Positions 1 through 61,319 of a stretch of 61,319 bases of DNA are shown piece after piece. The stretch comes from an uncultured Pseudomonadales bacterium (lineage in GTDB: Bacteria > Patescibacteriota > Microgenomatia > UBA1400 > PJMF01). The stretch lies in contig CAZBTU010000003.1 in NCBI GenBank assembly GCA_964494905.1, positions 1 to 61,319 on the forward strand, written 5' to 3'. A program made the translations under genes and the position numbers. The notes under the pieces were generated by a model, which did no database searches, was not told where the DNA came from, and was given only the letters and a program-made list of their open reading frames with translations. Each line of letters begins with the position of its first letter. Positions within the stretch are counted from its first letter, which is position 1.

Positions 1-18
1 TAAGTCTTAAGAATATAA

Positions 19-57
19 GCAAAAAATAGTTCAAACTGAGGATTTGTGGGCTCACAA
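19..57 (+). repeat. Island interspersed repeat, copy A (short form)
   Basis: GCAAAAAATAGTTCAAACTGAG + 10-nt variable spacer + CTCACAA. Same core and orientation as the copies at 1071, 3128 and 8036. Lies just downstream of the APH gene. Confidence 0.6.
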
Positions 58-82
58 TCAATAATTTCAATCATCTCCAAAC

Positions 83-991
83 CTAATCAATTTCTATCTC
101 TGCAAGCGCGTTCGCGACATTTACAAAACTATCAAGGAAATCTGCATTGTCTTCAACTGCCCATAATGACGATAAGACTGTCTGAAATAATCCCCATAAA
201 TAAATTCTCTTAGAATTTAAATCTAATATTCGAGAAAATGTGTAAATACGATTTTTAAGAATTTCCTTAAGTTTAGGATCACTCCCAATTGCTGGAGGAT
301 TTCTAAGAAATGTAGCAACTTCATATGCTTTTTCACCAATGATTCCAGAAGGATCAATTACTATCCAACCCTTTACAGAGTCAAAAATTATATTGAACTG
401 ATGCAAATCTCCGTGTAAAAGAAACTCCTCTTCTGGATTTTGGGTCAAAAGAATATATGCATCTTGAGCTTTCTTTAAAATGTCCGCAGAAAAAAGCGTA
501 TTCATTGGTGATAATTCTTTAAGCCTAAGAAAGTCCTGATATAGTTCATCTAAACTTCTAAAATCTGAAGAAACATCAACTTTTTTCCACAATCGATCCA
601 TAAGTGATGCAGCTATAATAATTGCTTCATCTTCTTGTATCGTGGCAAGAGTTTGTGCTGGGCTTATTTTTTCTAAAAGAATAGCTGGGATAGATTCATC
701 CACTTGTAATACTTTTGGAACTGGACCATCCTTTTGCAATTTTAAATAATTAATTTCACGATAAAATTCTTGATCTGGATAACTTACTTTAAGAACTATA
801 TCGCTTCCATTCTTAGTTTTGCCTTGAGCCACATAATTGCAATAACTATTTTTGAAAGGAGCTTCAATCTCGATATGCCAGTCTTGTTGTAATTTTTCTA
901 TACTACTCGGAAGTTCTTGTAGCCATTTTTTTCCCGCCTCACCTCGTGAGAGCATAAGCTCATTTAATTGTCTTGGTATATTTATTTGCAT
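83..991 (-). CDS. Aminoglycoside O-phosphotransferase, APH(6)/streptomycin 6-kinase (StrB-like) family
   Basis: LHGDLHQFNIIF...GWIVIDPSGIIGE matches the HGDLHxxN catalytic loop and the IDP motif of APH(6) enzymes. The C-terminal half aligns by eye with StrB. The ATG at 991 (MQINIPR) lies 9 nt downstream of a TATAAT (1006-1001 on minus). The ORF-track start at 1000 is a TTG. Confidence 0.8.
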   Translation of the reverse strand: MQINIPRQLNELMLSRGEAGKKWLQELPSSIEKLQQDWHIEIEAPFKNSYCNYVAQGKTKNGSDIVLKVSYPDQEFYREINYLKLQKDGPVPKVLQVDESIPAILLEKISPAQTLATIQEDEAIIIAASLMDRLWKKVDVSSDFRSLDELYQDFLRLKELSPMNTLFSADILKKAQDAYILLTQNPEEEFLLHGDLHQFNIIFDSVKGWIVIDPSGIIGEKAYEVATFLRNPPAIGSDPKLKEILKNRIYTFSRILDLNSKRIYLWGLFQTVLSSLWAVEDNADFLDSFVNVANALAEIEID

Positions 992-1070
992 AATAATCAA
1001 ATTATACTACTAGAAAAAAACAGTAATCAGTTAATACTTTCATAATTTAATTCTATACAATATATAAGAC

Positions 1071-1127
1071 GTAGCCTCTCGAGGTCTGCAAGAAATGGTT
1101 CAAACTGAGTTGCCTTAGGGTCACAGT
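1071..1127 (+). repeat. Island interspersed repeat, copy B (long form)
   Basis: GTAGCCTCTCGAGGTCTGCAAGAAATGGTTCAAACTGAG + 11-nt spacer + GGGTCACAGT. The left arm GTAGCCTCTCGAGGTCTGCAA is identical to copy D at 8036. Confidence 0.65.
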
Positions 1128-1146
1128 AAAAATAGACATCTTTGGC

Positions 1147-1932
1147 ATGGGAATAAAAGACGAAACAAATTATAAAAGAATTTTAGAAGCTTTACTGATA
1201 GTTGTACTTTTTGTCCTGTTTTTTACATATTTCTGTGCTTTGGACATTTTAAGAAATTCAGCGTCCGAACTGTTAAGGGACGTTCGCCCTGAATTAATTG
1301 GTGCTATCATTACATATTTTTTGATTGAAAAAGCACTTTCTTTTTATAGAGCAAGAGAAGAACAAAGGCGCCTTAAGTTAACTCATGATATGTTAAAATC
1401 AGTACTAAATACGTACATAGATCTTGCAGCATCACTATATAAATCGACCCTAAAAGAAAAAATTCAAATACCAAATTTAGATACATTTTTTAATTCTAAT
1501 TTTGTTGGTTCCATAAACAAGATTGATTTGTCCTCAGAATCTTCAATGTTAGAAATGGATAATCTTGCTTTTACTTCTTATAAGGGAATTCTACTACACA
1601 ATGATTTAGAAAATTTTATCAACATCCACTACTACGAGATAAGCAGTGAGATGTTAGATGCTCTGCTAGAATTTAAAGGTAAACTAATAGCTCTCGCTGG
1701 CTTAAAACAACTCTTTCAAACTCGTAAGCGCGCATTAAAAATTAACATCCCAGATACAACTAATTTGGGGGATCTTTTTGAGATATCGATGAATGAGTTT
1801 AAAAATATAGTTAAATTATTTAACAAAGCTAATCCAAAAAATCCAATTAAACTAAATACTAAAATTTTAGAAGATGGTGTTTGGAATGAAAAGCATGCTC
1901 CAAAATTCGGAAGTGGTATAAAAATGGATTAA
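1147..1932 (+). CDS. Hypothetical membrane protein (two N-terminal TM helices, soluble C-terminal domain)
   Basis: Long ORF in the AT-rich island. Hydrophobic stretches ILEALLIVVLFVLFFTYFCAL and PELIGAIITYFLI. No recognisable motif. Confidence 0.55.
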   Translation: MGIKDETNYKRILEALLIVVLFVLFFTYFCALDILRNSASELLRDVRPELIGAIITYFLIEKALSFYRAREEQRRLKLTHDMLKSVLNTYIDLAASLYKSTLKEKIQIPNLDTFFNSNFVGSINKIDLSSESSMLEMDNLAFTSYKGILLHNDLENFINIHYYEISSEMLDALLEFKGKLIALAGLKQLFQTRKRALKINIPDTTNLGDLFEISMNEFKNIVKLFNKANPKNPIKLNTKILEDGVWNEKHAPKFGSGIKMD

Positions 1933-1955
1933 GCTGTTGAGACCTAGGGTCACAA
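1933..1955 (+). repeat. Partial copy of the island repeat (right arm only)
   Basis: GCTGTTGAGACCTAGGGTCACAA resembles ACTGAGTTGCCTTAGGGTCACAG of copy B. Sits immediately after the stop of ORF 1147-1932. Confidence 0.4.
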
Positions 1956-1982
1956 ATTATTCATTTTTAATACTAAAAACTG

Positions 1983-2026
1983 TGGCGCGTATTTTGGCGC
2001 GTATGTGGCGCGAACTGTGATATACT
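1983..2026 (+). promoter_or_regulatory. Fic1 promoter/operator: three phased TGGCGCG direct repeats plus an extended -10
   Basis: TGGCGCG at 1983-1989, 1995-2001 and 2006-2012 (spacing 12 and 11 bp). TGaTATACT at 2018-2026. The ATG at 2034 is only 7 nt after the -10, so the transcript is near-leaderless. Confidence 0.55.
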
Positions 2027-2033
2027 CATTACT

Positions 2034-3086
2034 ATGTATACTCCAAAATTTACTATTACCTCTGAAATAACAAATCAAATAGCTGAGATTGAAGGTATTC
2101 GCACCATTGTAGATCAAAGCAATATTCTACCAGAGAAAGAAATAGCCCTACGATACAGAGCAACTGTAGAAGCAATACATAGCTCAACTACAATTGAAGG
2201 CAATCAACTAAACAAAAAACAAGTTGAGGCTGTACTTGCTGGAAAAGCTGTGGCACAAACTGAGTATGCCATTACTGAAGTAAAAAATTACAAAAATGCT
2301 CTTGACTGGCTACAAATTAGAAAACAAAACTCTAAACAAATCTCAATTGAAGATATCCTAAAAATACACGAGCTAACTATGGATGGACTTTTACCAAAAG
2401 AAAAAACTGGTCATTTGCGTCCGGGAGAAGTATATATTGTTGACATTATTAATAATGATGAGCAAGTTCGCTACCATGGTCCAAAATCTGAATTACTTCC
2501 TGATTTACTTTCAGATCTGTGTAAATGGCTGGAATTCGAAGCCAGTAAACTGCATCCAGTATTAGCTGCAAGCATCCTTCATTATGAATTTGTTTCAATA
2601 CATCCATTTAGCGATGGAAATGGTAGAGTTACTCGATTATTAACAATGCTCTACTTATCTCTGCGTCAATACGATTTTAGAGGAGTACTTGTCCCAGAGA
2701 TTTATTATCTTGATCATCGTATGCAATATTACAATGCTTTAAACCAAGAAAATGAATATAGTAAGCAAAGAAATGCAAATCTTACTCCATGGATTGAATT
2801 TTTCGTCAAAGGATTTTTAACTACAACCAAACACTTAAAAACAGAAATTACTATTGCTCAAGCAGTTAATCCCAAAAATGTAACCATTCGTCTGTCGCAA
2901 GAAGAAATACAGTTGCTCGACTTTGTGAAACAAATGGGTTCAATTTCGTTGGAAGAAACTTTAGAAATTCTACAAATTCCTAGAAGAACTGCTCAAAGAA
3001 GGCTGAGTGAATTAGTTGATAAAGGACTATTACGATTAAACAGCAGTGGTAAAAATACTAATTATATAGCGCATGTTCACAAGTAA
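2034..3086 (+). CDS. Fic family protein, class II (intramolecular inhibitory helix), with C-terminal winged-HTH-like domain
   Basis: Fic core motif HPFSDGNGRVTR (HxFx[D/E]GNGRxxR). Upstream inhibitory motif STTIEGN ([S/T]xxxE[G/N]). The C-terminal LSQEEIQLLDFVKQMGSISLEETLEILQIPRRTAQRRLSELVDKGLL looks like a wHTH. Confidence 0.88.
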   Translation: MYTPKFTITSEITNQIAEIEGIRTIVDQSNILPEKEIALRYRATVEAIHSSTTIEGNQLNKKQVEAVLAGKAVAQTEYAITEVKNYKNALDWLQIRKQNSKQISIEDILKIHELTMDGLLPKEKTGHLRPGEVYIVDIINNDEQVRYHGPKSELLPDLLSDLCKWLEFEASKLHPVLAASILHYEFVSIHPFSDGNGRVTRLLTMLYLSLRQYDFRGVLVPEIYYLDHRMQYYNALNQENEYSKQRNANLTPWIEFFVKGFLTTTKHLKTEITIAQAVNPKNVTIRLSQEEIQLLDFVKQMGSISLEETLEILQIPRRTAQRRLSELVDKGLLRLNSSGKNTNYIAHVHK

Positions 3087-3127
3087 AGCCAAGCTCTTTT
3101 AGTCGAGCATATGTCTTGAGGATACTG

Positions 3128-3168
3128 GCGAAAAATAGTTCCAACTGAGGGTGTGTGAACTCACAGCG
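3128..3168 (+). repeat. Island interspersed repeat, copy C
   Basis: GCGAAAAATAGTTCCAACTGAG + GGTGTGTGAA spacer + CTCACAGC. A degenerate left arm (ATGTCTTGAGGATACTG) lies at 3111-3127. Located in the convergent gap between Fic1 and the 1148-aa gene. Confidence 0.6.
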
Positions 3169-3224
3169 TTTTTCTCTAGAGTTTTTCACACCCTAAGTGC
3201 AACATTGAACTATTCTTACTTTTT

Positions 3225-3261
3225 TGGCACAATTTTTGGCGCGATTATGGCACAATATAGT
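3225..3261 (+). promoter_or_regulatory. Orphan Fic1-type operator/promoter-like element with no downstream ORF
   Basis: TGGCACA (3225-3231), TGGCGCG (3237-3243) and TGGCACA (3248-3254), with the same 12/11-bp phasing as the Fic1 operator. A TATAGT follows at 3256-3261. It points into the 3' end of the convergent 1148-aa gene. Confidence 0.4.
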
Positions 3262-3347
3262 TTGTATTTACTCAAAATGTAACTTTATAAAGTATTTGAA
3301 GATACAGTAATTTTGCTTTATACTGTGGCAAGACCGACAGGGAATAG

Positions 3348-6300
3348 CTAGTTCAATGCTTCAATATATTTATCAATTTGTTCCTTCATGAATGATGTGG
3401 CATTTGATTGATATGATTTTAATAAGTTAATTATTTCACTCGGTGAAATTATCTGTTGCCATTGATCACTTTTTGATTTATAACTTTCAATAAATTCATA
3501 AAAAAATGTAGGATTTTGAGTTACCTCTCTTATGAATATTCTGGCATCTCTCATTTCTCCTGAGTTAAGTAAGATCGGATTGGAAAGAATAAGCTCTTTG
3601 CGATATGTTGGTAAAATCAAAAAAAGATATTCAAATTGTTTTTCCGAAGCAATTGAAGCAAAGAAATTATTAGGTAGACCTGTTGAATTCACTATATCAA
3701 AAACATAGTGTTCACCATGTAGATCTTTTATCCCACTCAATACATTTAGGTAATCCTTAATCATAAAAGTTTCACCTGAATTCATAAAAGCATCTATTTG
3801 ATCAAAATTACTAACAATATTGGCTAGTGTTGTATAACCATAATCATCATAAATACCACGAAATATTTTATTGATTTGATCTTGATTAAGCTGCCCAAAG
3901 TATTCCTTACAAAGGGTAAAGTATGGGTCAGACTCATCTGCAAGATAAAGTTTTTGCAAGAATTCAGTTCGAAAAAGAGTAAACAGAATCAATTGCTTTG
4001 CCATGGGATCGATGACCATGAACTTATCCAAATATTCTGTATCAAGTTTATCTAAATCTCTGATCGCATCAGGGCTTACTGGCACAGTAAGATCAGAAAG
4101 GTTTGGACTAAGAAGAATAAATCGATTGAAGAGTGAACCACCCAGTTTAACATAGATAACGTTACCTGTATTGTCTTCAAATTCAACAACTTCACCGGTT
4201 ATCAATTTTTGTAGAAGTTCTCTGTATAGCACATTGTCATCAAATTCGACAACTTCGCCGGATATGAATTCCTGTGGTAATCGCGGATCAAATCCATACC
4301 AATTTGCATTTGTGTCAACCGCGATAAATCGTAATTGCGAACCTATTTCTCCACTTTTTGTTTCCGGTTTCGGTGCACCAGGTAGATCATCAATTATTTC
4401 ATCAAATACTGCAAGGTTACTCATTAAATAGTCCAATTGATCTCTGAGTTTTTTACTCCCATAAGGATCTCCTGAATATCCTTGATATATTCCAATATAA
4501 TCCTGAAGCAAGCCGCCAATACTCGCGGACGTAGGTGATACACCTGCTATAGCAAGCAGATTCATAATATGATACATCCCACCAGCTAGGTTAGCCGGAT
4601 CAAAGTTTTTCATTAGAAAATCTTTAGAAGGTATATCCCAGTATTTAGATTCTGGGAGCAGTAACGCTAGATCAGCCGCAGTAAATCCTTTTGAAAAAGG
4701 GTCTTCGATCATTGTCTGAGCCAGAAATCCGGAATCAGAATTATTTAATGAACCTATAGGAGTACCTATAAATGGGTTGTTTCTCGTAATCAGTTTTAAA
4801 GCGATAGTTACATCCCACATTGAGGAGTAGAGATCACCGTCATTTTTAACAAGCGCAAAGGCTAATATATCGGAGATAGGAACTTGGTTTTGTGTATGTT
4901 CATATTGTTGAAAAATAAAATTTTGATAATCAGAAAAATATAAAGTAATTTGTTCAATATTTAGCTGTTTAACTGTTGGGTGAAGCGAGTTATACAAAAC
5001 ACAAACGTCGTGGAAATTAGAAAAATTGCTACTGGATAGATGATAAACTTGTTGTAGTGATTCCGATGTTATTGACAAGAATAGAGGATCACTATTATTA
5101 TTTTTTGATAAAGTATAATCCGTGACAACATCATCTAATCCGACGTAGTCAGGATGAACTTGCCAGAAAACAGGCGAGGGGTCGTGATTATATTTTCTCG
5201 CCATTGTTTCATATGTTGAAAATGCATTCGTTAATAACACATCAATTGTTTGATAATTCAGGTTTTCTTTTTCTAATAATTCATATAGTGCTGTCTGCTT
5301 TTCTTCTGGGAATAATTCGATTTGTTCTCGTAACTGATCATCAAAATCTCTTTCTTTTTCCGTAAGGACAGTGATCGCAAACTCGAATAACTTTTTTGCA
5401 GACTCGGGATCACTTAAATCAGCATTTATCATCTGAATAAATTGTGGGTCTGTGAATATATCAATCAGTGCTTCACTAGGTAGTTTAGAGATAAGATTCA
5501 AGGTCTGATGTTCAAACAGTTCTAAAAATTGTGCTCCCATCTCTGTAGTAGTAAGCCACATTAGACCTTTTTGAATAATCATTTGTTCCTGATTATGGAA
5601 AAAATGTTCTACCGATTCACTCGCAGCCGAAACTATATCAGCTGCTGTCGGACCAAAAACTGAAAGTAAATATAATATATTCACTAAGATTAAATCTTTT
5701 TTTAAATCGGCAGCTCTATCACTATTTGTTGCAACTTGTTCAATTCTTGTACGGATTCTGTTTATCTCTCTTGGTATTTTTTGACCCTGTTGTTCCATGC
5801 AGACACACCACTGGACTATTTTTTGTGTCGGCGTAAGACTATCATCACTAAGCACCAAACTTGCAATTTTAGGCTTCAGTTCTTCAAGAGTTTTCAGGGA
5901 TCGTAAACGACTGACGTTGTCGCCATAGCTGTATGCACCTGATCTCTGATCTTCAAGCAATTGGCCATAAACAACAGCGTGTGAATGTTCTCGAGAACCC
6001 TGTGTAGTCCGTAATGTTTGAGTCAGTACACCCATGTGTTTAAGAGTTTTCTCAATTTCACTTTTACCTTTTTCTTTAAGTGTGTTTTCTAAACCAAAGA
6101 AATCATTTATTCTACCAAAAAATTTGGTTCTTCCAATACTTTCAGCAGCTAGTCCATCAAGCGCCATTGCTTTATTGAGGTTCCATTGTTTCAAAAAATC
6201 ATGATTAGCATCTTTTAAAAAAGAAGCTGCTGTATTCCACCAGGTTTTTGACTCAACTGCAAGAAAATCATAATAACTGATTTTATCGGTAAAACCATCT

Positions 6301-6794
6301 TCGCCTGATTCAAGTTTAAGAGTTAGGAAAACAAATTGCCGTAGTTTTTCAATTGAAGTTTGCTCTAGATCTATTTTCCCCAAACAATCTATAATTTGTT
6401 CTGCGTTTGTGAGCTGTTTTTCTACTAATGGACAAAGATCCGCAAATACTTCAATCATACTCATTCGCACATTTCGTTCTTTCGAATTGTTTGGCTGAAG
6501 AGAGGTGACAGAATCAAATGAATAGGGTTTGATGTATTTTAGAAAACGTTCTACCTTAACTGACAACGTTGTGCTAGGTTCTACAAGGATTTCATTTACC
6601 TTATCATCAAAATCATTTGAGCTTATCGTCGATGCATGAACTTTCTTAATGAAATCAGCTTCTTCTTTCAGTAAATGCAGTATTTTCTTTGAAGTTATTG
6701 CATTTATTTCTTCTAATAAACGCGTCTCAGTCAAGAGCTTCTTTCCAATTTCAAAATTCAAAGTATCAATATTTTCAACAGGTTTTTCGTTCAA
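3348..6794 (-). CDS. Large orphan protein (1148 aa), function unknown
   Basis: Uninterrupted 3.4-kb ORF in AT-rich DNA. Apparent TTG start; the next in-frame Met is about 105 codons in. No catalytic motif recognised. Internal duplicated segment SGEVVEFDDN / TGEVVEFEDN (29-nt DNA repeat at 4171-4199 and 4234-4262). Co-directional with the Fic gene 137 nt upstream. Confidence 0.75.
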   Translation of the reverse strand: MNEKPVENIDTLNFEIGKKLLTETRLLEEINAITSKKILHLLKEEADFIKKVHASTISSNDFDDKVNEILVEPSTTLSVKVERFLKYIKPYSFDSVTSLQPNNSKERNVRMSMIEVFADLCPLVEKQLTNAEQIIDCLGKIDLEQTSIEKLRQFVFLTLKLESGEDGFTDKISYYDFLAVESKTWWNTAASFLKDANHDFLKQWNLNKAMALDGLAAESIGRTKFFGRINDFFGLENTLKEKGKSEIEKTLKHMGVLTQTLRTTQGSREHSHAVVYGQLLEDQRSGAYSYGDNVSRLRSLKTLEELKPKIASLVLSDDSLTPTQKIVQWCVCMEQQGQKIPREINRIRTRIEQVATNSDRAADLKKDLILVNILYLLSVFGPTAADIVSAASESVEHFFHNQEQMIIQKGLMWLTTTEMGAQFLELFEHQTLNLISKLPSEALIDIFTDPQFIQMINADLSDPESAKKLFEFAITVLTEKERDFDDQLREQIELFPEEKQTALYELLEKENLNYQTIDVLLTNAFSTYETMARKYNHDPSPVFWQVHPDYVGLDDVVTDYTLSKNNNSDPLFLSITSESLQQVYHLSSSNFSNFHDVCVLYNSLHPTVKQLNIEQITLYFSDYQNFIFQQYEHTQNQVPISDILAFALVKNDGDLYSSMWDVTIALKLITRNNPFIGTPIGSLNNSDSGFLAQTMIEDPFSKGFTAADLALLLPESKYWDIPSKDFLMKNFDPANLAGGMYHIMNLLAIAGVSPTSASIGGLLQDYIGIYQGYSGDPYGSKKLRDQLDYLMSNLAVFDEIIDDLPGAPKPETKSGEIGSQLRFIAVDTNANWYGFDPRLPQEFISGEVVEFDDNVLYRELLQKLITGEVVEFEDNTGNVIYVKLGGSLFNRFILLSPNLSDLTVPVSPDAIRDLDKLDTEYLDKFMVIDPMAKQLILFTLFRTEFLQKLYLADESDPYFTLCKEYFGQLNQDQINKIFRGIYDDYGYTTLANIVSNFDQIDAFMNSGETFMIKDYLNVLSGIKDLHGEHYVFDIVNSTGLPNNFFASIASEKQFEYLFLILPTYRKELILSNPILLNSGEMRDARIFIREVTQNPTFFYEFIESYKSKSDQWQQIISPSEIINLLKSYQSNATSFMKEQIDKYIEALN

Positions 6795-6931
6795 AACATG
6801 TACTTTTTTTTTAGCAAAATTTCTGGCATGTATTTACTTTAACACGATTTTGTTGATTTTGCACAAAAATGTGAGTTCAATACCCTATGAGAATTTGTTG
6901 AAAAAATACCTGTCATTCATTAAATAAAATC

Positions 6932-7966
6932 TTACTTATCACTCAACACATAATAAGTAGACCGACCCTTACCCTCGCGTTTAATTAAACCTAATTCAAT
7001 CAATCTTTGAAAATCGAGTGTTCTGGTAGCCTTTGCCCTATCAGTCAACTTTGAATATGCTCTATCTGTAATAAAACCGTTTTGCTTTATATAATTAATT
7101 AATTTTAAATGATATGTCTCAATTTTAGTTTCAGGGGAATAACCAGTTTGCGGAATTATCTTTTTCACTCTGTGCAACTCATCAATGATACCTTCTGTAA
7201 AATACTCAAGCCAACTAGTGAAATCAATTGTTTCTCTCAATTCATTATAATCACCACATTCACCAACAGTCTGAAAATATTTTGTTACATTTTTATTGTA
7301 ATAGTTCTCAAAACTAAACAGATTAAATGTATTAAGTCCCATTTTTGCCAACAGAACTTTAGTCATTAATCTTGTGGTTCTACCATTCCCATCAATAAAA
7401 GGGTGGATAATAACCATTTGTTTATGAAAAATGCCTGCCAAAATCAAAGAATCCACAATATTTTTATTTCGGATAACAAATGTGGCAAGTTCTGTCATTA
7501 ATTTATTAACTTGATCATGATCAGGAGGTAAAAATACAACCTTGCCTGTTCTAGGATCATTAACAACTACAGGCTTTTTTCTCAGTCTACCTGACTCAAA
7601 ATCAGGTAACAAGCCGCCAATGACTTTTTTATGAACTGCTAAAATTAGATTTAAAGAAATAGATAAATCATCTTTTTTACTAAGATCATTCAAGTATTCA
7701 AGTGCCTCAATATAGTTAAGCACTTCTCGTTCACTATCACGAATGTATTCTGGTCTATTCTTTAATACTTTTTTAACTTCAGTTAAAGGTAATGGATTAC
7801 CCTCAATACTCGTAGATGCAAAGGCAGAAACTTCTCTTGCCTTTCTTTCAAAATCAATCAATACAACTTTGGGAAATCTTTGATTATTGAGTTCTTCGAC
7901 TAATAAAGCTATATACTTTATATTTGAAAGCAGCTTATTTGTAATCGTATACTTTGGCGTAAACAT
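6932..7966 (-). CDS. Fic family protein, class II, with C-terminal wHTH-like domain (paralog of 2034-3086)
   Basis: Fic motif HPFIDGNGRTTR. Inhibitory motif STSIEGN. N-terminus MFTPKYTITNKLL parallels MYTPKFTITSEIT of Fic1. C-terminal LKLINYIKQNGFITDRAYSKLTDRAKATRTLDFQRLIELGLI is HTH-like. Confidence 0.88.
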   Translation of the reverse strand: MFTPKYTITNKLLSNIKYIALLVEELNNQRFPKVVLIDFERKAREVSAFASTSIEGNPLPLTEVKKVLKNRPEYIRDSEREVLNYIEALEYLNDLSKKDDLSISLNLILAVHKKVIGGLLPDFESGRLRKKPVVVNDPRTGKVVFLPPDHDQVNKLMTELATFVIRNKNIVDSLILAGIFHKQMVIIHPFIDGNGRTTRLMTKVLLAKMGLNTFNLFSFENYYNKNVTKYFQTVGECGDYNELRETIDFTSWLEYFTEGIIDELHRVKKIIPQTGYSPETKIETYHLKLINYIKQNGFITDRAYSKLTDRAKATRTLDFQRLIELGLIKREGKGRSTYYVLSDK

Positions 7967-7968
7967 AT

Positions 7969-8004
7969 TAGTCTAATAATAGTCGATTATTAGTCGATTG
8001 TCAA
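7969..8004 (-). promoter_or_regulatory. Fic2 promoter/operator: TTGACA-17-TATTAT overlaid by three phased TAGTC(G/T)A repeats
   Basis: On the minus strand, TTGACA (8004-7999), a 17-nt spacer, then TATTAT (7981-7976). The ATG at 7966 is 9 nt after the -10. On the plus strand, TAGTCTA 7969-7975, TAGTCGA 7980-7986 and TAGTCGA 7991-7997 (11-bp phasing). Confidence 0.6.
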
Positions 8005-8035
8005 TACTCTGATTTTATGCTAAGTATAGTAAGAT

Positions 8036-8089
8036 GTAGCCTCTCGAGGTCTGCAAAAAATAGTTCCAACTGAGGGCGCGTGGGGTCAC
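8036..8089 (+). repeat. Island interspersed repeat, copy D (long form), at the right edge of the AT-rich island
   Basis: GTAGCCTCTCGAGGTCTGCAAAAAATAGTTCCAACTGAG + GGCGCGTGG spacer + GGTCAC. Coincides with the switch from about one-third GC to higher-GC DNA. Confidence 0.65.
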
Positions 8090-8156
8090 TCTATTGGAGT
8101 TTGTGAGAGTTGATTAGTCTTGCTACTTCTAATAGCAACCAATTTCATCAACTCGA

Positions 8157-8771
8157 TCAGAAGCAGTATGACAACATAATTTCCCTTGCTGTTAGTTTGT
8201 AAAAATTGAAAGCAGCTAGCATTTCGTTTGTGGCATTCTGACTCAGTCGATTTTCACTTCCAGCGATAAACTCAAGACGATCGTCTAACACTTTCGAGTT
8301 AGTTAATGACGATATCCGCCTTGTGACAGACCAAACAGTATCAATGAATGGCGGTAGCTTCATGCCTCTTCTAATCTCAACAAATTCTTCTTCCTCCACT
8401 TGTCTCCCCAACAAAGATGAGATGTATAGCTGCTCCACCCCAAAATCAGTATCGGCATCAAATTTAGTATTAAACACTTTTCGAATAGTAGGAATGATCT
8501 CCTCACTGACAGCTGTTAGAATTTCCTCGACACGTTCGGCTGTGGATACTTGCTTCCCAGTAACACGATCTGTATTGATGGGAAAAAGTGTCGGGACAGC
8601 GTCCTCAGTCAATTCAATGGGCGAGAGGGGCGGCTGCTTAATTGTTGAAAAAACATCGTCGATATCAGGTTGCTGCAAATGTTGTGCCTCAAATTCAAAT
8701 AGGTCCTTTTGCAATCGTGTTCTGTTTATATGTGAAGTGACTGATGCTAGTAACTCACGAGCCAGATGCAA
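8157..8771 (-). CDS. Hypothetical protein (204 aa)
   Basis: ORF co-directional with and 66 nt downstream of the PD-(D/E)xK-like gene. No motif recognised. Confidence 0.55.
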   Translation of the reverse strand: MHLARELLASVTSHINRTRLQKDLFEFEAQHLQQPDIDDVFSTIKQPPLSPIELTEDAVPTLFPINTDRVTGKQVSTAERVEEILTAVSEEIIPTIRKVFNTKFDADTDFGVEQLYISSLLGRQVEEEEFVEIRRGMKLPPFIDTVWSVTRRISSLTNSKVLDDRLEFIAGSENRLSQNATNEMLAAFNFYKLTAREIMLSYCF

Positions 8772-8837
8772 CTGTTCACTAAACTTCTTTTTTTGATCAG
8801 TTGTAGAACTGGGAGGATGTTCAATCTCAGCAATTTC

Positions 8838-9305
8838 TCAAGCGAATGATGCATAAATAAGCTTGTTTCTATAGATCCCGAATGATTCAGCACTTGCAAT
8901 CTTATCAACCTCAAAAGAAGAGTCTACATCAGGTTTCCTAATTTTAACTTCAACTATTGCGGCAACTTCGTATACATCTCCGACGTCTTTTACTACAATA
9001 AAATCAGGCGGATATATTTTTGCATTACTGAGTGAATGCGCCAGCAACTGATTATCAGGAACAGGCGACACATTGCGGATATCTTTCATCGCATGCAGGA
9101 TGAATTGCCCAAGCATCTCAGACTTAGTTCCGGCCCGAGTAAGTATGCCACGATGCTCGAGCATCATTTGTGCTAAATACTCACCAGCCAGACCGACGGC
9201 ATTTTCTAAAGTTTTAGGCCTTTCGAATCGATCAACGACAACTAAATCTGGCTGTAACGATGGACTTATATGCTTAATCTCATCAATCTGGTGTTCCTGA
9301 TTCAT
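8838..9305 (-). CDS. PD-(D/E)xK nuclease-fold-like small protein
   Basis: PPDFIVVKDVGDVYEVAAIVEVKIRK gives PD ... E-x-K in the usual order and spacing. Start refined to the ATG at 9305 (MNQEHQ), 6 nt after TGtTATACT (9320-9312, minus). The longer track ORF (to 9443) would run through that promoter. Confidence 0.45.
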   Translation of the reverse strand: MNQEHQIDEIKHISPSLQPDLVVVDRFERPKTLENAVGLAGEYLAQMMLEHRGILTRAGTKSEMLGQFILHAMKDIRNVSPVPDNQLLAHSLSNAKIYPPDFIVVKDVGDVYEVAAIVEVKIRKPDVDSSFEVDKIASAESFGIYRNKLIYASFA

Positions 9306-9365
9306 TTTGTAAGTATAACAAATATTCATATGATACTTGCATTGATGATATGATATAACCAACCT
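9306..9365. promoter_or_regulatory. Divergent near-leaderless promoter pair
   Basis: Minus strand: TGtTATACT at 9320-9312, 6 nt before the ATG at 9305. Plus strand: TGaTATAAC at 9351-9359, 6 nt before the ATG at 9366. Confidence 0.45.
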
Positions 9366-9863
9366 ATGAGAGAAAGTTTGTCTAGTTACTTCAAACAGCA
9401 TTTGAAGAAAGAAAATAAGATCGTTCAACATGAAATTCGGCAAATTTCAGATGAACAAGAACAGGTAATGATCGAACATATAGCCAAGATTTGCCCCCCC
9501 GATTTCCCAATCGGCAAAGGACTAAGAGGTGGCTTCGACCTTAAGATGGTTGCTCAGTATCAACCTGAGCAATGCGTCACAATCCTTGGTAAAGCTTTTG
9601 TAATTCCAAAAGCCGGAAAAGCGTCTCTACAAATTGAACAACAAGACACTCATAGAACAGATGGGAGAAAAGAGTACATCTTTGAAGTGACAGATCGCTC
9701 TGTCTTTGTTGCAAGCTCTGGTAGTGCTACAGAACTTGTAGTCATCACGGAGGTGCCTGAGGGCTTACCCTCTGATCCTTTTGCCAGAACCTATGTGTTT
9801 ATTACCAATGATGCATTGCGAACCATTCTGGAATCACACCAGAGCATCTCTTCAGTCATCTAA
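9366..9863 (+). CDS. Hypothetical protein (165 aa) sharing an AKI(C/Y)PPDF motif with the divergent neighbour
   Basis: IEHIAKICPPDF compared with LSNAKIYPPDF in 8838-9305. Nothing else recognisable. Confidence 0.55.
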   Translation: MRESLSSYFKQHLKKENKIVQHEIRQISDEQEQVMIEHIAKICPPDFPIGKGLRGGFDLKMVAQYQPEQCVTILGKAFVIPKAGKASLQIEQQDTHRTDGRKEYIFEVTDRSVFVASSGSATELVVITEVPEGLPSDPFARTYVFITNDALRTILESHQSISSVI

Positions 9864-9917
9864 CCTACCCTGATCCAAGCAGTTACTCTTGCAGAGTAAA
9901 TATGCTATAAGAAATGC

Positions 9918-12380
9918 ATGCATGAATTGACTAGAGTTAATGAAATTAACAAACCGGCAGAGTTACCACCAAAAATCTCCCAGGTAACAGAGAAACCCAT
10001 ACCTCAAGAACTTCAACCATACAAAATTAAATCCGTCACAGAAGTTGGCCTAGAAACCGGCACAACTAGTGTTGTTTGCCAACTCGACAACAAACATGCG
10101 TACAATGCCCAGAGCTTGGCTGCTATTCGAGATCAGTTGGACCAGAATCGAGTTGCGGTAATGTTAGATAACAACTTCAAGGACAAAACCAGTGCTAGCT
10201 GGGTAAAGATCTTCAAGACCGTCAATGGCATAAAAACACTGGTAGCGCGATTTGACCCTCAGAGCAATGTTCTCCATGTTGATCACCACCTCACGACAGC
10301 AGAAATTGGTGAGACACCTCTCAACCAAGAGCTCAACCCAGAATTGCCAGCGTCAACGACACCACTGGTTGTTGCTTTTTTTCGCGGGCTGAGTGAAGGG
10401 ACACTCTTTACCGAAGATGAAAACTTCCCTGGTTGCATTGAATCTCTCAACAACACTTGGGATGCTCACCAATTCATGGTGTTTGTAGATCATTTTGATC
10501 CAGACTCTACAGAGTCATCAATGGCAGTGCTGAAGGCTAGCAGGGACAATGTTAATCACCAGTACTTTGATGAATTGGCAGCAACCACCCTGGACGCCGA
10601 CCACCGCGGGACGTATAGAACTAAAGATGGAGCCTCAAATGCTCGCGAAAAACTGGTCAAGGTACTCTCAGAACTCAGTATCCTGAGTGTACCAAGAACG
10701 ATCAAAGCACTTCAGGTTCTTGAAAATATCACCGACCACAATCAGCTTGCTGAAGCCCTGATAGCCAACAACATGCCAGACGCTGCTCAGTTATATCTGA
10801 ACTTTGAAAAAATATTGCAGTCCACCGAAGCAGTTGCTGAGTCTATGGCGGCACACTACGATGGTCATGGGAACGTGGTCTATAACGTGTTGGCGGGTGA
10901 TACAGAGCTAGATATGGCATACTTGGCGAGTGCTCTCCAGGAGAAATATGGCAAAGAGATCGGTCCAGACGGCATTGAAGTTTGTTTGATAGTCAAAGAT
11001 TATGGCCAGGTTGATGCTAGTAATTTTCCTGATGTTCACGAGTACGGCGTCTGGGTAAGAACCCTGCATGAAGCAGTGGATCTCAATAAATCTGGAGCAT
11101 TGCTTGAACTACTTGGCATCTATGGCCGGAGCACAGCCCGAGGGAACCGAAATGCAATTTCACACGTTTCACAACATGGAGTGACCTTTACTATTACGGG
11201 TACGGCTGATCTACTTGCCGACCTTAATGCAGGGAGCAGGTGGCGCTCTAAAAACGCATGGGGACTGATTAAAACCCTTGAAATGATCTTCGACCGTGAC
11301 CCAGCTTCACACACTATAGAACAATATATTGGATCTCGACCCGATAGTGTGCGCAGGTCCAGAACAATACCGGGGACCAACCAAGAACGAGGCGTTGCGT
11401 TGGACACGATCAGTACGGGTGAGCGAAGTGGTGAACAACGCGTCATCAAGTACCTCATTTATCCACCGGGTGAATCCCCTAATCAGGAATTCATATCAGA
11501 AGTACATACTGCCGGAGTTGCTGCTGCACTCCTTTGGCGTGACGGGCGACAGTTGGTGCTCATCCCAGAAACAATCGGACTTCACATCAAACCAGGGTTC
11601 GTCGGAGCAGAGTTTGAACGTGTTCAGATGCTTAATGATCCCAAACTAAATGAGATGGGTATGCCAATCGTGGAAGACGGGCAACATCAGTTTGCTCAGG
11701 TAAGTGAGCACTCAGAAGCAATGCTAGCCCACTTAGATGACATGAGAAATGTTCCCATAGCTATTTTAGATGCAGGGAAAGTAAGGGTGGCAAGTGCAGC
11801 TGAGTACAAATCAGATGTAACAAACTTACTTGCTGATTTACCAATAGGTTTACTACCTCTGCAGCAGATAGAGATGATACAACAACTAGAGTTTCACTTT
11901 GATCAGAATGAGAGGGTCTTAGTAAATGGCCGCACAAAACCTGATAACATGTTTGTAAAAGTGGACCGAATTGGGCAAACTGACTGGCAGTCAATCAAGC
12001 AAGGACATAGATATGAAGATCAAGTGTCCCTCCTCAGTAGTTTTCTGTTGATGAACCCTGCAGAGATAAACCGATACGCCAGGGGGATGGATTTCAAGAA
12101 CCCTGATGTACAATTTCTATTTATCAGTCGGGCACTCTTTGCTTTGCAGTACAACATAGATAAAATAAAAAGACTTGAAGAAGAGAACAATTATAGTGAA
12201 GTGGAAATCACAAAACTGAAGGTGCGTATTCACCTTGAGATTGTCACATGGGCACTGTCTGATCAAAAAGATTTAAGCAGGTTGCAACAATTAAGTGGAG
12301 AATTACGCAAAAAGCTGCAGGAACATAGACCAAGCACTGCACATCAAGCGAATCAGATGTTCGGTACTTCTGTTGGTTGA
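9918..12380 (+). CDS. Large hypothetical protein (820 aa) with a degenerate DHH/DHHA1-like N-terminal region and a C-terminal coiled coil
   Basis: LHVDHHL (nt 10281-10289), followed by ELPASTTPLVVAFF, resembles DHH motif III and its following helix. VWVRTLHEAVDLNKSGALLELLGIYGRSTARGNRNAIS resembles the DHHA1 ...GGGGHxNAAG segment, but the GGGH is replaced. Resemblance is by eye only. Confidence 0.6.
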   Translation: MHELTRVNEINKPAELPPKISQVTEKPIPQELQPYKIKSVTEVGLETGTTSVVCQLDNKHAYNAQSLAAIRDQLDQNRVAVMLDNNFKDKTSASWVKIFKTVNGIKTLVARFDPQSNVLHVDHHLTTAEIGETPLNQELNPELPASTTPLVVAFFRGLSEGTLFTEDENFPGCIESLNNTWDAHQFMVFVDHFDPDSTESSMAVLKASRDNVNHQYFDELAATTLDADHRGTYRTKDGASNAREKLVKVLSELSILSVPRTIKALQVLENITDHNQLAEALIANNMPDAAQLYLNFEKILQSTEAVAESMAAHYDGHGNVVYNVLAGDTELDMAYLASALQEKYGKEIGPDGIEVCLIVKDYGQVDASNFPDVHEYGVWVRTLHEAVDLNKSGALLELLGIYGRSTARGNRNAISHVSQHGVTFTITGTADLLADLNAGSRWRSKNAWGLIKTLEMIFDRDPASHTIEQYIGSRPDSVRRSRTIPGTNQERGVALDTISTGERSGEQRVIKYLIYPPGESPNQEFISEVHTAGVAAALLWRDGRQLVLIPETIGLHIKPGFVGAEFERVQMLNDPKLNEMGMPIVEDGQHQFAQVSEHSEAMLAHLDDMRNVPIAILDAGKVRVASAAEYKSDVTNLLADLPIGLLPLQQIEMIQQLEFHFDQNERVLVNGRTKPDNMFVKVDRIGQTDWQSIKQGHRYEDQVSLLSSFLLMNPAEINRYARGMDFKNPDVQFLFISRALFALQYNIDKIKRLEEENNYSEVEITKLKVRIHLEIVTWALSDQKDLSRLQQLSGELRKKLQEHRPSTAHQANQMFGTSVG

Positions 12381-12609
12381 TCTGGGTGAGCTTTTGTTGA
12401 CAAATTGCACTTCTTAATCTTTCTCCAAACTAAATAATAGCCTGCAGCAAGAATAATGAACAATCAAACACAAAGCGGTTGTACAAATTGACCTGCCAAT
12501 AATCACTGTTGTTGAACTAATGGTCTCGATCTGAATACTGTGATACTCTAGTTCTTCCGGAAAATAAAAATTACTCTGATTAAACATCTAAGGATTGCTG
12601 GAAAAACAC

Positions 12610-13782
12610 ATGAATTCAATACCAGCCAGCTATCTCAAAACACTGCCAATCTTTCCAAGGACACTCATTAAATATCAACTTGCTACTAACATTTCAATAT
12701 CTCAACTAGTGAACTTAACATCTGATGGAATCGACAGACAAAAATTGGAAAACTGTTTAGATCAAACTGAGCTTGAGTTCATTAAGAATTATCTTAAAGA
12801 AACCAAATCTCATGAGTATCTCTTTGACCCAGGTGTAAGTCGCTTGATTGCCAAGAACCGACTTTTGTTTCACCTCGAGCCAAAGAAACAAAACAAAGAG
12901 GGTACAAGAAAAAAACTAGCTCACCCTCAAACAATCGTATTAGGTTATCCGAAATGCGCAACAACATGGTTTTACACTTTAATCCGCCAGGTTACATTGT
13001 TTGATGTACCGCCAAAAGAAATCGAGTTTTTTGGATCATGGAGATACAGTAAGGGTGAGTCATGGTATCAAAACCACTTCTCTTCGAAAAAACCATCAAT
13101 TGATGTGAGTGTCGGTTCAGTCAGACATTCTGAAATCTGGGATCGCATCAAATCTTATGAAGTTAAACATAAAAACAAGGTCAAAAAGCTCATCTTTGTC
13201 AGACGCCCATCAGAGAGAGCTTTGTCGTTCATTAGGCACAGAAAAGCAAAAGGAGAAGGATACTACAACTTCCCAAGCTACCTAAAAAGTGGATATGTTA
13301 AGTCAATGTTTATTAACACTTCAGATTACAAAACTGACCTAGAAAAGCTCACATCTGTCTTTCAAACTCAAGATTTTTTTATTGTCTTTCAGGAGGACAT
13401 CATTTCAGACCCAAAAGCAACATTCGCCGCTATTATTGCCTTCATGCTTGGTAATAGTGCGAACACTCAGAAAATTTCGAGTACGGTGCGAGCACTCGAT
13501 TTTGCAAGAATTGAAAATCAGAGCACTCAAATCAGAATGTTCCCTTTACTTAAGTTTGCGTATGAACAAGAATATTGGTGGAAAAGTAAGCATTTCCCAC
13601 AGCTTGTATATATTGGTTACGGTATCAGACGAATAGCGGAGCTACTATGCTACACGAATGAAACTGCACAAAGAACAGAGTATAAAAACTTTATCCAAAA
13701 CCATCCTAGAATCATACAGCTGGACCGCATGTATGATCAACTAAAAACATGGCTTGATGGCAATGGCATCGCACATTCGTAA
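12610..13782 (+). CDS. Sulfotransferase-domain protein (PAPS-dependent) with an N-terminal extension of about 105 aa
   Basis: VLGYPKCATTWF matches the 5'-PSB loop (PKxGTTW). FVRRPSERALSFIRH matches the 3'-PB motif (RxPxxRxxS). The track start at 12595 is a TTG; the ATG at 12610 is used here. Confidence 0.7.
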   Translation: MNSIPASYLKTLPIFPRTLIKYQLATNISISQLVNLTSDGIDRQKLENCLDQTELEFIKNYLKETKSHEYLFDPGVSRLIAKNRLLFHLEPKKQNKEGTRKKLAHPQTIVLGYPKCATTWFYTLIRQVTLFDVPPKEIEFFGSWRYSKGESWYQNHFSSKKPSIDVSVGSVRHSEIWDRIKSYEVKHKNKVKKLIFVRRPSERALSFIRHRKAKGEGYYNFPSYLKSGYVKSMFINTSDYKTDLEKLTSVFQTQDFFIVFQEDIISDPKATFAAIIAFMLGNSANTQKISSTVRALDFARIENQSTQIRMFPLLKFAYEQEYWWKSKHFPQLVYIGYGIRRIAELLCYTNETAQRTEYKNFIQNHPRIIQLDRMYDQLKTWLDGNGIAHS

Positions 13783-15406
13783 AGGTATGAACAGTCCTGC
13801 AATCGTTAGACTCAACAAGCAGCAAATTCAAGATGTTGTCAATCTTGCCACGGGTGTATACGCACCACTCACTGGTTTTTTAAAACAAGCTGACTATACA
13901 AGTGTTTTGAATGAGATGAGACTCGCAAACGGAAGTGTATGGACAATTCCAGTTGTATTACACATAGATCATGCAACTGCAGAAGCAATTAATGGGCAAA
14001 ATCAGGTATTACTCTGCGACAAACTTAACAGAGAAATTGGATACATTCTTGATCCAATGATCTTCCCATTCGACCATGCTACGTATGCGGAAGCAGTATT
14101 CGGAACTCTTGATACTCAACATCCTGGTGTCAAAGATGCCGCGCTTGCTGAAAAGTACCTAATTGGTGGAGATGTAGTGCTTACTAGGCAACCTGATGCA
14201 CCTTTCGCAGCATACAATCACACACCGGAACAAACAAAGCAACTATTTAAGCAGAAAGGCTGGCACTCTATAGTTGGATTTCAAACGCGGAATGTGCCAC
14301 ACCGAGGACACGAATTTTTACAAAAAACCGCGCTGAAAGTAGCCGATGGACTATTGATTCAACCAGTTGTCGGAAAGAAAAAAATTGCTGACTTTAAAGA
14401 TGAGTACATTGTGGCCACGTACAATGCATTAATTAAGAAGCGCTACCCTCAAGATAAAGTTTTGTTATCTACGCTATCTTTAAAGATGCACTATGCTGGT
14501 CCACGTGAAGCAGTCTTTCATGCACTGATCCGACGAAACTTTGGGTGTACATACTTCGTTGTTGGTCGCGATCATGCCGGTGTAGGAAATTACTACCCAC
14601 CACTAGCAGCTCAATTAATATTTGATCAATTTACTCGAGAGGAAATGGGAATCGGTATTCTTAAATATGAAGAAGTTGTTTATAATACTACAACAAAAAA
14701 ACATGACTTCATCTCAAATGTACCTACCGCTGCGAGGCAACATTTTAGCGGAACCAAGTTGAGGCAATATGTTTCACAGCAAATTATTGCCCCTGCATAC
14801 CTAGTTCGACCCGAGGTTGCAGAAATATTATGCAGTAGTCCAACTGCGTTAGTAGAACACAAACACAACAGCACTATGACTAAGCCAAGTTTTACAGTCT
14901 GGTTTACCGGTTTGTCTGCTTCGGGAAAAAGCACAATTGCAGACTCAGTGTACCAAGTGCTGGCTGAAAGGCAGTTATCAGTCGAGAGACTAGATGGCGA
15001 TGTGGTAAGACAAAGTCTGACTAAAGATCTGGGTTTTTCTCGAGAAGACAGAATCGAAAACATCAAAAGAATTGGATTCGTTGCAAGCCTACTTAATAAA
15101 AATGGTATTGGAGTTATTGCATCCTTTATTACACCGTATGAGGAGCAAAGAAAACATTTACGAAAAAAACTTGATAACTATATTGAAATTTTTATTAGCA
15201 CCCCACTCGAAACCTGTGAAGAGCGTGATCCAAAAGGCTTGTACAAAAAGGCTAGGACAGGCGAGATTTCACAATTCACAGGTATCTCAGATCCCTATGA
15301 AACTCCAAAAAATCCTGACCTAACCATAGATGCGCTTGATCCTGATCCGACTACATACGTCAACACAGTAATCGATTACTTAAACAAAAAAGGTTTTTTG
15401 GAATAA
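13754..15406 (+). CDS. Bifunctional sulfate adenylyltransferase (ATP sulfurylase) / adenylylsulfate kinase (PAPS synthase)
   Basis: N-terminal domain has GFQTRNVPHRGHEFL and VVGRDHAGVG (ATP sulfurylase signatures). C-terminal domain from about nt 14880 has WFTGLSASGKSTIA (APS kinase P-loop) and ISDPYE. Overlaps the sulfotransferase gene by 29 nt. An alternative ATG lies at 13787. Confidence 0.88.
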   Translation: MMAMASHIRKGMNSPAIVRLNKQQIQDVVNLATGVYAPLTGFLKQADYTSVLNEMRLANGSVWTIPVVLHIDHATAEAINGQNQVLLCDKLNREIGYILDPMIFPFDHATYAEAVFGTLDTQHPGVKDAALAEKYLIGGDVVLTRQPDAPFAAYNHTPEQTKQLFKQKGWHSIVGFQTRNVPHRGHEFLQKTALKVADGLLIQPVVGKKKIADFKDEYIVATYNALIKKRYPQDKVLLSTLSLKMHYAGPREAVFHALIRRNFGCTYFVVGRDHAGVGNYYPPLAAQLIFDQFTREEMGIGILKYEEVVYNTTTKKHDFISNVPTAARQHFSGTKLRQYVSQQIIAPAYLVRPEVAEILCSSPTALVEHKHNSTMTKPSFTVWFTGLSASGKSTIADSVYQVLAERQLSVERLDGDVVRQSLTKDLGFSREDRIENIKRIGFVASLLNKNGIGVIASFITPYEEQRKHLRKKLDNYIEIFISTPLETCEERDPKGLYKKARTGEISQFTGISDPYETPKNPDLTIDALDPDPTTYVNTVIDYLNKKGFLE

Positions 15407-15474
15407 GTAAATGACTACAAAAAAAACTTAAAAATACACTGAACTAATCCATACCAGAGAAAAAATATTGTTCA

Positions 15475-16722
15475 CTAACCTAGCTCAATCACGAACGAGG
15501 ACTGTCTCAGTTTGTGCAGGGATTCCGCGAGCTCAATCATATTTTCAGCGTCAATTTTTACCTGATAGTGTTTGTTCAAATGGCTGCACATTGCAACAAA
15601 AGAATCGTGCGTTAAATACGATTGCGCACCACTGTTGAAAAACACTCCTGTCACAAGCTGCTCAAAAGAATATGTGGTCATCCTCACATACGCATCAGCT
15701 TCTTCTCGAGTGTGCGTATCTTGAGTTGTTGCATATTTATTCATTGCCAGTGGAAAATCATGTAACTTGCCCAAGTTTCCGATATCCTTATATGAAAAGG
15801 AAGTATTAATACCGTTTCGCAGTGCAACTGCATAGTTTCTGGTAATAATAAAAGCCAACAACCGAGCCTGAGCTGAAAGAGTCTCTGGCACTTGATGATG
15901 TGATTGGCTACTTTCTCCTAGCTCGCTCTCATGAGGGAGGCGGTGCTGGAGATGATCGGCATACGCTAGTGGTAACGAATAGTATTCACAAAATCTCGCT
16001 TTTCCATTGGCACTCATTTCCGCTTGTAACCAAGCAGCAGATCTCAGAAGTAGAACAGGATTGATAAATGTACGAACATCCAGTCTCTCTGGGTCAGTGA
16101 TACGGACTATGCCGTGAATAAAATCCCTATTACGATACTCAGCATCATTTCGCCAGAATCTCCTTAAGTGTGCCGCATATGTTCTGCCACCACTACCACC
16201 GGTTTCTGCGTCTTCAAAATGTTGGAAGAAAACCTCTTTGGGAACCGAGAGCAGCGCAATGTAGTCACCGACAACTGCGCCGTCTTCTGTCAAAAGCTCG
16301 CCCACGTTCACATCAATCATTGCCTCCGTTATACCTACCACACCCATACTTGATTTGCGGTGACTTTGGGCCGCAACCCACCTTAAATCACGCAGCCCTA
16401 GGCCCTTCACGCTAATGATGCCGACCACATGATATGTGCTGCCATCAGCTAGCCTCTTTGGCAGCAAAACTGGTTCCAAAGCGCTCCCAGCTTCCCGACC
16501 TCTTGTCATAGTTATCTGGGGCAGCGGCTTTTCTTCTGACTTGGTTCCCTGACCTGACACATACATCCGTTCTCTGAGTTCAGCCTCTGATATTAGGTAG
16601 CGAGCGTTAAGGGCAATGTGAACTTGCTCAGATTTACCGATTGGCGATTCTAGAAACCGTACAACTCGAGCTAAATGTTGATCGGAAAAGTTCGGACTGG
16701 GATGGGGAATCTCTTTGATCAC
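15475..16722 (-). CDS. Hypothetical protein (415 aa)
   Basis: Long ORF. Its GTG start overlaps the upstream stop as GTGA (16719-16722). No motif recognised. Confidence 0.6.
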   Translation of the reverse strand: MIKEIPHPSPNFSDQHLARVVRFLESPIGKSEQVHIALNARYLISEAELRERMYVSGQGTKSEEKPLPQITMTRGREAGSALEPVLLPKRLADGSTYHVVGIISVKGLGLRDLRWVAAQSHRKSSMGVVGITEAMIDVNVGELLTEDGAVVGDYIALLSVPKEVFFQHFEDAETGGSGGRTYAAHLRRFWRNDAEYRNRDFIHGIVRITDPERLDVRTFINPVLLLRSAAWLQAEMSANGKARFCEYYSLPLAYADHLQHRLPHESELGESSQSHHQVPETLSAQARLLAFIITRNYAVALRNGINTSFSYKDIGNLGKLHDFPLAMNKYATTQDTHTREEADAYVRMTTYSFEQLVTGVFFNSGAQSYLTHDSFVAMCSHLNKHYQVKIDAENMIELAESLHKLRQSSFVIELG

Positions 16723-17015
16723 AACTTCGAAGGCATTGGGTATCTTTTTCGAATCTCTTCATACAGTGCCGCTTTTTCTCTTCTCACCGAATCTTTCTGG
16801 CGGAAATTAACTTCCTCAGAACTGCCAGTAAAACGAAACATTGGCCTCAAAGCAAGGTGTCCGTTCTCCGCGTAGACTCGATAAAGTTTATCTACCGCAG
16901 CAAGGTGAGCAGCAACAGGATCTGATGGCGGTATGAAATTTGCACCCAGAACTTCGTCTAATAAATGACCCACATGTCTTAGATCATGGTGCATTCCAGC
17001 ACGGTTTTCTTTCAC
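16719..17015 (-). CDS. Hypothetical protein (98 aa)
   Basis: GTG start preceded by GAAGGA 5 nt upstream. Translationally coupled to the 415-aa gene. Confidence 0.5.
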   Translation of the reverse strand: MKENRAGMHHDLRHVGHLLDEVLGANFIPPSDPVAAHLAAVDKLYRVYAENGHLALRPMFRFTGSSEEVNFRQKDSVRREKAALYEEIRKRYPMPSKL

Positions 17016-17064
17016 AAAAATCCTTCAGCAACTTTATTTCGAGATATTATAGCAAAATACTGCG

Positions 17065-17358
17065 TTACATGCGAATAAATGGCCAACCAGTTCGTCGTTC
17101 CTCACGTTGCTTTTTTTCAGCATCAATCTGATGGGCAGGCTTGCCATCTGTCGAAGAGCTATCAAGGCCATCCAAAAACTCTACAAGTGCACTTATACCT
17201 GACTTCACGAGCAACCCTGTCGGATCCAAGTTCACAACAGTCTTGATCACATCAAGTAGCCCTGGGGCAATAGCGCTTTGAAATGAGTCGGGCTTAGCTG
17301 TGGTCGTACCTCTTAAACTTCGCACTTCATCCCTATAGTAGTTCGTTTTGTCGTACAT
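17065..17358 (-). CDS. Hypothetical protein (97 aa)
   Basis: ATG preceded by a strong GGAGGAG Shine-Dalgarno (17367-17373, minus). Confidence 0.55.
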   Translation of the reverse strand: MYDKTNYYRDEVRSLRGTTTAKPDSFQSAIAPGLLDVIKTVVNLDPTGLLVKSGISALVEFLDGLDSSSTDGKPAHQIDAEKKQREERRTGWPFIRM

Positions 17359-17408
17359 GGTTCACTCCTCCTTATCAGATTGCACTACTGTAGTGTATAC
17401 CGACTGAT

Positions 17409-18284
17409 CTAACCATTGGCAACTTCATATCCTATTCGACTCTCAAAACCATCAAAAGTATGGTTGCAACCCTCGAGCAAAGTCGTTTCACACTGAGGAA
17501 TATGTTGTTGAATTAACTTGAGAGCTTGCCTTGAATCAACCCCAAACTCAGGGTACACAACAAAAGGATCTTTGTCTCCAAGTATCACCTTTACTGGCAC
17601 TGTGATACCTTTTAAACCAGGAAAGTCGTAACCACTGCGATAAAAATCCCAAATGCAGTTTACATCGCTCTGGGTATACCAAGACAAAAACGTCTGAAAA
17701 GACATTGGGAAGTCTTCCATTTCTGGAACTGGCACAATTTCTCGTCCATTTCCTTGCGAGACCATTTCTGTAGCCCTGTCTAGAAAAACTTGCCAACTTC
17801 CTGGAGCTTTTCTTTCCAAAAAAGCGTTCTTGTCGAAAGGTGCTAGGAGCACAAGTTTCTGGACGAGGTCTGGGTGCGCACCTTCTTTGAGATAGCGGAC
17901 AGCTTTAAGTGTGCCCAGTGAGTGACCGATTAGGCAAACTTGCCCGTAGCCCCTGCTTGCAAGCTCTTGAATAAAGGCAGAAATATCGAGGTGTGCATCC
18001 TCAAGCTGCTCAAAGTAGGATCCAATATTCACTGATTTTCCTGATGCGTTGCTAAACTCTGTCTCCAGACCAGTACCTCTAGTTTGGGCCAATACAAATG
18101 TATTTCCTGATTCTTTCAGTGCAAGAGCTACGGCGTGATAAAACGGATGTGAATAGAAATCAGTTGTGAATCCATGGATGAACAAATAGGCTTTTTTCTC
18201 CAAATGACCGAAATGTGCAAGGCCACTTAACCGCAATCCGTCTTTGGTAGTTACTCGTAGATAGTCATAGGGTGTGTTCATCAT
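17409..18284 (-). CDS. Alpha/beta-fold hydrolase
   Basis: Nucleophile elbow CLIGHSLGT (GxSxG), HGF oxyanion region (LFIHGFTTD), and C-terminal GDKD...CNH consistent with an Asp/His triad. Confidence 0.75.
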   Translation of the reverse strand: MMNTPYDYLRVTTKDGLRLSGLAHFGHLEKKAYLFIHGFTTDFYSHPFYHAVALALKESGNTFVLAQTRGTGLETEFSNASGKSVNIGSYFEQLEDAHLDISAFIQELASRGYGQVCLIGHSLGTLKAVRYLKEGAHPDLVQKLVLLAPFDKNAFLERKAPGSWQVFLDRATEMVSQGNGREIVPVPEMEDFPMSFQTFLSWYTQSDVNCIWDFYRSGYDFPGLKGITVPVKVILGDKDPFVVYPEFGVDSRQALKLIQQHIPQCETTLLEGCNHTFDGFESRIGYEVANG

Positions 18285-19504
18285 ACCTTTCTCAATTTGT
18301 TAGTAGCTTTCAATCCAAATTTTGGAAATGCCCGAGGAGCAACCACATATAACAGCAAGAAGAAACAACTCAAGACAGAAACAACCCAAAGGGCACCATA
18401 TGTATCAATCATTGATCCGATAATTGCCGCACCCAACACATAGGGTGTTGAAACAAGCATATTAAAGGCAGAAAGTGTCGTTGCTCTATATTTGGAGTCA
18501 ACCAAACGATTGACTGTGTTCGAGGTCATGGTTTCTAAAATAGGATAAAAAACATTACGCAATAAGAGAACCCCGACCCCCATGAACAACCCAATCACAG
18601 GAGAAAGTAAGGGACCAATAATGAGTGTAAAGACAATGAGATTCCACCAGATTCCACGATCTTTGCCTTTGCTTTTACCATAAAAGTAGGCTCCAGCAGC
18701 CGAGATCAAAGGAACAAGCGCATACACATATCCAAGCTCAACTTCTGAGAGCCCAAATGCCAAGCCTATCGCCGGGTCAAGCCCTTCGATGAGGTACTTA
18801 GCAAACGCACCAATGATCAGGAGCTTCAAAAGCCACTTTAGTTCGTTGCGCACCGCAAATAACTGACCCACGCCTCGAAGCATCTGGGCAACGTACGAAT
18901 TAAGCGAAAATCGGACACTATCTAAGGGCGGCTCAACTAACCAAAAAGTCAACACTCCACAGATTCCATGTACTACCGCCACTCCCCAAAACGGGAGAGA
19001 AGGGGAGATCAAGTACATCCATCCTCCAATCGCGCTTGCTACTGCCATGGTTATGAGTCCATACGTCTGTATCACTGAGAGTACTCGCTCATACTGTTTT
19101 TCGCGCTTGAGAGCCAGGAGAGAGTCGTAAATCATTGCATCACTCGTGCCTGAAAAAAAGCTTGTTCCGATTCCTAACAAAATAATCGCCAAAAGTATTT
19201 GCGAGAAGTGATCTGCACTTGCCATCACTATGTTGCCTAGACAATTGAACAAAAAAACCAGGAGAAGCGTTCGTTTCTTTCCGAGCATGTCTGCAAATGC
19301 TCCTGTCGGCAACTCAAGAAGAAAAATTGTCACCACAACAACTGTCTCGATAACCCCAACCCCTGCATAATCAGTAAACAAAAGATAGTAGGGGACCCAG
19401 ATTCCCAACCAGAACCATGCAACATTGAGTGAAAAAATCACTTTCAATAAAATTATGTTGCGTTGCATTTCAAAATTATACTGCAAGATCAACCAAAGCA
19501 GCAA
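18281..19504 (-). CDS. MFS-type transporter
   Basis: About 12 hydrophobic segments. GAFADMLGKKRT matches MFS motif A (GxxxDrxGrr). The 4-nt overlap with the hydrolase gene suggests an operon. The real start may be an internal Met. Confidence 0.7.
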   Translation of the reverse strand: MLLWLILQYNFEMQRNIILLKVIFSLNVAWFWLGIWVPYYLLFTDYAGVGVIETVVVVTIFLLELPTGAFADMLGKKRTLLLVFLFNCLGNIVMASADHFSQILLAIILLGIGTSFFSGTSDAMIYDSLLALKREKQYERVLSVIQTYGLITMAVASAIGGWMYLISPSLPFWGVAVVHGICGVLTFWLVEPPLDSVRFSLNSYVAQMLRGVGQLFAVRNELKWLLKLLIIGAFAKYLIEGLDPAIGLAFGLSEVELGYVYALVPLISAAGAYFYGKSKGKDRGIWWNLIVFTLIIGPLLSPVIGLFMGVGVLLLRNVFYPILETMTSNTVNRLVDSKYRATTLSAFNMLVSTPYVLGAAIIGSMIDTYGALWVVSVLSCFFLLLYVVAPRAFPKFGLKATNKLRKV

Positions 19505-19618
19505 ACTACAATAAACACAAGCGCTTGGGCGTGAAAAATTTCGACGACTGTTTTATCGGTAAATCGAGATACAACAAATTGCGAAAACACCTGGCCAGTA
19601 CATTATCTATTACTGGAT

Positions 19619-20533
19619 TTAACCAATTTCTTCATCAGTGGAATGAGAGAGTGTATGTACATACTGTGCAACGAGTTCTGGGAAAGGACATCGCCTCAGT
19701 GCAATCTGATATAACTGTCTTTGCTTCACAGCATCACGAGTCTCTTCAGTTTGTTCTTGAACTTTTTGATGAAGTGCCACCAATGCCTCTGCATACATTT
19801 CCTTGTATGTCTTTCTGGGGGCGTTCTTTTGTTCGGCGTGTTCCTTTTCTCGATTTGATCTCAACACAGGGTTTTCAGGCTCATCATTAAGCCAAGCAGT
19901 CAATTCCTCGAGTGAGTACCAGCCGGAATCGTTAATTTTTTGATCAGTTGGATTGAGCCAAAATCGCACATCTCCATCGAAAGAATAGTTCCAATTTTGC
20001 AGTGAGTACCAGTGTTTTCCTTTAGCGCGCAGTTCCACTTTTAGCTCTTCAAGTTCGGAAATTGCCTGGAGAATTTCTTCTCTCACAGGATCTTGACCAA
20101 GAGGTTGATCAGGTGAATACTGAGATGCTATGTGCCGAGAAGTTGAAACACCATCATATGAAGCTCCTGGCTCCAACCCATAGCGGTTCGGCGCGTACAT
20201 GGCAATTTTAAATTTCTCGGAGGGCTCTTGTGGCCAACGTTTACTTTCAACCAAGTCTGTTGCTCCAAACCAATGACACCCGACCAATGCCAGTTCTGTA
20301 AACCCTGCATTCAATGCCAAATCTCTGACTTTGTCTGACGACACACAGGGAATATCACCTTCTTTGTAGCTTCGATCTTGCGTACCGCTCACTAAATAAT
20401 ATAGCAGTTTACGTCTGGCGTTTTCGTGCTCAAGCCACAGTTTTTTTTCTTCTCCCTCAGCGTTTAACACCTCCAAGAGACGATTCATTCGTGTATCAAT
20501 TTCTTTTGTCATGGATTGAAACTCCAAATACAT
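19619..20533 (-). CDS. Hypothetical protein (304 aa)
   Basis: Long ORF with no motif recognised. An alternative start lies at 20512 (MTKEID). Confidence 0.55.
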   Translation of the reverse strand: MYLEFQSMTKEIDTRMNRLLEVLNAEGEEKKLWLEHENARRKLLYYLVSGTQDRSYKEGDIPCVSSDKVRDLALNAGFTELALVGCHWFGATDLVESKRWPQEPSEKFKIAMYAPNRYGLEPGASYDGVSTSRHIASQYSPDQPLGQDPVREEILQAISELEELKVELRAKGKHWYSLQNWNYSFDGDVRFWLNPTDQKINDSGWYSLEELTAWLNDEPENPVLRSNREKEHAEQKNAPRKTYKEMYAEALVALHQKVQEQTEETRDAVKQRQLYQIALRRCPFPELVAQYVHTLSHSTDEEIG

Positions 20534-20626
20534 CCTATATTAATAGGATTATAACACATACAGCAAAATCTAATGATGAGCCGCGCACACTAAAAATCAA
20601 TAAAAATAGGTCAAGCGAACAGGCTA

Positions 20627-20995
20627 CTAGTTTTTCCAGGGTGACATCAGTTGAAAATAATTGCCTTCAGAATCAGCTAATGTTGCAATCCAAGCAGAGT
20701 CGTCCGCTGCCTGTAAATGATAGGGCTCTGCCACAACCGTCGCTCCTAAAGCTTTGATTCGTTCAAACTCTTGTCTAACATCTGGTGTCTCGAAATTGAG
20801 AATAATTCGTTGAGGATTGGTAGCTTTTCCTACAACCTCCGTATGATATCCAATTGCTAAGAAACAGGTGCCGACACTGAAACCAAACCAGTCCCCCTCT
20901 ATCATATCTGGTTTTTTTTGAAAGACTTGCTCATAAAAAGCTGCCAAAGACTTGGGGTCTTGGGAACCAATCATAAGTGAGTTGAAGTTTAACAT
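20627..20995 (-). CDS. VOC/glyoxalase-bleomycin resistance family protein
   Basis: 122-aa protein with the typical VOC layout (FYEQVF..., GATVVAEP..., DSEGNYFQL). Confidence 0.7.
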   Translation of the reverse strand: MLNFNSLMIGSQDPKSLAAFYEQVFQKKPDMIEGDWFGFSVGTCFLAIGYHTEVVGKATNPQRIILNFETPDVRQEFERIKALGATVVAEPYHLQAADDSAWIATLADSEGNYFQLMSPWKN

Positions 20996-21119
20996 TCCGT
21001 TCCTTACTGTTGTAAGGTTATTACTGTTGCTGTAGCTTCAGTATACCCTAGAAGTTAAGAGTGAAAAAGGCAAGAACGCGTTCCATCAACTTGCCAAAAC
21101 TCAAACAGCCGTATACGAT

Positions 21120-21593
21120 GTGTTTATGCGTTACAAATCTCAAATTCTGCTTATCTTAAGTTCAGTTCTAGGTGTGACGCTCGGCGTTGTCAACACAGCA
21201 CAAGCCCAGGTTATTGAACAACATCAGTCCGCCAAAGTTACTACTGAGTTTGAATGCACTGGCACTTGCTCGTCCTATTCTTCTACCTCAGTTTCCCAGC
21301 GCCAATTCATTTCAAACAACTCCACTGCGTCAGAGTACAGGAGAGCACGCCCAGAAATCTGGAAGAGAAGAAACACATATGGCTCAGTGAGGCTCACATG
21401 GGAACCACAAGACGGTACTTGTCTTATCAGATATTCAGAGGCCAAACGAAGCGACTTTGCATATGCAACCTCGACTAGCTGCAACGAAGGAGAAATTACT
21501 ATTGGTGGCCTCGTACCAGGAAAAAACTATCGTTTTCAAGTCAAAATAGAAAATGACGACTGGTCAAAGCCAATTGTCAAAATTGCACGCTAA
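21120..21593 (+). CDS. Secreted protein with an FN3-like C-terminal domain
   Basis: Signal peptide ILLILSSVLGVTLGVVNTAQA/QV. C-terminus ITIGGLVPGKNYRFQVKI is typical of a fibronectin type III strand pattern. GTG start; an ATG lies at 21126. Confidence 0.55.
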   Translation: MFMRYKSQILLILSSVLGVTLGVVNTAQAQVIEQHQSAKVTTEFECTGTCSSYSSTSVSQRQFISNNSTASEYRRARPEIWKRRNTYGSVRLTWEPQDGTCLIRYSEAKRSDFAYATSTSCNEGEITIGGLVPGKNYRFQVKIENDDWSKPIVKIAR

Positions 21594-21663
21594 CACATAA
21601 GTCACTTGTCTCAGCGTTTACCTAAGTCCGTGTTGTCCTTTTTCACAGCTCTATCATTTCCTT

Positions 21664-22575
21664 ATGACCTCACAGCCAAACAACACCAGCTCCAGTACTA
21701 ACCCAGTCGGGCGTTTTATGGTCGCAGCCGGCGCAGTGATTGAGCATCAAAAAACAGGTAAGATTTTGCTGCTTCAACGTGCTGAATCCCTCGATTGGCA
21801 AGCAGGTAGTTGGGAAATTGACTATGGACGACTTGACCAGTTTGAAGATCCGATTGTTGGTCTTAAACGTGAACTCAAAGAAGAAACAGGCATCACTGAC
21901 TTACATATCGGCAAAACTTTGAGAGTCTGGCACATCTTCCGTGGGCCAGAGACTGCTGAGAATGAACTCATCGGTATAACGTATCACTGCACAACTACAA
22001 CCGATGCTGTCACACTTTCTGCGGAACACCAGGATTACCGTTGGGTTGATGTGGAAGAAGCACTTGCTCTAATCAAAGTAGAAGGTATTAAACAAGATAT
22101 TCAGGCCTTTCAAGCAACCAAACATGCCCTTGCTCAATCGATCGGCAGACAGGTCATTGGTGTGGGCGCAGGAGCTCTGATTTTTGATAGCAGGAACAGA
22201 CTCCTCCTGTCTTTGAGAGGGGCAGGGGCCAAAAACGAAGCCGGCAAATGGGAAATTCCTGGAGGTGCAATCGAGTTTGGTGAAACTATCGAAGATGGTC
22301 TAAAAAGAGAGGTCGAAGAAGAACTCGCAATCAAGATCAAGGTCGGCGAAATGCTACAACTGTGCAACCACATTTTGCCTGATGAAGGTCAACATTGGGT
22401 GTCTCCCACATATCTTTGTGAAATAGTTGCTGGAACACCTACCATTCAAGAGCCAGAAAAATGTGAAAAAATTGGCTGGTTTACAGTTGCCGAAGCCGAA
22501 CTTCTACCGTTAGCACAAGTCACAAGGCAAGACATAGAAATTCTAAAAAGCAGACAGAACCACACGTTCACATAA
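21664..22575 (+). CDS. Tandem (double) Nudix hydrolase
   Basis: Two Nudix boxes: GRLDQFEDPIVGLKRELKEETGI and GGAIEFGETIEDGLKREVEEELAI (Gx5Ex7REUxEExGU). Confidence 0.85.
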   Translation: MTSQPNNTSSSTNPVGRFMVAAGAVIEHQKTGKILLLQRAESLDWQAGSWEIDYGRLDQFEDPIVGLKRELKEETGITDLHIGKTLRVWHIFRGPETAENELIGITYHCTTTTDAVTLSAEHQDYRWVDVEEALALIKVEGIKQDIQAFQATKHALAQSIGRQVIGVGAGALIFDSRNRLLLSLRGAGAKNEAGKWEIPGGAIEFGETIEDGLKREVEEELAIKIKVGEMLQLCNHILPDEGQHWVSPTYLCEIVAGTPTIQEPEKCEKIGWFTVAEAELLPLAQVTRQDIEILKSRQNHTFT

Positions 22576-22657
22576 TTGGCTTGAAGGCACTATCCAAAAT
22601 ACCAGTGAACACATTTCATAATAGCTCGTGTCACTTAGTTATGGTACTGTGGTCGTT

Positions 22658-23212
22658 ATGGAAAACCTAGAAACCATTCGATGCTTTGTTATGGTTGGAC
22701 TTCCCGGGAGTGGCAAAAGTACACTGGCTAAAAAACTTGCTCGCCAGCACGGTTGCACGGTACTCTCATCTGATGAAATTCGGCAAGAGCTACTCAACAG
22801 CAGTCGATTTGACCCCAGAGGAGATGACTTTGTGCGCGAACAAAGTAAGTACGCGTACGAGGTCATGTATGAGCGAGCACTCAAGTTGCTCACCGCGAAT
22901 AAAAAGGTTGTCCTTGACGCCACCCATCTAGATTCAGCTAAGAGAAAAGCAATGATCTCTCGCTTACTTAAAGTTGTTGAACCAGACTCTGTTTGTTTTG
23001 TGGTCGTTAAGCTACCGTATGAACTGATCGACGAGCGCATGTCAAACTATAATCAATTGAAAACAGATGCTGGCGAAACTGTTTATGAGGCATGGAAACG
23101 CGTGATCGCATACGTCCAGCAACACATTCAACAGGGCGAGTATACTTGGCCAACTGAGCAAGAAGGCATTCCTATCTTCAATTATGAAAAACTTAAATCT
23201 CTCTTGGACTAG
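22658..23212 (+). CDS. P-loop kinase of the AAA_33 / polynucleotide-kinase-like type
   Basis: VMVGLPGSGKSTLAKKLA Walker A, followed by SSDEIR (catalytic Asp position as in PNK-like kinases) and VVLDATH. The ATG at 22658 is used; the track start at 22628 is a GTG. Confidence 0.7.
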   Translation: MENLETIRCFVMVGLPGSGKSTLAKKLARQHGCTVLSSDEIRQELLNSSRFDPRGDDFVREQSKYAYEVMYERALKLLTANKKVVLDATHLDSAKRKAMISRLLKVVEPDSVCFVVVKLPYELIDERMSNYNQLKTDAGETVYEAWKRVIAYVQQHIQQGEYTWPTEQEGIPIFNYEKLKSLLD

Positions 23213-23879
23213 TGATATTAAGTGTCTTGCGTGGGATCTGGATGGCACGCTGTACCCACCTGACTCGAGGCTTGACCATGCAATTGAGTCACGAATTACG
23301 GCAGCGGTGGCACGTACACAACAAGTGAGTAGTTCAAGAGCAGAAGAATTGTTCTCAAACACTTACAATAAGTTACGAAGCAAAACAAAGAGTTTATCAA
23401 AACTTGGCATTCCAGGACAAGAATTCTTTCTTAATGTATGGAATGAAGTTGACCTCAGCCAGTTCATACAACCTAACCCTCAACTTGCAGTTGCACTCAT
23501 AGCTCTTTCAGAAAGTGGTAAGTTTGATTTAGCAATCCTCACTAACAGTAATACTAGCTCGACTGTCGCTTCCAAGCTAGCCATGATTGGAATTGATCCG
23601 CACTGTTTCAAGCACATACTCACTTCTGTCGATATCGGTTTTCAAAAACCTGATCCAGAGGCCTTTACTGCTTTGCTGCAAGCAACTAACCACCGACCTG
23701 ACCGAGTATTATATGTCGGTGATCGTGAAAACACAGATATCATACCTGCACAACTAATGGGTCTTAGGACTGCGTTAATAAGAAATAACTCGGCTGATTC
23801 TTCAAGCCAAGCCGATCTGATCATGCCATCGGCACTAGATTTGGCCGAATTTTTTCTCAAGAACACCATCAATGGGTAG
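23184..23879 (+). CDS. HAD-superfamily phosphatase
   Basis: Motif I AWDLDGTLY (DxDGT), motif II ILTNSN, motif III/IV K...YVGDRENTDI. Overlaps the kinase gene by 29 nt. Confidence 0.8.
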   Translation: MKNLNLSWTSDIKCLAWDLDGTLYPPDSRLDHAIESRITAAVARTQQVSSSRAEELFSNTYNKLRSKTKSLSKLGIPGQEFFLNVWNEVDLSQFIQPNPQLAVALIALSESGKFDLAILTNSNTSSTVASKLAMIGIDPHCFKHILTSVDIGFQKPDPEAFTALLQATNHRPDRVLYVGDRENTDIIPAQLMGLRTALIRNNSADSSSQADLIMPSALDLAEFFLKNTING

Positions 23880-23968
23880 GTTATAGCAGTAAGTTATAAT
23901 ACTTCCGTTCCTTAATACACCGATAAATGGATGTTCTGCATACAGATGTCCAATTCAGGAGAAAATCG

Positions 23969-24481
23969 ATGACGATTCAAGTTGTTCTCAGATCAGGGGA
24001 CATTACCACCAATGTCCCAGTAGATTGTTTGATTTCATCCATAAACTCTGAAGGCCTGTGGTTTGGCGGAGTTGATGAAGCGATCCGACGCGTCGCTGGT
24101 GATCAATTTCATAAACAAGCTCTTCAAATGTTGCGACAGTATGGCCTCCATGATGGGCAAGTACTATCACTGCCACAACAATGGGAACACGCAGGCAGCT
24201 TTCATAGCGTGCTGTTTGTGGTTGATGATCTGCAACAGCCACTCAACGTGCTGGTTTTTACCGCACTGAAAAAAGCAGAAAGCTGCGGATTTCGCAGTGT
24301 CGCACTCCCTCTGATGCGAACTGGAGTTGCTGCCGGAATAATGGAGCGCACTCAGCTTGAAGTAGTCCAAGCAATCAAAATGGGCCTACTCCAGTTTCTG
24401 AATGACTATCCTTATTCCAACATGCAGATCAATGTCGTCGCATACGGCATACCTAGTGCGATCCGGCTGTTCTTAATTTAG
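23969..24481 (+). CDS. Macro-domain protein (ADP-ribose / ADP-ribose-1''-phosphate binding or hydrolysing)
   Basis: LRSGDIT...VDCLISSINSEGLWFGGVDEAIRRVAG ... SVALPLMRTGVAAG matches the macro-domain GDIT / N-x-x-L-x-GGGV-x-x-AI / P-x-I-S-T-G pattern. The ATG at 23969 is preceded by AGGAGAA. Confidence 0.7.
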   Translation: MTIQVVLRSGDITTNVPVDCLISSINSEGLWFGGVDEAIRRVAGDQFHKQALQMLRQYGLHDGQVLSLPQQWEHAGSFHSVLFVVDDLQQPLNVLVFTALKKAESCGFRSVALPLMRTGVAAGIMERTQLEVVQAIKMGLLQFLNDYPYSNMQINVVAYGIPSAIRLFLI

Positions 24482-24512
24482 AGAACAGCCACTATCGTGT
24501 ATTTATACATAA

Positions 24513-24550
24513 AGCACCTAAACTGCTTGAACAGTTAGGTGCTTTTTTTT
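24513..24550. terminator. Intrinsic terminator between convergent genes
   Basis: AGCACCTAAACTG-cttgaa-CAGTTAGGTGCT followed by TTTTTTTT. Confidence 0.75.
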
Positions 24551-24592
24551 GACAACACAGGGCACAGTCAAGAATAATGCCTCATTACGAGC

Positions 24593-25621
24593 CTAAATGG
24601 TTGCGTCAAACTTCGGAAACAAAGCCTCATTGAGTGACTCACCGGTGTAAGTTCGACGAATTGCCTCTGATAATAGCGGCTCAATCGGAACCACTTGAAT
24701 CTTAGGGTGCTGAGTGATTTCAATTGGATGGGGGAGTGAGTTTGTCACCAGCACCTTTTCTATTGGTGAGCTGTCGAGTTTTTTCAAGAAATCACCAAGA
24801 AACAATCCGTGAGCTACAGCAACAAAAATTCTCCGAGCCCCACATTTGGCTGCCAACTCGGCCGCATGGAAAACCGTACTTCCACTCGCAATAATATCGT
24901 CGACAATCAATACATCTTTACCAACTACATCCCCAACCAATTCTACTGCAATTGAGGAGTTATCCGATCGCCTTCGCCTTTTATATATAAAGGCCAAACT
25001 GCTAGCTGTCAGAATGTGCGCGTAATAATCAGCGCGCTTTGTGCCACCAGCATCAGGGGAGAGCAGTACCCCACTCGAAAAACCGAGCTCTCGAATAGCA
25101 GGCACAAGTGAGTAGCTCGCATACAACTCATCCCAAGGCTCTTTGATATAGCCTTGCTGCTGGGCTGAATGATTATCTACTGTTATCAAACGATCAGCCC
25201 CAGCATGAACAAGCAGCTGCGGGAGCAGTGCAGCTGTGATAGGGACCCTGGGCTTGTCTTTTCTGTCTGCTCTTTGGTACGACGCGAACGGCTGCACAAC
25301 TGTGATTTCTTCTGCAGAAGCTCGACGCGCTGCATCAATCAGCAATAAAACTTCTAGAATCGCATCGGCTTGTTTTGGGGGACCAGTTGGCTGAACAATG
25401 AAAACTTCCCGCTTACGCAGATTGGGTGCGATGGCAACTTGTATCTCGCCATCGGGAAAACGCGACACTGGCTCAAAACACTTGATGCGTAATAACTCAG
25501 CAACACCTTGGGCTAAGGCAGGGTATGCGCTTCCAGTTAAGATTACAATTGCTAAAGGATCAAAGTCTCGAATTCCTGCTACTTCAATCTGGCTACATTC
25601 GTCGTCTATTCGCTGTTTCAC
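24593..25621 (-). CDS. prs: Ribose-phosphate pyrophosphokinase (PRPP synthetase), copy 1
   Basis: FPDGEIQV, VQPFASYQRADRK and the PRPP-binding loop VLIVDDIIASGSTV. GTG start with an N-terminal extension of about 25 aa. Confidence 0.85.
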   Translation of the reverse strand: MKQRIDDECSQIEVAGIRDFDPLAIVILTGSAYPALAQGVAELLRIKCFEPVSRFPDGEIQVAIAPNLRKREVFIVQPTGPPKQADAILEVLLLIDAARRASAEEITVVQPFASYQRADRKDKPRVPITAALLPQLLVHAGADRLITVDNHSAQQQGYIKEPWDELYASYSLVPAIRELGFSSGVLLSPDAGGTKRADYYAHILTASSLAFIYKRRRRSDNSSIAVELVGDVVGKDVLIVDDIIASGSTVFHAAELAAKCGARRIFVAVAHGLFLGDFLKKLDSSPIEKVLVTNSLPHPIEITQHPKIQVVPIEPLLSEAIRRTYTGESLNEALFPKFDATI

Positions 25622-25840
25622 ATCCCGAGTGTATTCCTTATTGCACTCATTTTCAACCCATAATTAAGTCATGAGAGCTGTTGTGTGCCACTGACCAATC
25701 AAGGGTTCCCCATGATTCAACCATTGAGTCCCATAGTTTTTTAATATATAATTAGAGGCTGTTTTGCGCCGCTAAAAACGGTCAGAACAAAGCTCTTTAA
25801 ACAACAAGGTTGTCATCAAAAAACAGACCAATGGAGAACA

Positions 25841-26227
25841 ATGGGCCAAACAAACGTTGTGTATATCGGATCGAAAAAAATCCAGAGTTTTTTGTTCAGA
25901 AGCATTCTGTCCATATGTTGTCTGCTCATCGCAGATGGGGTCGGACTGCTGGAACTTAACCCGAAGTCATTTTTTTTGATCCATTTGGTGTTGCTGGCTG
26001 TAGCATGGCAAGTAGTATGGAGCTGGTTTGCAAGTATGGCCACAAAAAACATGTGGCTCATTGATGCGCATAGCGCACACAGCTTTTTGCTTGCAGCACT
26101 AGTACTGGCAATTTTGACATTGCTGCTTCCCAGCGTTAATCTTGTTGATCAATCATGGACCGGTGTCATGAAGTTCACGATCAGCGCTGCGCTGATAACA
26201 CCAACTCACGGTGAGTGGTATTCATAA
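25841..26227 (+). CDS. Hypothetical membrane protein (128 aa)
   Basis: Four hydrophobic segments. No motif recognised. Confidence 0.45.
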   Translation: MGQTNVVYIGSKKIQSFLFRSILSICCLLIADGVGLLELNPKSFFLIHLVLLAVAWQVVWSWFASMATKNMWLIDAHSAHSFLLAALVLAILTLLLPSVNLVDQSWTGVMKFTISAALITPTHGEWYS

Positions 26228-26271
26228 CACTAACCACACTAGACCCAGTCATTTACGGCTGGGTCTTTTTT

Positions 26272-27393
26272 CTAACTATTTGGTTTTTGCAAGTCTTTTA
26301 CAGCCTCCTCAATATCTTCAGCCACAGAAACTTCAACAACTTTCTCATCAGCATCAGCTGGCTGTGCAGTCAGAGTTTCATTAGTTATGATGTCATCGCG
26401 TACAACTTTGTTACCGTAGAGCAGACCCCCATCTACTAGCCCCGGATCAGCTACTTGCTCTGATGTCAGGCCGCTTGCACCATTGCCACCTGATGAATCT
26501 ACTTGCTGTTGTGGTACTTGTTCTTCTACTGGAGCAGCTGGAGCTGCTGCACCATCTTTACCATCACTTGCCTTTTTGTTGTCTTTTTTATCAGTTCCAG
26601 GTGTTTGCAACTCAGTAATAATCTCTGTCAACCGCGCATGAAGCGTTGCAAAAGTGCTCTGCCCAGCAACATGGTCGGCGTCTTTGTCGAATCTTGCCAC
26701 GAAGTCATAGTTCGAGGTGTCATCCAGTTCGTATCCAGTCACTGATTCATTGGTATTTGTTTGCTCTAACTCAAGAAAGAGAGTTTTAAAGAGGTCATGA
26801 TACTCGGCAGGAAACATCCTGGAGTACTCTCGCATGAGATTACTCACACCAGATAGGTATTTGCCAAGCTCAGCAACTGCCCTGTTAATCCCATCTGCTT
26901 CATGTGCTGCTTGCTTGAGCTGGTCTATCTGCAAACCCCCGGTCTCAGCAGATTGTGCGATGGCCGAAAGTCTAGAGATCAAGCCCCCTTCATAATTCCG
27001 GTACGAGGCGAGGTCTGCAAATCCCTGTGTGATAAGCAGTTTCATACGATCAACTAAAAGTGAATTTCTATCGACATTTGCGTCATCAGGCTGACTCTCA
27101 TTAATGGCATCATCCATCTCATGCAATTTTAGTCGTCTGTTGTGATGTTTTTCACCCGAGAACACAAAGTTTTCAGGTACATTTTTGCCTAATTCTGTCT
27201 GCCAATACCCATCAGCAAAGTTAAATGTCAGCTCTGCCTGTCGATTCAGTTCCTCTGGGGTTGGGACATGATTGTCAAGGTCCTTCTCAGCTGAAGCTTC
27301 ACCAAGGTCTTTGTTCAGCTCTTGTTCTGGAGTTTGTTGGGTTGGTGCTTGTTGCATAGTAGTTCTGTTATACCTGTAAGCTGAAAACTGCAC
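26272..27393 (-). CDS. Hypothetical protein (373 aa) with a low-complexity acidic/Ala-Pro-rich C-terminal part
   Basis: Long ORF 15 nt downstream of 27409-27807 on the same strand. No motif recognised. Confidence 0.55.
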   Translation of the reverse strand: MQFSAYRYNRTTMQQAPTQQTPEQELNKDLGEASAEKDLDNHVPTPEELNRQAELTFNFADGYWQTELGKNVPENFVFSGEKHHNRRLKLHEMDDAINESQPDDANVDRNSLLVDRMKLLITQGFADLASYRNYEGGLISRLSAIAQSAETGGLQIDQLKQAAHEADGINRAVAELGKYLSGVSNLMREYSRMFPAEYHDLFKTLFLELEQTNTNESVTGYELDDTSNYDFVARFDKDADHVAGQSTFATLHARLTEIITELQTPGTDKKDNKKASDGKDGAAAPAAPVEEQVPQQQVDSSGGNGASGLTSEQVADPGLVDGGLLYGNKVVRDDIITNETLTAQPADADEKVVEVSVAEDIEEAVKDLQKPNS

Positions 27394-27408
27394 AAGCGCA
27401 AGTCACAC

Positions 27409-27807
27409 TCATGGGTCAAACCAATCAAACAACTGAAGCAAAACTGCACGCTTCCCTGCCGGCTCGCTAATTGACATTAAGAGCTCTAGTATTTCCCCTG
27501 TAACCTTTCGATAGTTCTCCACTCCAGCAGCAGCAACTACTCGCTTTTGTGCAAACTTTGAAGGAGAGCAACCGCTTCCACGTGTGACATCAACAAACAT
27601 TACCTCATTTGTCGCTTGGTTTGTAACTAGAAAATCGGGTGTGGTCTTGGTCTTCTTTACCTCACCATTCTTATCTGCCACTGGCTCTTCACAACTTATG
27701 GAAGGGGAGAGCTGAACCATAAAACCTGCAAGCACAGCCTGAACTGAAAACTCTCTCTCAAACTTGTCTTGACCAAGTGGTTGTATTTGTTCTGTCCGAT
27801 TCGACAT
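27409..27807 (-). CDS. Small PD-(D/E)xK-like protein, distant paralog of 8838-9305
   Basis: DKFEREFSVQAVLAGFMVQ and TPDFLVTNQATNEVMFVDVTR parallel DRFERPKTLENAVGLAGEYLAQ and PPDFIVVKDVGDVYEVAAIVEVK. The third motif is DVT rather than ExK. Confidence 0.45.
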   Translation of the reverse strand: MSNRTEQIQPLGQDKFEREFSVQAVLAGFMVQLSPSISCEEPVADKNGEVKKTKTTPDFLVTNQATNEVMFVDVTRGSGCSPSKFAQKRVVAAAGVENYRKVTGEILELLMSISEPAGKRAVLLQLFDWFDP

Positions 27808-27829
27808 GTTTAGTTAAGATACTCCATCA

Positions 27830-28384
27830 TCAGAACTCGTTACCACGTTTTAGTTTCCGTATAGCCATTTGGGTAGCCGCAATAGTGGCACCATCGCTGA
27901 TCTCTCCTGCGTCTATCATCCGTAAAGCTTCGTCGTAAGTTACCCAACGCCGTTCGGCAATCACCTCACCGACCTCACTGTGATGGGTGTTTGTTTCAAG
28001 TGTCGGCGAATGTGCAATGAAGAAAGTGACCAGCTCAGTATTTAAGCTGTGAAGTGGATAGAACTTGCTGAGCTGTTCTACTGTCTCAACCTCTATTCCA
28101 GTTTCCTCTTTGAGTTCTCGTATCGCGGCCTGCTCGGCTGTCTCACCCTTGTCAATACCACCGCCAGGAATTTCCCAACTATAATCGTCAATTACGTACC
28201 TGTATTCACGACAGAGCAAGAGCTTATCATCGTGAACCACAACAACTGCAACTCCACTCTTGCGATCAACCCAAGCATATGCACCATTTGTGCCATCTGG
28301 AAAAACTATCTCGTCCTGATATAAAGTCAACCAGGCATCTGTATAAACAATGTTCCGTTTTCGCAACTTGTACATCGGCTTCAT
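27830..28384 (-). CDS. Nudix hydrolase (ADP-ribose pyrophosphatase-like)
   Basis: Nudix box GGGIDKGETAEQAAIRELKEETGI. Start taken at MKPMYKL (28384); the track ORF extends to 28441. Confidence 0.8.
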   Translation of the reverse strand: MKPMYKLRKRNIVYTDAWLTLYQDEIVFPDGTNGAYAWVDRKSGVAVVVVHDDKLLLCREYRYVIDDYSWEIPGGGIDKGETAEQAAIRELKEETGIEVETVEQLSKFYPLHSLNTELVTFFIAHSPTLETNTHHSEVGEVIAERRWVTYDEALRMIDAGEISDGATIAATQMAIRKLKRGNEF

Positions 28385-28458
28385 TATAAACAAACTGTAT
28401 AAATATAGTCTAGAGATAGCAATGTTTAAAATCTCAAACAATCAATCGATCAAAACAT

Positions 28459-31401
28459 CTACTTTTTAGTCTGTTGAAGGTATGTGAGAACTACATCATT
28501 AGCTTTTCCGGTGGTCTGTAGTTCTGGTAGGCGAGACTTATCACACATGACTATTTCCAAAAACTGCCCTGACAACTCGGACAATTGACTTCCCAATTGG
28601 TTAAGCTGTGCCACCGTAGTTCCTAGAACTTCGTCACGGATCTGTTGACGCAGGTCTTTGGTTAGCCCAATCATCTCCTGAACAAATGCCTTGTAACCTT
28701 TCGCATCGGGCAGCTGATATCGGTCAAGCTCGCCTATTGTACCAATGATTACTTTTTCTAAGTTGTTTTTATCTAGGGTGACTGTTCGTAAATACTCAGA
28801 CATGCCTTTAAACACACCAATCGTTTCTTTCACGCGAGGATCGCGATACGAGACAGCTGCGACAACACCGGAGACAAGTTCAAAACGAACATTCGCACCA
28901 TAAGCTCCGCCCTGTACCCTAACCTTATTCCAGAGATACTCAGTTCTTAATAACTGACTTACAACCAACGTCACACCTGATAGCACAGAGTGTTTAATTG
29001 GAAGTTTGGTTGCAACTCCAACAAAATTCACCGTACTTGGCATTACCAGTGCCTCAACTGTCAATTTGTTCTGTGGTGTGAGAATAACAGGTTTTGGTAC
29101 ATCAGAACTGGTTTGTTTGCCAATTGTTCGGAATAGCTGCCGAAGCTGCGCTAGAACGTCATTGGTATTTTCAGGCGAAACTGTGAGATTCCATTGACAG
29201 TTTCTTCCCAAGAAAGTCTCTTTTGCCGCCTGCTTCAGTTGCTCACCAACAGATGATTTAACGCTGTCTTTTTGTTGGCTAAGCTGTCTAAGTAACTCAA
29301 GTTGAGTGATGCCATTCCACTCCTCTGATAGCATTCCTGCCGAAGTAAGCCGACTGTTTAATCGATAGGAGACTAACTGATTTCCAATCTCGGTCAAGCT
29401 TGCCTCAAACTGTGCTTTTTCTTCAAGTATCAACTGCTGAAGTCGGCGTTCATTTGACCAGTTGGTTGCTGTCAGCAGTTCTATCAGCAGCTCGACCATC
29501 TGAGGAATTTGATGTGGCAGCGACTTGACGCGTATAACAAACTGCTGGATTGGCGCTGCTTTTCCTACCACTGTACCCGCAAACAAATGCGTCGAAATTC
29601 CACCAGTATGCGTGTCGATAGCAGTTTGCAGTGACTCTTCTGGGAAATGTTGCGTGCCCAGTTCTGTAAAAGCTGTACTCAAAAGTGGCATAAAAGAGCG
29701 GAGCTTCTCTGGCACTTCCGCGATACTCCAAGCGATATCCAGGTAAACTACTCCATTTGTATCCAGCTCATGCACGTATCCACTGACACCCTCTAGGTCC
29801 TGTTGTTGAGTAGGTATAACTGGTGTCTGAGAAGGAATATCACTGAGCGCGACCACAGGCAATGTTTGCAGTACTTCAGGTGAGTCAGGTGTCTCTTGAG
29901 CCAGCTTCAACTCGGCCGCCGTCTTTTCCAGCAAGCCGCGCTTGGCTGCCGAACAGCTACGAGTAAACTGTTTCAAGCGCTTTTGCTCTTCTCGTTCAAT
30001 TTTCTTGAGTAATTCTTTATCTGGTTTTACTAACACTTCTGAACCGTGAGTATTTTCCAAGAAATACAATTCCAACCATTGTTGTAGCTGGTTAGGCTCA
30101 GCCAATAAAGAACTGCGCAGGTCTGCCAATGGCTGCTCAAAGGATAAAATTGAGATGGGATCAGTCCCATAGACCCAACTGCGAAGTACTCTCAGTCCCA
30201 GACTCAGCCCCTGCGGAAAACTGCCACTATTGTTCTCTCTGAGGGAGAATTCCATTGTGTTTAAAGCAGCAACAATTGCCTCGTGTTCAAAACCATCAGC
30301 TTTGAGCTTCTCAAGTGTCTTGGTAATGAGTGCCCAAATTTTTTTCGCATGTACTGCCTTACAACCTCGCAAGCCAATGGAAAAAGTTTTTTGCCTTAAA
30401 TCAAGCTCCAATCCATCTCCTGCTAGATCCTCGCCTAAACCTGAGTCGATGAGTGCCTTCCTTAAAGGAGCCGTTGATGTACCAATTAACAAGTACTGAA
30501 GGGTGGAAAGTTTGAGCTGTGTCTCTAAGTCTGAGTCATCCGTCACTACCCAATTTCGAGTCACAAATGCTTGGTTGTTATCAACAGAATCGCTGGGATA
30601 TTTACCCAACAAACGATTCGTATTCATGAAGGGATTCTGAATGGGGACGGTAACCGGAGATTGGGTCGGTGATGAAAACTGGTCAAGATATTCAGCCAAC
30701 CTTCGAAGTCTCTCCTTTGGATCATCGTTACCAGCAAACCAAAATAATGCATTCGATGGATGATAGAACCGCCGATGGAATTCTACAAATTCTGAGTGTT
30801 GCAAGTCGACGATTGCTGATGGGATTCCACCCGAATCGAAGCGATAGATTGTTTCTGGAAACAGCGACTCCTGAGTAGATTGCCACAAGTTACGATCCGG
30901 AGCCATCTGAGCACCCTTCATCTCGTTAAACACAACACCTTTGTACTGGAAACCCTTGCCAGTAGGTGAGTAGTGCCAACCTTCTTGTAAAAAACTCTGT
31001 TCAGACAAAAGCGGGAAAAAAACAGCATCTAAGTAGACATCCAACAGGTTGTAGAAATCCTGCGTGTTTTGACTGGCAAATGGGTAGATTGTTTTATCCG
31101 GATAGGTAAATGCGTTCAGAAAGGTATTTAGAGAACTCTTCATCAGTTCAACAAACGGCTCCTTGACTGGATACTTACGAGAACCGTTGAGCACTGCGTG
31201 TTCAAGTATGTGAGCGACTCCAGTATTATCGTTCGGGAGTGTACGGAAAGCCACAGCAAAGGTTTTGTTGTCATCGGCATTAATTAGGGAAAGAACTTGG
31301 GCTTTAGTTTTTTCATGTTGCCATAGTTCTGCAACAGACCTCAACTCTGGCACTTCAACTTGCCTGAGCCGAACAAAACCATAGAGTTTACTCATATACA
31401 A
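28459..31401 (-). CDS. M16-family zinc metallopeptidase, PreP/M16C-like (980 aa)
   Basis: Inverted zinc motif HILEHAVLNGS (HxxEH). The size and four-domain length are typical of presequence-protease-like M16C enzymes. Confidence 0.8.
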   Translation of the reverse strand: MYMSKLYGFVRLRQVEVPELRSVAELWQHEKTKAQVLSLINADDNKTFAVAFRTLPNDNTGVAHILEHAVLNGSRKYPVKEPFVELMKSSLNTFLNAFTYPDKTIYPFASQNTQDFYNLLDVYLDAVFFPLLSEQSFLQEGWHYSPTGKGFQYKGVVFNEMKGAQMAPDRNLWQSTQESLFPETIYRFDSGGIPSAIVDLQHSEFVEFHRRFYHPSNALFWFAGNDDPKERLRRLAEYLDQFSSPTQSPVTVPIQNPFMNTNRLLGKYPSDSVDNNQAFVTRNWVVTDDSDLETQLKLSTLQYLLIGTSTAPLRKALIDSGLGEDLAGDGLELDLRQKTFSIGLRGCKAVHAKKIWALITKTLEKLKADGFEHEAIVAALNTMEFSLRENNSGSFPQGLSLGLRVLRSWVYGTDPISILSFEQPLADLRSSLLAEPNQLQQWLELYFLENTHGSEVLVKPDKELLKKIEREEQKRLKQFTRSCSAAKRGLLEKTAAELKLAQETPDSPEVLQTLPVVALSDIPSQTPVIPTQQQDLEGVSGYVHELDTNGVVYLDIAWSIAEVPEKLRSFMPLLSTAFTELGTQHFPEESLQTAIDTHTGGISTHLFAGTVVGKAAPIQQFVIRVKSLPHQIPQMVELLIELLTATNWSNERRLQQLILEEKAQFEASLTEIGNQLVSYRLNSRLTSAGMLSEEWNGITQLELLRQLSQQKDSVKSSVGEQLKQAAKETFLGRNCQWNLTVSPENTNDVLAQLRQLFRTIGKQTSSDVPKPVILTPQNKLTVEALVMPSTVNFVGVATKLPIKHSVLSGVTLVVSQLLRTEYLWNKVRVQGGAYGANVRFELVSGVVAAVSYRDPRVKETIGVFKGMSEYLRTVTLDKNNLEKVIIGTIGELDRYQLPDAKGYKAFVQEMIGLTKDLRQQIRDEVLGTTVAQLNQLGSQLSELSGQFLEIVMCDKSRLPELQTTGKANDVVLTYLQQTKK

Positions 31402-31464
31402 ATTCCCTATAGGTTCACTTGGAATAGTTAGAACCTCAACAGTGTCACATTACCTACACGTCTA

Positions 31465-32412
31465 TTATACGGTACCTTCAGCAATGCGTTGATTGGACAT
31501 GGCAAGTCGAAGCGCACCGTGCACTGGAGGATCAGTCGGGTACTGAGCCACTAAATTTTTATACTTCTTTGTAAGTTCTGTTAGTACTGTCTCTTTAATA
31601 AATGGTACAGATAGCACGGAACCGGCAAAGACGCACTCAAAAGTCATCTGTGAAAACCCTAATCGTTCTATAACTGTTGCGGCTTGATTGACCAACTCCA
31701 GGCAAGCATGTTCAAAAATCAGTTTTGCCCCAGAATCGCCAGATTGAACAGCCTCTGAGCAAACAGTTGATAGGCTTGCAATCTCATGCTTATTGAGGAG
31801 CGGATTATAAACCTGATCTTTTAACTCAGCGATACTAGCAATACCAAAATGCTGGCAAACCAGCTGCTCAAGCAAACTTTTTTCGCAGCGACCATCAAAA
31901 CTCTTCACTGCCTCTCTGAGCACCTGTCGTCCGATGTAATAGCCTGAGCCTTGATCAGTGAGCAAGTAATCCATTCCACTGGTCCTTGCGACCATGCCTG
32001 TTTCAGACTGACCAAAACAAATCGTGCCAGTTCCTGAAATAAGCACCATTCTATTTGCAGCAGTAGATCCATTTGCTAAAGCGATAATACAGTCATTTAC
32101 CAGCACCATTTCATCGATAGGGAGCGGAGCCAATGCTGACTTAAAAATGGAATACGCCATCGCGTGCTCCTTGGGAGTATCCATGCCAGCAAGTCCCATT
32201 ACCATTCGAGGAAACTGTTTGTCATCCGGAAGTTTCTCTGTGGCTTGTCTAATTGCTTCCAGTAAGTTAAAGCTTGCGGCCCCGACATTTGTCACGGTCA
32301 GGTTCGTTGGACCAGAGTTACCTCTCCCAATAATTTTTCCGTCCGCGTCCGCACATAATACATCCGTCTTTGTCCCACCACCATCGACTGCTAAATAGTA
32401 ACTCATGCTCAC
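31465..32412 (-). CDS. BadF/BadG/BcrA/BcrD-type ATPase (N-acetylglucosamine kinase-like sugar kinase)
   Basis: N-terminal YLAVDGGGTKTD phosphate-1 motif and ISGTGTI phosphate-2 motif of ASKHA sugar kinases. Confidence 0.7.
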   Translation of the reverse strand: MSMSYYLAVDGGGTKTDVLCADADGKIIGRGNSGPTNLTVTNVGAASFNLLEAIRQATEKLPDDKQFPRMVMGLAGMDTPKEHAMAYSIFKSALAPLPIDEMVLVNDCIIALANGSTAANRMVLISGTGTICFGQSETGMVARTSGMDYLLTDQGSGYYIGRQVLREAVKSFDGRCEKSLLEQLVCQHFGIASIAELKDQVYNPLLNKHEIASLSTVCSEAVQSGDSGAKLIFEHACLELVNQAATVIERLGFSQMTFECVFAGSVLSVPFIKETVLTELTKKYKNLVAQYPTDPPVHGALRLAMSNQRIAEGTV

Positions 32413-32479
32413 ATCTTGTCACTTCACCTACAGAGAGTCAATAACAAGGCTTGCACAAAGTACTTGACTTAACAATCTG

Positions 32480-34561
32480 TTACAACTCAGGAATTGTCTT
32501 GATCTGCAGATCTTTAACTTCGAAATCTTTCTTCCGCTGCAAGTACAGCAAAACAGTCTCGATATAGACGGCATGACTCCAAACAAGCGGTGTCGCCGAC
32601 AGTGATTCGCCAGAGTAGGGGTCGAGCTGCTCAGCCAAAACCCCAGAAGCATACATATGTTGAGTTACCCATTCAAAGACATGTTCGGCATATTGAAGAT
32701 TTTCTAAGTTCAACTCTGGAATACGCAGACGACGCTGAGCCTCCCACAAAGTTGTGATAAACCAAGGATTAGATAGATCAGTGGCTTTAAAATAGTTGTC
32801 CCTTTCGTATCTAATGTAGCCACCCACCTGCGTGGGATTTTTCAATCGACGCTCAACCTGTTGCAAAGTTTTTTGAAAAAGTGGGTCAGTTTGCTCAAAC
32901 ATGCCAAAATACCACATGCCAAAAAGCGAGCTTGCATCAACCGTTTCATCCTGAGTGATGACGGTTTTATCAACTGTCACGAACCGAACGAAACTATCAA
33001 GCTTCTGACTGAACAAGTGTTTGATTGCAGCTGCTTTGATTGCATCTGCTGCGGTCTTGTACTCTCGCATATGATTGCGCTTATCCAACAACTCTGAAAA
33101 GTGAGCCGCAGCCATAAGTCCGCCATACACCGCAGCACATGTGTAAGTGGAAACTCCAATTTTCTCTTCCCACAAATCATATGAAGGTAGAGGCAAACCC
33201 GTCTCAGTCTCTCGGAAGCTAATTAGGAATTTAGCAATTTTTTCGATAAATGGCTTGTATAGTTCTTCAATAAACTCAAGATCCTTCGATGATTGGTAGT
33301 GATTCCATAGAGCGAACAACACTGCAGCACTTTCATCTTCTTGGATGGGCAACTGCAAGATTTTATCTTTTAGCCACTCACTCTGCGAAGTGGTAGAGTG
33401 CCAGGTCGAACCCAAACTCTTATCCGAGCGAAACCGATGATGTAAGTACCCATCTGGGTGAAGTACCTCCTGGCAGAACTTAAAAAATGGCTTAGTGACG
33501 GTAGTAAACCCTGCCTTGTCAAGCGTGCTGACTATAAAGGCTGCATCACGCGGCCACATGTAAGAATAGTCATCTTTTCCGTACTCAATCATTTCACTGT
33601 CCGCAGAGGCAATGATGCTGCCTCTGTTATCAGTGTGGGAGCGCAAGATAAAGAGAGAGGTATCAAAAAGTTTTTTTTGTACGGGCGGAAGGGTGCCTGT
33701 ATCAATGTTGCGAGTGTTAAGCCAAGCGTTCCAATATGACTCTGTGGAGTGAATCATGGCCCCTGGAGTTTTGCGCATTACCACTTGATTGAGCTCATAC
33801 GCTTCCTCCAATGATCTCCCTGCACATATCCAGTAGAAAATACGGGTTTTTTCTCCTTTTTCACCTGAAGCACAAAAACGAACGACTGAATCAACAGAAC
33901 CGTGTTCAACAGCATTCTTCCCCAAGCTACCATCTTCTGCATCTCGGTATACACCTTCCTTGCCTTCATCCTGGTACGCCCCTATTGCAAAGTCATCAAT
34001 TGCGCTACCTGTTGCTGTTCTCCCATTCACAATGAATACACGCCTGCCTTTGTAATGAACAATTGCATTGTGTGTCGGATCATAAAAAGCGGTATTTCGC
34101 TTTTTGCTTTCACTAATCAAGAATACTTGGTGGAAAAAAATCTTCACATCAACGGGTTGCTGGCTGTGGTTGTAAATATCAGCTTGCCGAAGGAACACAT
34201 TGGTCTCGTTATAAACAATGTCCTCCATGACAACAGTGACTTGGAGTTTTTCACTTTTGCAAACCAGGTAGCCCACCATCGTTTCTGGTTTGTAACCAAT
34301 ATTAATTTTCCAACTGCCATCATCAATCCAAGAAAACTGCTGATTAACCATTATTCCTATGCGATGCTTATGACCAGAGACATGATTCTCCAATCCCACA
34401 TAGGGGTAATACAAGTCCCTGACAAAGCCGAACTTGTCTAGACAAACTAACATCGTTCCATTTCCGAGGGTAAGGGCACGCGACATACCCTTCATCTTAC
34501 CAAGGTTAGTGCTCAACAAACAATCATGAAATCGCTTATTGTCATTTGATATATTTAGCAA
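32480..34561 (-). CDS. Glycoside hydrolase family 15 (glucoamylase / glucodextranase-like)
   Basis: YMWPRDAAFIV and SYDLWEEKIGVSTYT are GH15 catalytic-region signatures. The real start is probably the Met at 34495 or 34486. Confidence 0.8.
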   Translation of the reverse strand: MLNISNDNKRFHDCLLSTNLGKMKGMSRALTLGNGTMLVCLDKFGFVRDLYYPYVGLENHVSGHKHRIGIMVNQQFSWIDDGSWKINIGYKPETMVGYLVCKSEKLQVTVVMEDIVYNETNVFLRQADIYNHSQQPVDVKIFFHQVFLISESKKRNTAFYDPTHNAIVHYKGRRVFIVNGRTATGSAIDDFAIGAYQDEGKEGVYRDAEDGSLGKNAVEHGSVDSVVRFCASGEKGEKTRIFYWICAGRSLEEAYELNQVVMRKTPGAMIHSTESYWNAWLNTRNIDTGTLPPVQKKLFDTSLFILRSHTDNRGSIIASADSEMIEYGKDDYSYMWPRDAAFIVSTLDKAGFTTVTKPFFKFCQEVLHPDGYLHHRFRSDKSLGSTWHSTTSQSEWLKDKILQLPIQEDESAAVLFALWNHYQSSKDLEFIEELYKPFIEKIAKFLISFRETETGLPLPSYDLWEEKIGVSTYTCAAVYGGLMAAAHFSELLDKRNHMREYKTAADAIKAAAIKHLFSQKLDSFVRFVTVDKTVITQDETVDASSLFGMWYFGMFEQTDPLFQKTLQQVERRLKNPTQVGGYIRYERDNYFKATDLSNPWFITTLWEAQRRLRIPELNLENLQYAEHVFEWVTQHMYASGVLAEQLDPYSGESLSATPLVWSHAVYIETVLLYLQRKKDFEVKDLQIKTIPEL

Positions 34562-34583
34562 TAGTAATATACTGCGCTGAAAT

Positions 34584-34949
34584 ATGAAGAATTCATTTCA
34601 AAAAGACGAAATTGATACACACTGCTTCGGCATAACACAACACCAACCTGATCTCAAGCCCCTCAGTGGAGAAGAGCTTAGACTTTTCTATAACGGTAAA
34701 CGACATAACCGGATAGGTGAGCCAACTGGGGCTGAGATCCGAGAAGTTAGACAGCTTTTTTTAGAATTTTTGAAAAAAATACCAGTAGAGGCTCAAAACA
34801 TGGAGTTTGTTTTGGCGCTCTTTACGCTACTCAGTTCACTTCTTACTTTAGCCGAGAGAGGTGGGGAAAAGTCAGCCATCTTCCAGCACATGAATGAAAC
34901 GCTTCGCGAACTCAGGCCATCCTCCCAACCAAATCAGCCAATACAATAG
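34584..34949 (+). CDS. Hypothetical protein (121 aa)
   Basis: ORF divergent from the GH15 gene. Its 3' end overlaps the GH57 gene by 38 nt. No motif recognised. Confidence 0.35.
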   Translation: MKNSFQKDEIDTHCFGITQHQPDLKPLSGEELRLFYNGKRHNRIGEPTGAEIREVRQLFLEFLKKIPVEAQNMEFVLALFTLLSSLLTLAERGGEKSAIFQHMNETLRELRPSSQPNQPIQ

Positions 34950-36111
34950 AAAACCGCCGGTACGCTTCTTGTGGAGAATCATACGGACTAAAGTACGCGT
35001 GCACATCTCCATCAGCTGACCACTTCGTGCACATATAGTAAAAATGATCACTAGTCTGAAGCCGTCGCCAATCATCCAGGAGTTGTTTGTTCTTGGATTT
35101 TAGAACTTCTGACTCAACAGAGTATATCAATCGCAGAGTATCTTGTTGGAAAGCATTTTCTCGCCACGCTGTTAAGTCTCTATCAACGTCTGCCCACGAA
35201 ATTGGCTCGGGCACGTTGTATTCAGGCAGTGAATTAGTATGTGAAATCTGTGAAAAAATATGATGAGGTGTCGTGAAACTGTTCCACTCCTTGTCTGAAA
35301 ATCTTTTTACAAACTCCGTGAAAAAATCAAAAATACCGGTGTCTTTCCATTGGTGCTCACCGAAAGTCTCAAAGTCCATGAACAAGTTGAGCACCTCTGT
35401 TTCTCCATAAACTTCAATCCATTCCAAGTACCGATCTACAGTCAGAGGATACCATTGCCAGTTTCGATCTGAGAAACGAAAAGCGACATCATCAGACAGT
35501 TGAGCGTGTTTGAGCAACAACGGCAAGGCGGGAGTGCCAGTACTTTTAAAAACGTTTGTTTTTGAATTCCCTCCGAGATAGCGATCAACAGCCTCAGTCA
35601 GCATCCCAAGAATTGGAAACGGAAGCGTGCTGACTTGTGCAGCTACATCATTTGAGTAGATCAGTTCAGTGTTGCGGAATACCTTGGGTTGCACTCCAAA
35701 CAATTGTTGCACCGCTTCATACTGCATTCGTACTTGTCGCTTAAACTCAGCCTGTGAGTATAAACTCGCTAGGGAGTGATAGTACGTCTCAGTTAAAAAC
35801 TCGACACGGCCTGATTGCGCCAACATCTGCAGCAATCGCAATACTTCTGGCTGGTACCGCTCAGCTTGTTCTAAAAATACACCAGAACAGGAGAGTGCAA
35901 AACAAAACCTTGGCTCCTCGTCAACCAACTTCAGCAACAAACGCAACATTGGCAAGTAAGACTTGGCCGCAACTTTGTGAAAAATGGTTCTGTTCTCATC
36001 TTGCTTTCCCTGTGCGAAGTATTGTGGTTTCGAGGCTCCAACCTCAAACAATGACACCTCACGCAATCGATCAGGCTGATGAAGTTGAAGATATATACAA
36101 ACCTGTGGCAT
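34912..36111 (-). CDS. Glycoside hydrolase family 57 (alpha-amylase / alpha-glucan processing)
   Basis: N-terminal CIYLQLHQPDRL (GH57 HQP region) and DFETFGEHQW. Confidence 0.7.
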   Translation of the reverse strand: MPQVCIYLQLHQPDRLREVSLFEVGASKPQYFAQGKQDENRTIFHKVAAKSYLPMLRLLLKLVDEEPRFCFALSCSGVFLEQAERYQPEVLRLLQMLAQSGRVEFLTETYYHSLASLYSQAEFKRQVRMQYEAVQQLFGVQPKVFRNTELIYSNDVAAQVSTLPFPILGMLTEAVDRYLGGNSKTNVFKSTGTPALPLLLKHAQLSDDVAFRFSDRNWQWYPLTVDRYLEWIEVYGETEVLNLFMDFETFGEHQWKDTGIFDFFTEFVKRFSDKEWNSFTTPHHIFSQISHTNSLPEYNVPEPISWADVDRDLTAWRENAFQQDTLRLIYSVESEVLKSKNKQLLDDWRRLQTSDHFYYMCTKWSADGDVHAYFSPYDSPQEAYRRFSIVLADLVGRMA

Positions 36112-36138
36112 AAATGTACCGGCCTAACAGATCATAGA

Positions 36139-37383
36139 CTACTTACCCAAAAAGGCGCGCCGGTAAACTGCAGCAATGCGCTCAGCAGCTCTGGTCCAGG
36201 TAACTTGCTCAATATCTTTGAGTTGGGTGGCGACTTGTTGGGCGTGCTGCTTTGGATTGCTCAGGAGCGAAACCACCGTTTCCACCATTTTATCAACATC
36301 CCAGAAATCAACAGCGACACTGCCTGACAACACCTCACTCACGCCTGCATTTTTAGACACAATGACAGGAGTGTGTCGCTGCGCTGCCTCAAGTGCAACT
36401 AAGCCAAAGGGCTCAGAAACTGAAGGCATCACAAAAAGATCAGCTCTGTCAAGAAGTCTTTCTCGTTGTGTATCGCGCAAGAAACCACTGAACAGTACTG
36501 ATGCCGATAACTGGTCGTATGCAGAGCGGAATAACAAATCGTGGTACATGTCACCAGAACCTGCAACGACAAATAGTACATCTGGAATCTGCTGGATAAC
36601 CTTCCTGGCTACTGCTAAAAAGTACTCAACCCCTTTTTGTAGGGTCAGTCGTCCCATATATGCCACCACTGGGCGTTTGGGAGCAAATGCCTGTTTTTTC
36701 GGCGGATGAAACACCATTGGATCAATGCCATTGTGAACAACTGAAATCTTACTGTCAGCAATACCATATTGTTGGCTTAGCAAACGTTTGGTGTAGTAAC
36801 TAACAGCAATGATGTGGTCTGCTGCTTGCATACCAGTTTGCTCGATCTGGGCAATCATTTGATTTCCGGCACGTAAACCAGCCCTGTCATACTCTGTTGA
36901 GTGAATGTGAGCAATCATTGGTTTGCCTGATTTTTGCCTCAGTTGTGCAGCAGCCGGGAGCGACATCCAGTCATGTGCATGAATTACGTCAAAATCTTGT
37001 TTGAGAGAAATGCCTTTTTGCACTACTTGCTCCGCATACTGAGCAACTTTTTCTTCTAGTTCTGACTGTGGTAACAGTCGCATTGTATCAATATCAGTAT
37101 TTCCGTCAAAGTTTGTCGCAATCTGATGCGCTGTTTCATAGACGTTGAGTGGTGGTTGAAACTGCAGGCTGGGTTGAGCGCTAAACCAACGAGGATCCGA
37201 GCAGTCCAATACCTGCATGTGACCAATTGGCTCGTCGTGGTGGTAGGGTAGAGCAAAATGAATTGGAGTTTGCTGACTTGCCATAGCTTTGGTCATGCCG
37301 GCACAGGCAACACCCAATCCGCCACTATTGTGGGGAGGGTACTCCCAACCAATCATAAAAACTCGCTGCGTATCATTCTGCAT
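36139..37383 (-). CDS. GT-B glycosyltransferase (GT4/GT5, glycogen-synthase-like)
   Basis: N-terminal GWEYPPHNSGGLGVA (like the glycogen synthase GGLGDV region) and C-terminal PSVSEPFGLVALEA (Ex7E region). Confidence 0.7.
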   Translation of the reverse strand: MQNDTQRVFMIGWEYPPHNSGGLGVACAGMTKAMASQQTPIHFALPYHHDEPIGHMQVLDCSDPRWFSAQPSLQFQPPLNVYETAHQIATNFDGNTDIDTMRLLPQSELEEKVAQYAEQVVQKGISLKQDFDVIHAHDWMSLPAAAQLRQKSGKPMIAHIHSTEYDRAGLRAGNQMIAQIEQTGMQAADHIIAVSYYTKRLLSQQYGIADSKISVVHNGIDPMVFHPPKKQAFAPKRPVVAYMGRLTLQKGVEYFLAVARKVIQQIPDVLFVVAGSGDMYHDLLFRSAYDQLSASVLFSGFLRDTQRERLLDRADLFVMPSVSEPFGLVALEAAQRHTPVIVSKNAGVSEVLSGSVAVDFWDVDKMVETVVSLLSNPKQHAQQVATQLKDIEQVTWTRAAERIAAVYRRAFLGK

Positions 37384-37515
37384 CGAACGCTACTTTCCAT
37401 CTGGTGGCTCGCAAAAACACACCGCTGAGCATAGTGTGAATCCAGTGTAGCTCTTTTCTGTAGATAAGTTCAAGCGGAGTTTGACTTAAAAGCTTGATGG
37501 TTACATGCCACTGTA

Positions 37516-38238
37516 CTACTCAAGTAACTCTGGGATCCTGTCTGCATAATCGACTCTGTATTCGCCAACAGCAGTTCTACGCAACCCCACCATAACTGCT
37601 CCAACCCCCAGCGCTTGCCCCATGTCGTGTATTAGCGAACGAATATATGTACCAGAACTCACGTGCACCCTGCCTCTTATGACAAGTTTTCTTGTGCCCA
37701 AAGAATCAGCTCTATCTTCTTGCCACTGCATGGAGAGCAGTTCATGTTGAAAAACAGTAATATCTCGACTGGGAAGTAGGGACATATCTAGATTACCCGA
37801 CCGTGCCAACTCGTATAGCTTTTTGCCCCTACGCTTGACAGCAGAAAAAGCTGGCACGACTTGTGTTAGATTTCCAGTAAATTGTTGTATCACTTGTTCA
37901 ACTTGCTGCTGCGTAATCGACTGTAGCTCAGATTGTGTTGCGATGACTTGAAGCTCACCAGTGCAGTCATACGTGTCAGAAGTTAAACCAAGTTGAGCTT
38001 CATAGTCGTACCATTTATCGAGCTTAAGAAACTCACTTTGTCGCTTCGTAGCCTGTCGCCCAACCAAAATAATCAAAAGTCCTGTTGCTAGCGGATCAAG
38101 CGTGCCGCTGTGCCCAACTCGTTTTTCCCCTGTTTGCCGACGAACCCAATTGACGACCTGGTGACTAGACCATCCCTGTGGTTTATCAACTAACCACACA
38201 TCTGTGTCCCTGCCTGTTTCTGTAAGTATCATATGCAC
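37516..38238 (-). CDS. truB: tRNA pseudouridine(55) synthase
   Basis: VGHSGTLDPLATGLLIILVG contains the catalytic Asp motif of TruB. Confidence 0.85.
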   Translation of the reverse strand: MHMILTETGRDTDVWLVDKPQGWSSHQVVNWVRRQTGEKRVGHSGTLDPLATGLLIILVGRQATKRQSEFLKLDKWYDYEAQLGLTSDTYDCTGELQVIATQSELQSITQQQVEQVIQQFTGNLTQVVPAFSAVKRRGKKLYELARSGNLDMSLLPSRDITVFQHELLSMQWQEDRADSLGTRKLVIRGRVHVSSGTYIRSLIHDMGQALGVGAVMVGLRRTAVGEYRVDYADRIPELLE

Positions 38239-38289
38239 TGCATAGTATAATTCTTTAGTTGCCTTTCAAATACTGTTACACTGTAGGTA

Positions 38290-39186
38290 ATGCCCATCAA
38301 ACATGTACTCAAGGGTGAGCGTATGGCAGTTACTGCTCACCGACACCCAAGCTCCATAGCCGATTTGAACCAAGTTGCTCTTCGCATCAGGAGGCTCATC
38401 ATTCGCATGCTGCTCAAAGCAGGGAGTGGGCATAGTGCTGGCCCGTTAGGAATGGCTGATGTATTCACGGCACTGTACTTTGCAGTTCTCCGGCACCGTC
38501 CCAACCAACCACAGTGGGACGGCCGTGATCGGGTCATTCTTTCCAATGGTCACATCTGCCCTGTGCTCTATGCAACCCTTGCCGAAGCAGGTTACTTTCC
38601 AAAAAAAGAAGTGCTGACACTGCGAGCATTTCAATCTCGTTTGCAAGGTCATCCTCACTTGGGATCACTACCAGGAGTTGAAAACACTTCTGGGCCACTC
38701 GGCCAAGGTCTTTCCCAGGCAGCTGGACTTGCGCTTGGCCTGCGAATCGATAATAAAAAAAACCGGGTGTACTGCTTACTCAGTGACGGTGAACATCAGG
38801 AGGGACAAACTTGGGAGGCTTATATGTTCGCAGCGGCCAACCGACTCACGAACTTAACTGTCTTAATTGACCGTAATAACATCCAAATTGATGGATACAC
38901 TGAGGACATTATGCCCCTACATCCTCTGGAGAAAAAAATCGAGAGCTTCGGCTGGCAAGTATTTGAAGTTGATGGTCATAACATCCAAGCGGTCATCGAT
39001 ACAGTTCACCAGGCACATGCAATCCAAGAGCAACCTACAGCCATCATCTGCAACACTATTCCCGGAAAGGGTGTGAGCTTTATGGAAAACAACTATGTTT
39101 GGCACGGAAAGCCTCCTCATTCCGATGAGGCAAAACGCGCACTCAGAGAATTGCGAAGCTTGCAAGGAAGTATATGGTGGGAGTAA
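38290..39186 (+). CDS. Transketolase, N-terminal (TPP-binding) subunit
   Basis: GHSAGPLGMADV, SNGH and LLSDGEHQEGQTWEA (TPP-binding GDG-like motif). Split-gene form. An alternative ATG lies at 38323. Confidence 0.85.
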   Translation: MPIKHVLKGERMAVTAHRHPSSIADLNQVALRIRRLIIRMLLKAGSGHSAGPLGMADVFTALYFAVLRHRPNQPQWDGRDRVILSNGHICPVLYATLAEAGYFPKKEVLTLRAFQSRLQGHPHLGSLPGVENTSGPLGQGLSQAAGLALGLRIDNKKNRVYCLLSDGEHQEGQTWEAYMFAAANRLTNLTVLIDRNNIQIDGYTEDIMPLHPLEKKIESFGWQVFEVDGHNIQAVIDTVHQAHAIQEQPTAIICNTIPGKGVSFMENNYVWHGKPPHSDEAKRALRELRSLQGSIWWE

Positions 39187-40139
39187 GAAACAATCAGTCA
39201 CAGCAAGTCAGTACCAGAGACGGGTTCGGTCAGGGTTTGTTGGAAGCTGCACAAGATAATCAAGCTATTGTTGGGCTGTGTGCAGATTTAACAGAGTCTG
39301 TCCGTATGAATTGGTTTGCTCAAATGTTCCCAGACCGTTTCATTGAAGTTGGCGTTGCTGAACAGAACCTTGTCGGCTTGGCAGCTGGTCTAGCACTAGC
39401 TGGCAAGCATCCCTTTGCCGCAAGCTATGCCACATTTAGTCCAGGCAACAATTGGGGACCAATACGTTCAAGCATTTGCTACTCGAACCTATCTGTTACT
39501 CTCGTGGGCGGCCATACAGGTATTGCAATCGGGCCCGATGGGGCAACTCACCAGGGACTGGAAGACATTGCGCTCATGAGAGTGTTACCAAATATGACGG
39601 TTGTGGTTCCAGCTGATAGGGAGGAAGCCAGAAAAGCTACGAAAGCTTTGTCACAGCTCAACTCACCAAGCTATCTTCGCATCAGTAAGTACGAGGGACC
39701 AGCAGTAACTGCACCAGATACTCCGTTTGAACTCGGTACAAGTATCGAACTGAGATCAGGAACGGACGTATGTCTGATTGCTTGCGGCACAATGGTATCA
39801 ACCGCACTCGAAACCGCATCCATGTTGGCGAAAAAAAATATCAGTGCTCAAGTAGTGAACATGCACACTATTAAGCCCATCGATACCAAACGACTTCGCG
39901 GTGTGTTTTCACACAAAAAACTTGTTGTTTCACTTGAGGATCACCAAGTCGCTGGTGGTTTGGGTTCAGCTATTGCCGAAGAAGTTTCACAGTTCTCACA
40001 GAAAGCCAGGTTGCTGCGTATTGGCATTAATGATGCGTTTGGCCAATCTGGTAGTGCAGATGATCTACTTGAAGCATATGGTCTGACTGCAAGTCAGATT
40101 ACCCAAGCACTCATCCAATCACTCAACAATAATCTTTAA
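39174..40139 (+). CDS. Transketolase, C-terminal (pyrimidine-binding) subunit
   Basis: GVAEQNLVGLAAGLALAG and GPDGATHQGLEDIALMRVLPNM. 13-nt overlap with the N-terminal subunit gene. Confidence 0.85.
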   Translation: MVGVRNNQSQQVSTRDGFGQGLLEAAQDNQAIVGLCADLTESVRMNWFAQMFPDRFIEVGVAEQNLVGLAAGLALAGKHPFAASYATFSPGNNWGPIRSSICYSNLSVTLVGGHTGIAIGPDGATHQGLEDIALMRVLPNMTVVVPADREEARKATKALSQLNSPSYLRISKYEGPAVTAPDTPFELGTSIELRSGTDVCLIACGTMVSTALETASMLAKKNISAQVVNMHTIKPIDTKRLRGVFSHKKLVVSLEDHQVAGGLGSAIAEEVSQFSQKARLLRIGINDAFGQSGSADDLLEAYGLTASQITQALIQSLNNNL

Positions 40140-40763
40140 GCGAGCCCCATCGAGTTGTGCCCTTTCTCCGTTCGACGATCGGATCTGGACCACATATTGG
40201 TTTATGCCACTTGGAAGCTGAAAGGGAATAGACTGACGCCACTGTGAAACACTGGTGTTGTTATTAACTTCTGATGCGTGAAAGATCAAGCCTGAACTCA
40301 GGTTCTTAAGGCGAGCACGAACTTCACCAGAAACTATGGAAAGCGTCGCCTCAAAAACAACACTTTTTACCCGACCATACTGCGCCAAATCAATTGATGC
40401 CGTGGTACCACTCAAATCAGACCAATCCCGACCAGTCGTCGAACCTGTCCCTAAATAAACAAAGTACTCCTTGACCTGACTTTCAACCACCGATGTTGCT
40501 TTTTGTTTGCCTTGTGTCGGCTTTGCCTGCTCAGCACCCAAACTCGCCACTGTCACTTGCAACTCAGCAACTTGCTTCTGCAACGCCTCAACCTGCGCCG
40601 AAAAAGTTGCAGTCTGATCTAAAATCTCAACTGGCTGTCGAGGCTCAACCACTGACACCAGTTCATCTTTGCTACTTCTCAGTGATAACCAAACAGCAAT
40701 TCCCGAACAGACAGTTGCTGCCACTGCCATGCTCATGGCAACCATGCCTATAGTGTTTCGCAT
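40119..40763 (-). CDS. Membrane-anchored hypothetical protein (N-terminal TM helix, coiled coil, beta-rich C-terminal domain)
   Basis: ORF with TM segment MVAMSMAVAATVCSGIAVWL and QVEALQKQVAELQ. No motif recognised. Confidence 0.5.
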   Translation of the reverse strand: MRNTIGMVAMSMAVAATVCSGIAVWLSLRSSKDELVSVVEPRQPVEILDQTATFSAQVEALQKQVAELQVTVASLGAEQAKPTQGKQKATSVVESQVKEYFVYLGTGSTTGRDWSDLSGTTASIDLAQYGRVKSVVFEATLSIVSGEVRARLKNLSSGLIFHASEVNNNTSVSQWRQSIPFQLPSGINQYVVQIRSSNGERAQLDGARLKIIVE

Positions 40764-40820
40764 AACCCCAGTATAGCCTAACTAGCTTGCCTTTTTAACG
40801 AGAAGTGCCATACTGGTGAC

Positions 40821-41747
40821 ATGGAATGCAAAGCAACTAAAGTCAGTATTGTTGGTTGTGGCAACGTTGGTATGACCGCTGCATACTCGATGCTTCACCA
40901 TGGTGGCATCGATGAGCTATTGCTAGTCGGACGAGATCGAGAAAAATTGATCGGTGAAGAGCTAGACCTGGAACACGGCATGAGCTTCCTACATCCAGTC
41001 AAGGTTCGCTCTACCGATGACTATAAAGACATTGCCGGCAGTGATGTGATTGTGATTACTGCTGGTGCTGCCCAGAAACCTGGGGAGACACGACTAGAAC
41101 TTACAGCAAAAAACTCCCGAATAATCGAAGATATTATGCTTGAAATTGTCAAGTATGCCCCTGGTGCAATAGTGTTGATTGTATCAAATCCAGTCGATGT
41201 GCTGACATATCGAGCGTACCGAGTGGCAGGGTGGCCTAAGGGTCGTATCTTTGGCTCTGGTACTACACTGGACACTGCCAGATTTCGCTTTCATCTCTCT
41301 GAGTTCCTCAAGGTTCATCCTAAAAGCATTCATGCATATATCTTGGGTGAACATGGTGACAACTCATTCCCAGCGTTAAGCGGAGCAACCGTTGGCGGTC
41401 AACCTCTATCCGCATTTCCTGAGTTTTCCGAGGACAAAGCCCGAAAGGCATATGAACTAGCCCGCACAGCTGCCTATAAAATTATTGCTAGCAAAGGCTC
41501 GACCTTTTACGCAATCGGAGTAGTAATTTCGCATATCGTATCAGCAATCTTAAACAACTCCCGTTCGGTTTTGCCGGTTTCGATTCCACTCCACAATTAC
41601 TTTGGCATTAGTGGTATCGCCTTGAGTGTACCCTGTGTTGTGGGCAGAGAAGGGGTAACCCAAACATTGCAAACCAAACTGAATTGGGAAGAGAAACAAC
41701 AACTAGAGAAAGCTGCTGAGACATTAAAGCAGTACTTGATAGTGTAG
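40821..41747 (+). CDS. ldh: L-lactate dehydrogenase
   Basis: VSIVGCGNVGMT Rossmann motif. ITAGAAQKPGETR has Gln at the LDH/MDH discriminating position. GEHGDNS present. Confidence 0.85.
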   Translation: MECKATKVSIVGCGNVGMTAAYSMLHHGGIDELLLVGRDREKLIGEELDLEHGMSFLHPVKVRSTDDYKDIAGSDVIVITAGAAQKPGETRLELTAKNSRIIEDIMLEIVKYAPGAIVLIVSNPVDVLTYRAYRVAGWPKGRIFGSGTTLDTARFRFHLSEFLKVHPKSIHAYILGEHGDNSFPALSGATVGGQPLSAFPEFSEDKARKAYELARTAAYKIIASKGSTFYAIGVVISHIVSAILNNSRSVLPVSIPLHNYFGISGIALSVPCVVGREGVTQTLQTKLNWEEKQQLEKAAETLKQYLIV

Positions 41748-41751
41748 TATT

Positions 41752-42597
41752 TTAAACCTGACATCCGGGGCAGTAGTATGTCCCCCGACCCGCCAGCTTG
41801 ACCTTAGCGAGTGATACCCCACAGTTATAGCAGGGGAGGCCTTCGCGGCTGTATACAAGCACAACATTTTGATACTGCCCGGCAAACCCTTCGATATTTC
41901 TATAGTGGTCAATAGTTGCACCTCCGAGCTCGATCCCACGCCAGATTACTGTCAGAGCTGCTTCATAGAGACATTCGGCCTCTTGTTCAGACAGCGACTT
42001 GGCAGGACGCCAGGGATCAATCTGCGCTAAGTTCAAAGCATCACAAGCGTATATGTTGCCCACACCGCTGACTATGCCTCCATCCATCAATACCACTTTG
42101 ACTGGTCGTGCAGTTTTTTGGAAAGCATCGTACAGTTTCATGGCTGTAAATGATGGATCGATAATGTCCAGACCTAGTTTTTTATATTCGACTTCGACCT
42201 GACCATCGTCCATCACTTTCCACCAGCCAAACAAACGCTGATCATTAAAAAACAAGGTAGCATCATCACTCAGTTGAACCATAATCCGAGTGTGTTTAGA
42301 AGGAAGCTCACTCACCCAGTCAGCTGTCGGATGTCCACCGCCAATGTGCGTTTGGAGGTCAGTGTAAATGAGCTGACCCGTCATTTTCAGGTGAATCAAA
42401 ATGTTGATTTGTTCTGGGAAATGCAGTCGGATTATTTTTGCTTTTCTGCTAATACCAATGATTTGCTTGCCAATCAGCTGTCGAAAATCACCCTTCATGC
42501 TCTTGGGATGAAGCACAGATAGATTGGTGACTCTCTTACCAACTATGTGGGCTTTCAACTTACAGGTAATTGTCTCAACTTCTGGTAATTCTGGCAT
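41752..42597 (-). CDS. mutM: Formamidopyrimidine-DNA glycosylase
   Basis: N-terminal MPELPEVE and C-terminal zinc finger CYNCG...YYCPGCQ. Confidence 0.88.
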   Translation of the reverse strand: MPELPEVETITCKLKAHIVGKRVTNLSVLHPKSMKGDFRQLIGKQIIGISRKAKIIRLHFPEQINILIHLKMTGQLIYTDLQTHIGGGHPTADWVSELPSKHTRIMVQLSDDATLFFNDQRLFGWWKVMDDGQVEVEYKKLGLDIIDPSFTAMKLYDAFQKTARPVKVVLMDGGIVSGVGNIYACDALNLAQIDPWRPAKSLSEQEAECLYEAALTVIWRGIELGGATIDHYRNIEGFAGQYQNVVLVYSREGLPCYNCGVSLAKVKLAGRGTYYCPGCQV

Positions 42598-42664
42598 TTC
42601 ATTGAGTGATTATATACGAGATCAACACACCAGTGAAAACCATAAAGAAAGATCATTCAGTGCA

Positions 42665-42691
42665 AAAAATCCCGCTAATAGAGGGATTTTT
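42665..42691 (-). terminator. Hairpin terminator downstream of tRNA-Lys
   Basis: AAAAATCCC-9 nt-GGGATTTTT. Read on the minus strand, it directly follows the tRNA 3' end. Confidence 0.55.
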
Positions 42692-42700
42692 CGCAATTTG

Positions 42701-42774
42701 TGAGTCCGCCGGGACTCGAACCCGGGACGCACAGCTTAAAAGGCTGTCGCTCTAACCGACTGAGCTACGGACCC
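42701..42774 (-). tRNA. tRNA-Lys (anticodon UUU)
   Basis: The reverse complement folds as a cloverleaf: GGGTCCG-TA-GCTC-AGTCGGTTA-GAGC-G-ACAGC-CTTTTAA-GCTGT-GCGTC-CCGGG-TTCGAGT-CCCGG-CGGACTC-A. 74 nt, CCA not encoded. Confidence 0.93.
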
Positions 42775-43025
42775 ACTGCTAAGCATGCTGTACACAAGAA
42801 TGCACACAACAATCAGACGAAGCAGTGTATTATATCAGCACATTACTGCTTGTTTCCATCAGATTGTGCATACGAAAGTACAGTTTACAAGTTGCCGGTA
42901 CAAATCAGTATACACTCCAAGTGATGTATAGACAATTTTCTGTTTCACAGTTCTCACTCTTGCAATACACCTCTTTTTTTTTCATACTATGCAGGCTTTG
43001 ACCCACTGCTGTTACTCGTATCAAG

Positions 43026-43034
43026 TGCTATAAT
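43026..43034 (+). promoter_or_regulatory. Extended -10 promoter (TGcTATAAT)
   Basis: TGCTATAAT lies 10 nt before the ATG at 43045. It overlaps the track start at 43033, which is therefore unlikely to be the true start. Confidence 0.5.
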
Positions 43035-43044
43035 GTTCTTGCCC

Positions 43045-45027
43045 ATGTTAAACACTCAAAAGCTGCTCTATATTCTCTCAGACGTTTCATACGTAGTGGA
43101 ACTGCTACCAACTAAAAAAGAGCACACATTTGCCGTCCAGACCTTCCGACAAATCAACGGTGAGTTCATGGATGATAATACATTCATCACTAATAACGTC
43201 GTTAAACTCCTGAGCAAGCTTGAACCTGACGAGTACCATCTAATACTTCCCGATTTTCTCTTTACTAATACCATCATTAGCGTCGAAGCTAAGTCAGACA
43301 CAAAAATTAAAGAGTATCTCAAGTCAAAACTTCTTCCCAGCCTTGGCATCTCAAACGACACACATGAGATCGAGACCCTCGTTCTTGCCGAGTTTAAAGG
43401 TAATTCTAAAGTTCAGCTCTCTGCCATTGAAAAAGAGATATTGGCACCAATTCGAGTGGCTGTGGCTCAACAAAGTGCCAAGGTCAAAGCTATTTCCCCA
43501 CTAAGCTGGACAATAAAGTCACTGGTCTCTCTTGAACCTTCTATTAGTGTTATTCAAATCGGCTCAAAACTTTACAGTGCTCAGCACTATATTGGTATAG
43601 ACCAAACAAACATGGCTGATGTCGGTGATACAGAGACTATTGCCGAAACAATCAAGACCTTAAAGGGTGGCGAGCCAAATATTCAGACTGTCTATCTGCT
43701 CACCAACCAACTGGTTGAGGATTCACTCAAATCAACATTATCTAGCACAATACCACTTCAGCAACTCGCATCATATAAAGATGAAGACAGTCAAATGCCT
43801 TCATATGTCAAAGAAATTATTGAAGCAGGAATGAAAACACTATCCATTAGTGATTATCCTGTCCCGAAGTTCTCACTAGGGAAACCAAGCGACGAAGAAA
43901 AAGCAGCTGTTGTACTCGCCCAAACAACTGCCAAAGAAAAAAACAAACCAGACGACGAAGCAGTTGAGGAAGTCAGCGCGCCCCAATTATTAGCAAGCGA
44001 GACGAGCCATCAAGAAAAACTTGAGGCTGGTGATGACATCCCTCCACTTCCCGGCCCTTCAACACCCCAAATTGGCGTAGTACCTATTGTATTAAATACC
44101 GACAGTGAATCAGTTGAGCACGAAGAAAAGACTTCGATCACTGCTTTAAAAGACGGAGATGACGAATCGTCTGATATTGACACAAAAAACAGTACTCAGA
44201 GCTCTGAACCTTTACCAAGCGAAAGAGCATTGACTAAGGAACAGCCTATGCCCACAGACTCAATTGACTCCATCTCAGAAAAGCTACCAGCATCCTCCGC
44301 CACACCTGAATCAATAAATCCTGAGCCAAGCACAGCCATTACAGCAGACGACGAATCGTCCTTGGACAACACGCTTGCCAATTTTGTCCCAGTTAAAACA
44401 ACATCAGAAACTGGAAGTGCATTAGCTGGGGAGTCAACAATCCCTAATACAACTAAGTCAACAGTTACAACAACTGGAACTGTTCCAACCGGGAAAGACA
44501 ACTCGGGAGTAATCAAAAATACCTCAGGAGTGAGTACTATGCTCAAAATGGTCTTCATTACGTTAGCCGTTTTCTTTGCAACAGTGGCTGTAGGAGTTGG
44601 AGTTGGTCTCGGTTTGCTTCAGTTCAGTAACAAAGAAACAAATACTGGTACTCCTGTTGCAAGCCCAATCGCCGACGCAAGTCCTGAGCCAACCATCGAG
44701 CCTTCCCCCAGTGCTTCCCCTGCTGCTGCCATCGACCCTAGCAAGATCAAGCTGTTAGTTGTGAACGCAACGACAAAGGCGGGATATGCTGGAACCATAA
44801 AAACTGCACTAGAAAAGGCAAAGTTCACAGGAGTTGCAGCTGGAAATGCCAAAGGTGAATATGAGGATACCACTAATTATTTATTAGTGAGTGAAGAATT
44901 GGCTGGTTTAGAAACAATCATTGAGGAAGCAACTGATCTGACATTTGAGGTAGTTTCTGATGCCGATGAAAAGACAGTGGAAGACAGTAAAAATACTTAT
45001 GACGCGGTGGTCGTTCTATCTGAGTAG
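43045..45027 (+). CDS. Membrane protein with a long Ser/Thr/Pro/Glu-rich linker, one TM helix and a C-terminal LytR_C-like domain
   Basis: TM segment MLKMVFITLAVFFATVAVGVGVGLGLL. C-terminal KLLVVNATTKAGYAGTIKTALEKAKFTGVAAGNAKGEYEDTTNYLLV matches the LytR C-terminal domain pattern. Confidence 0.6.
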   Translation: MLNTQKLLYILSDVSYVVELLPTKKEHTFAVQTFRQINGEFMDDNTFITNNVVKLLSKLEPDEYHLILPDFLFTNTIISVEAKSDTKIKEYLKSKLLPSLGISNDTHEIETLVLAEFKGNSKVQLSAIEKEILAPIRVAVAQQSAKVKAISPLSWTIKSLVSLEPSISVIQIGSKLYSAQHYIGIDQTNMADVGDTETIAETIKTLKGGEPNIQTVYLLTNQLVEDSLKSTLSSTIPLQQLASYKDEDSQMPSYVKEIIEAGMKTLSISDYPVPKFSLGKPSDEEKAAVVLAQTTAKEKNKPDDEAVEEVSAPQLLASETSHQEKLEAGDDIPPLPGPSTPQIGVVPIVLNTDSESVEHEEKTSITALKDGDDESSDIDTKNSTQSSEPLPSERALTKEQPMPTDSIDSISEKLPASSATPESINPEPSTAITADDESSLDNTLANFVPVKTTSETGSALAGESTIPNTTKSTVTTTGTVPTGKDNSGVIKNTSGVSTMLKMVFITLAVFFATVAVGVGVGLGLLQFSNKETNTGTPVASPIADASPEPTIEPSPSASPAAAIDPSKIKLLVVNATTKAGYAGTIKTALEKAKFTGVAAGNAKGEYEDTTNYLLVSEELAGLETIIEEATDLTFEVVSDADEKTVEDSKNTYDAVVVLSE

Positions 45028-45071
45028 TTCTTTTGTAGCATGCAATGTGTAAAAAGTATGTAAACTGTATC

Positions 45072-45099
45072 TTGCTCCCAATAAAAAAATAGGTATAAT
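45072..45099 (+). promoter_or_regulatory. Candidate sigma70-type promoter of the atp operon
   Basis: TTGCTC (45072-45077), 16 nt, TATAAT (45094-45099), about 95 nt upstream of atpB. Confidence 0.45.
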
Positions 45100-45198
45100 T
45101 CACTTTGGTTGTTTCATTTTCAGAGTTTTTTATTTAGTTAGCGTGTATTCGAAAACAGTACAAAGTATACACATGGTGTTAAACATCTAATACAAAAT

Positions 45199-46212
45199 AT
45201 GGCTGCTACCGGAATTCACATCTCAATCTCAGCCGAGCCACTTTTCTCAATTGGCGGCTTTGAAGTATCTAATTCAATTTTCACAAGCCTGATTGTCAGT
45301 GCACTCCTTATCGGGTTTGGTATAGCTGTCCGTTCCCAGCTCACGAATACCAGAAGACCAGCTGGGCTTCAAAACTTTGCAGAGTGGCTTATTGAGTCAC
45401 TTTACGGCTTGGTATACAGTGTGGCGGGCAATGCTAAAAAGGCCCGTCTTTTTTTTCCATTCATTGCCACTTTCTTTTTATTCATTTTACTGAACAACTG
45501 GCTGGGATTGATTCCTGGTGTAGGTACCATTGGGATCATACATAACGAAGCTGAGACAACCGAAGAACATGCTTCGAGCAGTGTAGTTGACCAAGTACAG
45601 GCTGCCACCGAACCAGTAGTTGCAAGTGAAGAAGCAGTTCTGGTGCTTCCTCAAGATCATCTTGACGCTATTGATGCCGAACAAGCAATCACAGAAGAAA
45701 ACGATGAACTGCCCATCGTTATCGACACTGAACACTCGAGTGAACCTGTATTTGTAGAAGATGACCACACCGACTCATCTGAAGCAGAGATGGCACCGAA
45801 AGAGTCACACAGTACATTTGTTCCGTTGCTTCGCCCGGGCAGTGCTGACCTCAACACCACACTCGCACTTGCACTCTTCTCCGTGGGATTAACACAACTA
45901 TTTGGGTATCACTTCCAGAAACTGAGTTACTTCAAGAAGTTTATTAACTTCTCAAGCCCTATCATGTTCTTCGTAGGAATTCTGGAAATCGTCTCTGAGT
46001 TTGCTAAGATCATCTCGTTTGCATTCCGGTTATTCGGTAATATCTTTGCTGGTGAAGTTTTGCTGGCCGTTATGATGTTCCTGATTCCACTGGTCATCCC
46101 CATGCCTTTCTACGGCCTGGAGATCTTCGTCGGCTTTATCCAAGCCGTCGTCTTCGCAATGTTGTCGTTAGTATTCTTTAACATGGCAAGCGAAAGCCAT
46201 GATAGTCATTAA
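45199..46212 (+). CDS. atpB: F0F1 ATP synthase subunit a, with an internal acidic insertion of about 93 aa
   Basis: FRLFGNIFAGE carries the essential Arg motif. PGSADLNTTLALAL is the conserved loop/helix. Length is 337 aa, against roughly 230-270 aa for the bacterial a subunits recalled (E. coli 271, Bacillus PS3 about 236). Confidence 0.9.
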   Translation: MAATGIHISISAEPLFSIGGFEVSNSIFTSLIVSALLIGFGIAVRSQLTNTRRPAGLQNFAEWLIESLYGLVYSVAGNAKKARLFFPFIATFFLFILLNNWLGLIPGVGTIGIIHNEAETTEEHASSSVVDQVQAATEPVVASEEAVLVLPQDHLDAIDAEQAITEENDELPIVIDTEHSSEPVFVEDDHTDSSEAEMAPKESHSTFVPLLRPGSADLNTTLALALFSVGLTQLFGYHFQKLSYFKKFINFSSPIMFFVGILEIVSEFAKIISFAFRLFGNIFAGEVLLAVMMFLIPLVIPMPFYGLEIFVGFIQAVVFAMLSLVFFNMASESHDSH

Positions 46213-46443
<231 letters not shown>

Positions 46444-46476
46444 GTAGTATAGGCAACACACGAAAAGAGGTACCCC

Positions 46477-46962
46477 ATGGACATCCAAGTTACACAAATA
46501 CTTTTTCAAATTGTCAATTTTTCTGTTGTCTTAGGAGCTCTTTCATACCTCCTTTACAAGCCAATTTTGAAGATTTTTGAGGAACGAAGTAAGCGCATCG
46601 AAGAAGGACAAAAAGCTGCTGAAGAAGCACTGCGAAGCAAGGAAGCTCTCGATCAAATGAAAGAGGAAGCGCAAACTGCTCTCAAAAAAGAGAGAACACA
46701 AGTTCTTAAAAAAGCACAAGATGAAGCTGCTGAAAAAAGGCAAGAAATTTTGACGCAGGCAAAGCAAGAAGCTCAAGAAGAAATTGCTAAGATGAAAAAA
46801 GATTGGGAGCGCGAGAAGCAGTTACTCGTGCTGAACTCAAAAGAGGAGCTTGTGCATGCGGTCGTTTCCGTAGCCGAGAAACTCATTCAGAAAAAATTTG
46901 ATAAAAAAGCAGATGAGCAGCTTATTGAGTCAGAACTAACCAACATTCTCAAGTCAGTATGA
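46477..46962 (+). CDS. atpF: F0F1 ATP synthase subunit b
   Basis: N-terminal TM helix followed by a long charged helix. Position in the operon. Confidence 0.85.
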   Translation: MDIQVTQILFQIVNFSVVLGALSYLLYKPILKIFEERSKRIEEGQKAAEEALRSKEALDQMKEEAQTALKKERTQVLKKAQDEAAEKRQEILTQAKQEAQEEIAKMKKDWEREKQLLVLNSKEELVHAVVSVAEKLIQKKFDKKADEQLIESELTNILKSV

Positions 46963-47207
46963 AATCACTCCATCAAGTACACATTACAACTGCGCAACAA
47001 CTATCAGAGGCAGCTCTAAAAAAAGTCCGAGCTTCCTTAGAAAAGAAGTACTCAAAAGAGTCACTTGAGCTCGTTTGTACTGTTAGTCCCGAACTTTTAG
47101 GCGGTATTAAAATCACTATTGATGCCATTGAGTATGATGGCAGTGTCTCAGGCAAACTTGCTCAACTCAAAAACCATTTGCTGGCCGAGCAAATGCACAA
47201 TCAATAG
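46959..47207 (+). CDS. atpH: F0F1 ATP synthase subunit delta, truncated (82 aa, C-terminal domain only)
   Basis: VSPELLGGIKITIDAIEYDGSVSGKLAQLK matches the delta/OSCP C-terminus. ATGA overlap with atpF. The N-terminal alpha-binding domain is absent. Confidence 0.7.
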   Translation: MKSLHQVHITTAQQLSEAALKKVRASLEKKYSKESLELVCTVSPELLGGIKITIDAIEYDGSVSGKLAQLKNHLLAEQMHNQ

Positions 47208-47229
47208 TGAGTACTAAGCTAATAGCAAA

Positions 47230-48765
47230 GTGTCCATGAAAAAAAAATCGTTGTTTACCACATCACTTGCCAAGTCAATTGCTGATGCACCCATTACCGT
47301 AGAGGCACAGTCGATCGGTACTGTTATCTCGTATGGTGACGGTGTCGTTCGGGTTACTGGCATGCAAGATGTGCAAGCAGGCGAGTTAATTGATCTTGGT
47401 GAAGGTCAATTCGGTTTGGCACTCAACTTAGAAAAAGACTCTATCGGTATTGTCGCTTTAGGCGATGCTCGTCACCTTATGGCAGGATCGCTCGTCAAAA
47501 GAACTGGTCGAATTCTCTCCATAGGTGTATCTGATGAGATCGTCGGTCGAGTTGTCGATCCACTCGGTCGCGCGCTTGATGGTCAAGGTCCAATTATTGC
47601 TCAAAAGCACATGTTGCTCGAGAAGCTTGCGCCGGGAATCATGCCGCGCAAGTCAGTAACTGTTCCTATGCAAACTGGTATTAAGGCAATTGATGCCATG
47701 ATTCCAATTGGAAGAGGTCAACGCGAACTTATTATCGGTGATCGCTCAACAGGTAAAACTGCTGTAGCGCTCGGCACCATACTGAATCAAAATGACCAAA
47801 ATGTCGTTTGTGTGTACGTCTGTATTGGACAGAAGCGCGCGTCACTCGCACAAACCATCCAGATACTAAGCGAACATAAAGCGCTCGATTACACCGTAAT
47901 TGTTTCGGCAACTGCGTCTGTCTCAGCTGCTGAGCAGTTTCTTGCACCATATGCCGGGCAAGCGGTCGCTGAGTATTTCTTAGAACAAGGTAAAGACGTT
48001 TTAATCATTTTTGATGACCTAACCAAACACGCACAAGCATATCGTGAAATTTCATTATTGTTGAGACGACCTTCAGGAAGAGAAGCGTACCCTGGTGATG
48101 TCTTCTACCTCCATTCTCGTCTGTTAGAAAGAGCCTGTCGCCTTAACGATAAAAATGGCGGCGGTTCAATAACTGCACTGCCAATCATCGAAACACAGAT
48201 GAATGACGTCTCTGCCTTTATTCCAACTAACGTCATCAGTATTACTGACGGACAAATTTACCTAGAGTCAGATTTATTTAATGCCGGCATGAAACCAGCA
48301 ATTAATGTCGGGTTATCTGTCTCTCGTGTTGGCTCAGCAGCTCAGGTCAAGGCTATGAAGCAAGTCGCTGGAACTATGAAGCTAGACCTAGCCCAGTTCA
48401 GAGAACTACAAGCTTTTGCACAATTTAGCTCTGATCTTGATGATAAAACCAAAGCCCAACTTAACAGAGGAGAGCGTGTCAACGCAATCCTTAAACAAGG
48501 ATGGGATGAACCACTTAAGATCGAAGAGCAAGTTATCGTAATATTCGCAGCTGTAAAAGGCTATCTTGATCCGGTAAAAGTGACTGACATCCAAAAATGG
48601 GAAGCAGAGTACATTAAGTACATGAAAACTTCTTACTCCCAACTTATTGAGCGAATTGCTACAGAAAAAGTAATCAGTGAGCAAACAGATAAAGAGCTTC
48701 ATGCTGCCATCGAAGCCTTTAATAGTATTCATCCTGAGCTCACTACACAAACTGAACAATCGTAG
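47230..48765 (+). CDS. atpA: F0F1 ATP synthase subunit alpha
   Basis: [10 protein letters not shown]-loop and typical alpha sequence throughout. GTG at 47230, or ATG at 47236. Confidence 0.93.
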
Positions 48766-48768
48766 AGT

Positions 48769-49632
48769 ATGCCTAACACTCGTCAAATCATCCAGCGCAT
48801 TAAAACAGCTGGTAACATCACCAAAATTACCAAAGCGATGGAAATGGTTTCGGCAAGTAAAATGCGACGTGCCCAAGAACAAGCATTAGCTACACGACCC
48901 TACACTGCTGCCCTCCAGCACTCGTTATCAACAGTTGTATCTGTCACCAAGGTTGCTACTCACCCCATGATGACACCGCACACTGAAGGAATCCCCGTTG
49001 CGCTCATAATCTCAACAGATAAAGGACTCTGCGGTAGTCTCAATCCAAATCTTTTTAAGAGCGTACTTGAATGGGCACAATCTAACCCCAATGGTCAAGT
49101 TATAGCTGTCGGCAAAAAAGCTGTCGCTTTTTGTCGCTTTGCTGGCTTACCACTTTTTGCACAATTCACCGACATGCCCGATGTGGTAAAACCTGGCGAT
49201 ATTTTGTCTATCAGTTCACTAGTGAGTTCACATTTTCTTGACAAGACTTTCCGATCAGTTTCCATTATCTACATGGACTTCATCACAACTCTAGTACAAA
49301 AGGTGCGATTATTCCAACTGCTTCCCTTACCAAAAATTGAAACCGTTGGATCCATAGCGGAGCCCATACTAGCTGGCGAGTATATTTTTGAACCATCAGC
49401 ACATGAGATCTTGGCTCAGCTTTTGCCTTACTATCTGGAAAACTCCCTATATCAAGCTTTTCTCGAATCACGTGCAAGCGAACATAGTGCTCGCATGGTC
49501 AGTATGAAAAATGCCAGCGATAATGCAAAAGAACTAGTTGGCGAATTAAGACTCCAGTACAATAAATCACGTCAAGCGAGCATCACCAGCGAGCTGCTTG
49601 ACATTACAACAGCAATGTTGGCACAAAATTGA
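48769..49632 (+). CDS. atpG: F0F1 ATP synthase subunit gamma
   Basis: IKTAGNITKITKAMEMVSASKMRRAQ N-terminus and ITSELLDI C-terminus. Confidence 0.9.
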   Translation: MPNTRQIIQRIKTAGNITKITKAMEMVSASKMRRAQEQALATRPYTAALQHSLSTVVSVTKVATHPMMTPHTEGIPVALIISTDKGLCGSLNPNLFKSVLEWAQSNPNGQVIAVGKKAVAFCRFAGLPLFAQFTDMPDVVKPGDILSISSLVSSHFLDKTFRSVSIIYMDFITTLVQKVRLFQLLPLPKIETVGSIAEPILAGEYIFEPSAHEILAQLLPYYLENSLYQAFLESRASEHSARMVSMKNASDNAKELVGELRLQYNKSRQASITSELLDITTAMLAQN

Positions 49633-49645
49633 GCAGTCCGCATGA

Positions 49646-51073
<1,428 letters not shown>

Positions 51074-51093
51074 CGGCACATAACTCAGACTGC

Positions 51094-51519
51094 GTGCGTA
51101 TGTCAAAACTAAGCTTACACATTGTCTCCCAAGAAAAAAAGCTTGTGGAGGTTCAAGCAGATCAAGTAACTGCGCCTTCTAGCCAGGGTGAGATTACTGT
51201 ACTTCCACACCACATACCACTTTTCACCGAGCTAGTCCTTGGTGAACTCAGATACTTGGCAAAGGGAGTAGAACACACTGTTGTTATTACCAAAGGCTTT
51301 CTCACCATTGATCCAAACAATGTTATTACTGTCATGGTCGATAGTGCAACGCTCGACCGAGACATAAGTGAGCAGAAGGCTCAAGCTGCCATTGAAGCTG
51401 CCAAACACACTATGTCCGCATCCACTGACAGACGTGAGCTCATTATGGCAGAAGCATCACTTCGGCAAGCACTGTTGGAAATAAAGGTAGCCCAAAAAAC
51501 AAAGAAGACTACTATTTAA
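51094..51519 (+). CDS. atpC: F0F1 ATP synthase subunit epsilon
   Basis: GEITVLPHHIPLFTEL is typical of epsilon. The likely ATG start is at 51100. Confidence 0.88.
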   Translation: MRMSKLSLHIVSQEKKLVEVQADQVTAPSSQGEITVLPHHIPLFTELVLGELRYLAKGVEHTVVITKGFLTIDPNNVITVMVDSATLDRDISEQKAQAAIEAAKHTMSASTDRRELIMAEASLRQALLEIKVAQKTKKTTI

Positions 51520-51613
51520 TCGCATACCAGGCAAGTCATTGCACTCAAAGCACGTAATATCCAACTAACATTCTCATCTTGCTCAGCTTCAAAAATCATC
51601 TATACTACGTCCT

Positions 51614-52093
51614 ATGCCACAAGATCCACAGGCTCAGATTGAGCTCACTCAAGAAGGACTCGACGAGTTAACTAAAGAACTCGAAGAGCTTAAGCAAGTC
51701 AAGCTACCCGAAGCAGTAGAACGTGTTGCTCGTGCCCGTGAGCATGGTGATCTCTCAGAAAATGCAGAGTACCACAGTGCTCAAGATGATCAGCAACTTG
51801 TCCAGGCGCGCATTGAGGAAATTGAAGTCATACTTGCAAAAGCAACTGTGGTTAAACAAACGACTGGCCATAACAAGGTAGGCATGGGATCAACCATTGT
51901 CCTACAGAAAAAAGGTCAAAAGAACAAAAATACCTTTACTATAGTGGGCGAGTTCGAGGCAAATCCAGGGGAAAACAAAATTTCCGTCGCTTCTCCTATC
52001 GGTAAAGCAGTTGTGGGTAAAAAGAAGGGTGACACTGTAATAGTTCACGCGCCAGTGGGGGACAGTGAGTACACAATAATAGACATTAAATAG
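51614..52093 (+). CDS. greA: Transcription elongation factor GreA
   Basis: ARAREHGDLSENAEYHSAQ (the acidic tip of the coiled coil) and the C-terminal ISVASPIGKAVVGKKKGD. Confidence 0.9.
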   Translation: MPQDPQAQIELTQEGLDELTKELEELKQVKLPEAVERVARAREHGDLSENAEYHSAQDDQQLVQARIEEIEVILAKATVVKQTTGHNKVGMGSTIVLQKKGQKNKNTFTIVGEFEANPGENKISVASPIGKAVVGKKKGDTVIVHAPVGDSEYTIIDIK

Positions 52094-52107
52094 AAAACAA
52101 CTCAAAA

Positions 52108-52140
52108 CCCCCCACCAACAAGTGGGGGGTTTTTGGTTTT
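52108..52140 (+). terminator. Rho-independent terminator after greA
   Basis: CCCCCCAC-caacaa-GTGGGGGG followed by TTTTTGGTTTT. Confidence 0.85.
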
Positions 52141-52195
52141 GGTAGAAGAAAAGAAAAAAGGTTACAATACTCATCAAGTCCGAAGAGGAGATCAT

Positions 52196-54244
52196 ATGTC
52201 AAGAATCGATGAAACCAGAAATGCAAAAATCCAGAAAAGGCAAGCATTAGAGAAGCTTGGTGTCACTGTGCATCCATATGGCTTTAGTAAAACACACACA
52301 ATCGCTCAAGCTAGAGCTTCTGAGGGAACTGATTCAGAAATTAAGACGGCAGGCAGAATTATGTCTGTACGGGAACATGGAAAGCTCCGTTTTTTTGACT
52401 TGAGCGACTCGACTGGATCAATTCAAGTCTTGATTCGCACCACTGACTTAGCTGAGGATCAAACAAGATTGCTCCCACTCATTGACCGAAGTGATTTTCT
52501 CGGGGTTACCGGCAAAGTCGGTATCTCTAAATCAGGTGAAGTCAGCATCTATGCTCAATCAATTACCTTTCTCGGGAAAGCACTCCTCCCACTCCCTACG
52601 GAGTTCAACACAGCCGAAGACAAAGAGGTCAGGTTCAGAAAACGATATATTGACATGCTCATTAATGAACAAACCAGAAAAGTTCTTGATGCCCGATGGC
52701 TAATTGTTAAAGAAGTTAGACGCTATTTGCAAGATGAACACAGCTTCACCGAAGTCGAAACTCCGATTTTCCAACCTCTGTATGGTGGTACAAATGCTAA
52801 GCCGTTCACAACACATATGAACGCGTTGGATTGTGATTACTACCTCAGACTTGCGCCTGAGCTGTACCTTAAACGTTTGATTGTCGGTGGATATGATAAG
52901 GTTTTTGAGATTGCCAGAAACTTTCGAAATGAAGGCATTGATCAAACCCACCAACCCGAGTTCAGCATGATTGAGTGGTACGAAACCTATGCTGATTACC
53001 ACAGGATGATGGATGTTGCAGAAGGCATGCTACAACACATTGCGAAAAAACTCTATGACACCACAAAAGTTATGGTGGGTACTGAAGAAATTGATATTGG
53101 TGGAACCTGGCCAAGAATTCGAATGGAAGCAGCACTCAAACAGTACGCGGGTATTGAGATGGAACAACTTACCGATGAGCAGCTACAAAAGCAGTTGCAA
53201 AAAAACTCTATCAACTTATCCAGTGATTTCACTCGAGGGAAAGCCATGTTCGCTTTGTTTGACAAACTGGTAACCCCTCAGCTCATCAATCCTGTTTGGA
53301 TCATCGACTATCCTCGTGATATCAGTCCACTCTCGAAACAACACAGAGATCGACCCGATTTAGCGGAACGCTTTGAAGCGTACATCGGAGGCAAGGAGAT
53401 TGCAGATGGATGGAGTGAAATTACGGATCCGCTTGACCAACGCCAGGTATTTGAGAATGAGCAAAAAAATATGCGCGCTGGTGATAGCGAGGCTCATCCG
53501 CTTGACGAAGACTTCCTGGAAGCTATGGAGTATGGTATGCCGCCATTAGGAGGCATCGGAATGGGAATAGATAGACTGGTGATGTTCTTAACAAATACCT
53601 GGAGCATCCGAGAGGTGATTGCTTTCCCAACCTTGCGTCCTCTGAATGCAGTAAAACCTGTGAGTCAACCCCAGACAACGAGTGTCTCCACTTCTGCTAC
53701 ACAAAAGGTAGAGCCACTGCCGGCGCGAGAGAAAGCTGAGGCCTTGCTCGAGCAGTATATCGAAAATACTCGATTACAACATCACTGTCGAATGGTAGCA
53801 ACTGCCATGCAAGCAATGGCCAAAGAACTAGGAGAGGATACCGAGTTATGGTACCAAACTGGTCTGCTGCATGACCTAGATTGGGAAAAATATCCCGATG
53901 AACACCCAAACTATGCACTCCAAAATCTCCTTGGTGAGTACCCTCAAACTCTCCTGAGCGCAATCGCAGCACATGCACCAAATCTAACCGGTAAACATCC
54001 AGAAACCTTGATAGAACGGTACTTGTTTGCTCTAGATGAATTGTCTGGCTTTATGCATGCGGTCTCACTGATGCGACCAGAGGGTTTCCAAGGAATGAAA
54101 GCCAGCTCAATCAAAAAGAAGCTGAAGGACAAGTCATTTGCAGCGAATGTTAGCCGAGATGACATCACAGAGGGAATGCGGTTGATCGGCAAAACTGAAG
54201 ATGAAATAATCGAAAAACTTATTACTATCTTCCAAGAATCATGA
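52196..54244 (+). CDS. lysS: Lysine--tRNA ligase (class II) fused to a C-terminal HD-superfamily hydrolase domain
   Basis: LysRS core includes FRNEGIDQTHQPEFSMIEWY (motif 2 region) and GMPPLGGIGMGIDRLVM (motif 3). The extra roughly 185 aa carry LQHHCRMVA ... GLLHDLDWEKYP (HD motif). The ATG at 52196 has AGAGGAG 5 nt upstream and a TACAAT -10 at 52163. The track start at 52133 lies inside the greA terminator. Confidence 0.88.
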   Translation: MSRIDETRNAKIQKRQALEKLGVTVHPYGFSKTHTIAQARASEGTDSEIKTAGRIMSVREHGKLRFFDLSDSTGSIQVLIRTTDLAEDQTRLLPLIDRSDFLGVTGKVGISKSGEVSIYAQSITFLGKALLPLPTEFNTAEDKEVRFRKRYIDMLINEQTRKVLDARWLIVKEVRRYLQDEHSFTEVETPIFQPLYGGTNAKPFTTHMNALDCDYYLRLAPELYLKRLIVGGYDKVFEIARNFRNEGIDQTHQPEFSMIEWYETYADYHRMMDVAEGMLQHIAKKLYDTTKVMVGTEEIDIGGTWPRIRMEAALKQYAGIEMEQLTDEQLQKQLQKNSINLSSDFTRGKAMFALFDKLVTPQLINPVWIIDYPRDISPLSKQHRDRPDLAERFEAYIGGKEIADGWSEITDPLDQRQVFENEQKNMRAGDSEAHPLDEDFLEAMEYGMPPLGGIGMGIDRLVMFLTNTWSIREVIAFPTLRPLNAVKPVSQPQTTSVSTSATQKVEPLPAREKAEALLEQYIENTRLQHHCRMVATAMQAMAKELGEDTELWYQTGLLHDLDWEKYPDEHPNYALQNLLGEYPQTLLSAIAAHAPNLTGKHPETLIERYLFALDELSGFMHAVSLMRPEGFQGMKASSIKKKLKDKSFAANVSRDDITEGMRLIGKTEDEIIEKLITIFQES

Positions 54245-54387
54245 TGCAACAACCGGAATCGATACAACAAGACACATCAAACACACTAAACCAAGAGGTA
54301 TTTGGCAAGATATCACAAGCATACGTTGATCATGTGCTTACACGAAATGTAACACCAGATGAAATGCCAGAAACATCATCTGAATAG
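54241..54387 (+). CDS. Small ORF (48 aa) coupled to lysS by an ATGA overlap
   Basis: Translated by hand: MMQQPESIQQDTSNTLNQEVFGKISQAYVDHVLTRNVTPDEMPETSSE. Below the ORF-track length cutoff. No homology is inferable. Confidence 0.3.
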   Translation: MMQQPESIQQDTSNTLNQEVFGKISQAYVDHVLTRNVTPDEMPETSSE

Positions 54388-54420
54388 ATTGAGCTATTAG
54401 TAGAAAGGGAAGGAAAAAAG

Positions 54421-55008
54421 TTGTACAGGCACGTCGGACAACTAATTCTTCTCGTCGCAAACATTCACACGCTAAGATCAGATCTGTTTGCAAATTCCAT
54501 GGCCGAAAGGCAAAATAAACAGCTAAATGAAACCACAATCAACCAACTGAGAACATTACTCGAGCTGATCAAGCTAGAAATTACTAGGATTAAATCAAAA
54601 AAACTGAGTGACACCAAAAAACGAGCGAGAGAAGATGTGAACATATTTTTGGGAGCAAAAGAGGGAATCGTTGATTTACCTAAGACCAATCTTTTCAATA
54701 AAATGAAGCTGATTATAGCTAGACAAGTAGTCGCGCTTATTGGAAAAGTGATGAGTGCACGAGATCGAGAACAATGGTCGGATTACATCGTTGATAAAGC
54801 TATCACTGATGAAGAACTATTTCCAGAACATGCAGAAACAATAAAAAAACTTGATGTAATGTTGCGTATAATTCAAAATCCAGAACTTGAAACAAAACAG
54901 CTTCTGCAAACACTGCTCTACTTACTCCCTGGACTAGATGATTATGGCGTATCAAATGATTTCTTAGCCAACATGTTCAAGTTTGCTCAAAAAGAAACCT
55001 CAAGTTAA
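54421..55008 (+). CDS. Hypothetical protein (195 aa)
   Basis: TTG start preceded by GGAAGGA about 9 nt upstream. An alternative ATG lies at 54499. No motif recognised. Confidence 0.45.
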   Translation: MYRHVGQLILLVANIHTLRSDLFANSMAERQNKQLNETTINQLRTLLELIKLEITRIKSKKLSDTKKRAREDVNIFLGAKEGIVDLPKTNLFNKMKLIIARQVVALIGKVMSARDREQWSDYIVDKAITDEELFPEHAETIKKLDVMLRIIQNPELETKQLLQTLLYLLPGLDDYGVSNDFLANMFKFAQKETSS

Positions 55009-55049
55009 AACTTACTACTGTATTCTCTAGAAATAATTGTGTATAATGT

Positions 55050-55258
55050 GCAGAGAGCTCCAATAGGCAGCCAGCACCTGCCGATTCGTACCAAGTGGGT
55101 ACGAAGAGCTGTTTGGGATTATAACCAAGCCGGGCAAGCCCGTAATAGCTGGAATTAAGAGCTGCATGTGTACAATGCAGATCAAGAGGTGGCACCGTCT
55201 TCGCCCTCGAAGGCCCTCTTGCATTCATCATTTTTGGTGAGTGTGAGAGGGTTTTTTA
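55050..55258 (+). promoter_or_regulatory. T-box riboswitch leader controlling serS
   Basis: T-box sequence AAGAGGTGGCACCG at 55184-55197. Antiterminator helix AAGAGG (55184-55189) pairs with CCTCTT (55215-55220), leaving a UGGCACC bulge. The competing terminator pairs CCCTCT (55214-55219) with AGAGGG (55246-55251), followed by TTTTTT. A TATAAT -10 lies at 55042-55047. AGAGAG lies near the 5' end. Confidence 0.75.
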
Positions 55259-55290
55259 GTAGTTACGACCCACTGGGCATAAAGGAAGCA

Positions 55291-56580
55291 ATGTTAGATA
55301 TACATTATATTCGAGAAAAAGCTGAAACAATCAAAGCTGCATGCAGGAACAAGAACCTCAATCCATCTGTTGTCGACCAACTCCTTAGTGCAGACGTGAA
55401 TCGACGCGAATACCAACAACAGGTTGATGAATTGCGAAGACAGAGCAATGCTCAGGCTACCGAGATTAAAGCCGCGGTACAAACTGGCAAGAAGCCACAA
55501 CCTGAACAAATTCAGGCAGGGAAAGCAATCAAACAACAACTACAAGAATTAGAGCCCCAGCTTAAGGATTTAGAATCTCTATACAACGAATTGATGTACC
55601 AGATTCCAAACGTCCCTGCTACATCCGTCCCGATCGGCAAAGACGAAACTGAAAATAAAGTAGTACGCCAACAGGGGACGCTTCCCAAGTTTGATTTTCC
55701 AGTTAAACAGCATCAAGAACTTATGGAAGCGCTCGATATACTTGATACTAAACGAGCAACCAAAATTGCCGGATTTAGAGGTTACTTTCTCAAAAATCAA
55801 GGTTTGCTGTTAGAACAGGCAGTGTTGCAATATGCAATGCAACTGCTAGTCGAGGAAGGCTTCACGCCGATGTCCGCTCCCATTTTAGTTAATCAAGTAG
55901 CTTTGCTCGGTACGGGTTACTTCCCATGGGGTGCAGAAGACCACTATCGCACCCAAGATGATCAAATACTTGCCGGAACTGCTGAGGTTGCTTTGACCTC
56001 ATATCACATGGATGAGACACTTACTGAGAAGGATCTGCCTATTAAAATGGTGGGAATTTCCCCATGCTTCCGACGTGAGATTGGCTCTTACGGCAAAGAT
56101 ACACAAGGTATTGTCCGGGTGCATCAATTTAATAAAGTAGAGCAAGTGGTGTACACTGTTGCCGATGAAGCTGTCACTGAAAACTGGCACGAAAAAATGC
56201 TCGGTTACGCAGAAGTTTTATTGAATAAACTTGAGCTACCCTACCAAGTCTTGCTTATGTGTACCGGTGACATGGGCGCAGGACAGCGAAAAAAATACGA
56301 TGTTGAAACTTGGTTTCCTGCCCAACAAAAGTATCGCGAAACTCATTCAGCTAGTTACTTCAATGACTTCCAATCCCGTAGACTCAATATTCGCTACAAA
56401 GCGGCTGATGGCACAACAAAGTTTGTATACACGCTAAACAATACCATGGCAGCCACGCCAAGGCTTCTGGCGGCAATTATAGAGAATTATCAGCAAGCTG
56501 ACGGATCGATCGCTGTCCCCAAAGTGCTTCAGCAACTTTGTGGGTTTAGCTCAATCAAACAAAAAACACAAGCACGTTAG
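55291..56580 (+). CDS. serS: Serine--tRNA ligase
   Basis: FRREIGSYGKDTQGIVRVHQFNKVE (motif 2) and TLNNTMAATPRLLAAIIENYQ (motif 3 region). The ATG at 55291 has AAAGGAAG just upstream. The track extension back to 55168 covers the T-box terminator. Confidence 0.9.
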   Translation: MLDIHYIREKAETIKAACRNKNLNPSVVDQLLSADVNRREYQQQVDELRRQSNAQATEIKAAVQTGKKPQPEQIQAGKAIKQQLQELEPQLKDLESLYNELMYQIPNVPATSVPIGKDETENKVVRQQGTLPKFDFPVKQHQELMEALDILDTKRATKIAGFRGYFLKNQGLLLEQAVLQYAMQLLVEEGFTPMSAPILVNQVALLGTGYFPWGAEDHYRTQDDQILAGTAEVALTSYHMDETLTEKDLPIKMVGISPCFRREIGSYGKDTQGIVRVHQFNKVEQVVYTVADEAVTENWHEKMLGYAEVLLNKLELPYQVLLMCTGDMGAGQRKKYDVETWFPAQQKYRETHSASYFNDFQSRRLNIRYKAADGTTKFVYTLNNTMAATPRLLAAIIENYQQADGSIAVPKVLQQLCGFSSIKQKTQAR

Positions 56581-56610
56581 CATCAGAAATCTCTAATTCT
56601 TAAACTAGGT

Positions 56611-56638
56611 TTGACAAGTTGCCAAGTCTGGGTATACT
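56611..56638 (+). promoter_or_regulatory. Canonical sigma70-type promoter
   Basis: TTGACA (56611-56616), 16 nt, TATACT (56633-56638). Confidence 0.55.
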
Positions 56639-56678
56639 ACCTCTGGATTCAGTGATACCTGCCCCCACAATAAACCAA

Positions 56679-57194
56679 ATGTCCGAATATAGTTATACTG
56701 AAAAATACTACAAGGGCTTAACGGGGGACGACACAGGAACCTGTTTTGTGGCTGCATTAGAGTTACTGAGTCTCGATTCTTTCTCCGATGAGCTGTACCG
56801 ATTTTATCAGCAGGCATTCACCCTTCAAGAAACAGAGGGTGCGAGTAGCAAATATACCAAAACAGTCTTAAACTCTGTATTAAGATCGGTTCTTGAACAC
56901 GGTGGATTCTCAAGCTTGGTAAAACGAACAGCGCAGACTTTCAACGAATTCGAAGAGGTGCTCAACAAGTTAACTCAAGGTGGATTTCGCATTCTTATTT
57001 ATGTTGAAGACGGTCACGTTGTTGGACTCAAACAAGAAAATCAACACTGGAAAGTTGTTGGTACCTGGGCACCATTTGACACTTCCGAACTACTTTCTAC
57101 GGAAGAAATCTTCTCATACTTGTATATACCTCAAAAACGATCCGACGCAAATATCCTGGCAGTTCCAGCCGAAAGAAAAAACCATAGGAAGTGA
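56679..57194 (+). CDS. Hypothetical protein, possible papain/C39-like cysteine peptidase fold
   Basis: DDTGTCFVAALELL (candidate nucleophile Cys in a helix N-cap context) and VEDGHVVGL (candidate His). Start moved to the ATG at 56679 because the track TTG at 56619 lies inside the promoter. Confidence 0.35.
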   Translation: MSEYSYTEKYYKGLTGDDTGTCFVAALELLSLDSFSDELYRFYQQAFTLQETEGASSKYTKTVLNSVLRSVLEHGGFSSLVKRTAQTFNEFEEVLNKLTQGGFRILIYVEDGHVVGLKQENQHWKVVGTWAPFDTSELLSTEEIFSYLYIPQKRSDANILAVPAERKNHRK

Positions 57195-57266
57195 AGTGAC
57201 GCAGCTACAGACAATTTCTTTTTGCTCTCCCAAACTCTGCTGCTTTCTGTGATAATATGAGGCTCT

Positions 57267-60203
57267 ATGTTTAAATTCTTATCTAGAATATTTGACGAAA
57301 ATCAAAAATCACTTAACAGGTACCAACAAGTCCTCGAGTTGATAAACAATCAAGAATCGAAGATTGCTTCCTTGAGCGATAAACAGTTAGCTGCCCAAAC
57401 TCATAAATTCAAAGAGATAATCTCGCAAAAACAAACACAAGGTGTGCCTGACAAAACTATTCTTGACGAACTTCTACCAGAGGTATTCGCTACAGTACGA
57501 GAAGCATCACGAAGAGTACTTGGAATGAGGCACTTCGATGTGCAGCTCCTTGCTGGCATCGCACTTCACCATGGAACCATCACTGAGCAGAAGACAGGTG
57601 AAGGCAAGACCCTAACCGTGACCGCTCCCTTATACCTAAATGCATTGCTAGGCAAAGGTGCTCATCTCGTGACTGTGAATGACTATCTTGCTGAGCTCGG
57701 AGTAGGCTGGATGGGACCAATCTACCATTTTTTGGGACTCACTAGTGCGGTCATAATCCATGACAAGTCATACCAATACAATCCTGACGCTGAGAGTGAA
57801 GAACGAGGCGACGAGAGACTTGAACATTTTCAAACTATCACCAGAGTAGCTGCTTATGCTGCTGATATTACATACGGAACAAATAATGAGTTTGGTTTTG
57901 ATTACCTGCGAGACAACATGGTCAGATCACTCGATGATATGGTCCAACGAGTCGACACGCCGCACTACTACACCATTGTCGATGAGGCTGACTCAATTTT
58001 GATAGATGAGGCCAGAACACCACTCATCATTTCCATGCCGGATGTGGAACCAACCAAAAAATACTATGATTACGCAAAAATGGTCATCAGTCTTAACAAA
58101 GACATTGATTATCACCTGGATGAGAAGGCAAGAAGTGTCACCTTGACGGATCTTGGTGTCAAGCGAATTGAACAGAAACTTGGGGTGGACAACCTATATG
58201 AAGAAAGCTTTGATACCATTCACCACATTGAGTCTGCGCTCAAAGCAAAAACTTTATATCTCAGAGACAAGGAATATATTGTCCGCGAGGGTCAAGTCAT
58301 AATTGTCGACGAACACACCGGACGATTGATGTACGGTCGTCGTTACTCCGATGGTTTGCATCAAGCCATAGAAGCGAAAGAAGGTGCTCAGATTCAACAA
58401 GAGTCACGCACACTGGCTACCATATCCCTGCAAAATTACTTTCGTTTGTATGAGCGACTCAGTGGTATGACCGGTACGGCTGCGACCGAAGCAGAGGAGT
58501 TTAAGAAGATCTATGACGTTGAAGTCCTCGTTATTCCCACAAACGTGCCTGTTGTCAGAGAGGATAAGCCTGACCAAGTCTACAAGTCCACTGGCGCAAA
58601 GTACGGGGCGATCGTGCGTGCTGTCGCCGAAATTCACGAAACCGGCCGACCAATTTTACTGGGAACTCGATCAATAGAGCACAATCAAATCATCTCTGAT
58701 TTATTAAAACGCAAAGGTGTTCCACACCAAGTATTGAATGCAAAAAACCATGAAAAAGAAGCATTTATCATTGCCGACGCGGGAAAAAATGGAGCTATCA
58801 CAGTTGCTACCAACATTGCAGGTCGCGGTGTTGATATTGTCTTAGGTGGTTCGAAACCTGAACTCAAGGATTACCGCAAAAAATCTGTAAAGGCTGGTCA
58901 AGAAAAGGAAGCACAAAAAGAAGCAGTTGCTCTAGGTCTTCGACTCCCTCCCTCTGTTAACCCAGCTGAGTACAAGTTGGGAATGTACGCAAATGCCTTA
59001 GCTCAATGGCAAGCAGCTCATGATGATATTGTTGCCGCTGGTGGACTGTACATCGTCGGAACTGAGCGCCATGAATCACGGCGAATTGATAATCAGCTCA
59101 GAGGTCGTTCTGGAAGACAAGGCGATCCAGGCACCACCCAGTTTTTTGTTTCACTCGAAGACGAAATCATGAGGATTTTTGGCGGTGAACAAATTGCAAA
59201 AATAATGGACTTCCTCAAAATTGATGAAAACATGCCCATTGAGCATTCCATGGTAAGCAAATCAATCGAGTCAGCCCAAGTCAAAGTGGAAGGCTTCTTC
59301 TTTGACCAACGAAAAAGACTGGTTGAGTTCGATGACGTCATGAATAAACAACGTGAAGTAATTTATCAACGCCGTCGTCGATTATTGGAGCAAGCAAGCA
59401 CAACTCCCGACTCGGTACCGGGTGCAGATTCCCTTACTCAACTCATAAAAAGTTATGTTGACCACGAAGTGACCACTCTAGTAAGCCTTTATGCACCGAA
59501 AGGCTTCACACCACAAGAATACGAAGCTATCATCAAGGAGTTTTGTAAAATTATCCCATTTGACCAAGCTTCCCAAAAACAATTGATGTCCAAAATAAGC
59601 ACTCAGACTGATGTCGAAGCAATTAGCCAAACACTCAGCGATGTTGCTGAAGACGTATACCGATCAAAAGAACAACAACTTGGTAGTACCAGTATGCGTG
59701 AGCTTGAGCGAATAGTAACACTCACAACTCTGGATCAAAAGTGGATGGATCATTTAGATGCTATGGACTCGCTCAGAGAAGGAATATGGCTACGAGGTGA
59801 TAAAAAAACTGTGCTTTCTGAATACAAAAAAGAGGCTTTTGCTATGTTCGAAGCGTTAGTTGCTTCAATAGAAGCCAGTATTGCGAGCGCTGTCTATCGT
59901 GCTGTACCAAACCGCCTAACAACCAAGACAACACAACTTAATAAGGCTGTTGAACACAAAGAAGTACTCACCGGTTCACTAGCCGAAGAGGTTGCCGCGG
60001 TCGAGCCTCCTTCAGTTCGTCCAGTGAATGCAAAAGGTTCTCTCGCTGATCTAGCTCAAGCACTTGGATCAACCACAACAAACAAAAAAGCTACTCCCGG
60101 CAGTGCCCAAGTAAAAATCGGCAGGAATGATCCGTGCCCTTGCGGCAGTGGTCTGAAGTACAAGAAATGCGGATTAATTAATGCTGCAGTGCACAGAGCT
60201 TGA
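57267..60203 (+). CDS. secA: Preprotein translocase ATPase SecA
   Basis: MRHFDVQLLAG, TGEGKTL Walker A, DEADSILIDEARTPLII, TERHESRRIDNQLRGRSGRQGDPG, and C-terminal zinc motif CPCGSGLKYKKCG. Confidence 0.93.
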   Translation: MFKFLSRIFDENQKSLNRYQQVLELINNQESKIASLSDKQLAAQTHKFKEIISQKQTQGVPDKTILDELLPEVFATVREASRRVLGMRHFDVQLLAGIALHHGTITEQKTGEGKTLTVTAPLYLNALLGKGAHLVTVNDYLAELGVGWMGPIYHFLGLTSAVIIHDKSYQYNPDAESEERGDERLEHFQTITRVAAYAADITYGTNNEFGFDYLRDNMVRSLDDMVQRVDTPHYYTIVDEADSILIDEARTPLIISMPDVEPTKKYYDYAKMVISLNKDIDYHLDEKARSVTLTDLGVKRIEQKLGVDNLYEESFDTIHHIESALKAKTLYLRDKEYIVREGQVIIVDEHTGRLMYGRRYSDGLHQAIEAKEGAQIQQESRTLATISLQNYFRLYERLSGMTGTAATEAEEFKKIYDVEVLVIPTNVPVVREDKPDQVYKSTGAKYGAIVRAVAEIHETGRPILLGTRSIEHNQIISDLLKRKGVPHQVLNAKNHEKEAFIIADAGKNGAITVATNIAGRGVDIVLGGSKPELKDYRKKSVKAGQEKEAQKEAVALGLRLPPSVNPAEYKLGMYANALAQWQAAHDDIVAAGGLYIVGTERHESRRIDNQLRGRSGRQGDPGTTQFFVSLEDEIMRIFGGEQIAKIMDFLKIDENMPIEHSMVSKSIESAQVKVEGFFFDQRKRLVEFDDVMNKQREVIYQRRRRLLEQASTTPDSVPGADSLTQLIKSYVDHEVTTLVSLYAPKGFTPQEYEAIIKEFCKIIPFDQASQKQLMSKISTQTDVEAISQTLSDVAEDVYRSKEQQLGSTSMRELERIVTLTTLDQKWMDHLDAMDSLREGIWLRGDKKTVLSEYKKEAFAMFEALVASIEASIASAVYRAVPNRLTTKTTQLNKAVEHKEVLTGSLAEEVAAVEPPSVRPVNAKGSLADLAQALGSTTTNKKATPGSAQVKIGRNDPCPCGSGLKYKKCGLINAAVHRA

Positions 60204-60235
60204 CATCCTGCGTATAATTAATAACCATAACTGAA

Positions 60236-60386
60236 TAAAAGCACTAGAGTTTGGTTTCCCGCCAAACAAGCTGCATGCGAGGAGCATGACGGAAGGGCAC
60301 CGTAAAAATGTACCCAAAGTGTGTCGCGAGAGCGGAGCACTCAAAGATGTAGTGGAGACTGAACGCACTGGTGTGCGTTTTTTTTA
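60236..60386 (+). promoter_or_regulatory. Structured leader RNA with an intrinsic terminator upstream of prs copy 2 (candidate riboswitch, class unassigned)
   Basis: Hairpins: GTTTGG-tttcccg-CCAAAC; CATGC-gagga-GCATG; GGGCAC-cgtaaaaat-GTACCC; GTG-t-CGC-GAGA-GCG-ga-CAC. Terminator ACGCAC-tggt-GTGCGT + T8 at 60363-60386. GTGTGT (60319-60324) can alternatively pair with ACGCAC. A TATAAT lies at 60213-60218. Confidence 0.45.
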
Positions 60387-60495
60387 TTCCAAACTATATG
60401 CAGCAAGGTGGTGCCACGAGTATCCAAGCAGGATTAGAAAAAATGGGTTACTCTTCCAAGTAGCAAACTCAGGCAATCTTGAGTACAATCACCAT

Positions 60496-61319
60496 ATGAA
60501 ACTCCTTTCTGGTTCTTCTAATCTACCTCTAGCACAATCAATTGCTCAAGGTTTGCAAATTCCTTTAGTGAACGCGGAGATAACTCATTTTGCAAATAAT
60601 GAGCGTAGGGTCTGGATAAAAGATGATGTCCGTGGCGAAAACGTAGTTCTTGTTCAGTCATTCTCTGACCCTGCGGACGAGCACATTATGGAGTTTCTGC
60701 TTATGGTTGATGCATTAGAAAGAATGGGTGCACGCCATGTCAATGCAGTGATACCTTGGATGGGGTACTCACTCCAAGACAAAGTGTTCCGCTATGGAGA
60801 GCCAATTGCTGCCAAGGTTGTTGCAAACTTAGTCTCAAATACGTACGTGAAACGGGTATTCCTACTCGATCTTCATAACACTAGCACTCCCGGTTTTTTC
60901 TCCATTCCTTCTGTACACGTCAGCGCACTACAGCTATTTGCCCAATACATCAAAGATAAATTTGATCAGAATAATTTAATAGTCGCGAGTCCAGATTTTG
61001 GTGGACTCAAACGCGCCAGAACGTTTGCAGATGTCTTGAACACAGAACTAATCAATATCGATAAACACAGAGACTTAACAACTGGGGAAGTTTCGGCACA
61101 GAGCGTACAAGGTGGTTCGGCCAAAGGAAAAACTGTTGTATTATTTGATGACTGTGTGTTGTCCGGAGCGACAGTTCTTGAAGCAGCGGCATTGCTCAAA
61201 AAAGAGGGTGCTCAAGAGGTTCACTTTGTGGCAACGCATGGACTATTCACGGGTGATGCACTAGCTAAGCTGGCTCAGTCTGACTGCGACAGCATTATCA
61301 CTACCAACTCAATCGCACA
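60496..61319 (+). CDS. prs: Ribose-phosphate pyrophosphokinase (PRPP synthetase), copy 2, 3'-truncated by the window edge
   Basis: Hand translation from the ATG at 60496: MKLLSGSSNLPLAQSIAQGL...FANNERRVWI...VIPWMGYSLQDK...VVLFDDCVLSGATV. Classic Prs N-terminus and PRPP loop. Absent from the ORF track because no stop codon falls inside the window. Confidence 0.85.
   Translation, partial: MKLLSGSSNLPLAQSIAQGLQIPLVNAEITHFANNERRVWIKDDVRGENVVLVQSFSDPADEHIMEFLLMVDALERMGARHVNAVIPWMGYSLQDKVFRYGEPIAAKVVANLVSNTYVKRVFLLDLHNTSTPGFFSIPSVHVSALQLFAQYIKDKFDQNNLIVASPDFGGLKRARTFADVLNTELINIDKHRDLTTGEVSAQSVQGGSAKGKTVVLFDDCVLSGATVLEAAALLKKEGAQEVHFVATHGLFTGDALAKLAQSDCDSIITTNSIA

Follow-up and report, generated by a model that had tools for sequence, protein, structure and literature searches.

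Three Direct Repeats in the Promoter of a Fic–Winged-Helix Gene: A Probable Operator for the Gene's Own Product

Results

The Fic2 Gene and Its Product

The window (the whole stretch of DNA that was analysed, 61,319 nucleotides from an uncultured Pseudomonadales bacterium, GCA_964494905.1 CAZBTU010000003.1:1-61319) carries two paralogous genes for Fic proteins, here called Fic1 and Fic2, which lie 4 kb apart. The features of Fic2 and of its promoter are the following, all on the minus strand.

6932..7966, minus strand: Fic2 coding sequence, 344 aa, a class II Fic AMP-transferase that ends in a winged helix (ORF list, Pfam, AF2, Foldseek)
6944..7117, minus strand: region coding for the winged helix-turn-helix (wHTH), residues 284–341 (AF2 secondary structure)
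6995..7033, minus strand: predicted recognition helix KATRTLDFQRLIE, residues 312–324 (AF2 model)
7019..7021, minus strand: codon of Thr316, the specificity residue as judged by covariation with base N of the repeats
7370..7405, minus strand: Fic catalytic motif HPFIDGNGRTTR, residues 188–199, invariant in orthologs
7796..7816, minus strand: inhibitory-helix motif STSIEGN, residues 51–57, N-terminal to the Fic core, invariant in orthologs
7969..8004, minus strand: putative promoter-operator element (36 nt), TTGACAATCGACTAATAATCGACTATTATTAGACTA, kept in orthologous loci
7969..7976, minus strand: repeat 3, TTAGACTA, overlying discriminator and predicted +1 and stopping 2 nt short of the ATG
7976..7981, minus strand: -10 hexamer TATTAT (sequence reading and promoter scan)
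7980..7987, minus strand: repeat 2, ATCGACTA, from the spacer into the -10; base N at 7983
7991..7998, minus strand: repeat 1, ATCGACTA, in the promoter spacer; base N at 7994
7999..8004, minus strand: -35 hexamer TTGACA (sequence reading and promoter scan)

Fic2 matched the Pfam Fic/Fido family PF02661 with E = 1e-15 and 58.8 bits (cut-off 24), and the signature of these enzymes within a Fic fold, HxFx(D/E)GNGRxxR, was found as HPFIDGNGRTTR. The class II signature, (S/T)xxxE(G/N) N-terminal to the core, was present as STSIEGN, a motif from which self-inhibition of the enzyme is predicted. In the AF2 model (pLDDT 85.6), the C-terminal part of the protein comprised helices at residues 284–296, 301–305 and 312–324, followed by strands at 328–331 and 338–341 that form a two-stranded wing.

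When this model was searched with Foldseek, it gave a probability of 1.00 against FICD, SoFic and others, and full-length matches to 4rgl (Dde_2494), 8cil (CbFic2), 3eqx (SoFic) and 7xux. The alignment to 7xux, which we take from its chain length, title and release date to be the structure of CccR, extended over about 370 columns. The PADLOC model for SoFic covered Fic2 nearly end to end (residues 47–341, E = 1.6e-46). The AF2, Foldseek and PADLOC results thus assign to Fic2 the SoFic-like Fic-wHTH architecture found in SoFic, CccR, CbFic2 and Dde_2494. Pfam SoFic-like_C, on its part, gave no significant match to Fic2, for which weak wHTH matches were all that was returned, and the score of Fic2 with the NCBIfam SoFic equivalog NF046030 was 63.9 bits, far below the curated cut-off of 550. 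Because this cut-off is missed, we regard Fic2 as a distant relative of SoFic and not as its ortholog.

SoFic of Shewanella oneidensis and EcSofic of E. coli are single-gene anti-phage defence systems that AMPylate EF-Tu, and their domain order is identical to that of Fic2 and Fic1. For Fic2, a SoFic-type role in phage defence, in which AMPylation brings about abortive infection, is hinted at by the PADLOC profile match and by an island-like, low-GC setting, the GC content being 32% in the first 8 kb of the window vs 44% elsewhere. The close homologs of Fic2 all come from Microgenomates-type bacteria of the candidate phyla radiation (CPR).

The Fic2 Promoter and Its Repeats

Read on the minus strand, the DNA upstream of Fic2 runs agagta-TTGACA-atcgactaataatcgac-TATTAT-tagactaat-ATG, with a spacer of 17 nt, 9 nt between the -10 and the ATG, and the ATG at 7966. 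An earlier, sequence-only reading had described this DNA as a TTGACA-17-TATTAT promoter ending 9 nt before the ATG, with three TAGTC(G/T)A heptamers lying over it at exact 11-bp phasing. We could confirm the coordinates of the promoter, and a promoter scan ranked it as the top site between 6700 and 9000, with 11/12 consensus matches; its -35, its -10 and a spacer within 16–18 nt, upstream of a gene, identify it as sigma-70-type. The heptamers were likewise as described: on the plus strand, TAGTCTA occupies 7969–7975 and TAGTCGA occupies both 7980–7986 and 7991–7997, so that the starts (7969, 7980 and 7991) are separated by 11 + 11 bp.

Taken alone, a TAGTC-type heptamer was not enriched in the window (10 matches vs 9.5 expected). 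The phased triple occurred once in the window, even when two mismatches were allowed, and in 0 of 100 shuffles. A better description of the repeated unit is 8 nt long, ATCGNCTA on the coding strand, of which the third copy, TTAGACTA, is a degenerate version. Repeats and promoter are interlocked, inasmuch as repeat 2 ends with the first two bases of the -10, and repeat 3 begins with the last base of this hexamer.

Within the stretch from the -10 to the ATG of Fic2, no Shine–Dalgarno sequence (GGAGG) was present, and no known RNA family was detected in the leader or the upstream region. A palindromic operator resembling that of CccR was considered for Fic2 and discarded, given that an 8-nt inverted repeat around repeat 2 is lost in orthologs with a TATAAT-type -10. 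The CccR-type arrangement itself, a pair of inverted repeats some 26 bp apart, was not found at Fic2, where the direct repeats alone are conserved.

Conservation in Orthologous Loci

A scan of species-representative genomes with Fic2 yielded 560 relatives, from which we kept the best 80, with 64–85% protein identity. The 36-nt element, TTGACAATCGNCTAATAATCGNCTATTATTNGNCTA, was retained in each of these best 80 of 560 loci, always with 11 + 11 spacing and never gapped. Conservation of the phasing in orthologous loci was a check proposed with the sequence-only reading, and the three units did indeed lie at 11 + 11 between the -35 and the ATG in all 80. At least 26 of the 32 specified positions of the element were matched in 81/81 loci.

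Conservation ended sharply at the -35 (81 loci): the information content was 1.6–2.0 bits per position inside the element vs 0.02–0.4 over the 30 nt that precede the -35. Mean pairwise identity was 0.824 for the whole 36-nt element and 0.858 for the 17-nt spacer alone, as compared with 0.283 for the flank directly upstream of the element and 0.423 for the third codon positions of Fic2; codon positions 1+2, at 0.800, were also below the element. The T, T, G and final A of the -35 were retained in 79–81 of the 81 loci and the TA..AT positions of the -10 in 80–81, the variants observed (TATAAT, TAAAAT, TAATAT) being valid forms of a -10. Since promoter spacers are not normally constrained and this one is strongly so, something would seem to read it.

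The distance from the -10 to the ATG was 6–10 nt in 62 of the 81 loci. This short distance, together with the lack of a Shine–Dalgarno sequence, points to an mRNA for Fic2 that is predicted to be leaderless or nearly so.

Our searches of the surroundings returned no further paired operator site of the Fic2 type in the window, where it occurs a single time. Across 482 kb of ortholog loci, the paired site was confined to Fic2 promoters, plus one instance at a contig end. With no extra paired sites in the window, there is no sign of a regulon. Neither did we find a conserved neighbour or operon partner, as 0 of the 8 flanking proteins of the window were present in any of the 80 ortholog loci, implying that the regulator must travel with Fic2. 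The gene contexts of the orthologs vary, and tRNA genes often adjoin. From a site essentially exclusive to Fic2 promoters and the lack of shared neighbours, the gene and its promoter can be viewed as a self-contained mobile module. A small downstream antitoxin of the AS1 kind was also looked for, and no conserved small ORF was found 3' of Fic2.

Covariation of Residue 316 and Base N of the Repeats

Written as TCGNCTA, the repeats contain one variable base, N, which was mostly identical in repeats 1 and 2 of a given locus (TT in 40 loci, AA in 22, AC in 10 and CC in 7); mixtures of A and T never occurred. When each column of the protein alignment was compared with N, residue 316 (the T/A of RAKATR[T/A]LDF) was the most informative of the 378 columns for all three repeats, with 0.95, 1.02 and 0.56 bits for repeats 1, 2 and 3, respectively, while the next-best columns reached 0.65–0.71. 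The covariation was thus strongest for repeat 2 and weaker for repeat 3. For control DNA positions in the element, the best columns were ones other than residue 316.

In repeat 2 the rule was simple: Ala316 (and one Asn) went with T, and Thr316 (and two Arg) went with A or C. Residue and base were concordant in 80/80 loci (the best 80 of 560), with no exception. On a tree built from residues 1–280, this pattern required nine changes of state, and 200 bootstrap trees required 6–12 (median 9). One such change is illustrated by an ortholog (L003) with Ala and TCGTCTA, nested in a clade formed by the window and two other loci (L001 and L002), which have Thr and TCGACTA; identity within this group is about 85%.

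In the AF2 model, residue 316 occupies the fifth position of the helix (312–324) that is predicted to serve in recognition. It aligns with the invariant Gln of RTAQRRL in Fic1, which we presume to be at a classic base-contacting position of wHTH domains. It would seem that residue 316 reads base N, the fourth of TCGNCTA, Ala pairing with T and Thr with A or C. The sequence-only reading had asked whether operator and recognition helix covary, and the concordance at residue 316, top of 378 columns, gives an affirmative answer.

Among the Thr316 proteins, we found no wHTH residue that would explain the choice between A and C. Residue 317 was examined as a second specificity residue for this choice and set aside, its signal being weak and confined to one clade.

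Fic1 and More Distant Homologs

The features of the Fic1 locus are as follows.

1984..2013, plus strand: operator-like triple GGCGCGT, GGCGCGT, GGCGCGA, with starts at 1984, 1996 and 2007 (12 + 11 bp)
2018..2026, plus strand: extended -10 TGaTATACT, followed after 7 nt by the ATG (2034)
2034..3086, plus strand: Fic1 coding sequence, 350 aa, recognition helix PRRTAQRRLSEL, 26% identical to Fic2

Like Fic2, Fic1 matched the PADLOC SoFic model nearly end to end (E = 5.6e-54). Its GGCGCG triple has an expectation of 0 in shuffles, and nine Fic1 orthologs (L081, L082, L161, L163, L164, L166, L169, L171 and L172) retained the triple (as TGGCGCG), its 12 + 11 spacing and an extended -10 (TGnTAnnnT).

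According to the sequence-only reading, the two paralogs share one geometry. What held was the use of three direct repeats about one turn apart, with almost no leader; the placement proved to be different, as the Fic1 repeats are spaced 12 + 11 and lie upstream of an extended -10, whereas those of Fic2 are spaced 11 + 11 and run across the -10 and +1. More precisely, the Fic1 triple spans about -50 to -20 of a promoter that has an extended -10 without a -35, so that the triple takes the place of the -35. The Fic2 triple extends from the promoter spacer to +1, beneath a -35/-10 promoter. As judged from the predicted promoters, what is common to both genes is a set of three direct units one turn apart, within the polymerase footprint, and almost no leader. 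As a difficulty, we note that a triple of the Fic1 type, upstream of an extended -10 and with no -35, would also suit activation.

The same reading had each paralog carry a repeat of its own, having diverged together with its wHTH domain. The repeats do differ (GGCGCG for Fic1 vs TCGNCTA for Fic2), and the Fic1 orthologs combine their own GGCGCG triple with a different helix, P(R/K)RTAQRRL. Since Fic1 differs from Fic2 both in helix (RTAQRRL) and in heptamer (GGCGCG), the paralogs could be insulated from one another, that is, regulated separately in one cell. In one of the Fic2-ortholog loci (L001), a Fic1-like gene is adjacent to the Fic2 ortholog, each with repeats of its own.

To more distant homologs we applied a threshold of 17/21 for a heptamer triple. 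Among the matches listed in a metagenome scan with Fic1, there were 78 distant Fic-wHTH loci, and 34 of these 78 had a heptamer triple scoring at least 17/21. The period was 10–12 bp in 29 of the 34 triples, and exactly 12 + 11 in 22. Shuffled sequences reached the threshold in 21 of 780 cases, spread over all periods. In these loci, the heptamer differs as the recognition helix differs:

helix P(R/K)RTAQRRL, repeated unit GGCGCGA
helix PKRTAQ(A/D)KL, repeated unit TTGCGCGA
helix S(R/K)QGALDL, repeated unit CTTGAC(T/C)
helix TKQGAIKL, repeated unit GTTGTCT
helix SRQAILKE, repeated unit GTTGTCA

A search of plasmids with Fic2 returned three weak matches only, whereas the search with Fic1 was productive. 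Similar repeats were seen at plasmid-borne homologs from the cultured bacteria Bartonella kosoyi (pTLV-1), Agrobacterium fabrum (pAt) and Mycetohabitans, and these make the idea testable at the bench. At homologs inside type I restriction-modification operons, no such repeats were found.

Discussion

Proposed Function of the Repeats

We consider it probable that the three units serve the winged helix of Fic2 itself as an operator and that their occupancy blocks RNA polymerase, resulting in negative feedback. The repeats are best taken as an operator for Fic2 itself because base N follows residue 316 in 80/80 loci and through 6–12 switches.

In the mechanism that we envisage, the 36-nt element would be a strong promoter of the sigma-70 type that also contains an operator for the protein it expresses, whose C-terminal winged helix would recognise ATCGNCTA. 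The three candidate sites, arranged head-to-tail and one helical turn apart, would be located one in the spacer, one across the -10 and one at the transcription start. As Fic2 accumulated, its wHTH domains would fill them along one face of the DNA, probably in a cooperative manner; the recognition helix would enter the major groove at ATCGNCTA, and the wing would rest on the A/T-rich linkers of 3 nt. Once the sites were occupied, RNA polymerase would be excluded, and a potentially toxic, self-inhibited enzyme, expressed from a presumably leaderless mRNA, would thereby be kept under negative autoregulation.

In geometry, the repeats resemble the targets of the PhoB/OmpR winged helix, which binds direct repeats of 11 bp, each made up of some 7 conserved bp and an A/T-rich linker, with successive domains in head-to-tail order along the same face of the DNA. 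The analogy is with geometry only: PhoB and OmpR belong to an unrelated family of response regulators and are usually activators that replace the -35. Were it to extend to function, Fic2 would bind the repeats as an activator or dual regulator, which seems to us improbable. Units of 7–8 bp with an A/T linker every 11 bp do fit pho boxes, and the Fic1-type triple stands in for the -35 before an extended -10, a class II activator position. The Fic2 promoter, however, comes with a -35 that matches the consensus, a spacer of 17 nt and a good -10 (11/12), all of them conserved, and its sites lie over spacer, -10 and +1, where a bound protein occludes polymerase; moreover, the characterised relative, CccR, is a repressor (PMC9755527).

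A very improbable account is that some other host-encoded regulator binds the repeats, or that they are a general promoter feature, and that the wHTH domain of Fic2 serves, for example, in non-specific DNA tethering. Such tethering has been proposed for CbFic2, which binds random DNA non-specifically and with high affinity and is activated by it (PMC10628234). A foreign regulator would not explain why base N agrees with a residue of Fic2's own helix in 80/80 loci and through at least six independent switches, or why the element stands in front of Fic2 orthologs only; nor is there any flanking gene common to the 80 loci.

Just as little credence, in our view, attaches to co-inheritance without function, whereby two old haplotypes (Ala316-T and Thr316-A/C) spread horizontally while slippage homogenised the 11-bp tandem: the module is mobile, with varied contexts and frequent tRNA neighbours, and concerted evolution is conceivable for tandem 11-mers, but the tree of the intervening 280 residues needs 6–12 switches, the other element positions track different protein columns, and the identity of the element (0.824) exceeds that of codon positions 1+2 (0.800). 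Some 950 nt separate the codon of residue 316, near one end of Fic2, from the repeats at the other, and a perfect association maintained over that distance through 6–12 switches is more than mere co-inheritance can account for. Linkage through so many switches calls for selection for compatibility.

Comparison with Known Fic Systems

Autorepression as such is not new among Fic-wHTH proteins. CccR of Yersinia pseudotuberculosis, a Fic protein with a C-terminal HTH, binds its own promoter near the -35/-10 by means of this HTH and represses it (PMC9755527); its operator consists of two inverted 10-bp repeats, 26 bp apart, which it binds as a back-to-back dimer, and dimerisation is required (PMC9755527). 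The toxic AMPylation activity of CccR and its DNA binding are separable functions (PMC9755527). Like Fic2, CccR belongs to the class II Fic enzymes and has its winged helix at the C-terminus. The two, about 20% identical, differ in that CccR (380 aa) acts as an effector of a T6SS, whereas Fic2 is a stand-alone gene of 344 aa, and in that the Fic2 repeats are direct, number three and measure 8 bp at 11-bp intervals, in contrast to the two inverted 10-bp repeats of CccR.

SoFic has been reported to bind, as a dimer, the 100 bp that precede its start codon (bioRxiv 10.64898/2026.07.09.737422). In that upstream DNA (Table S2 of the preprint), we counted five copies of ATGTCGAT/ATCGACAT; the count is ours and not the authors'. 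These motifs share an ATCGAC core with the Fic2 unit, ATCGACTA. Unlike the Fic2 repeats, the SoFic copies are of mixed orientation and irregularly spaced, with one inverted pair 11 bp apart, and the binding site was not mapped by the authors.

EcSofic is a defence toxin for which a small downstream antitoxin, AS1, has been described (PMC12249575), whereas Fic2 is not followed by a conserved small ORF. In type II toxin-antitoxin systems of the Phd/Doc kind there is, as proposed for Fic2, a Fic-fold toxin whose expression is kept low by autorepression, through an operator overlapping the promoter. There, a separate antitoxin is both the DNA binder and the inhibitor, while Fic2 unites inhibitory helix, enzyme and DNA-binding domain in a single polypeptide.

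CccR, SoFic, EcSofic and CbFic2 are all two-fold symmetric dimers, in contrast to the three head-to-tail sites of Fic2. Three sites in this orientation are awkward to reconcile with a simple symmetric dimer, a difficulty that we record here.

Significance

Among the Fic-wHTH proteins are those of anti-phage defence genes of the SoFic type as well as CccR, a toxin-regulator, and the control of their expression is poorly understood. Already known are the autorepression of a Fic-wHTH protein (CccR) and the binding of SoFic to its own promoter; new are the direct-repeat geometry, its breadth, and a specificity switch involving one residue and one base. In full-text searches of the literature, we came upon no Fic protein for which an operator of direct repeats had been described. 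CccR's inverted repeats being the only Fic-wHTH operator mapped so far, the Fic2 triple would represent a second, different architecture. The pairing of Ala316 with T and of Thr316 with A or C amounts to a concrete, falsifiable rule of specificity, derived from natural variation alone, and the differing repeats offer a rationale for the separate regulation of two Fic paralogs just 4 kb apart.

A broader proposal, which we put forward as a speculation with rather less than an even chance of being right, is that the design is shared across many phyla. SoFic-like Fic-wHTH enzymes would then have three head-to-tail units 11–12 bp apart in their own promoters, with one or two helix residues setting one or two bases, and the DNA may also scaffold the oligomeric or enzymatic state of the protein. 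A triple operator might act in this way because DNA binding and oligomerisation control catalysis in CbFic2 and SoFic. If so, the scaffold would couple promoter occupancy to AMPylation, making a circuit of toxin, antitoxin and repressor out of one protein, and a simple helix–base code would allow Fic paralogs to diversify and coexist.

As a minor observation, gene callers sometimes extend ORFs of the Fic2 type into the operator.

A related motif in the SoFic promoter

SoFic is the Fic-wHTH defence protein of Shewanella oneidensis. When we read the printed promoter DNA (Table S2 of bioRxiv 10.64898/2026.07.09.737422) for motifs, five copies of an 8-mer, ATGTCGAT/ATCGACAT, were found in the 140 bp upstream of its gene, at about -137, -107, -68, -57 and -28, including one inverted pair, 11 bp apart. 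The ATCGAC core of this 8-mer is identical to that of the Fic2 repeat unit. Three copies lie inside the fragment that, according to the same preprint, SoFic binds; a fourth spans the junction between that fragment and F2.

In the window, the Fic2 heptamer TAGTCGA also occurs singly at 3100-3106, 14 nt past the Fic1 stop codon, and at 7896-7902, within the Fic2 coding region and ~64 nt past the ATG. These single copies are probably coincidental, because the overall heptamer count is at chance level.

A conserved multi-copy element upstream of the Fic2 promoter

At about 15 ortholog loci (numbered with the prefix L), a conserved element of 100-200 nt lies upstream of Fic2 and ends ~12 nt before the -35. 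Its sequence blocks run in the order CCGAATGATCCTTGTGG...GTGAAAGTA...CTGTTAGGGAG...CCACAAGGATCGAAA, with variable hairpins as insertions, and a 9-bp long-range helix is maintained via G-U changes and one compensatory change. The element is multi-copy, and in L046 copies with the same orientation lie on both sides of the Fic2 cassette. Rfam gave no match, and the element was not found in the window; it may be a repeat element, a recombination site or a so far undescribed small RNA.

Copies of the upstream element
L046: 444-606, 2784-2962, 5825-5991
L041: 1036-1147, 2729-2928
L050: 1991-2116
L052: 730-863
L011: 793-913, minus strand

In the window itself, a stretch of ~70 nt ahead of the Fic2 -35 (8020-8090, minus strand) is common to the two closest ortholog loci, L001 and L003, with the blocks GTGACCCCA...CTCAGTTGGAAC.ATTTTT.GCAGACCTCGAGAGGCTACATCTTA; L002 and L004 do not share it.

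Downstream of the operator, some Fic2 orthologs have a long inserted leader that enlarges the interval to the ATG and contains a conserved hairpin, GCTTACTTTGTAGC...GCTACAAAGAGCGC (73-77 nt in L040, L047, L049 and L058; 38 nt in L061). In others (L041, L048, L076, L080), the segment comprising the -10 and repeat 3 is duplicated 35-53 nt downstream. Neither the insertions nor the duplicated segments matched known RNA families.

Genomic setting and gene starts

Positions 1-8000 of the window, with a GC content of 0.32 vs ~0.44 elsewhere, look like an island. This stretch contains Fic1 and Fic2, both of which match the SoFic defence profile, together with the following:

83-1000, minus strand: APH(6)-like kinase
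3348-6794, minus strand: 1148-aa protein, without match in Pfam, NCBIfam or PADLOC
within 1-8000: orphan 261-aa ORF

tRNA genes often directly adjoin Fic modules (L013, L061:2846-2919, L080:2797-2883, L168), consistent with island insertion.

Some Fic1-type ORFs (L168:1501, L173:1501; proteins P0139, P0219 and also P0124) were over-extended upstream into the operator by gene callers, because an ATG lies within the third repeat, ATGTGGCG. The false N-terminal extension reads MWREY...; the proteins really begin at the conserved M(Y/F)xPxF.

Follow-up and report, generated by a model that had tools for sequence, protein, structure and literature searches.

The question raised by positions 8157 to 12380 of the window, the whole 61 319 nucleotide stretch of DNA analysed here, is whether the ORFs found there make up one system. 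The initial annotation saw two 2-gene units diverging from a promoter region, one starting with a nuclease-like gene and the other ending with a gene for an 820 aa protein, and suggested a four-gene defence or conflict system. All four ORFs are present and their coordinates were confirmed. We favour, with some reserve, a different reading of the stretch, as three lineage-restricted genes that border, on its conserved side, a variable island at a tRNA-Glu gene. The relevant features are the following:

8030–8090, plus strand: last copy of the cassette-array repeat (repeat families D1–D3), where the variable island gives way to the conserved flank
8157–8771, minus strand: 204 aa ORF
8598–8607, minus strand: site of an in-frame 147 nt (49-codon) deletion relative to a sister lineage, located from blastn blocks and sequences
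8772–8837, minus strand: 22 open codons in the same frame, first read as an intergenic spacer, coding in the intact gene
8838–8840, minus strand: in-frame TGA that splits gene 1, AAA (Lys) in the sister lineage protein P0009
8838–9305, minus strand: 155 aa ORF including its stop (coding part 8841–9305)
8929–9978, no strand: tract of approximately 99% identity to the sister lineage by sliding identity (flanks 92–94%)
9306–9365, no strand: divergent intergenic spacer, 60 nt as annotated
9366–9863, plus strand: 165 aa ORF
9918–12380, plus strand: 820 aa ORF

An interrupted gene on the minus strand

In their annotated frames, the four ORFs have codon-usage log-odds of 0.144–0.176, which marks them as native and gene-like, the long genes of this genome scoring 0.139 ± 0.047 and the 99th percentile of off-frame scores being 0.081. 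An antisense ORF of 157 aa at 8323–8796 has the codon-usage score of a shadow. None of the four products matched an entry in Pfam, NCBIfam, PHROGs or PADLOC, or any PDB sequence. That no family could be named for them, as had been suspected from the sequence, is borne out, and their orphan status is stronger than could have been known at that stage.

The 155 aa and 204 aa ORFs lie in one frame, with a single TGA and 22 open codons between them. At the same site the sister lineage, which shares 91–97% nucleotide identity with the window, carries an intact ORF of 470 codons, encoding P0009. Thus, the minus-strand pair is not a 2-gene unit but one interrupted gene, here called gene 1 (8157–9305). 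The TGA that causes the split was found in five independent assemblies from several sequencing runs, and TGA serves as a normal stop codon here, terminating 138 of the 555 long frames of the genome. The 22-codon segment aligns in translation with its counterpart (EIAEIEHPPSSTTDQKKKFSEQ versus EIAEIEHAASSKTDQKKEFSEQ), has a dN/dS of 0.12 relative to the sister lineage and a codon score of 0.291. The 147 nt deletion is flanked by short direct repeats, TGAGGAYG, and the extra 49 codons of the sister lineage score as coding, at 0.192 (in-frame mean 0.141).

The 204 aa ORF corresponds to the C-terminal part of the 470 aa-type gene and aligns with residues 157–428 of P0009. Homology to the sister lineage ends at 8179, seven codons ahead of the ORF stop, and the 3′-end of gene 1 in the window has been replaced by island-junction sequence; the last 44 codons of the sister lineage ORF have an ambiguous codon score of 0.017. 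The start of the 204 aa ORF, a TTG at 8771, is doubtful. The dN/dS of this part is 0.10–0.22 relative to the sister lineage, so it evolved under constraint for the greater part of the divergence and could still be expressed. A 140 aa paralog of the 204 aa ORF is encoded on contig C89 of this genome (24% identity, E = 7e-10), and searches found no homolog besides this and the sister lineage.

Gene 1 of the window lineage carries three lesions, namely the in-frame TGA, the in-frame deletion and the replaced 3′-end, and so is probably decaying, or has been cut down to a free 155 aa nuclease domain. As there is no outgroup, the choice between a gene broken here and a gene fused in the sister lineage is made solely on parsimony and codon scores.

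The nuclease-like domain and its 165 aa neighbour

In the 155 aa protein, the PD...ExK signature is made up of P100, D101, E119, V and K121 (PDFIVV...AAIVEVK), and the full motif set runs G38-x2-G41-E42-x2-A45...G53, then D101-FIV, then E119-V-K121. The putative catalytic D...(D/E)-x-K residues would fall on consecutive strands in a hydrophobic context, an upstream helix, GLAGEYLAQMMLEHRG, contributes the glutamate E42, and the order of helix, D strand and ExK strand is that of a minimal PD-(D/E)xK nuclease. Among the 1662 frames of this genome that are 120 aa or longer, only 3 contain the strict PD...ExK pattern. A composite three-part pattern modelled on YraN, which was composed post hoc with the sequence already seen, matched only the real YraN of the genome and the 155 aa ORF among 2763 frames, and none of 200 000 shuffles.

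YraN (UPF0102, PF02021) and archaeal Hjc are minimal PD-(D/E)xK nucleases, and their small core, a G-x-x-G-E-x-x-A...L...G helix followed by a D-hydrophobic strand and a hydrophobic-E-V-K strand, recurs in the same order in the 155 aa domain. Unlike them, the domain has approximately 40 inserted residues that separate the first helix/strand from the Asp strand, and it has no significant profile match: none was found in Pfam, NCBIfam or PHROGs at E ≤ 1, Pfam clan members included, and when hhalign was used to compare it with a YraN alignment, the first helix alone was paired, with a probability of 1.6%. It also differs from YraN in forming the N-terminus of a 470 aa protein, the remaining ~300 residues of which make up a C-terminal domain that has a single paralog encoded in the genome. 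Canonical YraN, which recent work identified as the D-loop endonuclease in natural transformation, with the ComM helicase as its partner (PMC13663708), is encoded separately on contig C126. There was no PDB match to the domain at E ≤ 10, and the VRR_NUC model matched nothing in this genome. A single-sequence AF2 model of the domain reached a pLDDT of 32.8, unusable for a fold call, as was the other AF2 model at 39.0, and Foldseek searches with these low-confidence models returned nothing at E ≤ 0.001. PD-(D/E)xK families are known to evade sequence searches through extreme divergence and insertions (PMC3424549).

The proposal that the 155 aa protein is nuclease-like therefore stands at the level of motifs, in particular the composite pattern, while profile and structure tests lent it no support. 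Its sole homolog, in the sister lineage, is 97% identical and retains every motif residue; none was found outside that lineage. The intact 470 aa protein would most probably act as a metal-dependent endonuclease on nucleic acids, with the C-terminal domain serving in targeting or control.

The motif AKI(C/Y)PPDF, which had been noticed in both the 155 aa and the 165 aa proteins, is a real similarity (AKIYPPDF versus AKICPPDF; Smith–Waterman score 52 versus 29.6 ± 4.9 in 2000 shuffles, p = 0.0025). Locally, the 165 aa protein weakly resembles the core of the 155 aa domain, and it could have arisen from that domain by an ancient partial duplication. Conservation of the motif residues is complete in the one homolog of the 155 aa domain and does not extend to the 165 aa protein, where the residue at D46 of PPDF is E in the sister lineage. 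The 165 aa protein had no significant match among 285 genomes of the same order.

A divergent spacer is present between these two genes, though the 60 nt region put forward as a promoter shrinks to 36 nt if the 155 aa ORF starts at an alternative upstream ATG at 9329 (163 aa in other assemblies). Promoter-like hexamers are not in excess in the spacer region (7 versus 9.2 ± 3.4 in shuffles), and a −10-like TATGAT with a TG, 11 nt ahead of the 165 aa start, is not above chance. The spacer differs from that of the sister lineage by two substitutions, both within ATATGATA repeats.

The 820 aa gene and the border of the island

An exhaustive HMMER search of 1.84 billion proteins with the 820 aa protein recovered only itself. 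It has no transmembrane segment, signal peptide or Walker A motif and is predicted to be soluble. The gene is under purifying selection (dN/dS 0.11 relative to the sister lineage), and has the sulfotransferase and PAPS-synthase genes after it in three lineages. One relative outside the species complex shares 58% identity (dN 0.32, with synonymous sites saturated), and lies on a 9.7 kb contig among unrelated neighbours. As the 820 aa protein travels without gene 1 and the 165 aa gene in this sole distant relative, it would appear to be an independently conserved soluble protein; its functional independence from the other two may be supposed from that single relative.

Synteny of the cluster was seen only in lineages at approximately 90% nucleotide identity or above, and a search of 285 further genomes of the order turned up none of the genes. 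Co-conservation of four genes across independent genomes, on which the proposal of a system depended, is thus not found. Within the tract at 8929–9978, dS is 0.01–0.035 compared with 0.15–0.31 in its flanks, and this segment has probably been exchanged by recombination recently.

The placement of these genes next to a mobile-looking island was described correctly. The core of the repeat at 8030–8090 is confined to this contig, and its right end, CGTGGGGTCAC, is identical to the 3′-end of tRNA-Glu; the internal repeats of the island likewise terminate in the last 11 bases of tRNA-Glu. In other assemblies of the same strain or near-identical strains, the match to the window breaks off within the repeat, exactly at 8052, and the adjoining cassette is a different one. 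The island occupies a tRNA-Glu hot spot. In the window this holds a Fic cassette array with SoFic genes, and in the sister lineage it holds GmrSD/HEC-06, the order in L063 being tRNA-Glu, ArsP, Trx, ArsR, HD, GmrSD and then the 470 aa gene. Contig C126 of this genome terminates in the same tRNA-Glu. Islands at tRNA 3′-ends and chromosomal integron/CALIN arrays are relevant here solely for the context: as in them, there is a variable segment, which begins at the tRNA-Glu 3′-end and whose contents vary between close lineages. The three genes, unlike such islands, lie outside the variable segment and form its stable far flank in the chromosome.

Competing readings of the locus

Two alternatives concern single genes. 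Gene 1 might have undergone a working fission rather than decay, yielding two polypeptides that act together, through reinitiation at TTG 8771 or occasional read-through of the TGA. The split genotype is stable across the five assemblies, the 204 aa part retains gene-like codon usage (0.144) and a low dN/dS, the deletion preserved the frame, and the C89 paralog is a free-standing ORF with no nuclease domain ahead of it. However, a recently broken gene is also expected to show a low dN/dS, the TTG is neither accompanied by an ATG nor preceded by a visible ribosome-binding site, the sole coding change within the lineage in the 204 aa part is non-synonymous (E113V), and junction sequence has replaced the 3′-end. 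We consider fission unlikely, and decay or reduction remains our preferred account of gene 1. For the 820 aa protein, the region 9918–11250 brought to mind a diverged DHH/DHHA1 phosphoesterase (RecJ, NrnA or GdpP), as its N-terminal half has a DHH tripeptide and several invariant Asp/His-rich motifs. None of the motifs DNNFKD, HVDHH, VDHFDPDS and DADH varies among the four known sequences, and they lie in the best-conserved part (residues 101–200, 71% identity to the distant relative). This assembly contains no other DHH protein, while all 12 relatives do, though the missing RecJ weighs little, as the assembly is only 90% complete. Against membership, Pfam DHH and DHHA1 were unmatched at E ≤ 1, a profile of the 820 aa family matched no PDB DHH protein at E ≤ 10, and hhalign against 14 RecJ/NrnA sequences of relatives gave 0.35% with the DHH motif unaligned. 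The motif spacing and predicted secondary structure are also a poor fit, the strands around the motifs forming consecutive hairpins without the helices of a DHH fold in a low-confidence model. The assignment failed, and we regard a diverged DHH phosphoesterase as very improbable.

The other two concern the cluster as a whole. A defence or conflict module bordering a defence island, with a nuclease effector (the 470 aa type or the 155 aa and 204 aa pair), the 165 aa protein and the 820 aa protein, has in its favour the defence-type genes in the adjoining island in both lineages, the nuclease-like motif, the compact divergent layout, a recombination tract that spans exactly the nuclease domain and the 165 aa gene, and the patchy, fast-evolving and decaying character of the genes, which is frequent among accessory genes. 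In its patchy distribution and decay, and in its place beside a SoFic or GmrSD/HEC-06 island, gene 1 also resembles the nuclease-based anti-phage systems catalogued by PADLOC and DefenseFinder, such as the single-gene PD-(D/E)xK effectors and GmrSD-type enzymes of defence islands. However, PADLOC-DB 2.0 returned no family at E ≤ 1 for the 155, 204, 165 and 820 aa proteins or the intact 470 aa form, and neither an NTPase, a helicase nor any other motif typical of sensors was seen in the 820 aa protein. The partners are missing beside the only distant 820 aa relative, and the genes sit on the conserved flank rather than within the variable island. Two of the supposed genes are one broken gene, and the sister lineage has E in place of the PPDF aspartate of the 165 aa protein. 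The idea of a defence system of four genes is not upheld, and a module of this general kind is unlikely. The cluster might instead be the missing recombination machinery of the cassette array, at the position of an integron integrase, since it is the fixed neighbour of the terminal repeat, includes a nuclease-like domain, and adjoins the point at which near-identical strains switch cassettes. This reading is close to refuted: the proteins are absent from the 285 other genomes of the order, the sister lineage retains the genes with neither the array nor repeat copies at the site, and it is the array-bearing lineage itself whose nuclease-like gene is broken.

We are left with three species-restricted genes in an ultra-small (Woesebacteria) bacterium, and nothing shows that they cooperate. 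It is a long shot that the intact 470 aa, 165 aa and 820 aa proteins represent a previously unseen species-restricted conflict module, for defence or toxin-immunity, bordering the tRNA-Glu defence island, or else that the 820 aa protein is the first member of a new family of enzymes whose metal site is of the Asp/His type. If the conflict module did prove real, its nuclease would have been put out of action in the window lineage through the stop codon and the deletion.

Reading frames and the split gene

All four ORFs that the initial annotation had placed in a divergent cluster are present. The window is contig C3 of a 1.45 Mb genome assembly (137 contigs, 90% complete), and the ORFs lie in it as follows.

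8157–8771, minus strand, 204-aa ORF
8838–9305, minus strand, 155-aa ORF
9366–9863, plus strand, 165-aa ORF
9918–12380, plus strand, 820-aa ORF

A codon-usage log-odds model built from 423 long frames on the other contigs of the genome gave the four ORFs 0.144 to 0.176 in the annotated frame. As these scores match those of real genes (0.139 ± 0.047) and lie above the 99th percentile for off-frame sequence (0.081), we conclude that all four are coding and native in composition. Their GC content (0.41–0.45) is native, and the array of Fic cassettes to their left is AT-rich. By the same log-odds, an antisense 157-aa ORF (8323–8796) is a shadow and not a gene. No transmembrane segment, signal-peptide-like start, Walker A, HExxH or CxxC motif was found in any of the four proteins.

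The ORFs are real, but the genes number three, as the 155-aa and 204-aa ORFs are one gene. A 470-aa protein (P0009; MBP9819462.1) encoded by a sister lineage, the MAG GCA_018062735.1, falls into the same 90%-identity cluster as the 155-aa protein, and the two lineages share 91–97% DNA identity. The 155-aa and 204-aa ORFs are in one frame, and the window has GCT TGA GAA where the sister has GCT AAA GAA. The 22 'intergenic' codons extend the same protein (dN/dS 0.12, codon score 0.291). The window also lacks 147 nt (49 codons) that are present in the sister, flanked by short direct repeats (TGAGGAYG). The extra 49 codons have a coding score of 0.192, which together with the repeats indicates a microhomology deletion in the window lineage. 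Homology to the sister stops at 8179, seven codons ahead of the window's stop, and the sister ORF extends approximately 45 codons further, the last 44 of which have an ambiguous score (0.017). The coding spacer, the 147-nt deletion and the end of homology at 8179 favour breakage in the window lineage over fusion in the sister lineage, a direction of change that we infer, as no outgroup exists and the sister's last 44 codons are ambiguous.

The TGA was found in five assemblies from different runs and is thus not an assembly error. Recoding was rejected, as TGA ends 138 of 555 long frames (25%) in the window's genome and is an ordinary stop there. The 204-aa part has a dN/dS of 0.10–0.22 and was therefore constrained over most of the divergence.

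A segment of approximately 1 kb (8929–9978) is approximately 99% identical to the sister, and its flanks are 92–94% identical (dS 0.01–0.035 versus 0.15–0.31). It takes in the greater part of the 155-aa domain, the spacer between the divergent genes, the whole 165-aa gene and 60 nt at the start of the 820-aa gene, and it looks like a recent recombination tract between the two lineages. The coding differences between the window and L004, a 99.85% identical contig from another assembly, are three non-synonymous and zero synonymous changes.

8434, E113V in the 204-aa part, recurring in two other assemblies
9622, A86V in the 165-aa protein, window versus L004
12226, R770L in the 820-aa protein, window versus L004

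Relatives and possible functions of the proteins

The initial annotation could assign none of the four proteins to a family, and this was borne out. Neither they nor the intact 470-aa form had a match in Pfam, PADLOC, NCBIfam or PHROGs (E ≤ 1 for the four), and no PDB chain was matched by any protein in sequence searches. A word-based search of 5.8 billion clustered proteins recovered only the queries, one distant relative of the 820-aa protein (P0002, 58% identity) and one paralog in the same genome. The 155-aa protein had zero relatives there, and the only relative of the 204-aa protein is that paralog, of 140 aa, on contig C89 (24% identity). On C89, the paralog overlaps the end of a 215-aa membrane-protein ORF by approximately 178 nt in another frame (C89 sequence L008, 11–903); the 215-aa ORF looks truncated or frameshifted, and the contig ends 10 nt past the stop of the paralog. 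When a profile of the 820-aa protein and P0002 was used in an exhaustive HMMER search of 1.84 billion representatives, the query alone was recovered. Metagenome, viral and genome contig collections and phage records returned nothing. The 470-aa and 820-aa types are essentially without relatives in about 15 billion public proteins. Orphan families of this kind typify the sizeable share of unexplained genes in candidate-phyla-radiation bacteria.

The nuclease-like motif previously reported is present in the 155-aa protein. The loose PD...(D/E)xK pattern is frequent (113 of 1662 frames), and the version in a strand-like hydrophobic context is rare, being found in three of the 1662 frames, one of them the 155-aa ORF. 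One of the other two looks like RmuC, an established PD-(D/E)xK superfamily member. Upstream in the 155-aa domain, and in the correct order, is a G-x-x-G-E-x-x-A...L...G helix motif of the YraN/Hjc type. The resulting three-part pattern was run over 2763 frames (90 aa or longer), where it matched only the 155-aa ORF and the true YraN on contig C126, and shuffling the 155-aa protein 200,000 times gave zero matches to it; as the pattern was devised after both sequences were known, these figures gauge its specificity and are not an unbiased test. With hhalign and a YraN alignment from relatives, the helix alone was paired (probability 1.6%), and the VRR_NUC model had no match in the window's genome. 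Structure prediction, a check proposed in the initial annotation, was run with AF2 on two of the proteins, the 155-aa protein with no alignment (pLDDT 32.8) and the 820-aa protein with a two-sequence alignment (pLDDT 39.0), and neither model returned a usable Foldseek match. Extreme divergence and insertions, for which the PD-(D/E)xK superfamily is known, defeat sequence searches (PMC3424549). We therefore give the 155-aa domain a roughly even or better chance of having a nuclease fold. In the most likely picture, the 470-aa-type gene probably encodes a PD-(D/E)xK nuclease of high divergence and is broken in the window lineage. The true YraN, of which the window's genome has a copy, is a D-loop endonuclease that is paired with ComM (PMC13663708), a function that should not be carried over to the 155-aa domain.

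Paralogy of the 155-aa protein with a 132-aa ORF (27409–27807) was not significant (Smith-Waterman score 28 versus 27.0 ± 4.3, p = 0.39), and that ORF gave 6% against YraN with hhalign. The 132-aa ORF (PDFLV...FVDVTRG) and a 373-aa ORF behind it are in one frame, with two stops between them (27409–27411 and 27403–27405). No fused variant of this region (26272–27807) is on record, as the 132-aa protein clusters with no other. The 204-aa and 373-aa ORFs were compared and share no similarity.

The motif AKI(C/Y)PPDF is indeed common to the 165-aa and 155-aa proteins, as first noted, in a local similarity (27% over 45 residues, p = 0.0025) that is modestly above chance. Of seven motif residues that are identical, six are encoded by different codons, so the similarity, if real, is old. 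The helix Glu of the 155-aa domain is missing from the 165-aa protein. The sister lineage has Glu in place of the latter's motif Asp, D46, which counts against a catalytic role.

Between the window and the sister lineage, the 820-aa gene has a dS of 0.31, a dN of 0.034 and a dN/dS of 0.11. Relative to P0002, synonymous change has reached saturation, with a dN of 0.32 that is even over the length. Residues 101–200 are the best kept (71%) and contain HVDHH and VDHFDPDS; an Asp/His metal site is a reasonable guess, no more. A DHH phosphoesterase was rejected, as there was no Pfam DHH or DHHA1 match, the family profile had no PDB DHH match, and hhalign with 14 RecJ/NrnA sequences of relatives gave 0.35% with the motifs unaligned. 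A DHH-family (RecJ-type) gene is present in 12 of 12 relatives searched and was not found in the window's genome assembly, where its absence may be a gap, the assembly being 90% complete. The similarity of the C-terminal helices to the GidA C-terminal bundle in Pfam is below the cut-off (21.1 versus 27.1 bits; PDB E = 0.49), and a weak match in a genome of the same genus is of low complexity, to a tail-fibre-like surface protein.

The tRNA-Glu(UUC) hot spot

In the sister, the genes next to the 470-aa gene are, in order, ArsP, thioredoxin, ArsR, an HD protein and GmrSD (PADLOC HEC-06, E = 1e-189); after these come a tRNA-Glu(UUC) gene, with its 3' end toward the island, and then YraN, rplS, pyrG and dnaE. 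The window's genome has the YraN-rplS-pyrG piece as contig C126, and this contig stops precisely at the 3' end of the same tRNA-Glu gene.

tRNA-Glu(UUC), window's genome, contig C126 (L047 1827–1900)
tRNA-Glu(UUC), sister contig (L063 6110–6182)

As C126 ends at this point and C3 begins within the repeat of the cassette array, the Fic cassette array (1–8090) and the ArsP–GmrSD island appear to sit at one and the same tRNA-linked hot spot, with the array seeming to start at the tRNA-Glu(UUC) gene. The last array repeat (8030–8090) ends in CGTGGGGTCAC, the final 11 bases of the tRNA-Glu, and CTGCAA and GTT further in are also common to both. The match to the tRNA 3' end is 11 of 11 bases in the repeat copy at 8035–8090 and is degenerate in the other copies. 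The array repeats may be remnants of tRNA-derived attachment sites.

Assemblies of the window's strain from other runs (99.7–99.9% identical) break off or depart from the window exactly at 8052, within the repeat; in two of them, what follows is the left half of the copy at 3110 (L004 1–34; L068 1296–1332). Thus, the cassette content adjoining the cluster varies within the population. A search for the repeat to the right of the cluster, in the rest of the genome, in L003 and in the island of the sister recovered no copy, and the cluster itself is therefore not a cassette. The three-gene cluster is the conserved far flank of the tRNA-Glu hot spot.

Three lineages of the species complex have genes for a sulfotransferase and a fused ATP-sulfurylase/APS-kinase directly after the 820-aa gene. 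The whole flank, including these sulfation genes and a 415-aa orphan, was absent from the five relatives tested and is accessory at the genus level. An alpha/beta-hydrolase gene (17409–18284) is missing from the otherwise syntenic sister contig, which has 51 nt in place of the window's 855 nt at 17369–18224.

Proposed defence function and significance of the cluster

The arrangement of the four ORFs had been called typical of defence or conflict systems, and this reading fails on co-conservation, the check that the initial annotation itself had set. In P0002's genome, the 820-aa relative is preceded by genes for a secreted 157-aa protein, an HD protein and a hydrolase and followed by one for a 1127-aa surface protein; these are unrelated to the window locus, near which they have zero counterparts. 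Neighbourhood conservation was likewise absent, as six-frame searches through the genomes of 285 other species in the same order recovered zero of the four proteins. PADLOC, run as had been suggested, returned zero matches for all four and for the intact 470-aa form. Only the neighbourhood speaks for a defence role, which we consider unlikely. The most likely picture is an ordinary one, of accessory genes that are restricted to the species and lie next to an island hot spot.

The outcome is mainly a correction of annotation. Two 'hypothetical proteins' in public records for this Woesebacteria population are halves of one gene, and what looks like a four-gene operon pair should be kept off lists of candidate defence systems. 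The locus is an example of accessory-gene damage at the edge of a tRNA-linked island, with a nonsense codon, a microhomology deletion and an overwritten 3' end. If the nuclease reading is true, the 470-aa protein would be another highly diverged branch of the PD-(D/E)xK superfamily.

Follow-up and report, generated by a model that had tools for sequence, protein, structure and literature searches.

Bacterial loci for sulfated polysaccharides share a common logic, in which a dedicated copy of the PAPS pathway lies beside PF00685-type sulfotransferases that modify a surface or extracellular glycan. The CPS cluster of Vibrio sp. KMM 8419 carries cysDNC and three sulfotransferases (PMC11641403), and the synechan xss EPS cluster of Synechocystis carries sulfotransferase genes (PMC8205485). 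Loci of this type are large clusters with glycosyltransferases, exporters and CysD/CysN/CysC. A dedicated PAPS supply leading to a sulfated surface or signal molecule is also the principle of NodH/NodPQ in rhizobia, RaxST/RaxPQ in Xanthomonas and Stf0/CysDNC in mycobacteria, all of which use CysD/CysN(-CysC)-type GTPase-coupled sulfurylases. We describe here a cassette that appears to follow the same logic, encoded on a 61-kb contig (the window, that is, the whole stretch of DNA analysed), but it comprises only two genes, relies on a Sat-CysC fusion, has no adjacent glycan genes and resides in a Patescibacteria genome. A sibling contig (L002) is 90% identical, and sibling sequences carry the label Candidatus Woesebacteria (Patescibacteria), which fits the reduced, host-dependent genome assumed in the original prediction; Patescibacteria generally have reduced genomes and depend on a host, and the tiny bacterium concerned is probably host-dependent as well. 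The pair is laid out as follows.

12516 to 12609, + strand: conserved region upstream of the sulfotransferase gene, putative promoter or 5' leader of the two-gene unit
12595 to 13782, + strand: sulfotransferase ORF with TTG start, 395 aa
12610 to 13782, + strand: sulfotransferase gene from ATG 12610, 390 aa, Sulfotransfer_1
13754 to 15406, + strand: fused ATP sulfurylase/APS kinase ORF with TTG start, 550 aa
13757 to 15406, + strand: fused PAPS synthase from ATG 13757, 549 aa, Aquifex type

Both ORFs lie where they had been placed, and all motifs quoted for them were found at their sites; the 390-aa and 549-aa sequences each have an exact match in the public protein collection. The start codon of the PAPS synthase is ambiguous (13754, 13757, 13763 or 13787), and the 29-nt overlap described earlier holds for the longest ORF but becomes 26 nt with ATG 13757 and gives way to a 4-nt spacer with ATG 13787 (MNSPAIV...). 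It is with this last codon that the called start of a homologous gene aligns in a relative's locus (L083), where the sulfotransferase (P0122, 38% identical) overlaps the next gene by 4 nt and the 75 visible residues of that gene show close similarity to the N-terminus of the PAPS synthase in the window. The two genes are thus tightly coupled whichever start is used, and comparison with L083 indicates that the junction is conserved at 38% sulfotransferase identity. A gap of 229 nt without genes separates the upstream 820-aa ORF from ATG 12610, and the part of it from 12516 to 12609 matches L002 at about 93% identity; upstream of this part the two contigs either cannot be aligned or differ by a deletion. 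No Rfam family was found around the pair, this region included, and no convincing promoter or terminator pattern was found there.

Base composition sets the pair apart from its surroundings, with GC contents of 0.379 (sulfotransferase) and 0.407 (PAPS synthase) against 0.45-0.46 in the flanks, and GC3 values of 0.37 and 0.32 where the flanks have about 0.43. At a distance of 5 kb upstream there is a low-GC island that is clearly foreign, and no flanking repeats that would mark the pair as a mobile element were found. The pair was possibly acquired horizontally, and its composition and the island nearby would also suit a recent insert that is non-adapted or decaying and has no current role. Yet both genes are under purifying selection (dN/dS versus L002 of 0.17 for the sulfotransferase and 0.10 for the PAPS synthase, over a dS of about 0.3 between the two lineages), both frames are intact with all catalytic motifs kept, and the region upstream of the pair is conserved, so that we consider a decaying insert very unlikely.

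The downstream gene has the domain order announced in the original prediction, with a PUA-like domain in front, as follows.

13793 to 14185 (approximately), + strand: PUA_2 domain, PF14306, E 7e-37
14213 to 14833 (approximately), + strand: ATP sulfurylase domain, PF01747, E 6e-73
14282 to 14311, + strand: ATP sulfurylase motif QTRNVPHRGH
14564 to 14581, + strand: ATP sulfurylase motif GRDHAG
14888 to 15331 (approximately), + strand: APS kinase domain, PF01583, E 3e-61
14909 to 14935, + strand: APS kinase P-loop GLSASGKST

NCBIfam models agree with the Pfam domains, since both TIGR00339 sopT (328 bits, cut-off 323) and TIGR00455 apsK (218 bits, cut-off 139) score above their thresholds. The equivalog PRK05537 stays below its cut-off (507.6 against 669 bits), which, given that sopT and apsK are reached, suggests that the protein is a diverged representative of the family and not another kind of enzyme. 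The closest among solved structures is the bifunctional SAT/APS kinase of Aquifex aeolicus (2gks), matched end to end at E 8e-108, with which the fusion shares its domain order and the organization of a single-polypeptide PAPS synthetase; its genomic role would nonetheless differ from that of the Aquifex enzyme, because the window's fusion is coupled to a sulfotransferase. The APS kinase domain also holds LDGD and FITPY, and an alignment of 20 homologs of the fusion shows no variation in the kinase (P-loop, DGD, FISP-type) or sulfurylase motifs. In the Penicillium and Thiobacillus enzymes the kinase-like domains are regulatory or inactive; the domain described here, unlike those, keeps competent-type motifs and is predicted to be active. 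The fused enzyme would accordingly convert sulfate and 2 ATP to PAPS, with the ATP sulfurylase making APS and the C-terminal APS kinase phosphorylating it.

The same chemistry forms the first half of sulfate assimilation, and it has to be asked whether the fusion serves assimilatory sulfate activation, delivering PAPS to a CysH encoded elsewhere, while the adjacency of the sulfotransferase is incidental or secondary. We scanned all ORFs of at least 150 aa on the 61-kb contig, minus five inside or overlapping longer ORFs, at thresholds of E 1e-5 to 0.01, and obtained no match to PAPS/APS reductase (PF01507), sulfite reductase (NIR_SIR) or Inositol_P/CysQ; no cysH, cysI, cysJ, sir or cysK was found in these 61 kb, and the contig yielded neither a sulfate transporter nor a PAP phosphatase. 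The original prediction, which spoke of no reductase nearby, can thus be extended to the scanned ORFs of the entire contig, and no assimilatory sulfate-reduction genes are linked to the pair within it. The visible part of the genome amounts to 61 kb, so a cysH may lie elsewhere and PAPS may have two roles, and in one relative's locus (L095) a gene of the PF01507 (PAPS_reduct) family lies 5 kb from the PAPS synthase. On the other hand, the two genes overlap or abut with a junction kept in a distant homolog, and to our knowledge Patescibacteria generally lack sulfate assimilation.

The company kept by close relatives of the PAPS synthase also argues against assimilation. Among those whose contexts were examined (53-57% identity), one lies in a cluster with GT2, GT4, Sulfotransfer_2, Wzm and Wzt, another is fused to a GT4 glycosyltransferase, and a third, on a Pacebacteria contig, has a CysQ-like Inositol_P gene directly downstream; a Dojkabacteria locus combines Wzm-Wzt-sat-cysC with four sulfotransferases and a WsaF-like glycosyltransferase. 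Named relatives among the best 120 matches are mostly Patescibacteria. A genome scan with the PAPS synthase protein gave no close relative among GTDB species representatives, and one with its alignment gave matches of 33-50% identity among those listed, which are not a fair sample of CPR; a sulfotransferase of the family lay within 10 kb in 6 of 80 loci among these listed matches. Linkage of sulfotransferase and PAPS synthase recurs in several CPR lineages, namely Dojkabacteria (L151), Saccharibacteria (L092), Moraniibacteriota (L094) and Pacebacteria (L097), where Sat/CysC or the fusion adjoins Sulfotransfer_1-type and glycan genes; these sulfotransferases differ from ours in being of a short form (about 260-310 aa) or having an unrelated N-terminal extension, and they sit inside full glycan clusters. 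Judging from gene content, relatives of both genes of the pair belong to glycan-sulfation loci and not to cys operons. We therefore regard an assimilatory role as very unlikely, and consider it highly probable that the pair is a dedicated PAPS-dependent sulfation module.

Which molecule the module sulfates is a question for the sulfotransferase, whose features are these.

12610 to 12924, + strand: N-terminal helical domain, residues 1-105, subfamily-specific, orphan fold
12925 to 13782, + strand: Sulfotransfer_1 catalytic domain, PF00685, beginning at residue 106 of the 390-aa protein
12949 to 12969, + strand: 5'-PSB loop PKCATTW
13015 to 13032, + strand: KEIEFF motif with putative catalytic Glu
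13201 to 13227, + strand: 3'-PB motif RRPSERALS

Pfam assigns residues 111-306 (numbered on the 395-aa form) to Sulfotransfer_1 (PF00685) at E 3.9e-10, with 40 bits where 22 are required. Sulfotransfer_3 (PF13469), which we take to be the family of NodH, did not reach its gathering score (15.2 bits against 27, E 0.026), and no other sulfotransferase Pfam family matched at E <=10. As had been foreseen, both PAPS-binding motifs are present, and neither is lost in an alignment of 20 homologs, in which G117, T123, T124, W125, K141, R203, P205 and S211 are invariant and E142 is at least 90% conserved (395-aa numbering). With its PAPS-binding and catalytic motifs intact, the protein is predicted to be a PAPS-dependent enzyme, and, coupled in translation to the fusion downstream, it would transfer the sulfuryl group from PAPS to an acceptor and release PAP. 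No TM or signal-like segments were found.

Among solved proteins, HS 3-OST-5 (E 1e-6) and NDST1 are nearest to it by sequence. The PAPS-binding and catalytic residues align with those of human 3-OST-5, KEIEFF facing QEIHFF, and its Glu is presumably the counterpart of the catalytic Glu90 of 3-OST-1. The full-length AF2 model (pLDDT 88.7, pTM 0.89) points in the same direction: its top 18 Foldseek matches (E 6e-7 to 1e-4) comprise HS 3-OST-1/3/5, the NDST1 sulfotransferase domain and a bacterial sulfotransferase, 3rnl, whereas cytosolic SULTs, Teg14 and TPST are 100-10,000 times weaker. The TPST structures reach no better than E of about 6e-3 to 9e-3, well short of the 3-OSTs, and neither Stf0 nor RaxST appears in the top 50. 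Sequence and predicted fold therefore place the enzyme in an HS 3-OST/NDST-like group and not with NodH, Stf0, RaxST/TPST or the cytosolic SULTs, so that the earlier analogy with NodH/NodPQ, RaxST/RaxPQ and the mycobacterial systems stands for functional logic but fails for the sulfotransferase family. HS 3-OST and NDST (1vkj, 3bd9, 3uan, 1nst) are animal Golgi carbohydrate sulfotransferases that act on a polysaccharide acceptor, and they share with the window enzyme the PKxxTT 5'-PSB loop, K-E-I-x-F-F and the RxPxxRxxS 3'-PB motif. Identity is only 16-23%, a level (about 20%) at which fold similarity cannot tell acceptor specificity; moreover, the window enzyme is bacterial and cytoplasmic, without TM or Golgi stem, and it departs from them at both ends, where it has a helical N-terminal domain of 105 aa that is unrelated and a helical C-terminal region that differs. 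What we take to be the positions of His92 and Asp95 of 3-OST-1 are Glu and Gly here, substitutions also seen in the alignment with 3-OST-5. Heparan sulfate is certainly not the acceptor.

The N-terminal extension of about 105 aa, noted in advance, proves to be real. It aligns across about 18 relatives of 400-440 aa and is modelled confidently (AF2 pLDDT 89.9 alone, about 94 inside the full-length model). N-extended sulfotransferases of about 400-440 aa form a small uncharacterised subfamily with this conserved, folded N-terminal domain. Foldseek gave no match to the domain in the PDB with E <1.5, and so no significant structural relative. Its highest TM-scores (0.42-0.46, non-significant) were to catalytic domains of tyrosine recombinases, and weak sequence matches to sigma-70 region 4 and Phage_integrase occurred at E 0.02-0.09; as the resemblance is faint (Foldseek E >=1.5, TM-score <=0.46), we rejected a tyrosine-recombinase-like or sigma-region-4-like HTH identity. 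The family came to light through an exhaustive HMMER scan of proteins. A word-indexed protein search with the sulfotransferase returned the 90% sibling only, and one with the family alignment three proteins; the degenerate DNA pattern G-x-PKCATTW-x-Y picked up 4 loci in genomes and 13 in metagenomes, most of them with sulfotransferases of the short form. Dojkabacteria L151 also encodes an N-extended sulfotransferase, whose N-terminal domain is not the one found in the window's enzyme.

Outside the window's lineage, all seven informative contexts of subfamily members are glycan-biosynthesis loci, among them one that retains the junction with the PAPS synthase. L086 holds a Wzx-type flippase, methyltransferases, two GT4s, a polysaccharide deacetylase and AsnB, and L188 has Wzm, an adjoining ABC-transporter ATPase, a methyltransferase and a PseB-like dehydratase. 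In L087, Wzt with a Wzt_C domain accompanies two tandem N-extended sulfotransferases, an epimerase, heptose genes, a CMP-sugar synthetase, NeuB and a third sulfotransferase. Assignments made by reading translations suggest a NeuB-like synthase in L085, and a GT4-like C-terminus and a cytidylyltransferase-like gene in L089 and L090.

At the locus itself, neither the window nor L002 has a glycosyltransferase, flippase, Wzm/Wzt or sugar-nucleotide gene flanking the pair; the sole glycan genes of the contig (GT4/GT5-like, GH57 and GH15) lie about 20 kb away and look like storage-glucan metabolism. Because glycan genes do not flank the pair here, a glycan acceptor is proposed from relatives rather than read from the locus. 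The adjacent genes encode soluble orphans (820, 415, 98 and 97 aa) for which neither Pfam nor the PDB gave a sequence match; the 820-aa and 415-aa proteins are conserved under purifying selection (dN/dS 0.11-0.15). The cassette may be dedicated to sulfation of something other than a glycan, whether a small metabolite, a lipid (or glycolipid) or a peptide or protein, perhaps one of these lineage-specific orphans. The N-terminal domain has no known carbohydrate-binding relative, and Sulfotransfer_1 includes small-molecule and natural-product enzymes such as Teg14, the SULTs and AdpST (PMC12135136). Nevertheless, homologs of the flanking orphans are absent from all other sulfotransferase or PAPS synthase loci fetched, so they are not conserved partners, and a role for them as conserved partners or acceptors was not supported. 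Fold and sequence neighbours that are polysaccharide sulfotransferases, together with the uniformly glycan-related contexts of the subfamily, also weigh against a non-glycan acceptor, which we view as possible but unlikely. Among the glycan, lipid and peptide products originally suggested, the evidence favours a glycan, and a glycan is probably the acceptor, although with appreciable doubt.

Taken as a whole, the pair is reasonably well explained as a self-contained cytoplasmic glycan-sulfation cassette. Sulfate would most likely go onto a sugar hydroxyl (or amino) group within the precursor of a cell-surface glycan, for example a cell-wall, S-layer or capsule-type polysaccharide that is lipid-linked or still growing, and this would take place prior to export. 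The N-terminal helical domain would probably serve in acceptor selection or positioning, or in docking to the glycan assembly machinery. A bolder and rather improbable proposal is that the N-extended sulfotransferases are a new class of glycan-modifying enzyme, whose orphan domain docks to the assembly machinery and which adds a terminal sulfate cap, and that Woesebacteria captured a portable two-gene cassette for surface remodelling. Such a cap might control chain length in ABC-transporter-dependent pathways and be read by the C-terminal carbohydrate-binding domain of Wzt, by analogy with the methyl or phosphate caps added by WbdD.

Current concepts are unchanged by this cassette, because its logic is already established in rhizobia, mycobacteria, Xanthomonas, cyanobacteria and marine bacteria. 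The survey nonetheless marks out a sulfotransferase subfamily that is uncharacterised and has an N-terminal domain of orphan fold, and compact two-gene cassettes joining PAPS supply to a sulfotransferase could serve the engineering of sulfated polysaccharides. Our literature search for sulfated glycans or sulfotransferases in Patescibacteria found no paper, and if the sulfate cap reading were true, it would give the first indication of sulfated surface glycans in this group, with a possible role in host attachment. If the cassette is active, a Woesebacteria cell pays 2 ATP per sulfate, a notable investment for a minimal genome, and the product would then be a candidate for setting surface charge, for attachment to the host or for the evasion of phages and predators.

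We consider it very probable that the sulfotransferase gene and the adjoining gene for a fused ATP sulfurylase/APS kinase (hereafter PAPS synthase) constitute a dedicated PAPS-dependent sulfation module. Both open reading frames of the original prediction are real and lie where it had placed them, with all five of the motifs that it quoted found where expected:

12595..13782, + strand, sulfotransferase ORF, 395 aa from TTG or 390 aa from ATG 12610 (the start originally chosen)
13754..15406, + strand, fused ATP sulfurylase/APS kinase ORF, 550 aa from TTG or 549 aa from ATG 13757

An exact-sequence look-up showed that the proteins on record are the 390-aa sulfotransferase and the 549-aa PAPS synthase (ATG 13757), whose cluster mates, both from Candidatus Woesebacteria, are MBP9819556.1 ('sulfotransferase domain-containing protein') and MBP9819557.1 ('sulfate adenylyltransferase'), respectively. 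The look-up also identified the window as one entire NCBI contig of 61,319 bp. Pfam assigned Sulfotransfer_1 (E 3.9e-10) to the first protein and PUA_2 (E 7e-37), ATP-sulfurylase (E 6e-73) and APS_kinase (E 3e-61) to the second, and the NCBIfam domain assignments agree. The 29-nt overlap claimed between the genes holds only if PAPS synthase starts at TTG 13754; it becomes 26 nt with ATG 13757 and a 4-nt spacer with ATG 13787, the position at which the called start of the homologous gene beside P0122, a sulfotransferase relative, aligns. The two genes are contiguous whichever start codon is chosen.

GC and GC3 of the sulfotransferase (0.379/0.368) and PAPS synthase (0.407/0.324) genes fall below those of both flanks (0.454/0.428 for 9918-12380 and 0.462/0.425 for 15475-16722), which hints that the pair may have been acquired as a two-gene cassette; no repeats were found flanking it. 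That it is a functionless insert is very unlikely. In an alignment of 20 homologs (395-aa numbering), the 5'-PSB loop of the sulfotransferase (G117, T123, T124, W125), K141 and the 3'-PB motif (R203, P205, S211) are invariant, and E142, within KEIEFF where human 3-OST-5 has QEIHFF, is conserved in at least 90%. The sulfurylase motifs, kinase P-loop, DGD and FISP-type motif of PAPS synthase are likewise invariant among 20 homologs. Compared with L002, a sibling contig about 90% identical, the sulfotransferase has a dN/dS of 0.17 and PAPS synthase one of 0.10, with dS at ~0.3. Neither protein has a TM-like segment, so the sulfation chemistry is predicted to be cytoplasmic.

The absence of sulfate-reduction genes, originally noted for the vicinity of the pair, holds across the 61-kb contig: its scanned ORFs of at least 150 aa encode neither a reductase nor a sulfite reductase, and lack both CysQ and any recognisable sulfate transporter. 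Use of the PAPS synthase in sulfate assimilation is improbable. Its closest solved protein is the bifunctional SAT/APS kinase of Aquifex aeolicus (2gks), which it matches end to end (E 8e-108). For the sulfotransferase, the nearest solved proteins by sequence are HS 3-O-sulfotransferase 5 (E 1e-6) and NDST1. A confident AF2 model derived from the alignment of the family (pLDDT 88.7, pTM 0.89) gave as leading Foldseek matches HS 3-OST-1/3/5, 3rnl (an uncharacterised Alicyclobacillus sulfotransferase) and the NDST1 sulfotransferase domain, with cytosolic SULTs, Teg14 and TPSTs orders of magnitude weaker. The Sulfotransfer_3 (NodH-like) profile fell short of its threshold, and the protein matched none of the other sulfotransferase families in Pfam. 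Given these fold and Pfam results, the NodH-, RaxST- and Stf0-type systems to which the pair had been likened are analogies of logic and not kin.

The sulfotransferase had also been credited with an N-terminal extension, and this region proved to be conserved among relatives and to fold with confidence. A word-indexed protein search returned only the 90% sibling; an exhaustive HMMER scan gave 1805 matches at E<1e-3, 45 at <1e-10 and 7 at <1e-30, the best of which are 400-440 aa long and align over their full length, N-terminal region included. Modelled alone, the extension forms a helical domain (pLDDT 89.9) with no significant Foldseek match in the PDB (best E 1.5); the highest TM-scores, 0.42-0.46, were to tyrosine-recombinase catalytic domains, and sequence likeness to sigma-70 region 4 and Phage_integrase was sub-significant. 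Being conserved and confidently folded with no significant PDB match, it is a real orphan domain, for which a putative role in choosing the acceptor is plausible.

In the window the pair stands alone rather than inside a glycan locus, with the following neighbours, all soluble:

9918-12380, + strand, 820-aa orphan, upstream neighbour
15475-16722, - strand, 415-aa orphan, convergent downstream
16719-17015, - strand, 98-aa orphan, convergent downstream
17065-17358, - strand, 97-aa orphan, convergent downstream

None of these orphans has a Pfam match, a PDB sequence match or a TM segment; beyond the downstream ones lie an alpha/beta hydrolase and an MFS transporter. The 820-, 415- and 98-aa orphans are conserved in L002 under purifying selection (dN/dS 0.11-0.19), where the contig end cuts a fourth gene. 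No other fetched sulfotransferase or PAPS synthase locus holds homologs of the orphans, which marks them as lineage-specific neighbours and not as conserved partners. A 229-nt gap free of genes separates the 820-aa orphan from the sulfotransferase ATG 12610. Its last ~95 nt (12516-12609) are ~93% identical to L002 and could be a putative promoter or leader, with no Rfam match in this segment; the remaining intergenic part is unalignable or deleted. The other glycan genes of the contig (GT4/GT5-like, GH57, GH15) are ~20 kb away and have the look of storage-glucan metabolism. The absence of glycan genes beside the pair leaves room for the main alternative, a non-glycan acceptor, to which we give a minor but appreciable probability.

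We nevertheless regard it as probable that the acceptor is a glycan. All informative contexts of N-extended subfamily members outside the window's own lineage are glycan loci. P0122 (38% identity) overlaps by 4 nt a gene that, in its visible N-terminal part, is much like the window PAPS synthase, and lies downstream of methyltransferase-like and capsule-synthesis-like genes (read from translations). Translations likewise indicate a NeuB-like synthase after the relative P0125, a GT4-like C-terminus before P0127 and a cytidylyltransferase-like gene after P0128. P0126 is surrounded by a Wzx-type flippase, methyltransferases, two GT4s, a polysaccharide deacetylase and AsnB. P0140, preceded by a Wzt ATPase that carries a Wzt_C domain, forms a tandem with another N-extended sulfotransferase; after them come an epimerase, heptose genes, a CMP-sugar synthetase and NeuB, as well as a third sulfotransferase.

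At two subfamily loci the sulfotransferases adjoin ABC-transporter genes. At L087 (2038-4560), the locus of P0140, two tandem N-extended copies adjoin Wzt with a Wzt_C domain, and at L188 (638-8735) an N-extended sulfotransferase adjoins Wzm and an ABC-transporter ATPase, with a methyltransferase and a PseB-like dehydratase in the same locus; nonulosonic-acid genes (NeuB, CMP-synthetase, PseB-like) also occur at these loci. Such gene content suggests that a terminal sulfate might cap glycans whose assembly depends on an ABC transporter, although it is doubtful that the N-extended enzymes are terminal 'capping' sulfotransferases coupled to Wzt_C-type export.

Relatives of the PAPS synthase point the same way; the named ones among its best 120 matches are mostly from Patescibacteria. 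P0008 lies inside a cluster with GT2, GT4, Sulfotransfer_2, Wzm and Wzt. On metagenomic contigs, P0007 (L096 3261-6098, 945 aa) is fused to a GT4 glycosyltransferase and P0037 (809 aa) to UDP-glucose dehydrogenase domains; as gene fusions, these are Rosetta-stone evidence for a predicted link between this PAPS synthase clade and glycan synthesis. A CysQ-like Inositol_P gene comes after P0005, which lies on a Pacebacteria contig. Short-form sulfotransferases were found on Saccharibacteria and Moraniibacteriota contigs, the latter adjoining glycosyltransferase-like ORFs (judged from translations). At L095, a locus with a PAPS synthase relative, a PF01507 (PAPS_reduct family) gene at 4940-5800, a candidate CysH or other superfamily member, lies amid glycan, toxin-antitoxin and PAPS synthase genes. 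A comparable arrangement with separate genes occurs in a Candidatus Dojkabacteria MAG:

L151, 7898-18731, compact CPR sulfation locus of Wzm, Wzt(Wzt_C), unfused sat and cysC genes, four Sulfotransfer_1 genes and a WsaF-like glycosyltransferase (1143 aa)

One of the four Sulfotransfer_1 genes there has an N-terminal extension, unrelated to that of the window. PAPS and sulfotransferase genes together in a polysaccharide cluster are described as the hallmark of sulfated-polysaccharide synthesis in PMC11641403, and synechan, with sulfotransferase genes inside its EPS cluster, is a worked example (PMC8205485).

Elsewhere on the contig, positions 1-8000 form a low-GC island (GC 0.30-0.345, GC3 ~0.22, versus 0.44-0.47 in the housekeeping part) that looks like horizontally acquired cargo, possibly interaction- or toxin-related:

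83-1000, - strand, APH(6)-like kinase
2034-3086, + strand, and 6932-7966, - strand, two Fic-domain proteins
3348-6794, - strand, orphan of 1148 aa with a single TM-like segment

A double-NUDIX protein, an AAA_33-type kinase, a HAD phosphatase and a Macro-domain protein (21664-24481, + strand, and 24593-25621, - strand), adjoined by a PRPP synthetase, suggest ADP-ribose or nucleotide salvage or signalling. The 703-aa lysyl-tRNA synthetase (52133-54244, + strand) has a class II core ending near residue 501 and a ~200-aa C-terminal extension with no Pfam match.

In summary, the fused enzyme would convert sulfate and 2 ATP to PAPS, which the co-translated sulfotransferase would consume in the cytoplasm, the likeliest acceptor being a sugar of a surface-glycan precursor. 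The architecture of PAPS supply plus sulfotransferase is already known, the genes are domain-annotated in GenBank, and like linkages recur in several CPR lineages. What is new is the minimal two-gene form in this lineage and the definition of a sulfotransferase subfamily, so far uncharacterised, that carries an orphan N-terminal domain. We found no discussion in the literature of sulfated surface glycans in Patescibacteria; our data lead to the suggestion, new as a proposal, that these bacteria may make them.

What the first reader, a model, noticed from the sequence alone, without database searches (positions are those of the whole stretch)
21664..24481. Nudix-Nudix / P-loop kinase / HAD phosphatase / macro-domain gene string
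Four consecutive plus-strand genes, two of them overlapping by 29 nt, encode:
- a double Nudix hydrolase
- a PNK-like P-loop kinase
- a DxDGT HAD phosphatase
- a macro domain

A P-loop kinase plus a DxDxT phosphatase is the domain pair of T4-type polynucleotide kinase-phosphatase, here split into two genes.

Macro domains and Nudix enzymes process ADP-ribose-1''-phosphate and ADP-ribose, the by-products of 2'-phosphotransferase RNA repair or of ADP-ribosylation reversal.

Together they could form an RNA end-healing or ADP-ribose detoxification module. No ligase or Tpt1 is present in the window.

A further ADP-ribose-type Nudix gene (27830-28384) and a prs gene lie close by.
Basis: inference. 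Interest (0 to 1): 0.6.

Follow-up and report, generated by a model that had tools for sequence, protein, structure and literature searches.

The report
Conserved kinase–nucleotidase pair, not RNA repair
The four genes are real, but only the kinase and phosphatase form a conserved unit, often fused into one protein in related tiny bacteria and usually sitting among DNA-building-block genes, so this looks like nucleotide salvage housekeeping rather than an RNA-repair or ADP-ribose detoxification system.

Summary
Four co-directional genes are present: a double Nudix, an AAA_33 P-loop kinase, a DxDGT HAD phosphatase that overlaps the kinase by 29 nt, and a MacroD-like macro domain. A strong terminator follows the macro gene. 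All four are under purifying selection.

- **Kinase–HAD pair.** It is a genuine unit. In the same order it is adjacent or overlapping in 10 of 19 loci and fused into one ~400-430 aa protein in 7 more, always kinase first. Fusion or fission happened at least three times.
- **The HAD.** It is not the cap-less T4/PNKP-type 3'-phosphatase. It is a C1-capped HAD-IA enzyme whose best structural matches are the 5'-nucleotidases XMP phosphatase and SDT1.
- **Context of the pair.** In six related families it sits in tight operons with dCTP deaminase, thymidylate kinase, deoxynucleoside kinase and ribonucleotide reductase. It occurs fused to TK and dNK, and elsewhere lies next to purA/purB or CTP synthase.
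- **Double Nudix and macro.** Neither is linked to the pair anywhere except in ~90%-identical relatives.
- **Absent partners.** The genome (about 90% complete) shows no RtcB, Tpt1/KptA or sirtuin.

Best reading: an uncharacterised, rare kinase/5'-nucleotidase module of (deoxy)nucleotide salvage, placed here in a lineage-specific operon of nucleotide housekeeping enzymes. Interest is modest. The scan had not noted this pair on other DNA.

The parts
21664..22575 (+). Double Nudix hydrolase (303 aa). The N half is NudB/RppH-like with its Nudix box at 21826-21894. The C half is MutT/NudG-like with its box at 22264-22332.
   Evidence: Pfam NUDIX 1.1e-37 in two stretches. NCBIfam best hits are MutT (83 bits against a cut-off of 97.9), NudG, NudB and RppH, all below their cut-offs. 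In relatives each half is a separate, widespread single-domain gene at 55-66% identity. The same fusion occurs in only two other genomes of 285. dN/dS is 0.10.
22658..23212 (+). AAA_33 (PNK-like) P-loop kinase, 184 aa from ATG 22658. The longest ORF starts at GTG 22628. Walker A is G24-T32, and D49-x-x-R52, D97 and R137 are conserved (194-aa numbering).
   Evidence: Pfam AAA_33 81 bits. PHROG 505 'polynucleotide kinase' 60 bits, matching the kinase half only. The family alignment gives the invariant residues. The AF2 model has pLDDT 88, and Foldseek cannot separate PNK, PFK-2, gluconate-kinase and shikimate-kinase relatives.
23184..23879 (+). HAD-IA (C1-capped) phosphatase, 231 aa, overlapping the kinase by 29 nt. 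Motifs are D18-L-D20-G-T22, T120, K155 and G179-D180...D184. Likely a 5'-nucleotidase.
   Evidence: It passes the NCBIfam HAD-SF-IA-v1 and v3 cut-offs. Its best named hits are TIGR02253 and the pyrimidine 5'-nucleotidase model TIGR01993, both below cut-off. PDB sequence hits are PH1655, YfnB and XMP phosphatase. In the fused homologue model the cap is a helical bundle, and the best Foldseek hits are XMP phosphatase 7ef6/7ef7 (TM 0.74, rmsd 2.7 A) and SDT1.
23969..24481 (+). MacroD/Af1521-like macro domain, 170 aa from ATG 23969. The longest ORF starts at 23927. The N40-x6-GGVD50 motif is present, and the second loop reads TGVAAG instead of G-x-[YF]-G (184-aa numbering).
   Evidence: Pfam Macro 30.4 bits against 22. 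NCBIfam O-acetyl-ADP-ribose deacetylase models score about 36 bits against cut-offs of 200 or more. PDB hits are PARP14 macro1, YmdB, MACROD2 and Af1521 at E 1e-4 to 1e-3. Orthologues occur in only 4 of 285 genomes of the order, none of which has the kinase. It is the only macro gene found in the genome.
24511..24550 (.). Bidirectional intrinsic terminator (an A-tract, a 14-bp GC-rich stem and a U8 run) between the convergent macro and prs genes. It ends the transcription unit.
   Evidence: The RNA fold is -26.6 kcal/mol, z = -3.83, and 0 of 200 shuffles fold as well. The sequence is shown.
24593..25621 (-). Ribose-phosphate diphosphokinase (prs), convergent with the string.
   Evidence: TIGR01251 scores 284 bits against a cut-off of 113. 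A prs gene also lies 3-6 kb from the kinase-HAD pair in two genomes of one other genus.
27830..28384 (-). Single-domain Nudix most similar to NudE/YffH ADP-sugar pyrophosphatases. It is a neighbour, not part of the conserved unit.
   Evidence: NCBIfam NudE scores 61.7 bits against 169, and TIGR00052 scores 49 against 79.6. Both are below cut-off.

Best explanation
The core of the locus is a two-enzyme module: a PNK-like AAA_33 P-loop kinase translationally coupled to a C1-capped HAD-IA phosphatase of the XMP-phosphatase/SDT1 5'-nucleotidase type.

**Shown.** The two always travel together in the order kinase then HAD, and they are one polypeptide in several relatives. The family is small and confined to Woesebacteria-like Microgenomates. 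Its recurrent, operon-tight partners are dCTP deaminase, thymidylate kinase, deoxynucleoside and thymidine kinases (sometimes fused to the same kinase domain), ribonucleotide reductase, purA/purB and CTP synthase.

**Inferred.** The module acts on free (deoxy)nucleosides or nucleoside monophosphates that these salvage-dependent cells scavenge.
- The kinase commits a (d)NMP or nucleoside to the (d)NTP pool.
- The capped nucleotidase removes surplus or non-canonical (d)NMPs.
- Together they form a branch point or substrate cycle that balances the pool.

**The rest of the string.** In this genome and its ~90%-identical relatives, the pair has been placed between a fused double Nudix (MutT/NudG-like plus NudB/RppH-like) and a MacroD-like macro domain. 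The unit ends at a strong terminator facing prs. This forms a lineage-specific operon of nucleotide and ADP-ribose housekeeping enzymes, not a dedicated RNA end-healing or ADP-ribose detoxification system.
For: - **Pair conservation.** Of 19 loci in the order, 10 have the genes adjacent or overlapping and 7 have them fused. A further 10 loci from the wide database have them adjacent or fused in every case.
- **Repeated fusion.** Fused forms occur in at least three places on the kinase tree.
- **Family size.** There are 124 representatives at E<=1e-30 among 1.84 billion proteins. No orthologue turned up in a 400-genome sample of the phylum. In the order, 20 of 286 genomes have one.
- **Gene context.**
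  - dcd - [kinase-HAD] - tmk operons, with dNK, RNR and TopoI, occur in six taxonomic families.
  - TK-dNK-AAA_33 (685 aa) and dNK-AAA_33-AAA_33 (617 aa) fusions exist.
  - Other loci show purB-purA-kinase-HAD, purA, a phosphoribosyltransferase with CTP synthase, and DeoC.
- **HAD class.** It passes the HAD-SF-IA cut-offs and its best named model is pyrimidine 5'-nucleotidase. The AF2 model shows a helical C1 cap. The best structural matches are XMP phosphatase (TM 0.74, rmsd 2.7 A) and SDT1.
- **No repair partners.** No RtcB, Tpt1 or SIR2 was found in the genome.
- **Operon features.** Gaps are short, a 29-nt overlap links kinase and HAD, there is no internal terminator and a terminal hairpin follows. 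The gene order is kept in relatives, with dN/dS 0.10-0.21.
Against: - No substrate was tested.
- By sequence the kinase is closest to polynucleotide kinases (PHROG 505, 60 bits; bacterial Pnkp is the top NCBIfam hit). Structurally it is equidistant from PNK, PFK-2, gluconate and shikimate kinases. A nucleoside or nucleotide acceptor is therefore inferred from context only.
- About half of the loci, including most of the window's own sub-clade, have no nucleotide-metabolism neighbour.
- A kinase and a nucleotidase acting on the same compound would be a futile cycle unless they are regulated or differ in specificity.
- The related loci are not phylogenetically independent, and no background rate of nucleotide-gene neighbours was computed.
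- Co-transcription of the four genes is inferred.
Confidence: 0.6

Rival explanations
1. Split T4-type polynucleotide kinase-phosphatase. The kinase phosphorylates 5'-OH ends and the HAD removes 3'-phosphates of broken RNA or DNA (end healing). The macro and Nudix enzymes clear ADP-ribose by-products.
For: - The domain order is kinase then HAD, as in T4 Pnkp, and relatives have single-polypeptide forms.
- The kinase's best PHROG is 'polynucleotide kinase' (5e-16) and its best NCBIfam hit is bacterial Pnkp.
- D-x-x-R and the Walker motifs are invariant.
- The PDB profile hits include the CthPnkp kinase, Pnkp1 and T4 Pnk.
- T4 Pnkp aligns over both domains of the fused model.
Against: - The HAD has a C1 cap, typical of small-molecule phosphatases, and does not match the phosphatase half of PHROG 505.
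- The T4 Pnkp superposition is poor (TM 0.29-0.38, rmsd about 15 A), whereas nucleotidases give TM 0.74.
- No locus has a ligase, Hen1, RtcB or Tpt1 beside the pair, and none was found in the genome.
- The conserved partners are dNTP-metabolism genes.
- Macro and the double Nudix are not linked to the pair outside near-identical relatives.
Confidence: 0.1
2. Kinase/phosphatase pair for a non-nucleotide small molecule, such as a sugar phosphate or ribose/deoxyribose phosphate. It would work like PFK-2/FBPase-2 or the gluconate and shikimate kinases and set the level of a metabolite.
For: - Foldseek places the kinase as close to the PFK-2 kinase domain (TMq 0.63-0.66) and to gluconate kinase as to PNK.
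- One locus has DeoC-family aldolase and FBPase directly downstream.
- The HAD has a weak partial hit to ribulose-1,5-bisphosphate 5-phosphatase.
Against: - Sugar-metabolism context appears in only one locus, whereas nucleotide genes recur in tight operons and in gene fusions with TK and dNK.
- The HAD's best structural matches are nucleotide phosphatases.
Confidence: 0.15
3. The four genes plus prs and the NudE-like Nudix form an ADP-ribose recycling unit. The macro releases ADP-ribose, a Nudix splits it into AMP and ribose-5-phosphate, and prs makes PRPP.
For: - The macro has the MacroD N-x6-GGVD motif.
- A NudE/YffH-like Nudix and prs lie within 4 kb.
- The gene order is kept in ~90%-identical relatives.
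- One macro orthologue elsewhere has a Nudix gene directly upstream.
Against: - Macro orthologues occur in 4 of 285 genomes of the order, and none of these has the kinase-HAD pair.
- The double Nudix halves are MutT/NudB-like, not ADP-ribose-type.
- No sirtuin or Tpt1 was found in the genome to produce O-acetyl-ADP-ribose or Appr1p.
- prs is convergent, beyond a terminator.
- This reading does not explain the kinase-HAD pair.
Confidence: 0.1

Closest known systems
Bacteriophage T4 polynucleotide kinase-phosphatase (Pnkp/PseT; PDB 1ltq, 2ia5) and bacterial Pnkp kinase domains (Clostridium thermocellum, PDB 4jst/4gp7)
   Same: An N-terminal P-loop kinase with Walker A, D-x-x-R and a D-x-T motif is followed by a DxDxT HAD phosphatase. 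In relatives the two are one polypeptide. The kinase matches the kinase half of the phage Pnkp family (PHROG 505, 60 bits).
   Different: The phosphatase here carries an ~85-residue C1 helical cap and belongs to HAD-IA, whereas T4 and PNKP phosphatases are cap-less. The whole-protein superposition is poor (TM 0.29-0.38). There is no ligase or Hen1 partner, and the genomic context is dNTP metabolism. In the window the two domains are separate, overlapping genes.
SDT1 / XMP phosphatase family of HAD-IA 5'-nucleotidases (yeast SDT1, PDB 3onn/3opx; plant XMPP, PDB 7ef6/7ef7; model TIGR01993), and the YjjG/YfnB house-cleaning nucleotidases
   Same: The HAD core plus C1 cap fold is shared (TM 0.74, rmsd 2.7 A to XMPP). 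All four HAD motifs are present. The best named NCBIfam models are pyrimidine 5'-nucleotidase and YjjG.
   Different: Scores fall below the equivalog cut-offs (69 against 142.9 bits), with about 20% identity. The known enzymes are stand-alone, whereas this family is obligatorily paired or fused with a kinase.
6-phosphofructo-2-kinase/fructose-2,6-bisphosphatase (PFKFB; PDB 1bif, 2axn)
   Same: It is a bifunctional P-loop kinase plus phosphatase in one chain, acting in opposite directions on one small molecule. Its kinase domain is among the best structural matches (TMq 0.63-0.66).
   Different: Its phosphatase is a histidine phosphatase, not a HAD enzyme. The substrate is a sugar phosphate, the enzyme is eukaryotic, and no sequence-level family membership holds (Pfam 6PF2K 22.5 bits against a cut-off of 27).
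MacroD-type macro domains (E. coli YmdB, human MACROD1/2, Archaeoglobus Af1521)
   Same: The Pfam Macro domain scores above its cut-off, the N-x6-GGVD motif is present, and the top PDB sequence hits are these proteins.
   Different: It is very divergent (E about 1e-4) and scores far below the NCBIfam equivalog cut-offs. The second phosphate-binding loop lacks the aromatic residue (TGVAAG).

Membership tests
T4-type polynucleotide kinase-phosphatase (Pnkp) | P-loop kinase of the PNK type (Walker A; catalytic Asp and acceptor-binding Arg in D-x-x-R) | tested here: met
   GLPGSGKST, D49-x-x-R52 and D97 are invariant in 20 family members. PHROG 505 'polynucleotide kinase' scores 60 bits over profile positions 4-166 of 295. 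Structural search does not separate it from other AAA_33-like kinases.
T4-type polynucleotide kinase-phosphatase (Pnkp) | Cap-less (C0) DxDxT HAD 3'-phosphatase homologous to the Pnkp/PNKP phosphatase domain | tested here: not met
   The HAD passes the HAD-SF-IA cut-offs. The model shows five helices inserted between motif I and motif II. It has no hit to the phosphatase half of PHROG 505. The best folds are XMPP and SDT1, while T4 Pnkp gives TM 0.29-0.38 and rmsd about 15 A.
T4-type polynucleotide kinase-phosphatase (Pnkp) | Genomic or functional partnership with an RNA ligase, Hen1 or RtcB repair enzyme | tested here: not met
   None was found in about 29 loci examined. No RtcB or Tpt1 was found in the roughly 90%-complete genome.
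T4-type polynucleotide kinase-phosphatase (Pnkp) | 5'-OH kinase and 3'-phosphatase activity on polynucleotides | not testable with these tools
   This needs a biochemical assay.
HAD-IA (C1-capped) 5'-nucleotidases of the SDT1/XMPP type | Four HAD motifs and a helical C1 cap between motifs I and II | tested here: met
   D18xD20GT22, T120, K155 and G179D...D184 are present. TIGR01549 scores 32.6 against 23.3 and TIGR01509 scores 32.3 against 29.4. The cap helices are seen in the AF2 model of a 38%-identical fused homologue.
HAD-IA (C1-capped) 5'-nucleotidases of the SDT1/XMPP type | Score above the curated equivalog cut-off (TIGR01993 pyrimidine 5'-nucleotidase) | tested here: not met
   It scores 69.1 bits against a cut-off of 142.9. 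The structural similarity is nevertheless the best of all PDB entries.
HAD-IA (C1-capped) 5'-nucleotidases of the SDT1/XMPP type | Hydrolysis of nucleoside 5'-monophosphates | not testable with these tools
   This needs a biochemical assay.
MacroD-type macro domain | Pfam Macro above the gathering score, with the N-x6-GG[VLI]D motif | tested here: met
   It scores 30.4 bits against 22. N40-SEGLWF-GGVD50 is present.
MacroD-type macro domain | G-[VIA]-[YF]-G second loop and an equivalog-level score (YmdB-type O-acetyl-ADP-ribose deacetylase) | tested here: not met
   The loop reads T-G-V-A-A-G. The NCBIfam models score 36 bits or less against cut-offs of 200 or more.
Nudix hydrolases (double) | The Nudix box G-x5-E-x7-R-E-U-x-E-E-x-G-U in each half | tested here: met
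   The first box, G55-I77, is perfect. The second, G201-I223, has a single G-to-A change at the penultimate position (sequence). Pfam finds two NUDIX stretches.
ADP-ribose pyrophosphatase (NudE/NudF/YffH) for any of the Nudix domains | Score above the curated cut-offs of the ADP-sugar pyrophosphatase models | tested here: not met
   The double Nudix scores highest with MutT, NudG, NudB and RppH. The third Nudix scores 61.7 against 169 for NudE and 49 against 79.6 for TIGR00052.

The most novel reading that the evidence does not exclude
The kinase-HAD module could be a mononucleotide-level counterpart of Pnkp. The PNK-like kinase would phosphorylate the 5'-OH of nucleoside 3'-phosphates, or of very short oligonucleotides, released when scavenged RNA or DNA is cut by metal-independent nucleases. 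The capped HAD would then remove the 3'-phosphate. The net result is conversion of otherwise useless 3'-(d)NMPs into 5'-(d)NMPs that enter the adjacent dcd/tmk/dNK/RNR pathway. This would be a previously undescribed salvage route in bacteria that cannot make nucleotides de novo.
Probability: 0.1. Interest if true: 0.65.

Novelty: new variant of a known kind. Interest (0 to 1): 0.35.

Why it matters
Candidate-phyla-radiation bacteria cannot make nucleotides de novo and depend on salvage, yet their salvage enzymes are poorly known. This work identifies a small, uncharacterised family specific to one lineage. In it a PNK-like kinase is obligatorily coupled, and repeatedly fused, to a capped 5'-nucleotidase-like HAD enzyme. 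The family is embedded in dNTP-metabolism operons and occurs in multi-kinase fusions with TK and dNK. Characterising it would fill a step in how these minimal cells balance or recycle nucleotide pools. It would also show how a Pnkp-like architecture can be rebuilt from a different HAD subclass. For annotation, the result warns against calling every 'P-loop kinase + DxDxT phosphatase' pair an RNA-repair enzyme.

Tried and rejected
- **Genome-contig scan with the kinase alignment.** The generic P-loop pattern swamped it, and it returned only distant AAA_33 kinases from other phyla. It was not used.
- **Tmk replacement idea.** No Tmk was found in the window's genome. But Tmk is present in 15 of 15 relatives, with or without the kinase. 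The gap is best explained by the roughly 90% completeness, so there is no phyletic complementarity.
- **Foldseek of the kinase model.** It could not discriminate between polynucleotide, sugar and nucleotide kinases.
- **Linkage of the double Nudix or macro to the pair.** I searched 285 genomes of the order and inspected the orthologue loci. No linkage was found. One unrelated Nudix lies convergent to a kinase-HAD pair (L202), but it is only 27% identical and is not an orthologue.
- **Zeta-toxin-like toxin/antidote reading.** Rejected because the Pfam Zeta_toxin score is below its cut-off (21.5 against 22.3), fused forms exist, and the context is metabolic operons.
- **Literature searches.** Searches for CPR nucleotide salvage combined with these enzymes returned nothing. 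A review of NAD/ADP-ribose systems (PMC9503650) describes HAD, Nudix and macro enzymes in phage RNA-repair neighbourhoods, but with ligases, sirtuins or KptA, which are absent here.

Full report
**1. What is in the sequence**

The window is contig C3 of a 1.45-Mb, 137-contig genome that is about 90% complete. Earlier notes of this scan call it a Woesebacterium, a member of the candidate phyla radiation. I did not verify this independently.

- **Double Nudix, 21664-22575.** It has two Pfam NUDIX stretches and two readable Nudix boxes, G55-I77 and G201-I223. The N half resembles NudB/RppH. The C half resembles MutT/NudG. All of these hits are below the equivalog cut-offs.
- **Kinase, 22628-23212.** It is an AAA_33 P-loop kinase (81 bits). 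Homologues and the gene call in a 91%-identical relative put its start at ATG 22658.
- **HAD, 23184-23879.** It overlaps the kinase by 29 nt and carries all four HAD motifs.
- **Macro, 23927-24481.** It is a weak but valid Macro domain (30.4 bits against 22). Its real start is most likely ATG 23969. A conserved AGGAG precedes that codon, while the upstream ATG is ACG in the relative.

No terminator-like site lies inside the string. A strong bidirectional hairpin with a U-tract at about 24511-24550 separates it from the convergent prs gene.

Two metagenomic contigs about 90% identical in DNA keep the same order: Nudix-Nudix, kinase, HAD, macro. dN/dS for the four genes is 0.10-0.21, so all four are functional genes.

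**2. Which parts belong together**

I searched 286 genomes of the same order with a profile of the kinase family. Twenty have an orthologue. In a 400-genome sample of the whole phylum none does; the best score was 69 bits against 110-270 bits for true members.

In the 19 loci I extracted, the HAD gene lies directly downstream of the kinase in 10, usually overlapping by 4-44 nt. In 7 more the two are a single ORF of 400-432 aa. Two loci have the kinase alone.

Ten further loci from the wide protein database show the same pairing or fusion without exception.

On a kinase-domain tree the fused forms fall in a well-supported clade of five. They also appear twice, separately, inside the window's own clade. 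Fusion or fission therefore happened at least three times.

A profile of the fused proteins finds only 124 representatives at E<=1e-30 among 1.84 billion cluster representatives. The family is small and uncharacterised. One database member is named simply 'HAD-IA family hydrolase [Candidatus Beckwithbacteria]'.

The other two genes behave differently.

- **Macro.** It has orthologues in only 4 of 285 other genomes of the order. None of these carries the kinase, and none shares neighbours with the window.
- **Double Nudix.** It is a fusion of two single-domain Nudix genes. In most relatives these lie at separate loci and are strongly conserved (55-66% identity). The same fusion was seen in only two other genomes, again with different neighbours.

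The four-gene string is therefore specific to this lineage. The kinase-HAD pairing is strongly confirmed.

**3. What the pair is**

*The HAD.*
- It passes the curated cut-offs of the HAD-IA subfamily models. Its best named hits are the pyrimidine 5'-nucleotidase and YjjG models.
- An AlphaFold model of a fused homologue has pLDDT 92.5. That homologue is 38% identical to both window proteins. The model shows a bundle of helices inserted between motif I and motif II, which is a C1 cap.
- The best structural matches in the PDB are XMP phosphatase (TM 0.74, rmsd 2.7 A) and yeast SDT1.
- T4 Pnkp aligns across both domains, but poorly (TM 0.29-0.38, rmsd about 15 A).
- The HAD does not match the phosphatase half of the phage Pnkp family, PHROG 505, whereas the kinase matches its kinase half.

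From established knowledge of the HAD superfamily (Burroughs et al. 2006, cited in PMC9503650), capped HADs act on small molecules. The polynucleotide 3'-phosphatases of T4 Pnkp and PNKP are cap-less. The defining phosphatase feature of Pnkp is therefore not met.

*The kinase.*
- By sequence it is PNK-like. Its best PHROG is 505 (60 bits) and its top NCBIfam hit is bacterial Pnkp. Walker A, D49-x-x-R52 and D97 are invariant.
- A profile search of PDB sequences and Foldseek on its model (pLDDT 88) return four groups at similar scores: CthPnkp, PFK-2, the gluconate and shikimate kinases, and the adenylate kinases.
- Its phosphate acceptor therefore cannot be read from homology.

**4. Context as the best functional evidence**

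In six taxonomic families of the order the pair sits in tight, often overlapping operons with nucleotide genes:
- dCTP deaminase;
- thymidylate kinase, sometimes fused to a nucleoside-deoxyribosyltransferase-like domain;
- deoxynucleoside kinase;
- ribonucleotide reductase;
- topoisomerase I.

One genome with a kinase 43% identical to the window's has the order dcd, a 220-aa unknown, kinase, HAD, dNK, tmk, all on one strand.

Two genomes carry the same kinase domain inside multi-kinase polypeptides: TK-dNK-AAA_33 (685 aa) and dNK-AAA_33-AAA_33 (617 aa). In both, the HAD and tmk genes lie alongside.

Elsewhere the pair follows purB-purA, lies next to purA, or is near a phosphoribosyltransferase and CTP synthase. 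In one case it precedes a DeoC-family aldolase and FBPase.

About half of the loci, including most of the window's own sub-clade, have unrelated neighbours. No ligase, Hen1, RtcB or Tpt1 appears in any locus. RtcB, Tpt1 and SIR2 were not found in the window's genome.

**5. Most likely mechanism**

*Shown.* This is an obligatory kinase/capped-HAD couple, repeatedly fused, embedded in (deoxy)nucleotide metabolism.

*Inferred.* The kinase phosphorylates a nucleoside or (d)NMP obtained by salvage. The nucleotidase-like HAD dephosphorylates surplus or non-canonical (d)NMPs. Together they act as a branch point or substrate cycle that balances nucleotide pools.

In the window, the upstream MutT/NudG-like Nudix would fit such a house-cleaning theme: NTP to NMP by the Nudix, then NMP to nucleoside by the HAD. 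That link is specific to this lineage.

The macro domain, the NudE-like Nudix and prs could handle ADP-ribose. Nothing ties them to the pair beyond local gene order.

I put 0.6 on this reading. The alternatives are:
- a true split Pnkp, 0.1;
- a non-nucleotide small-molecule pair, 0.15;
- the string as an ADP-ribose recycling unit, 0.1.

The most novel reading not excluded is a mononucleotide-level 'Pnkp' that converts 3'-(d)NMPs into 5'-(d)NMPs (about 0.1).

**6. Comparison with known systems and novelty**

The module works like a bifunctional kinase/phosphatase. It shares T4 Pnkp's domain order and kinase type. It fails the Pnkp membership test on the phosphatase class and on repair partners.

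Its HAD is a HAD-IA enzyme closest to SDT1 and XMPP, but it scores below their family cut-offs.

I know of no characterised enzyme that couples a PNK-like kinase to a capped nucleotidase, and two literature searches found none. I therefore rate it a new variant of a known kind.

As a finding it is of modest interest. The RNA-repair/ADP-ribose idea that motivated it is not supported. What remains is a clean, testable lead on nucleotide salvage in ultra-small bacteria.

**7. Limits**

- No biochemistry was possible.
- The related loci are phylogenetically non-independent, and no background neighbourhood rate was computed.
- The structure with the cap is that of a homologue, not of the window's own HAD.
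- The genome is about 90% complete, so 'not found' is not 'absent'.

Noticed in passing
window 24511-24550: A strong bidirectional intrinsic terminator (an A-tract, a 14-bp stem and a U8 run) lies between the convergent macro and prs genes. The simple consensus scan missed it.
   Followed up: yes
window 23927-23969 and 22628-22658: The longest-ORF starts of the macro and kinase genes are probably wrong. The macro most likely starts at ATG 23969, which has a conserved AGGAG, while the upstream ATG is ACG in a ~90%-identical relative. The kinase most likely starts at ATG 22658. A TATAAT at 23896-23901 could be an internal promoter for the macro gene.
   Followed up: partly
window 21664-22575; G671:C28:12953-13843 (L168); G008:C8:2560-3447 (L169): The double Nudix is a fusion of two single-domain Nudix genes. 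Elsewhere in the order these are separate, unlinked and unusually well conserved (55-66% identity). The same fusion occurs in only two other genomes, from two different families. Many other ORFs of about 280-300 aa hit only one half, which suggests further Nudix fusions.
   Followed up: partly
L154:6420-8477 (G438) and L155:7209-9062 (G446): Multi-kinase polypeptides occur: thymidine kinase - deoxynucleoside kinase - AAA_33 (685 aa) and dNK - AAA_33 - AAA_33 (617 aa). Similar proteins of 628-638 aa appear among the database representatives (P0081, P0140, P0173).
   Followed up: partly
L159:9310-10413, L188:7536-8639 and relatives: A thymidylate kinase is fused to an N-terminal domain resembling nucleoside 2-deoxyribosyltransferase (367 aa). 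It lies directly downstream of the kinase-HAD gene in several genomes.
   Followed up: no
L161:8520-9182 (-) in G030: A 220-aa protein with no Pfam match sits between dCTP deaminase and the kinase, in a tight operon of dcd, this unknown, kinase, HAD, dNK and tmk.
   Followed up: no
whole genome G000: No thymidylate kinase or deoxynucleoside kinase was detected in the window's genome, although Tmk is present in 15 of 15 relatives checked. The most likely cause is the roughly 10% of the genome that is missing.
   Followed up: partly
window 21120-21593: A small secreted-looking protein with a signal-peptide-like N-terminus and one fibronectin type III domain lies 70 nt upstream of the double Nudix on the same strand. 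A sigma-70-like promoter match at 21091-21119 abuts its annotated GTG start.
   Followed up: no
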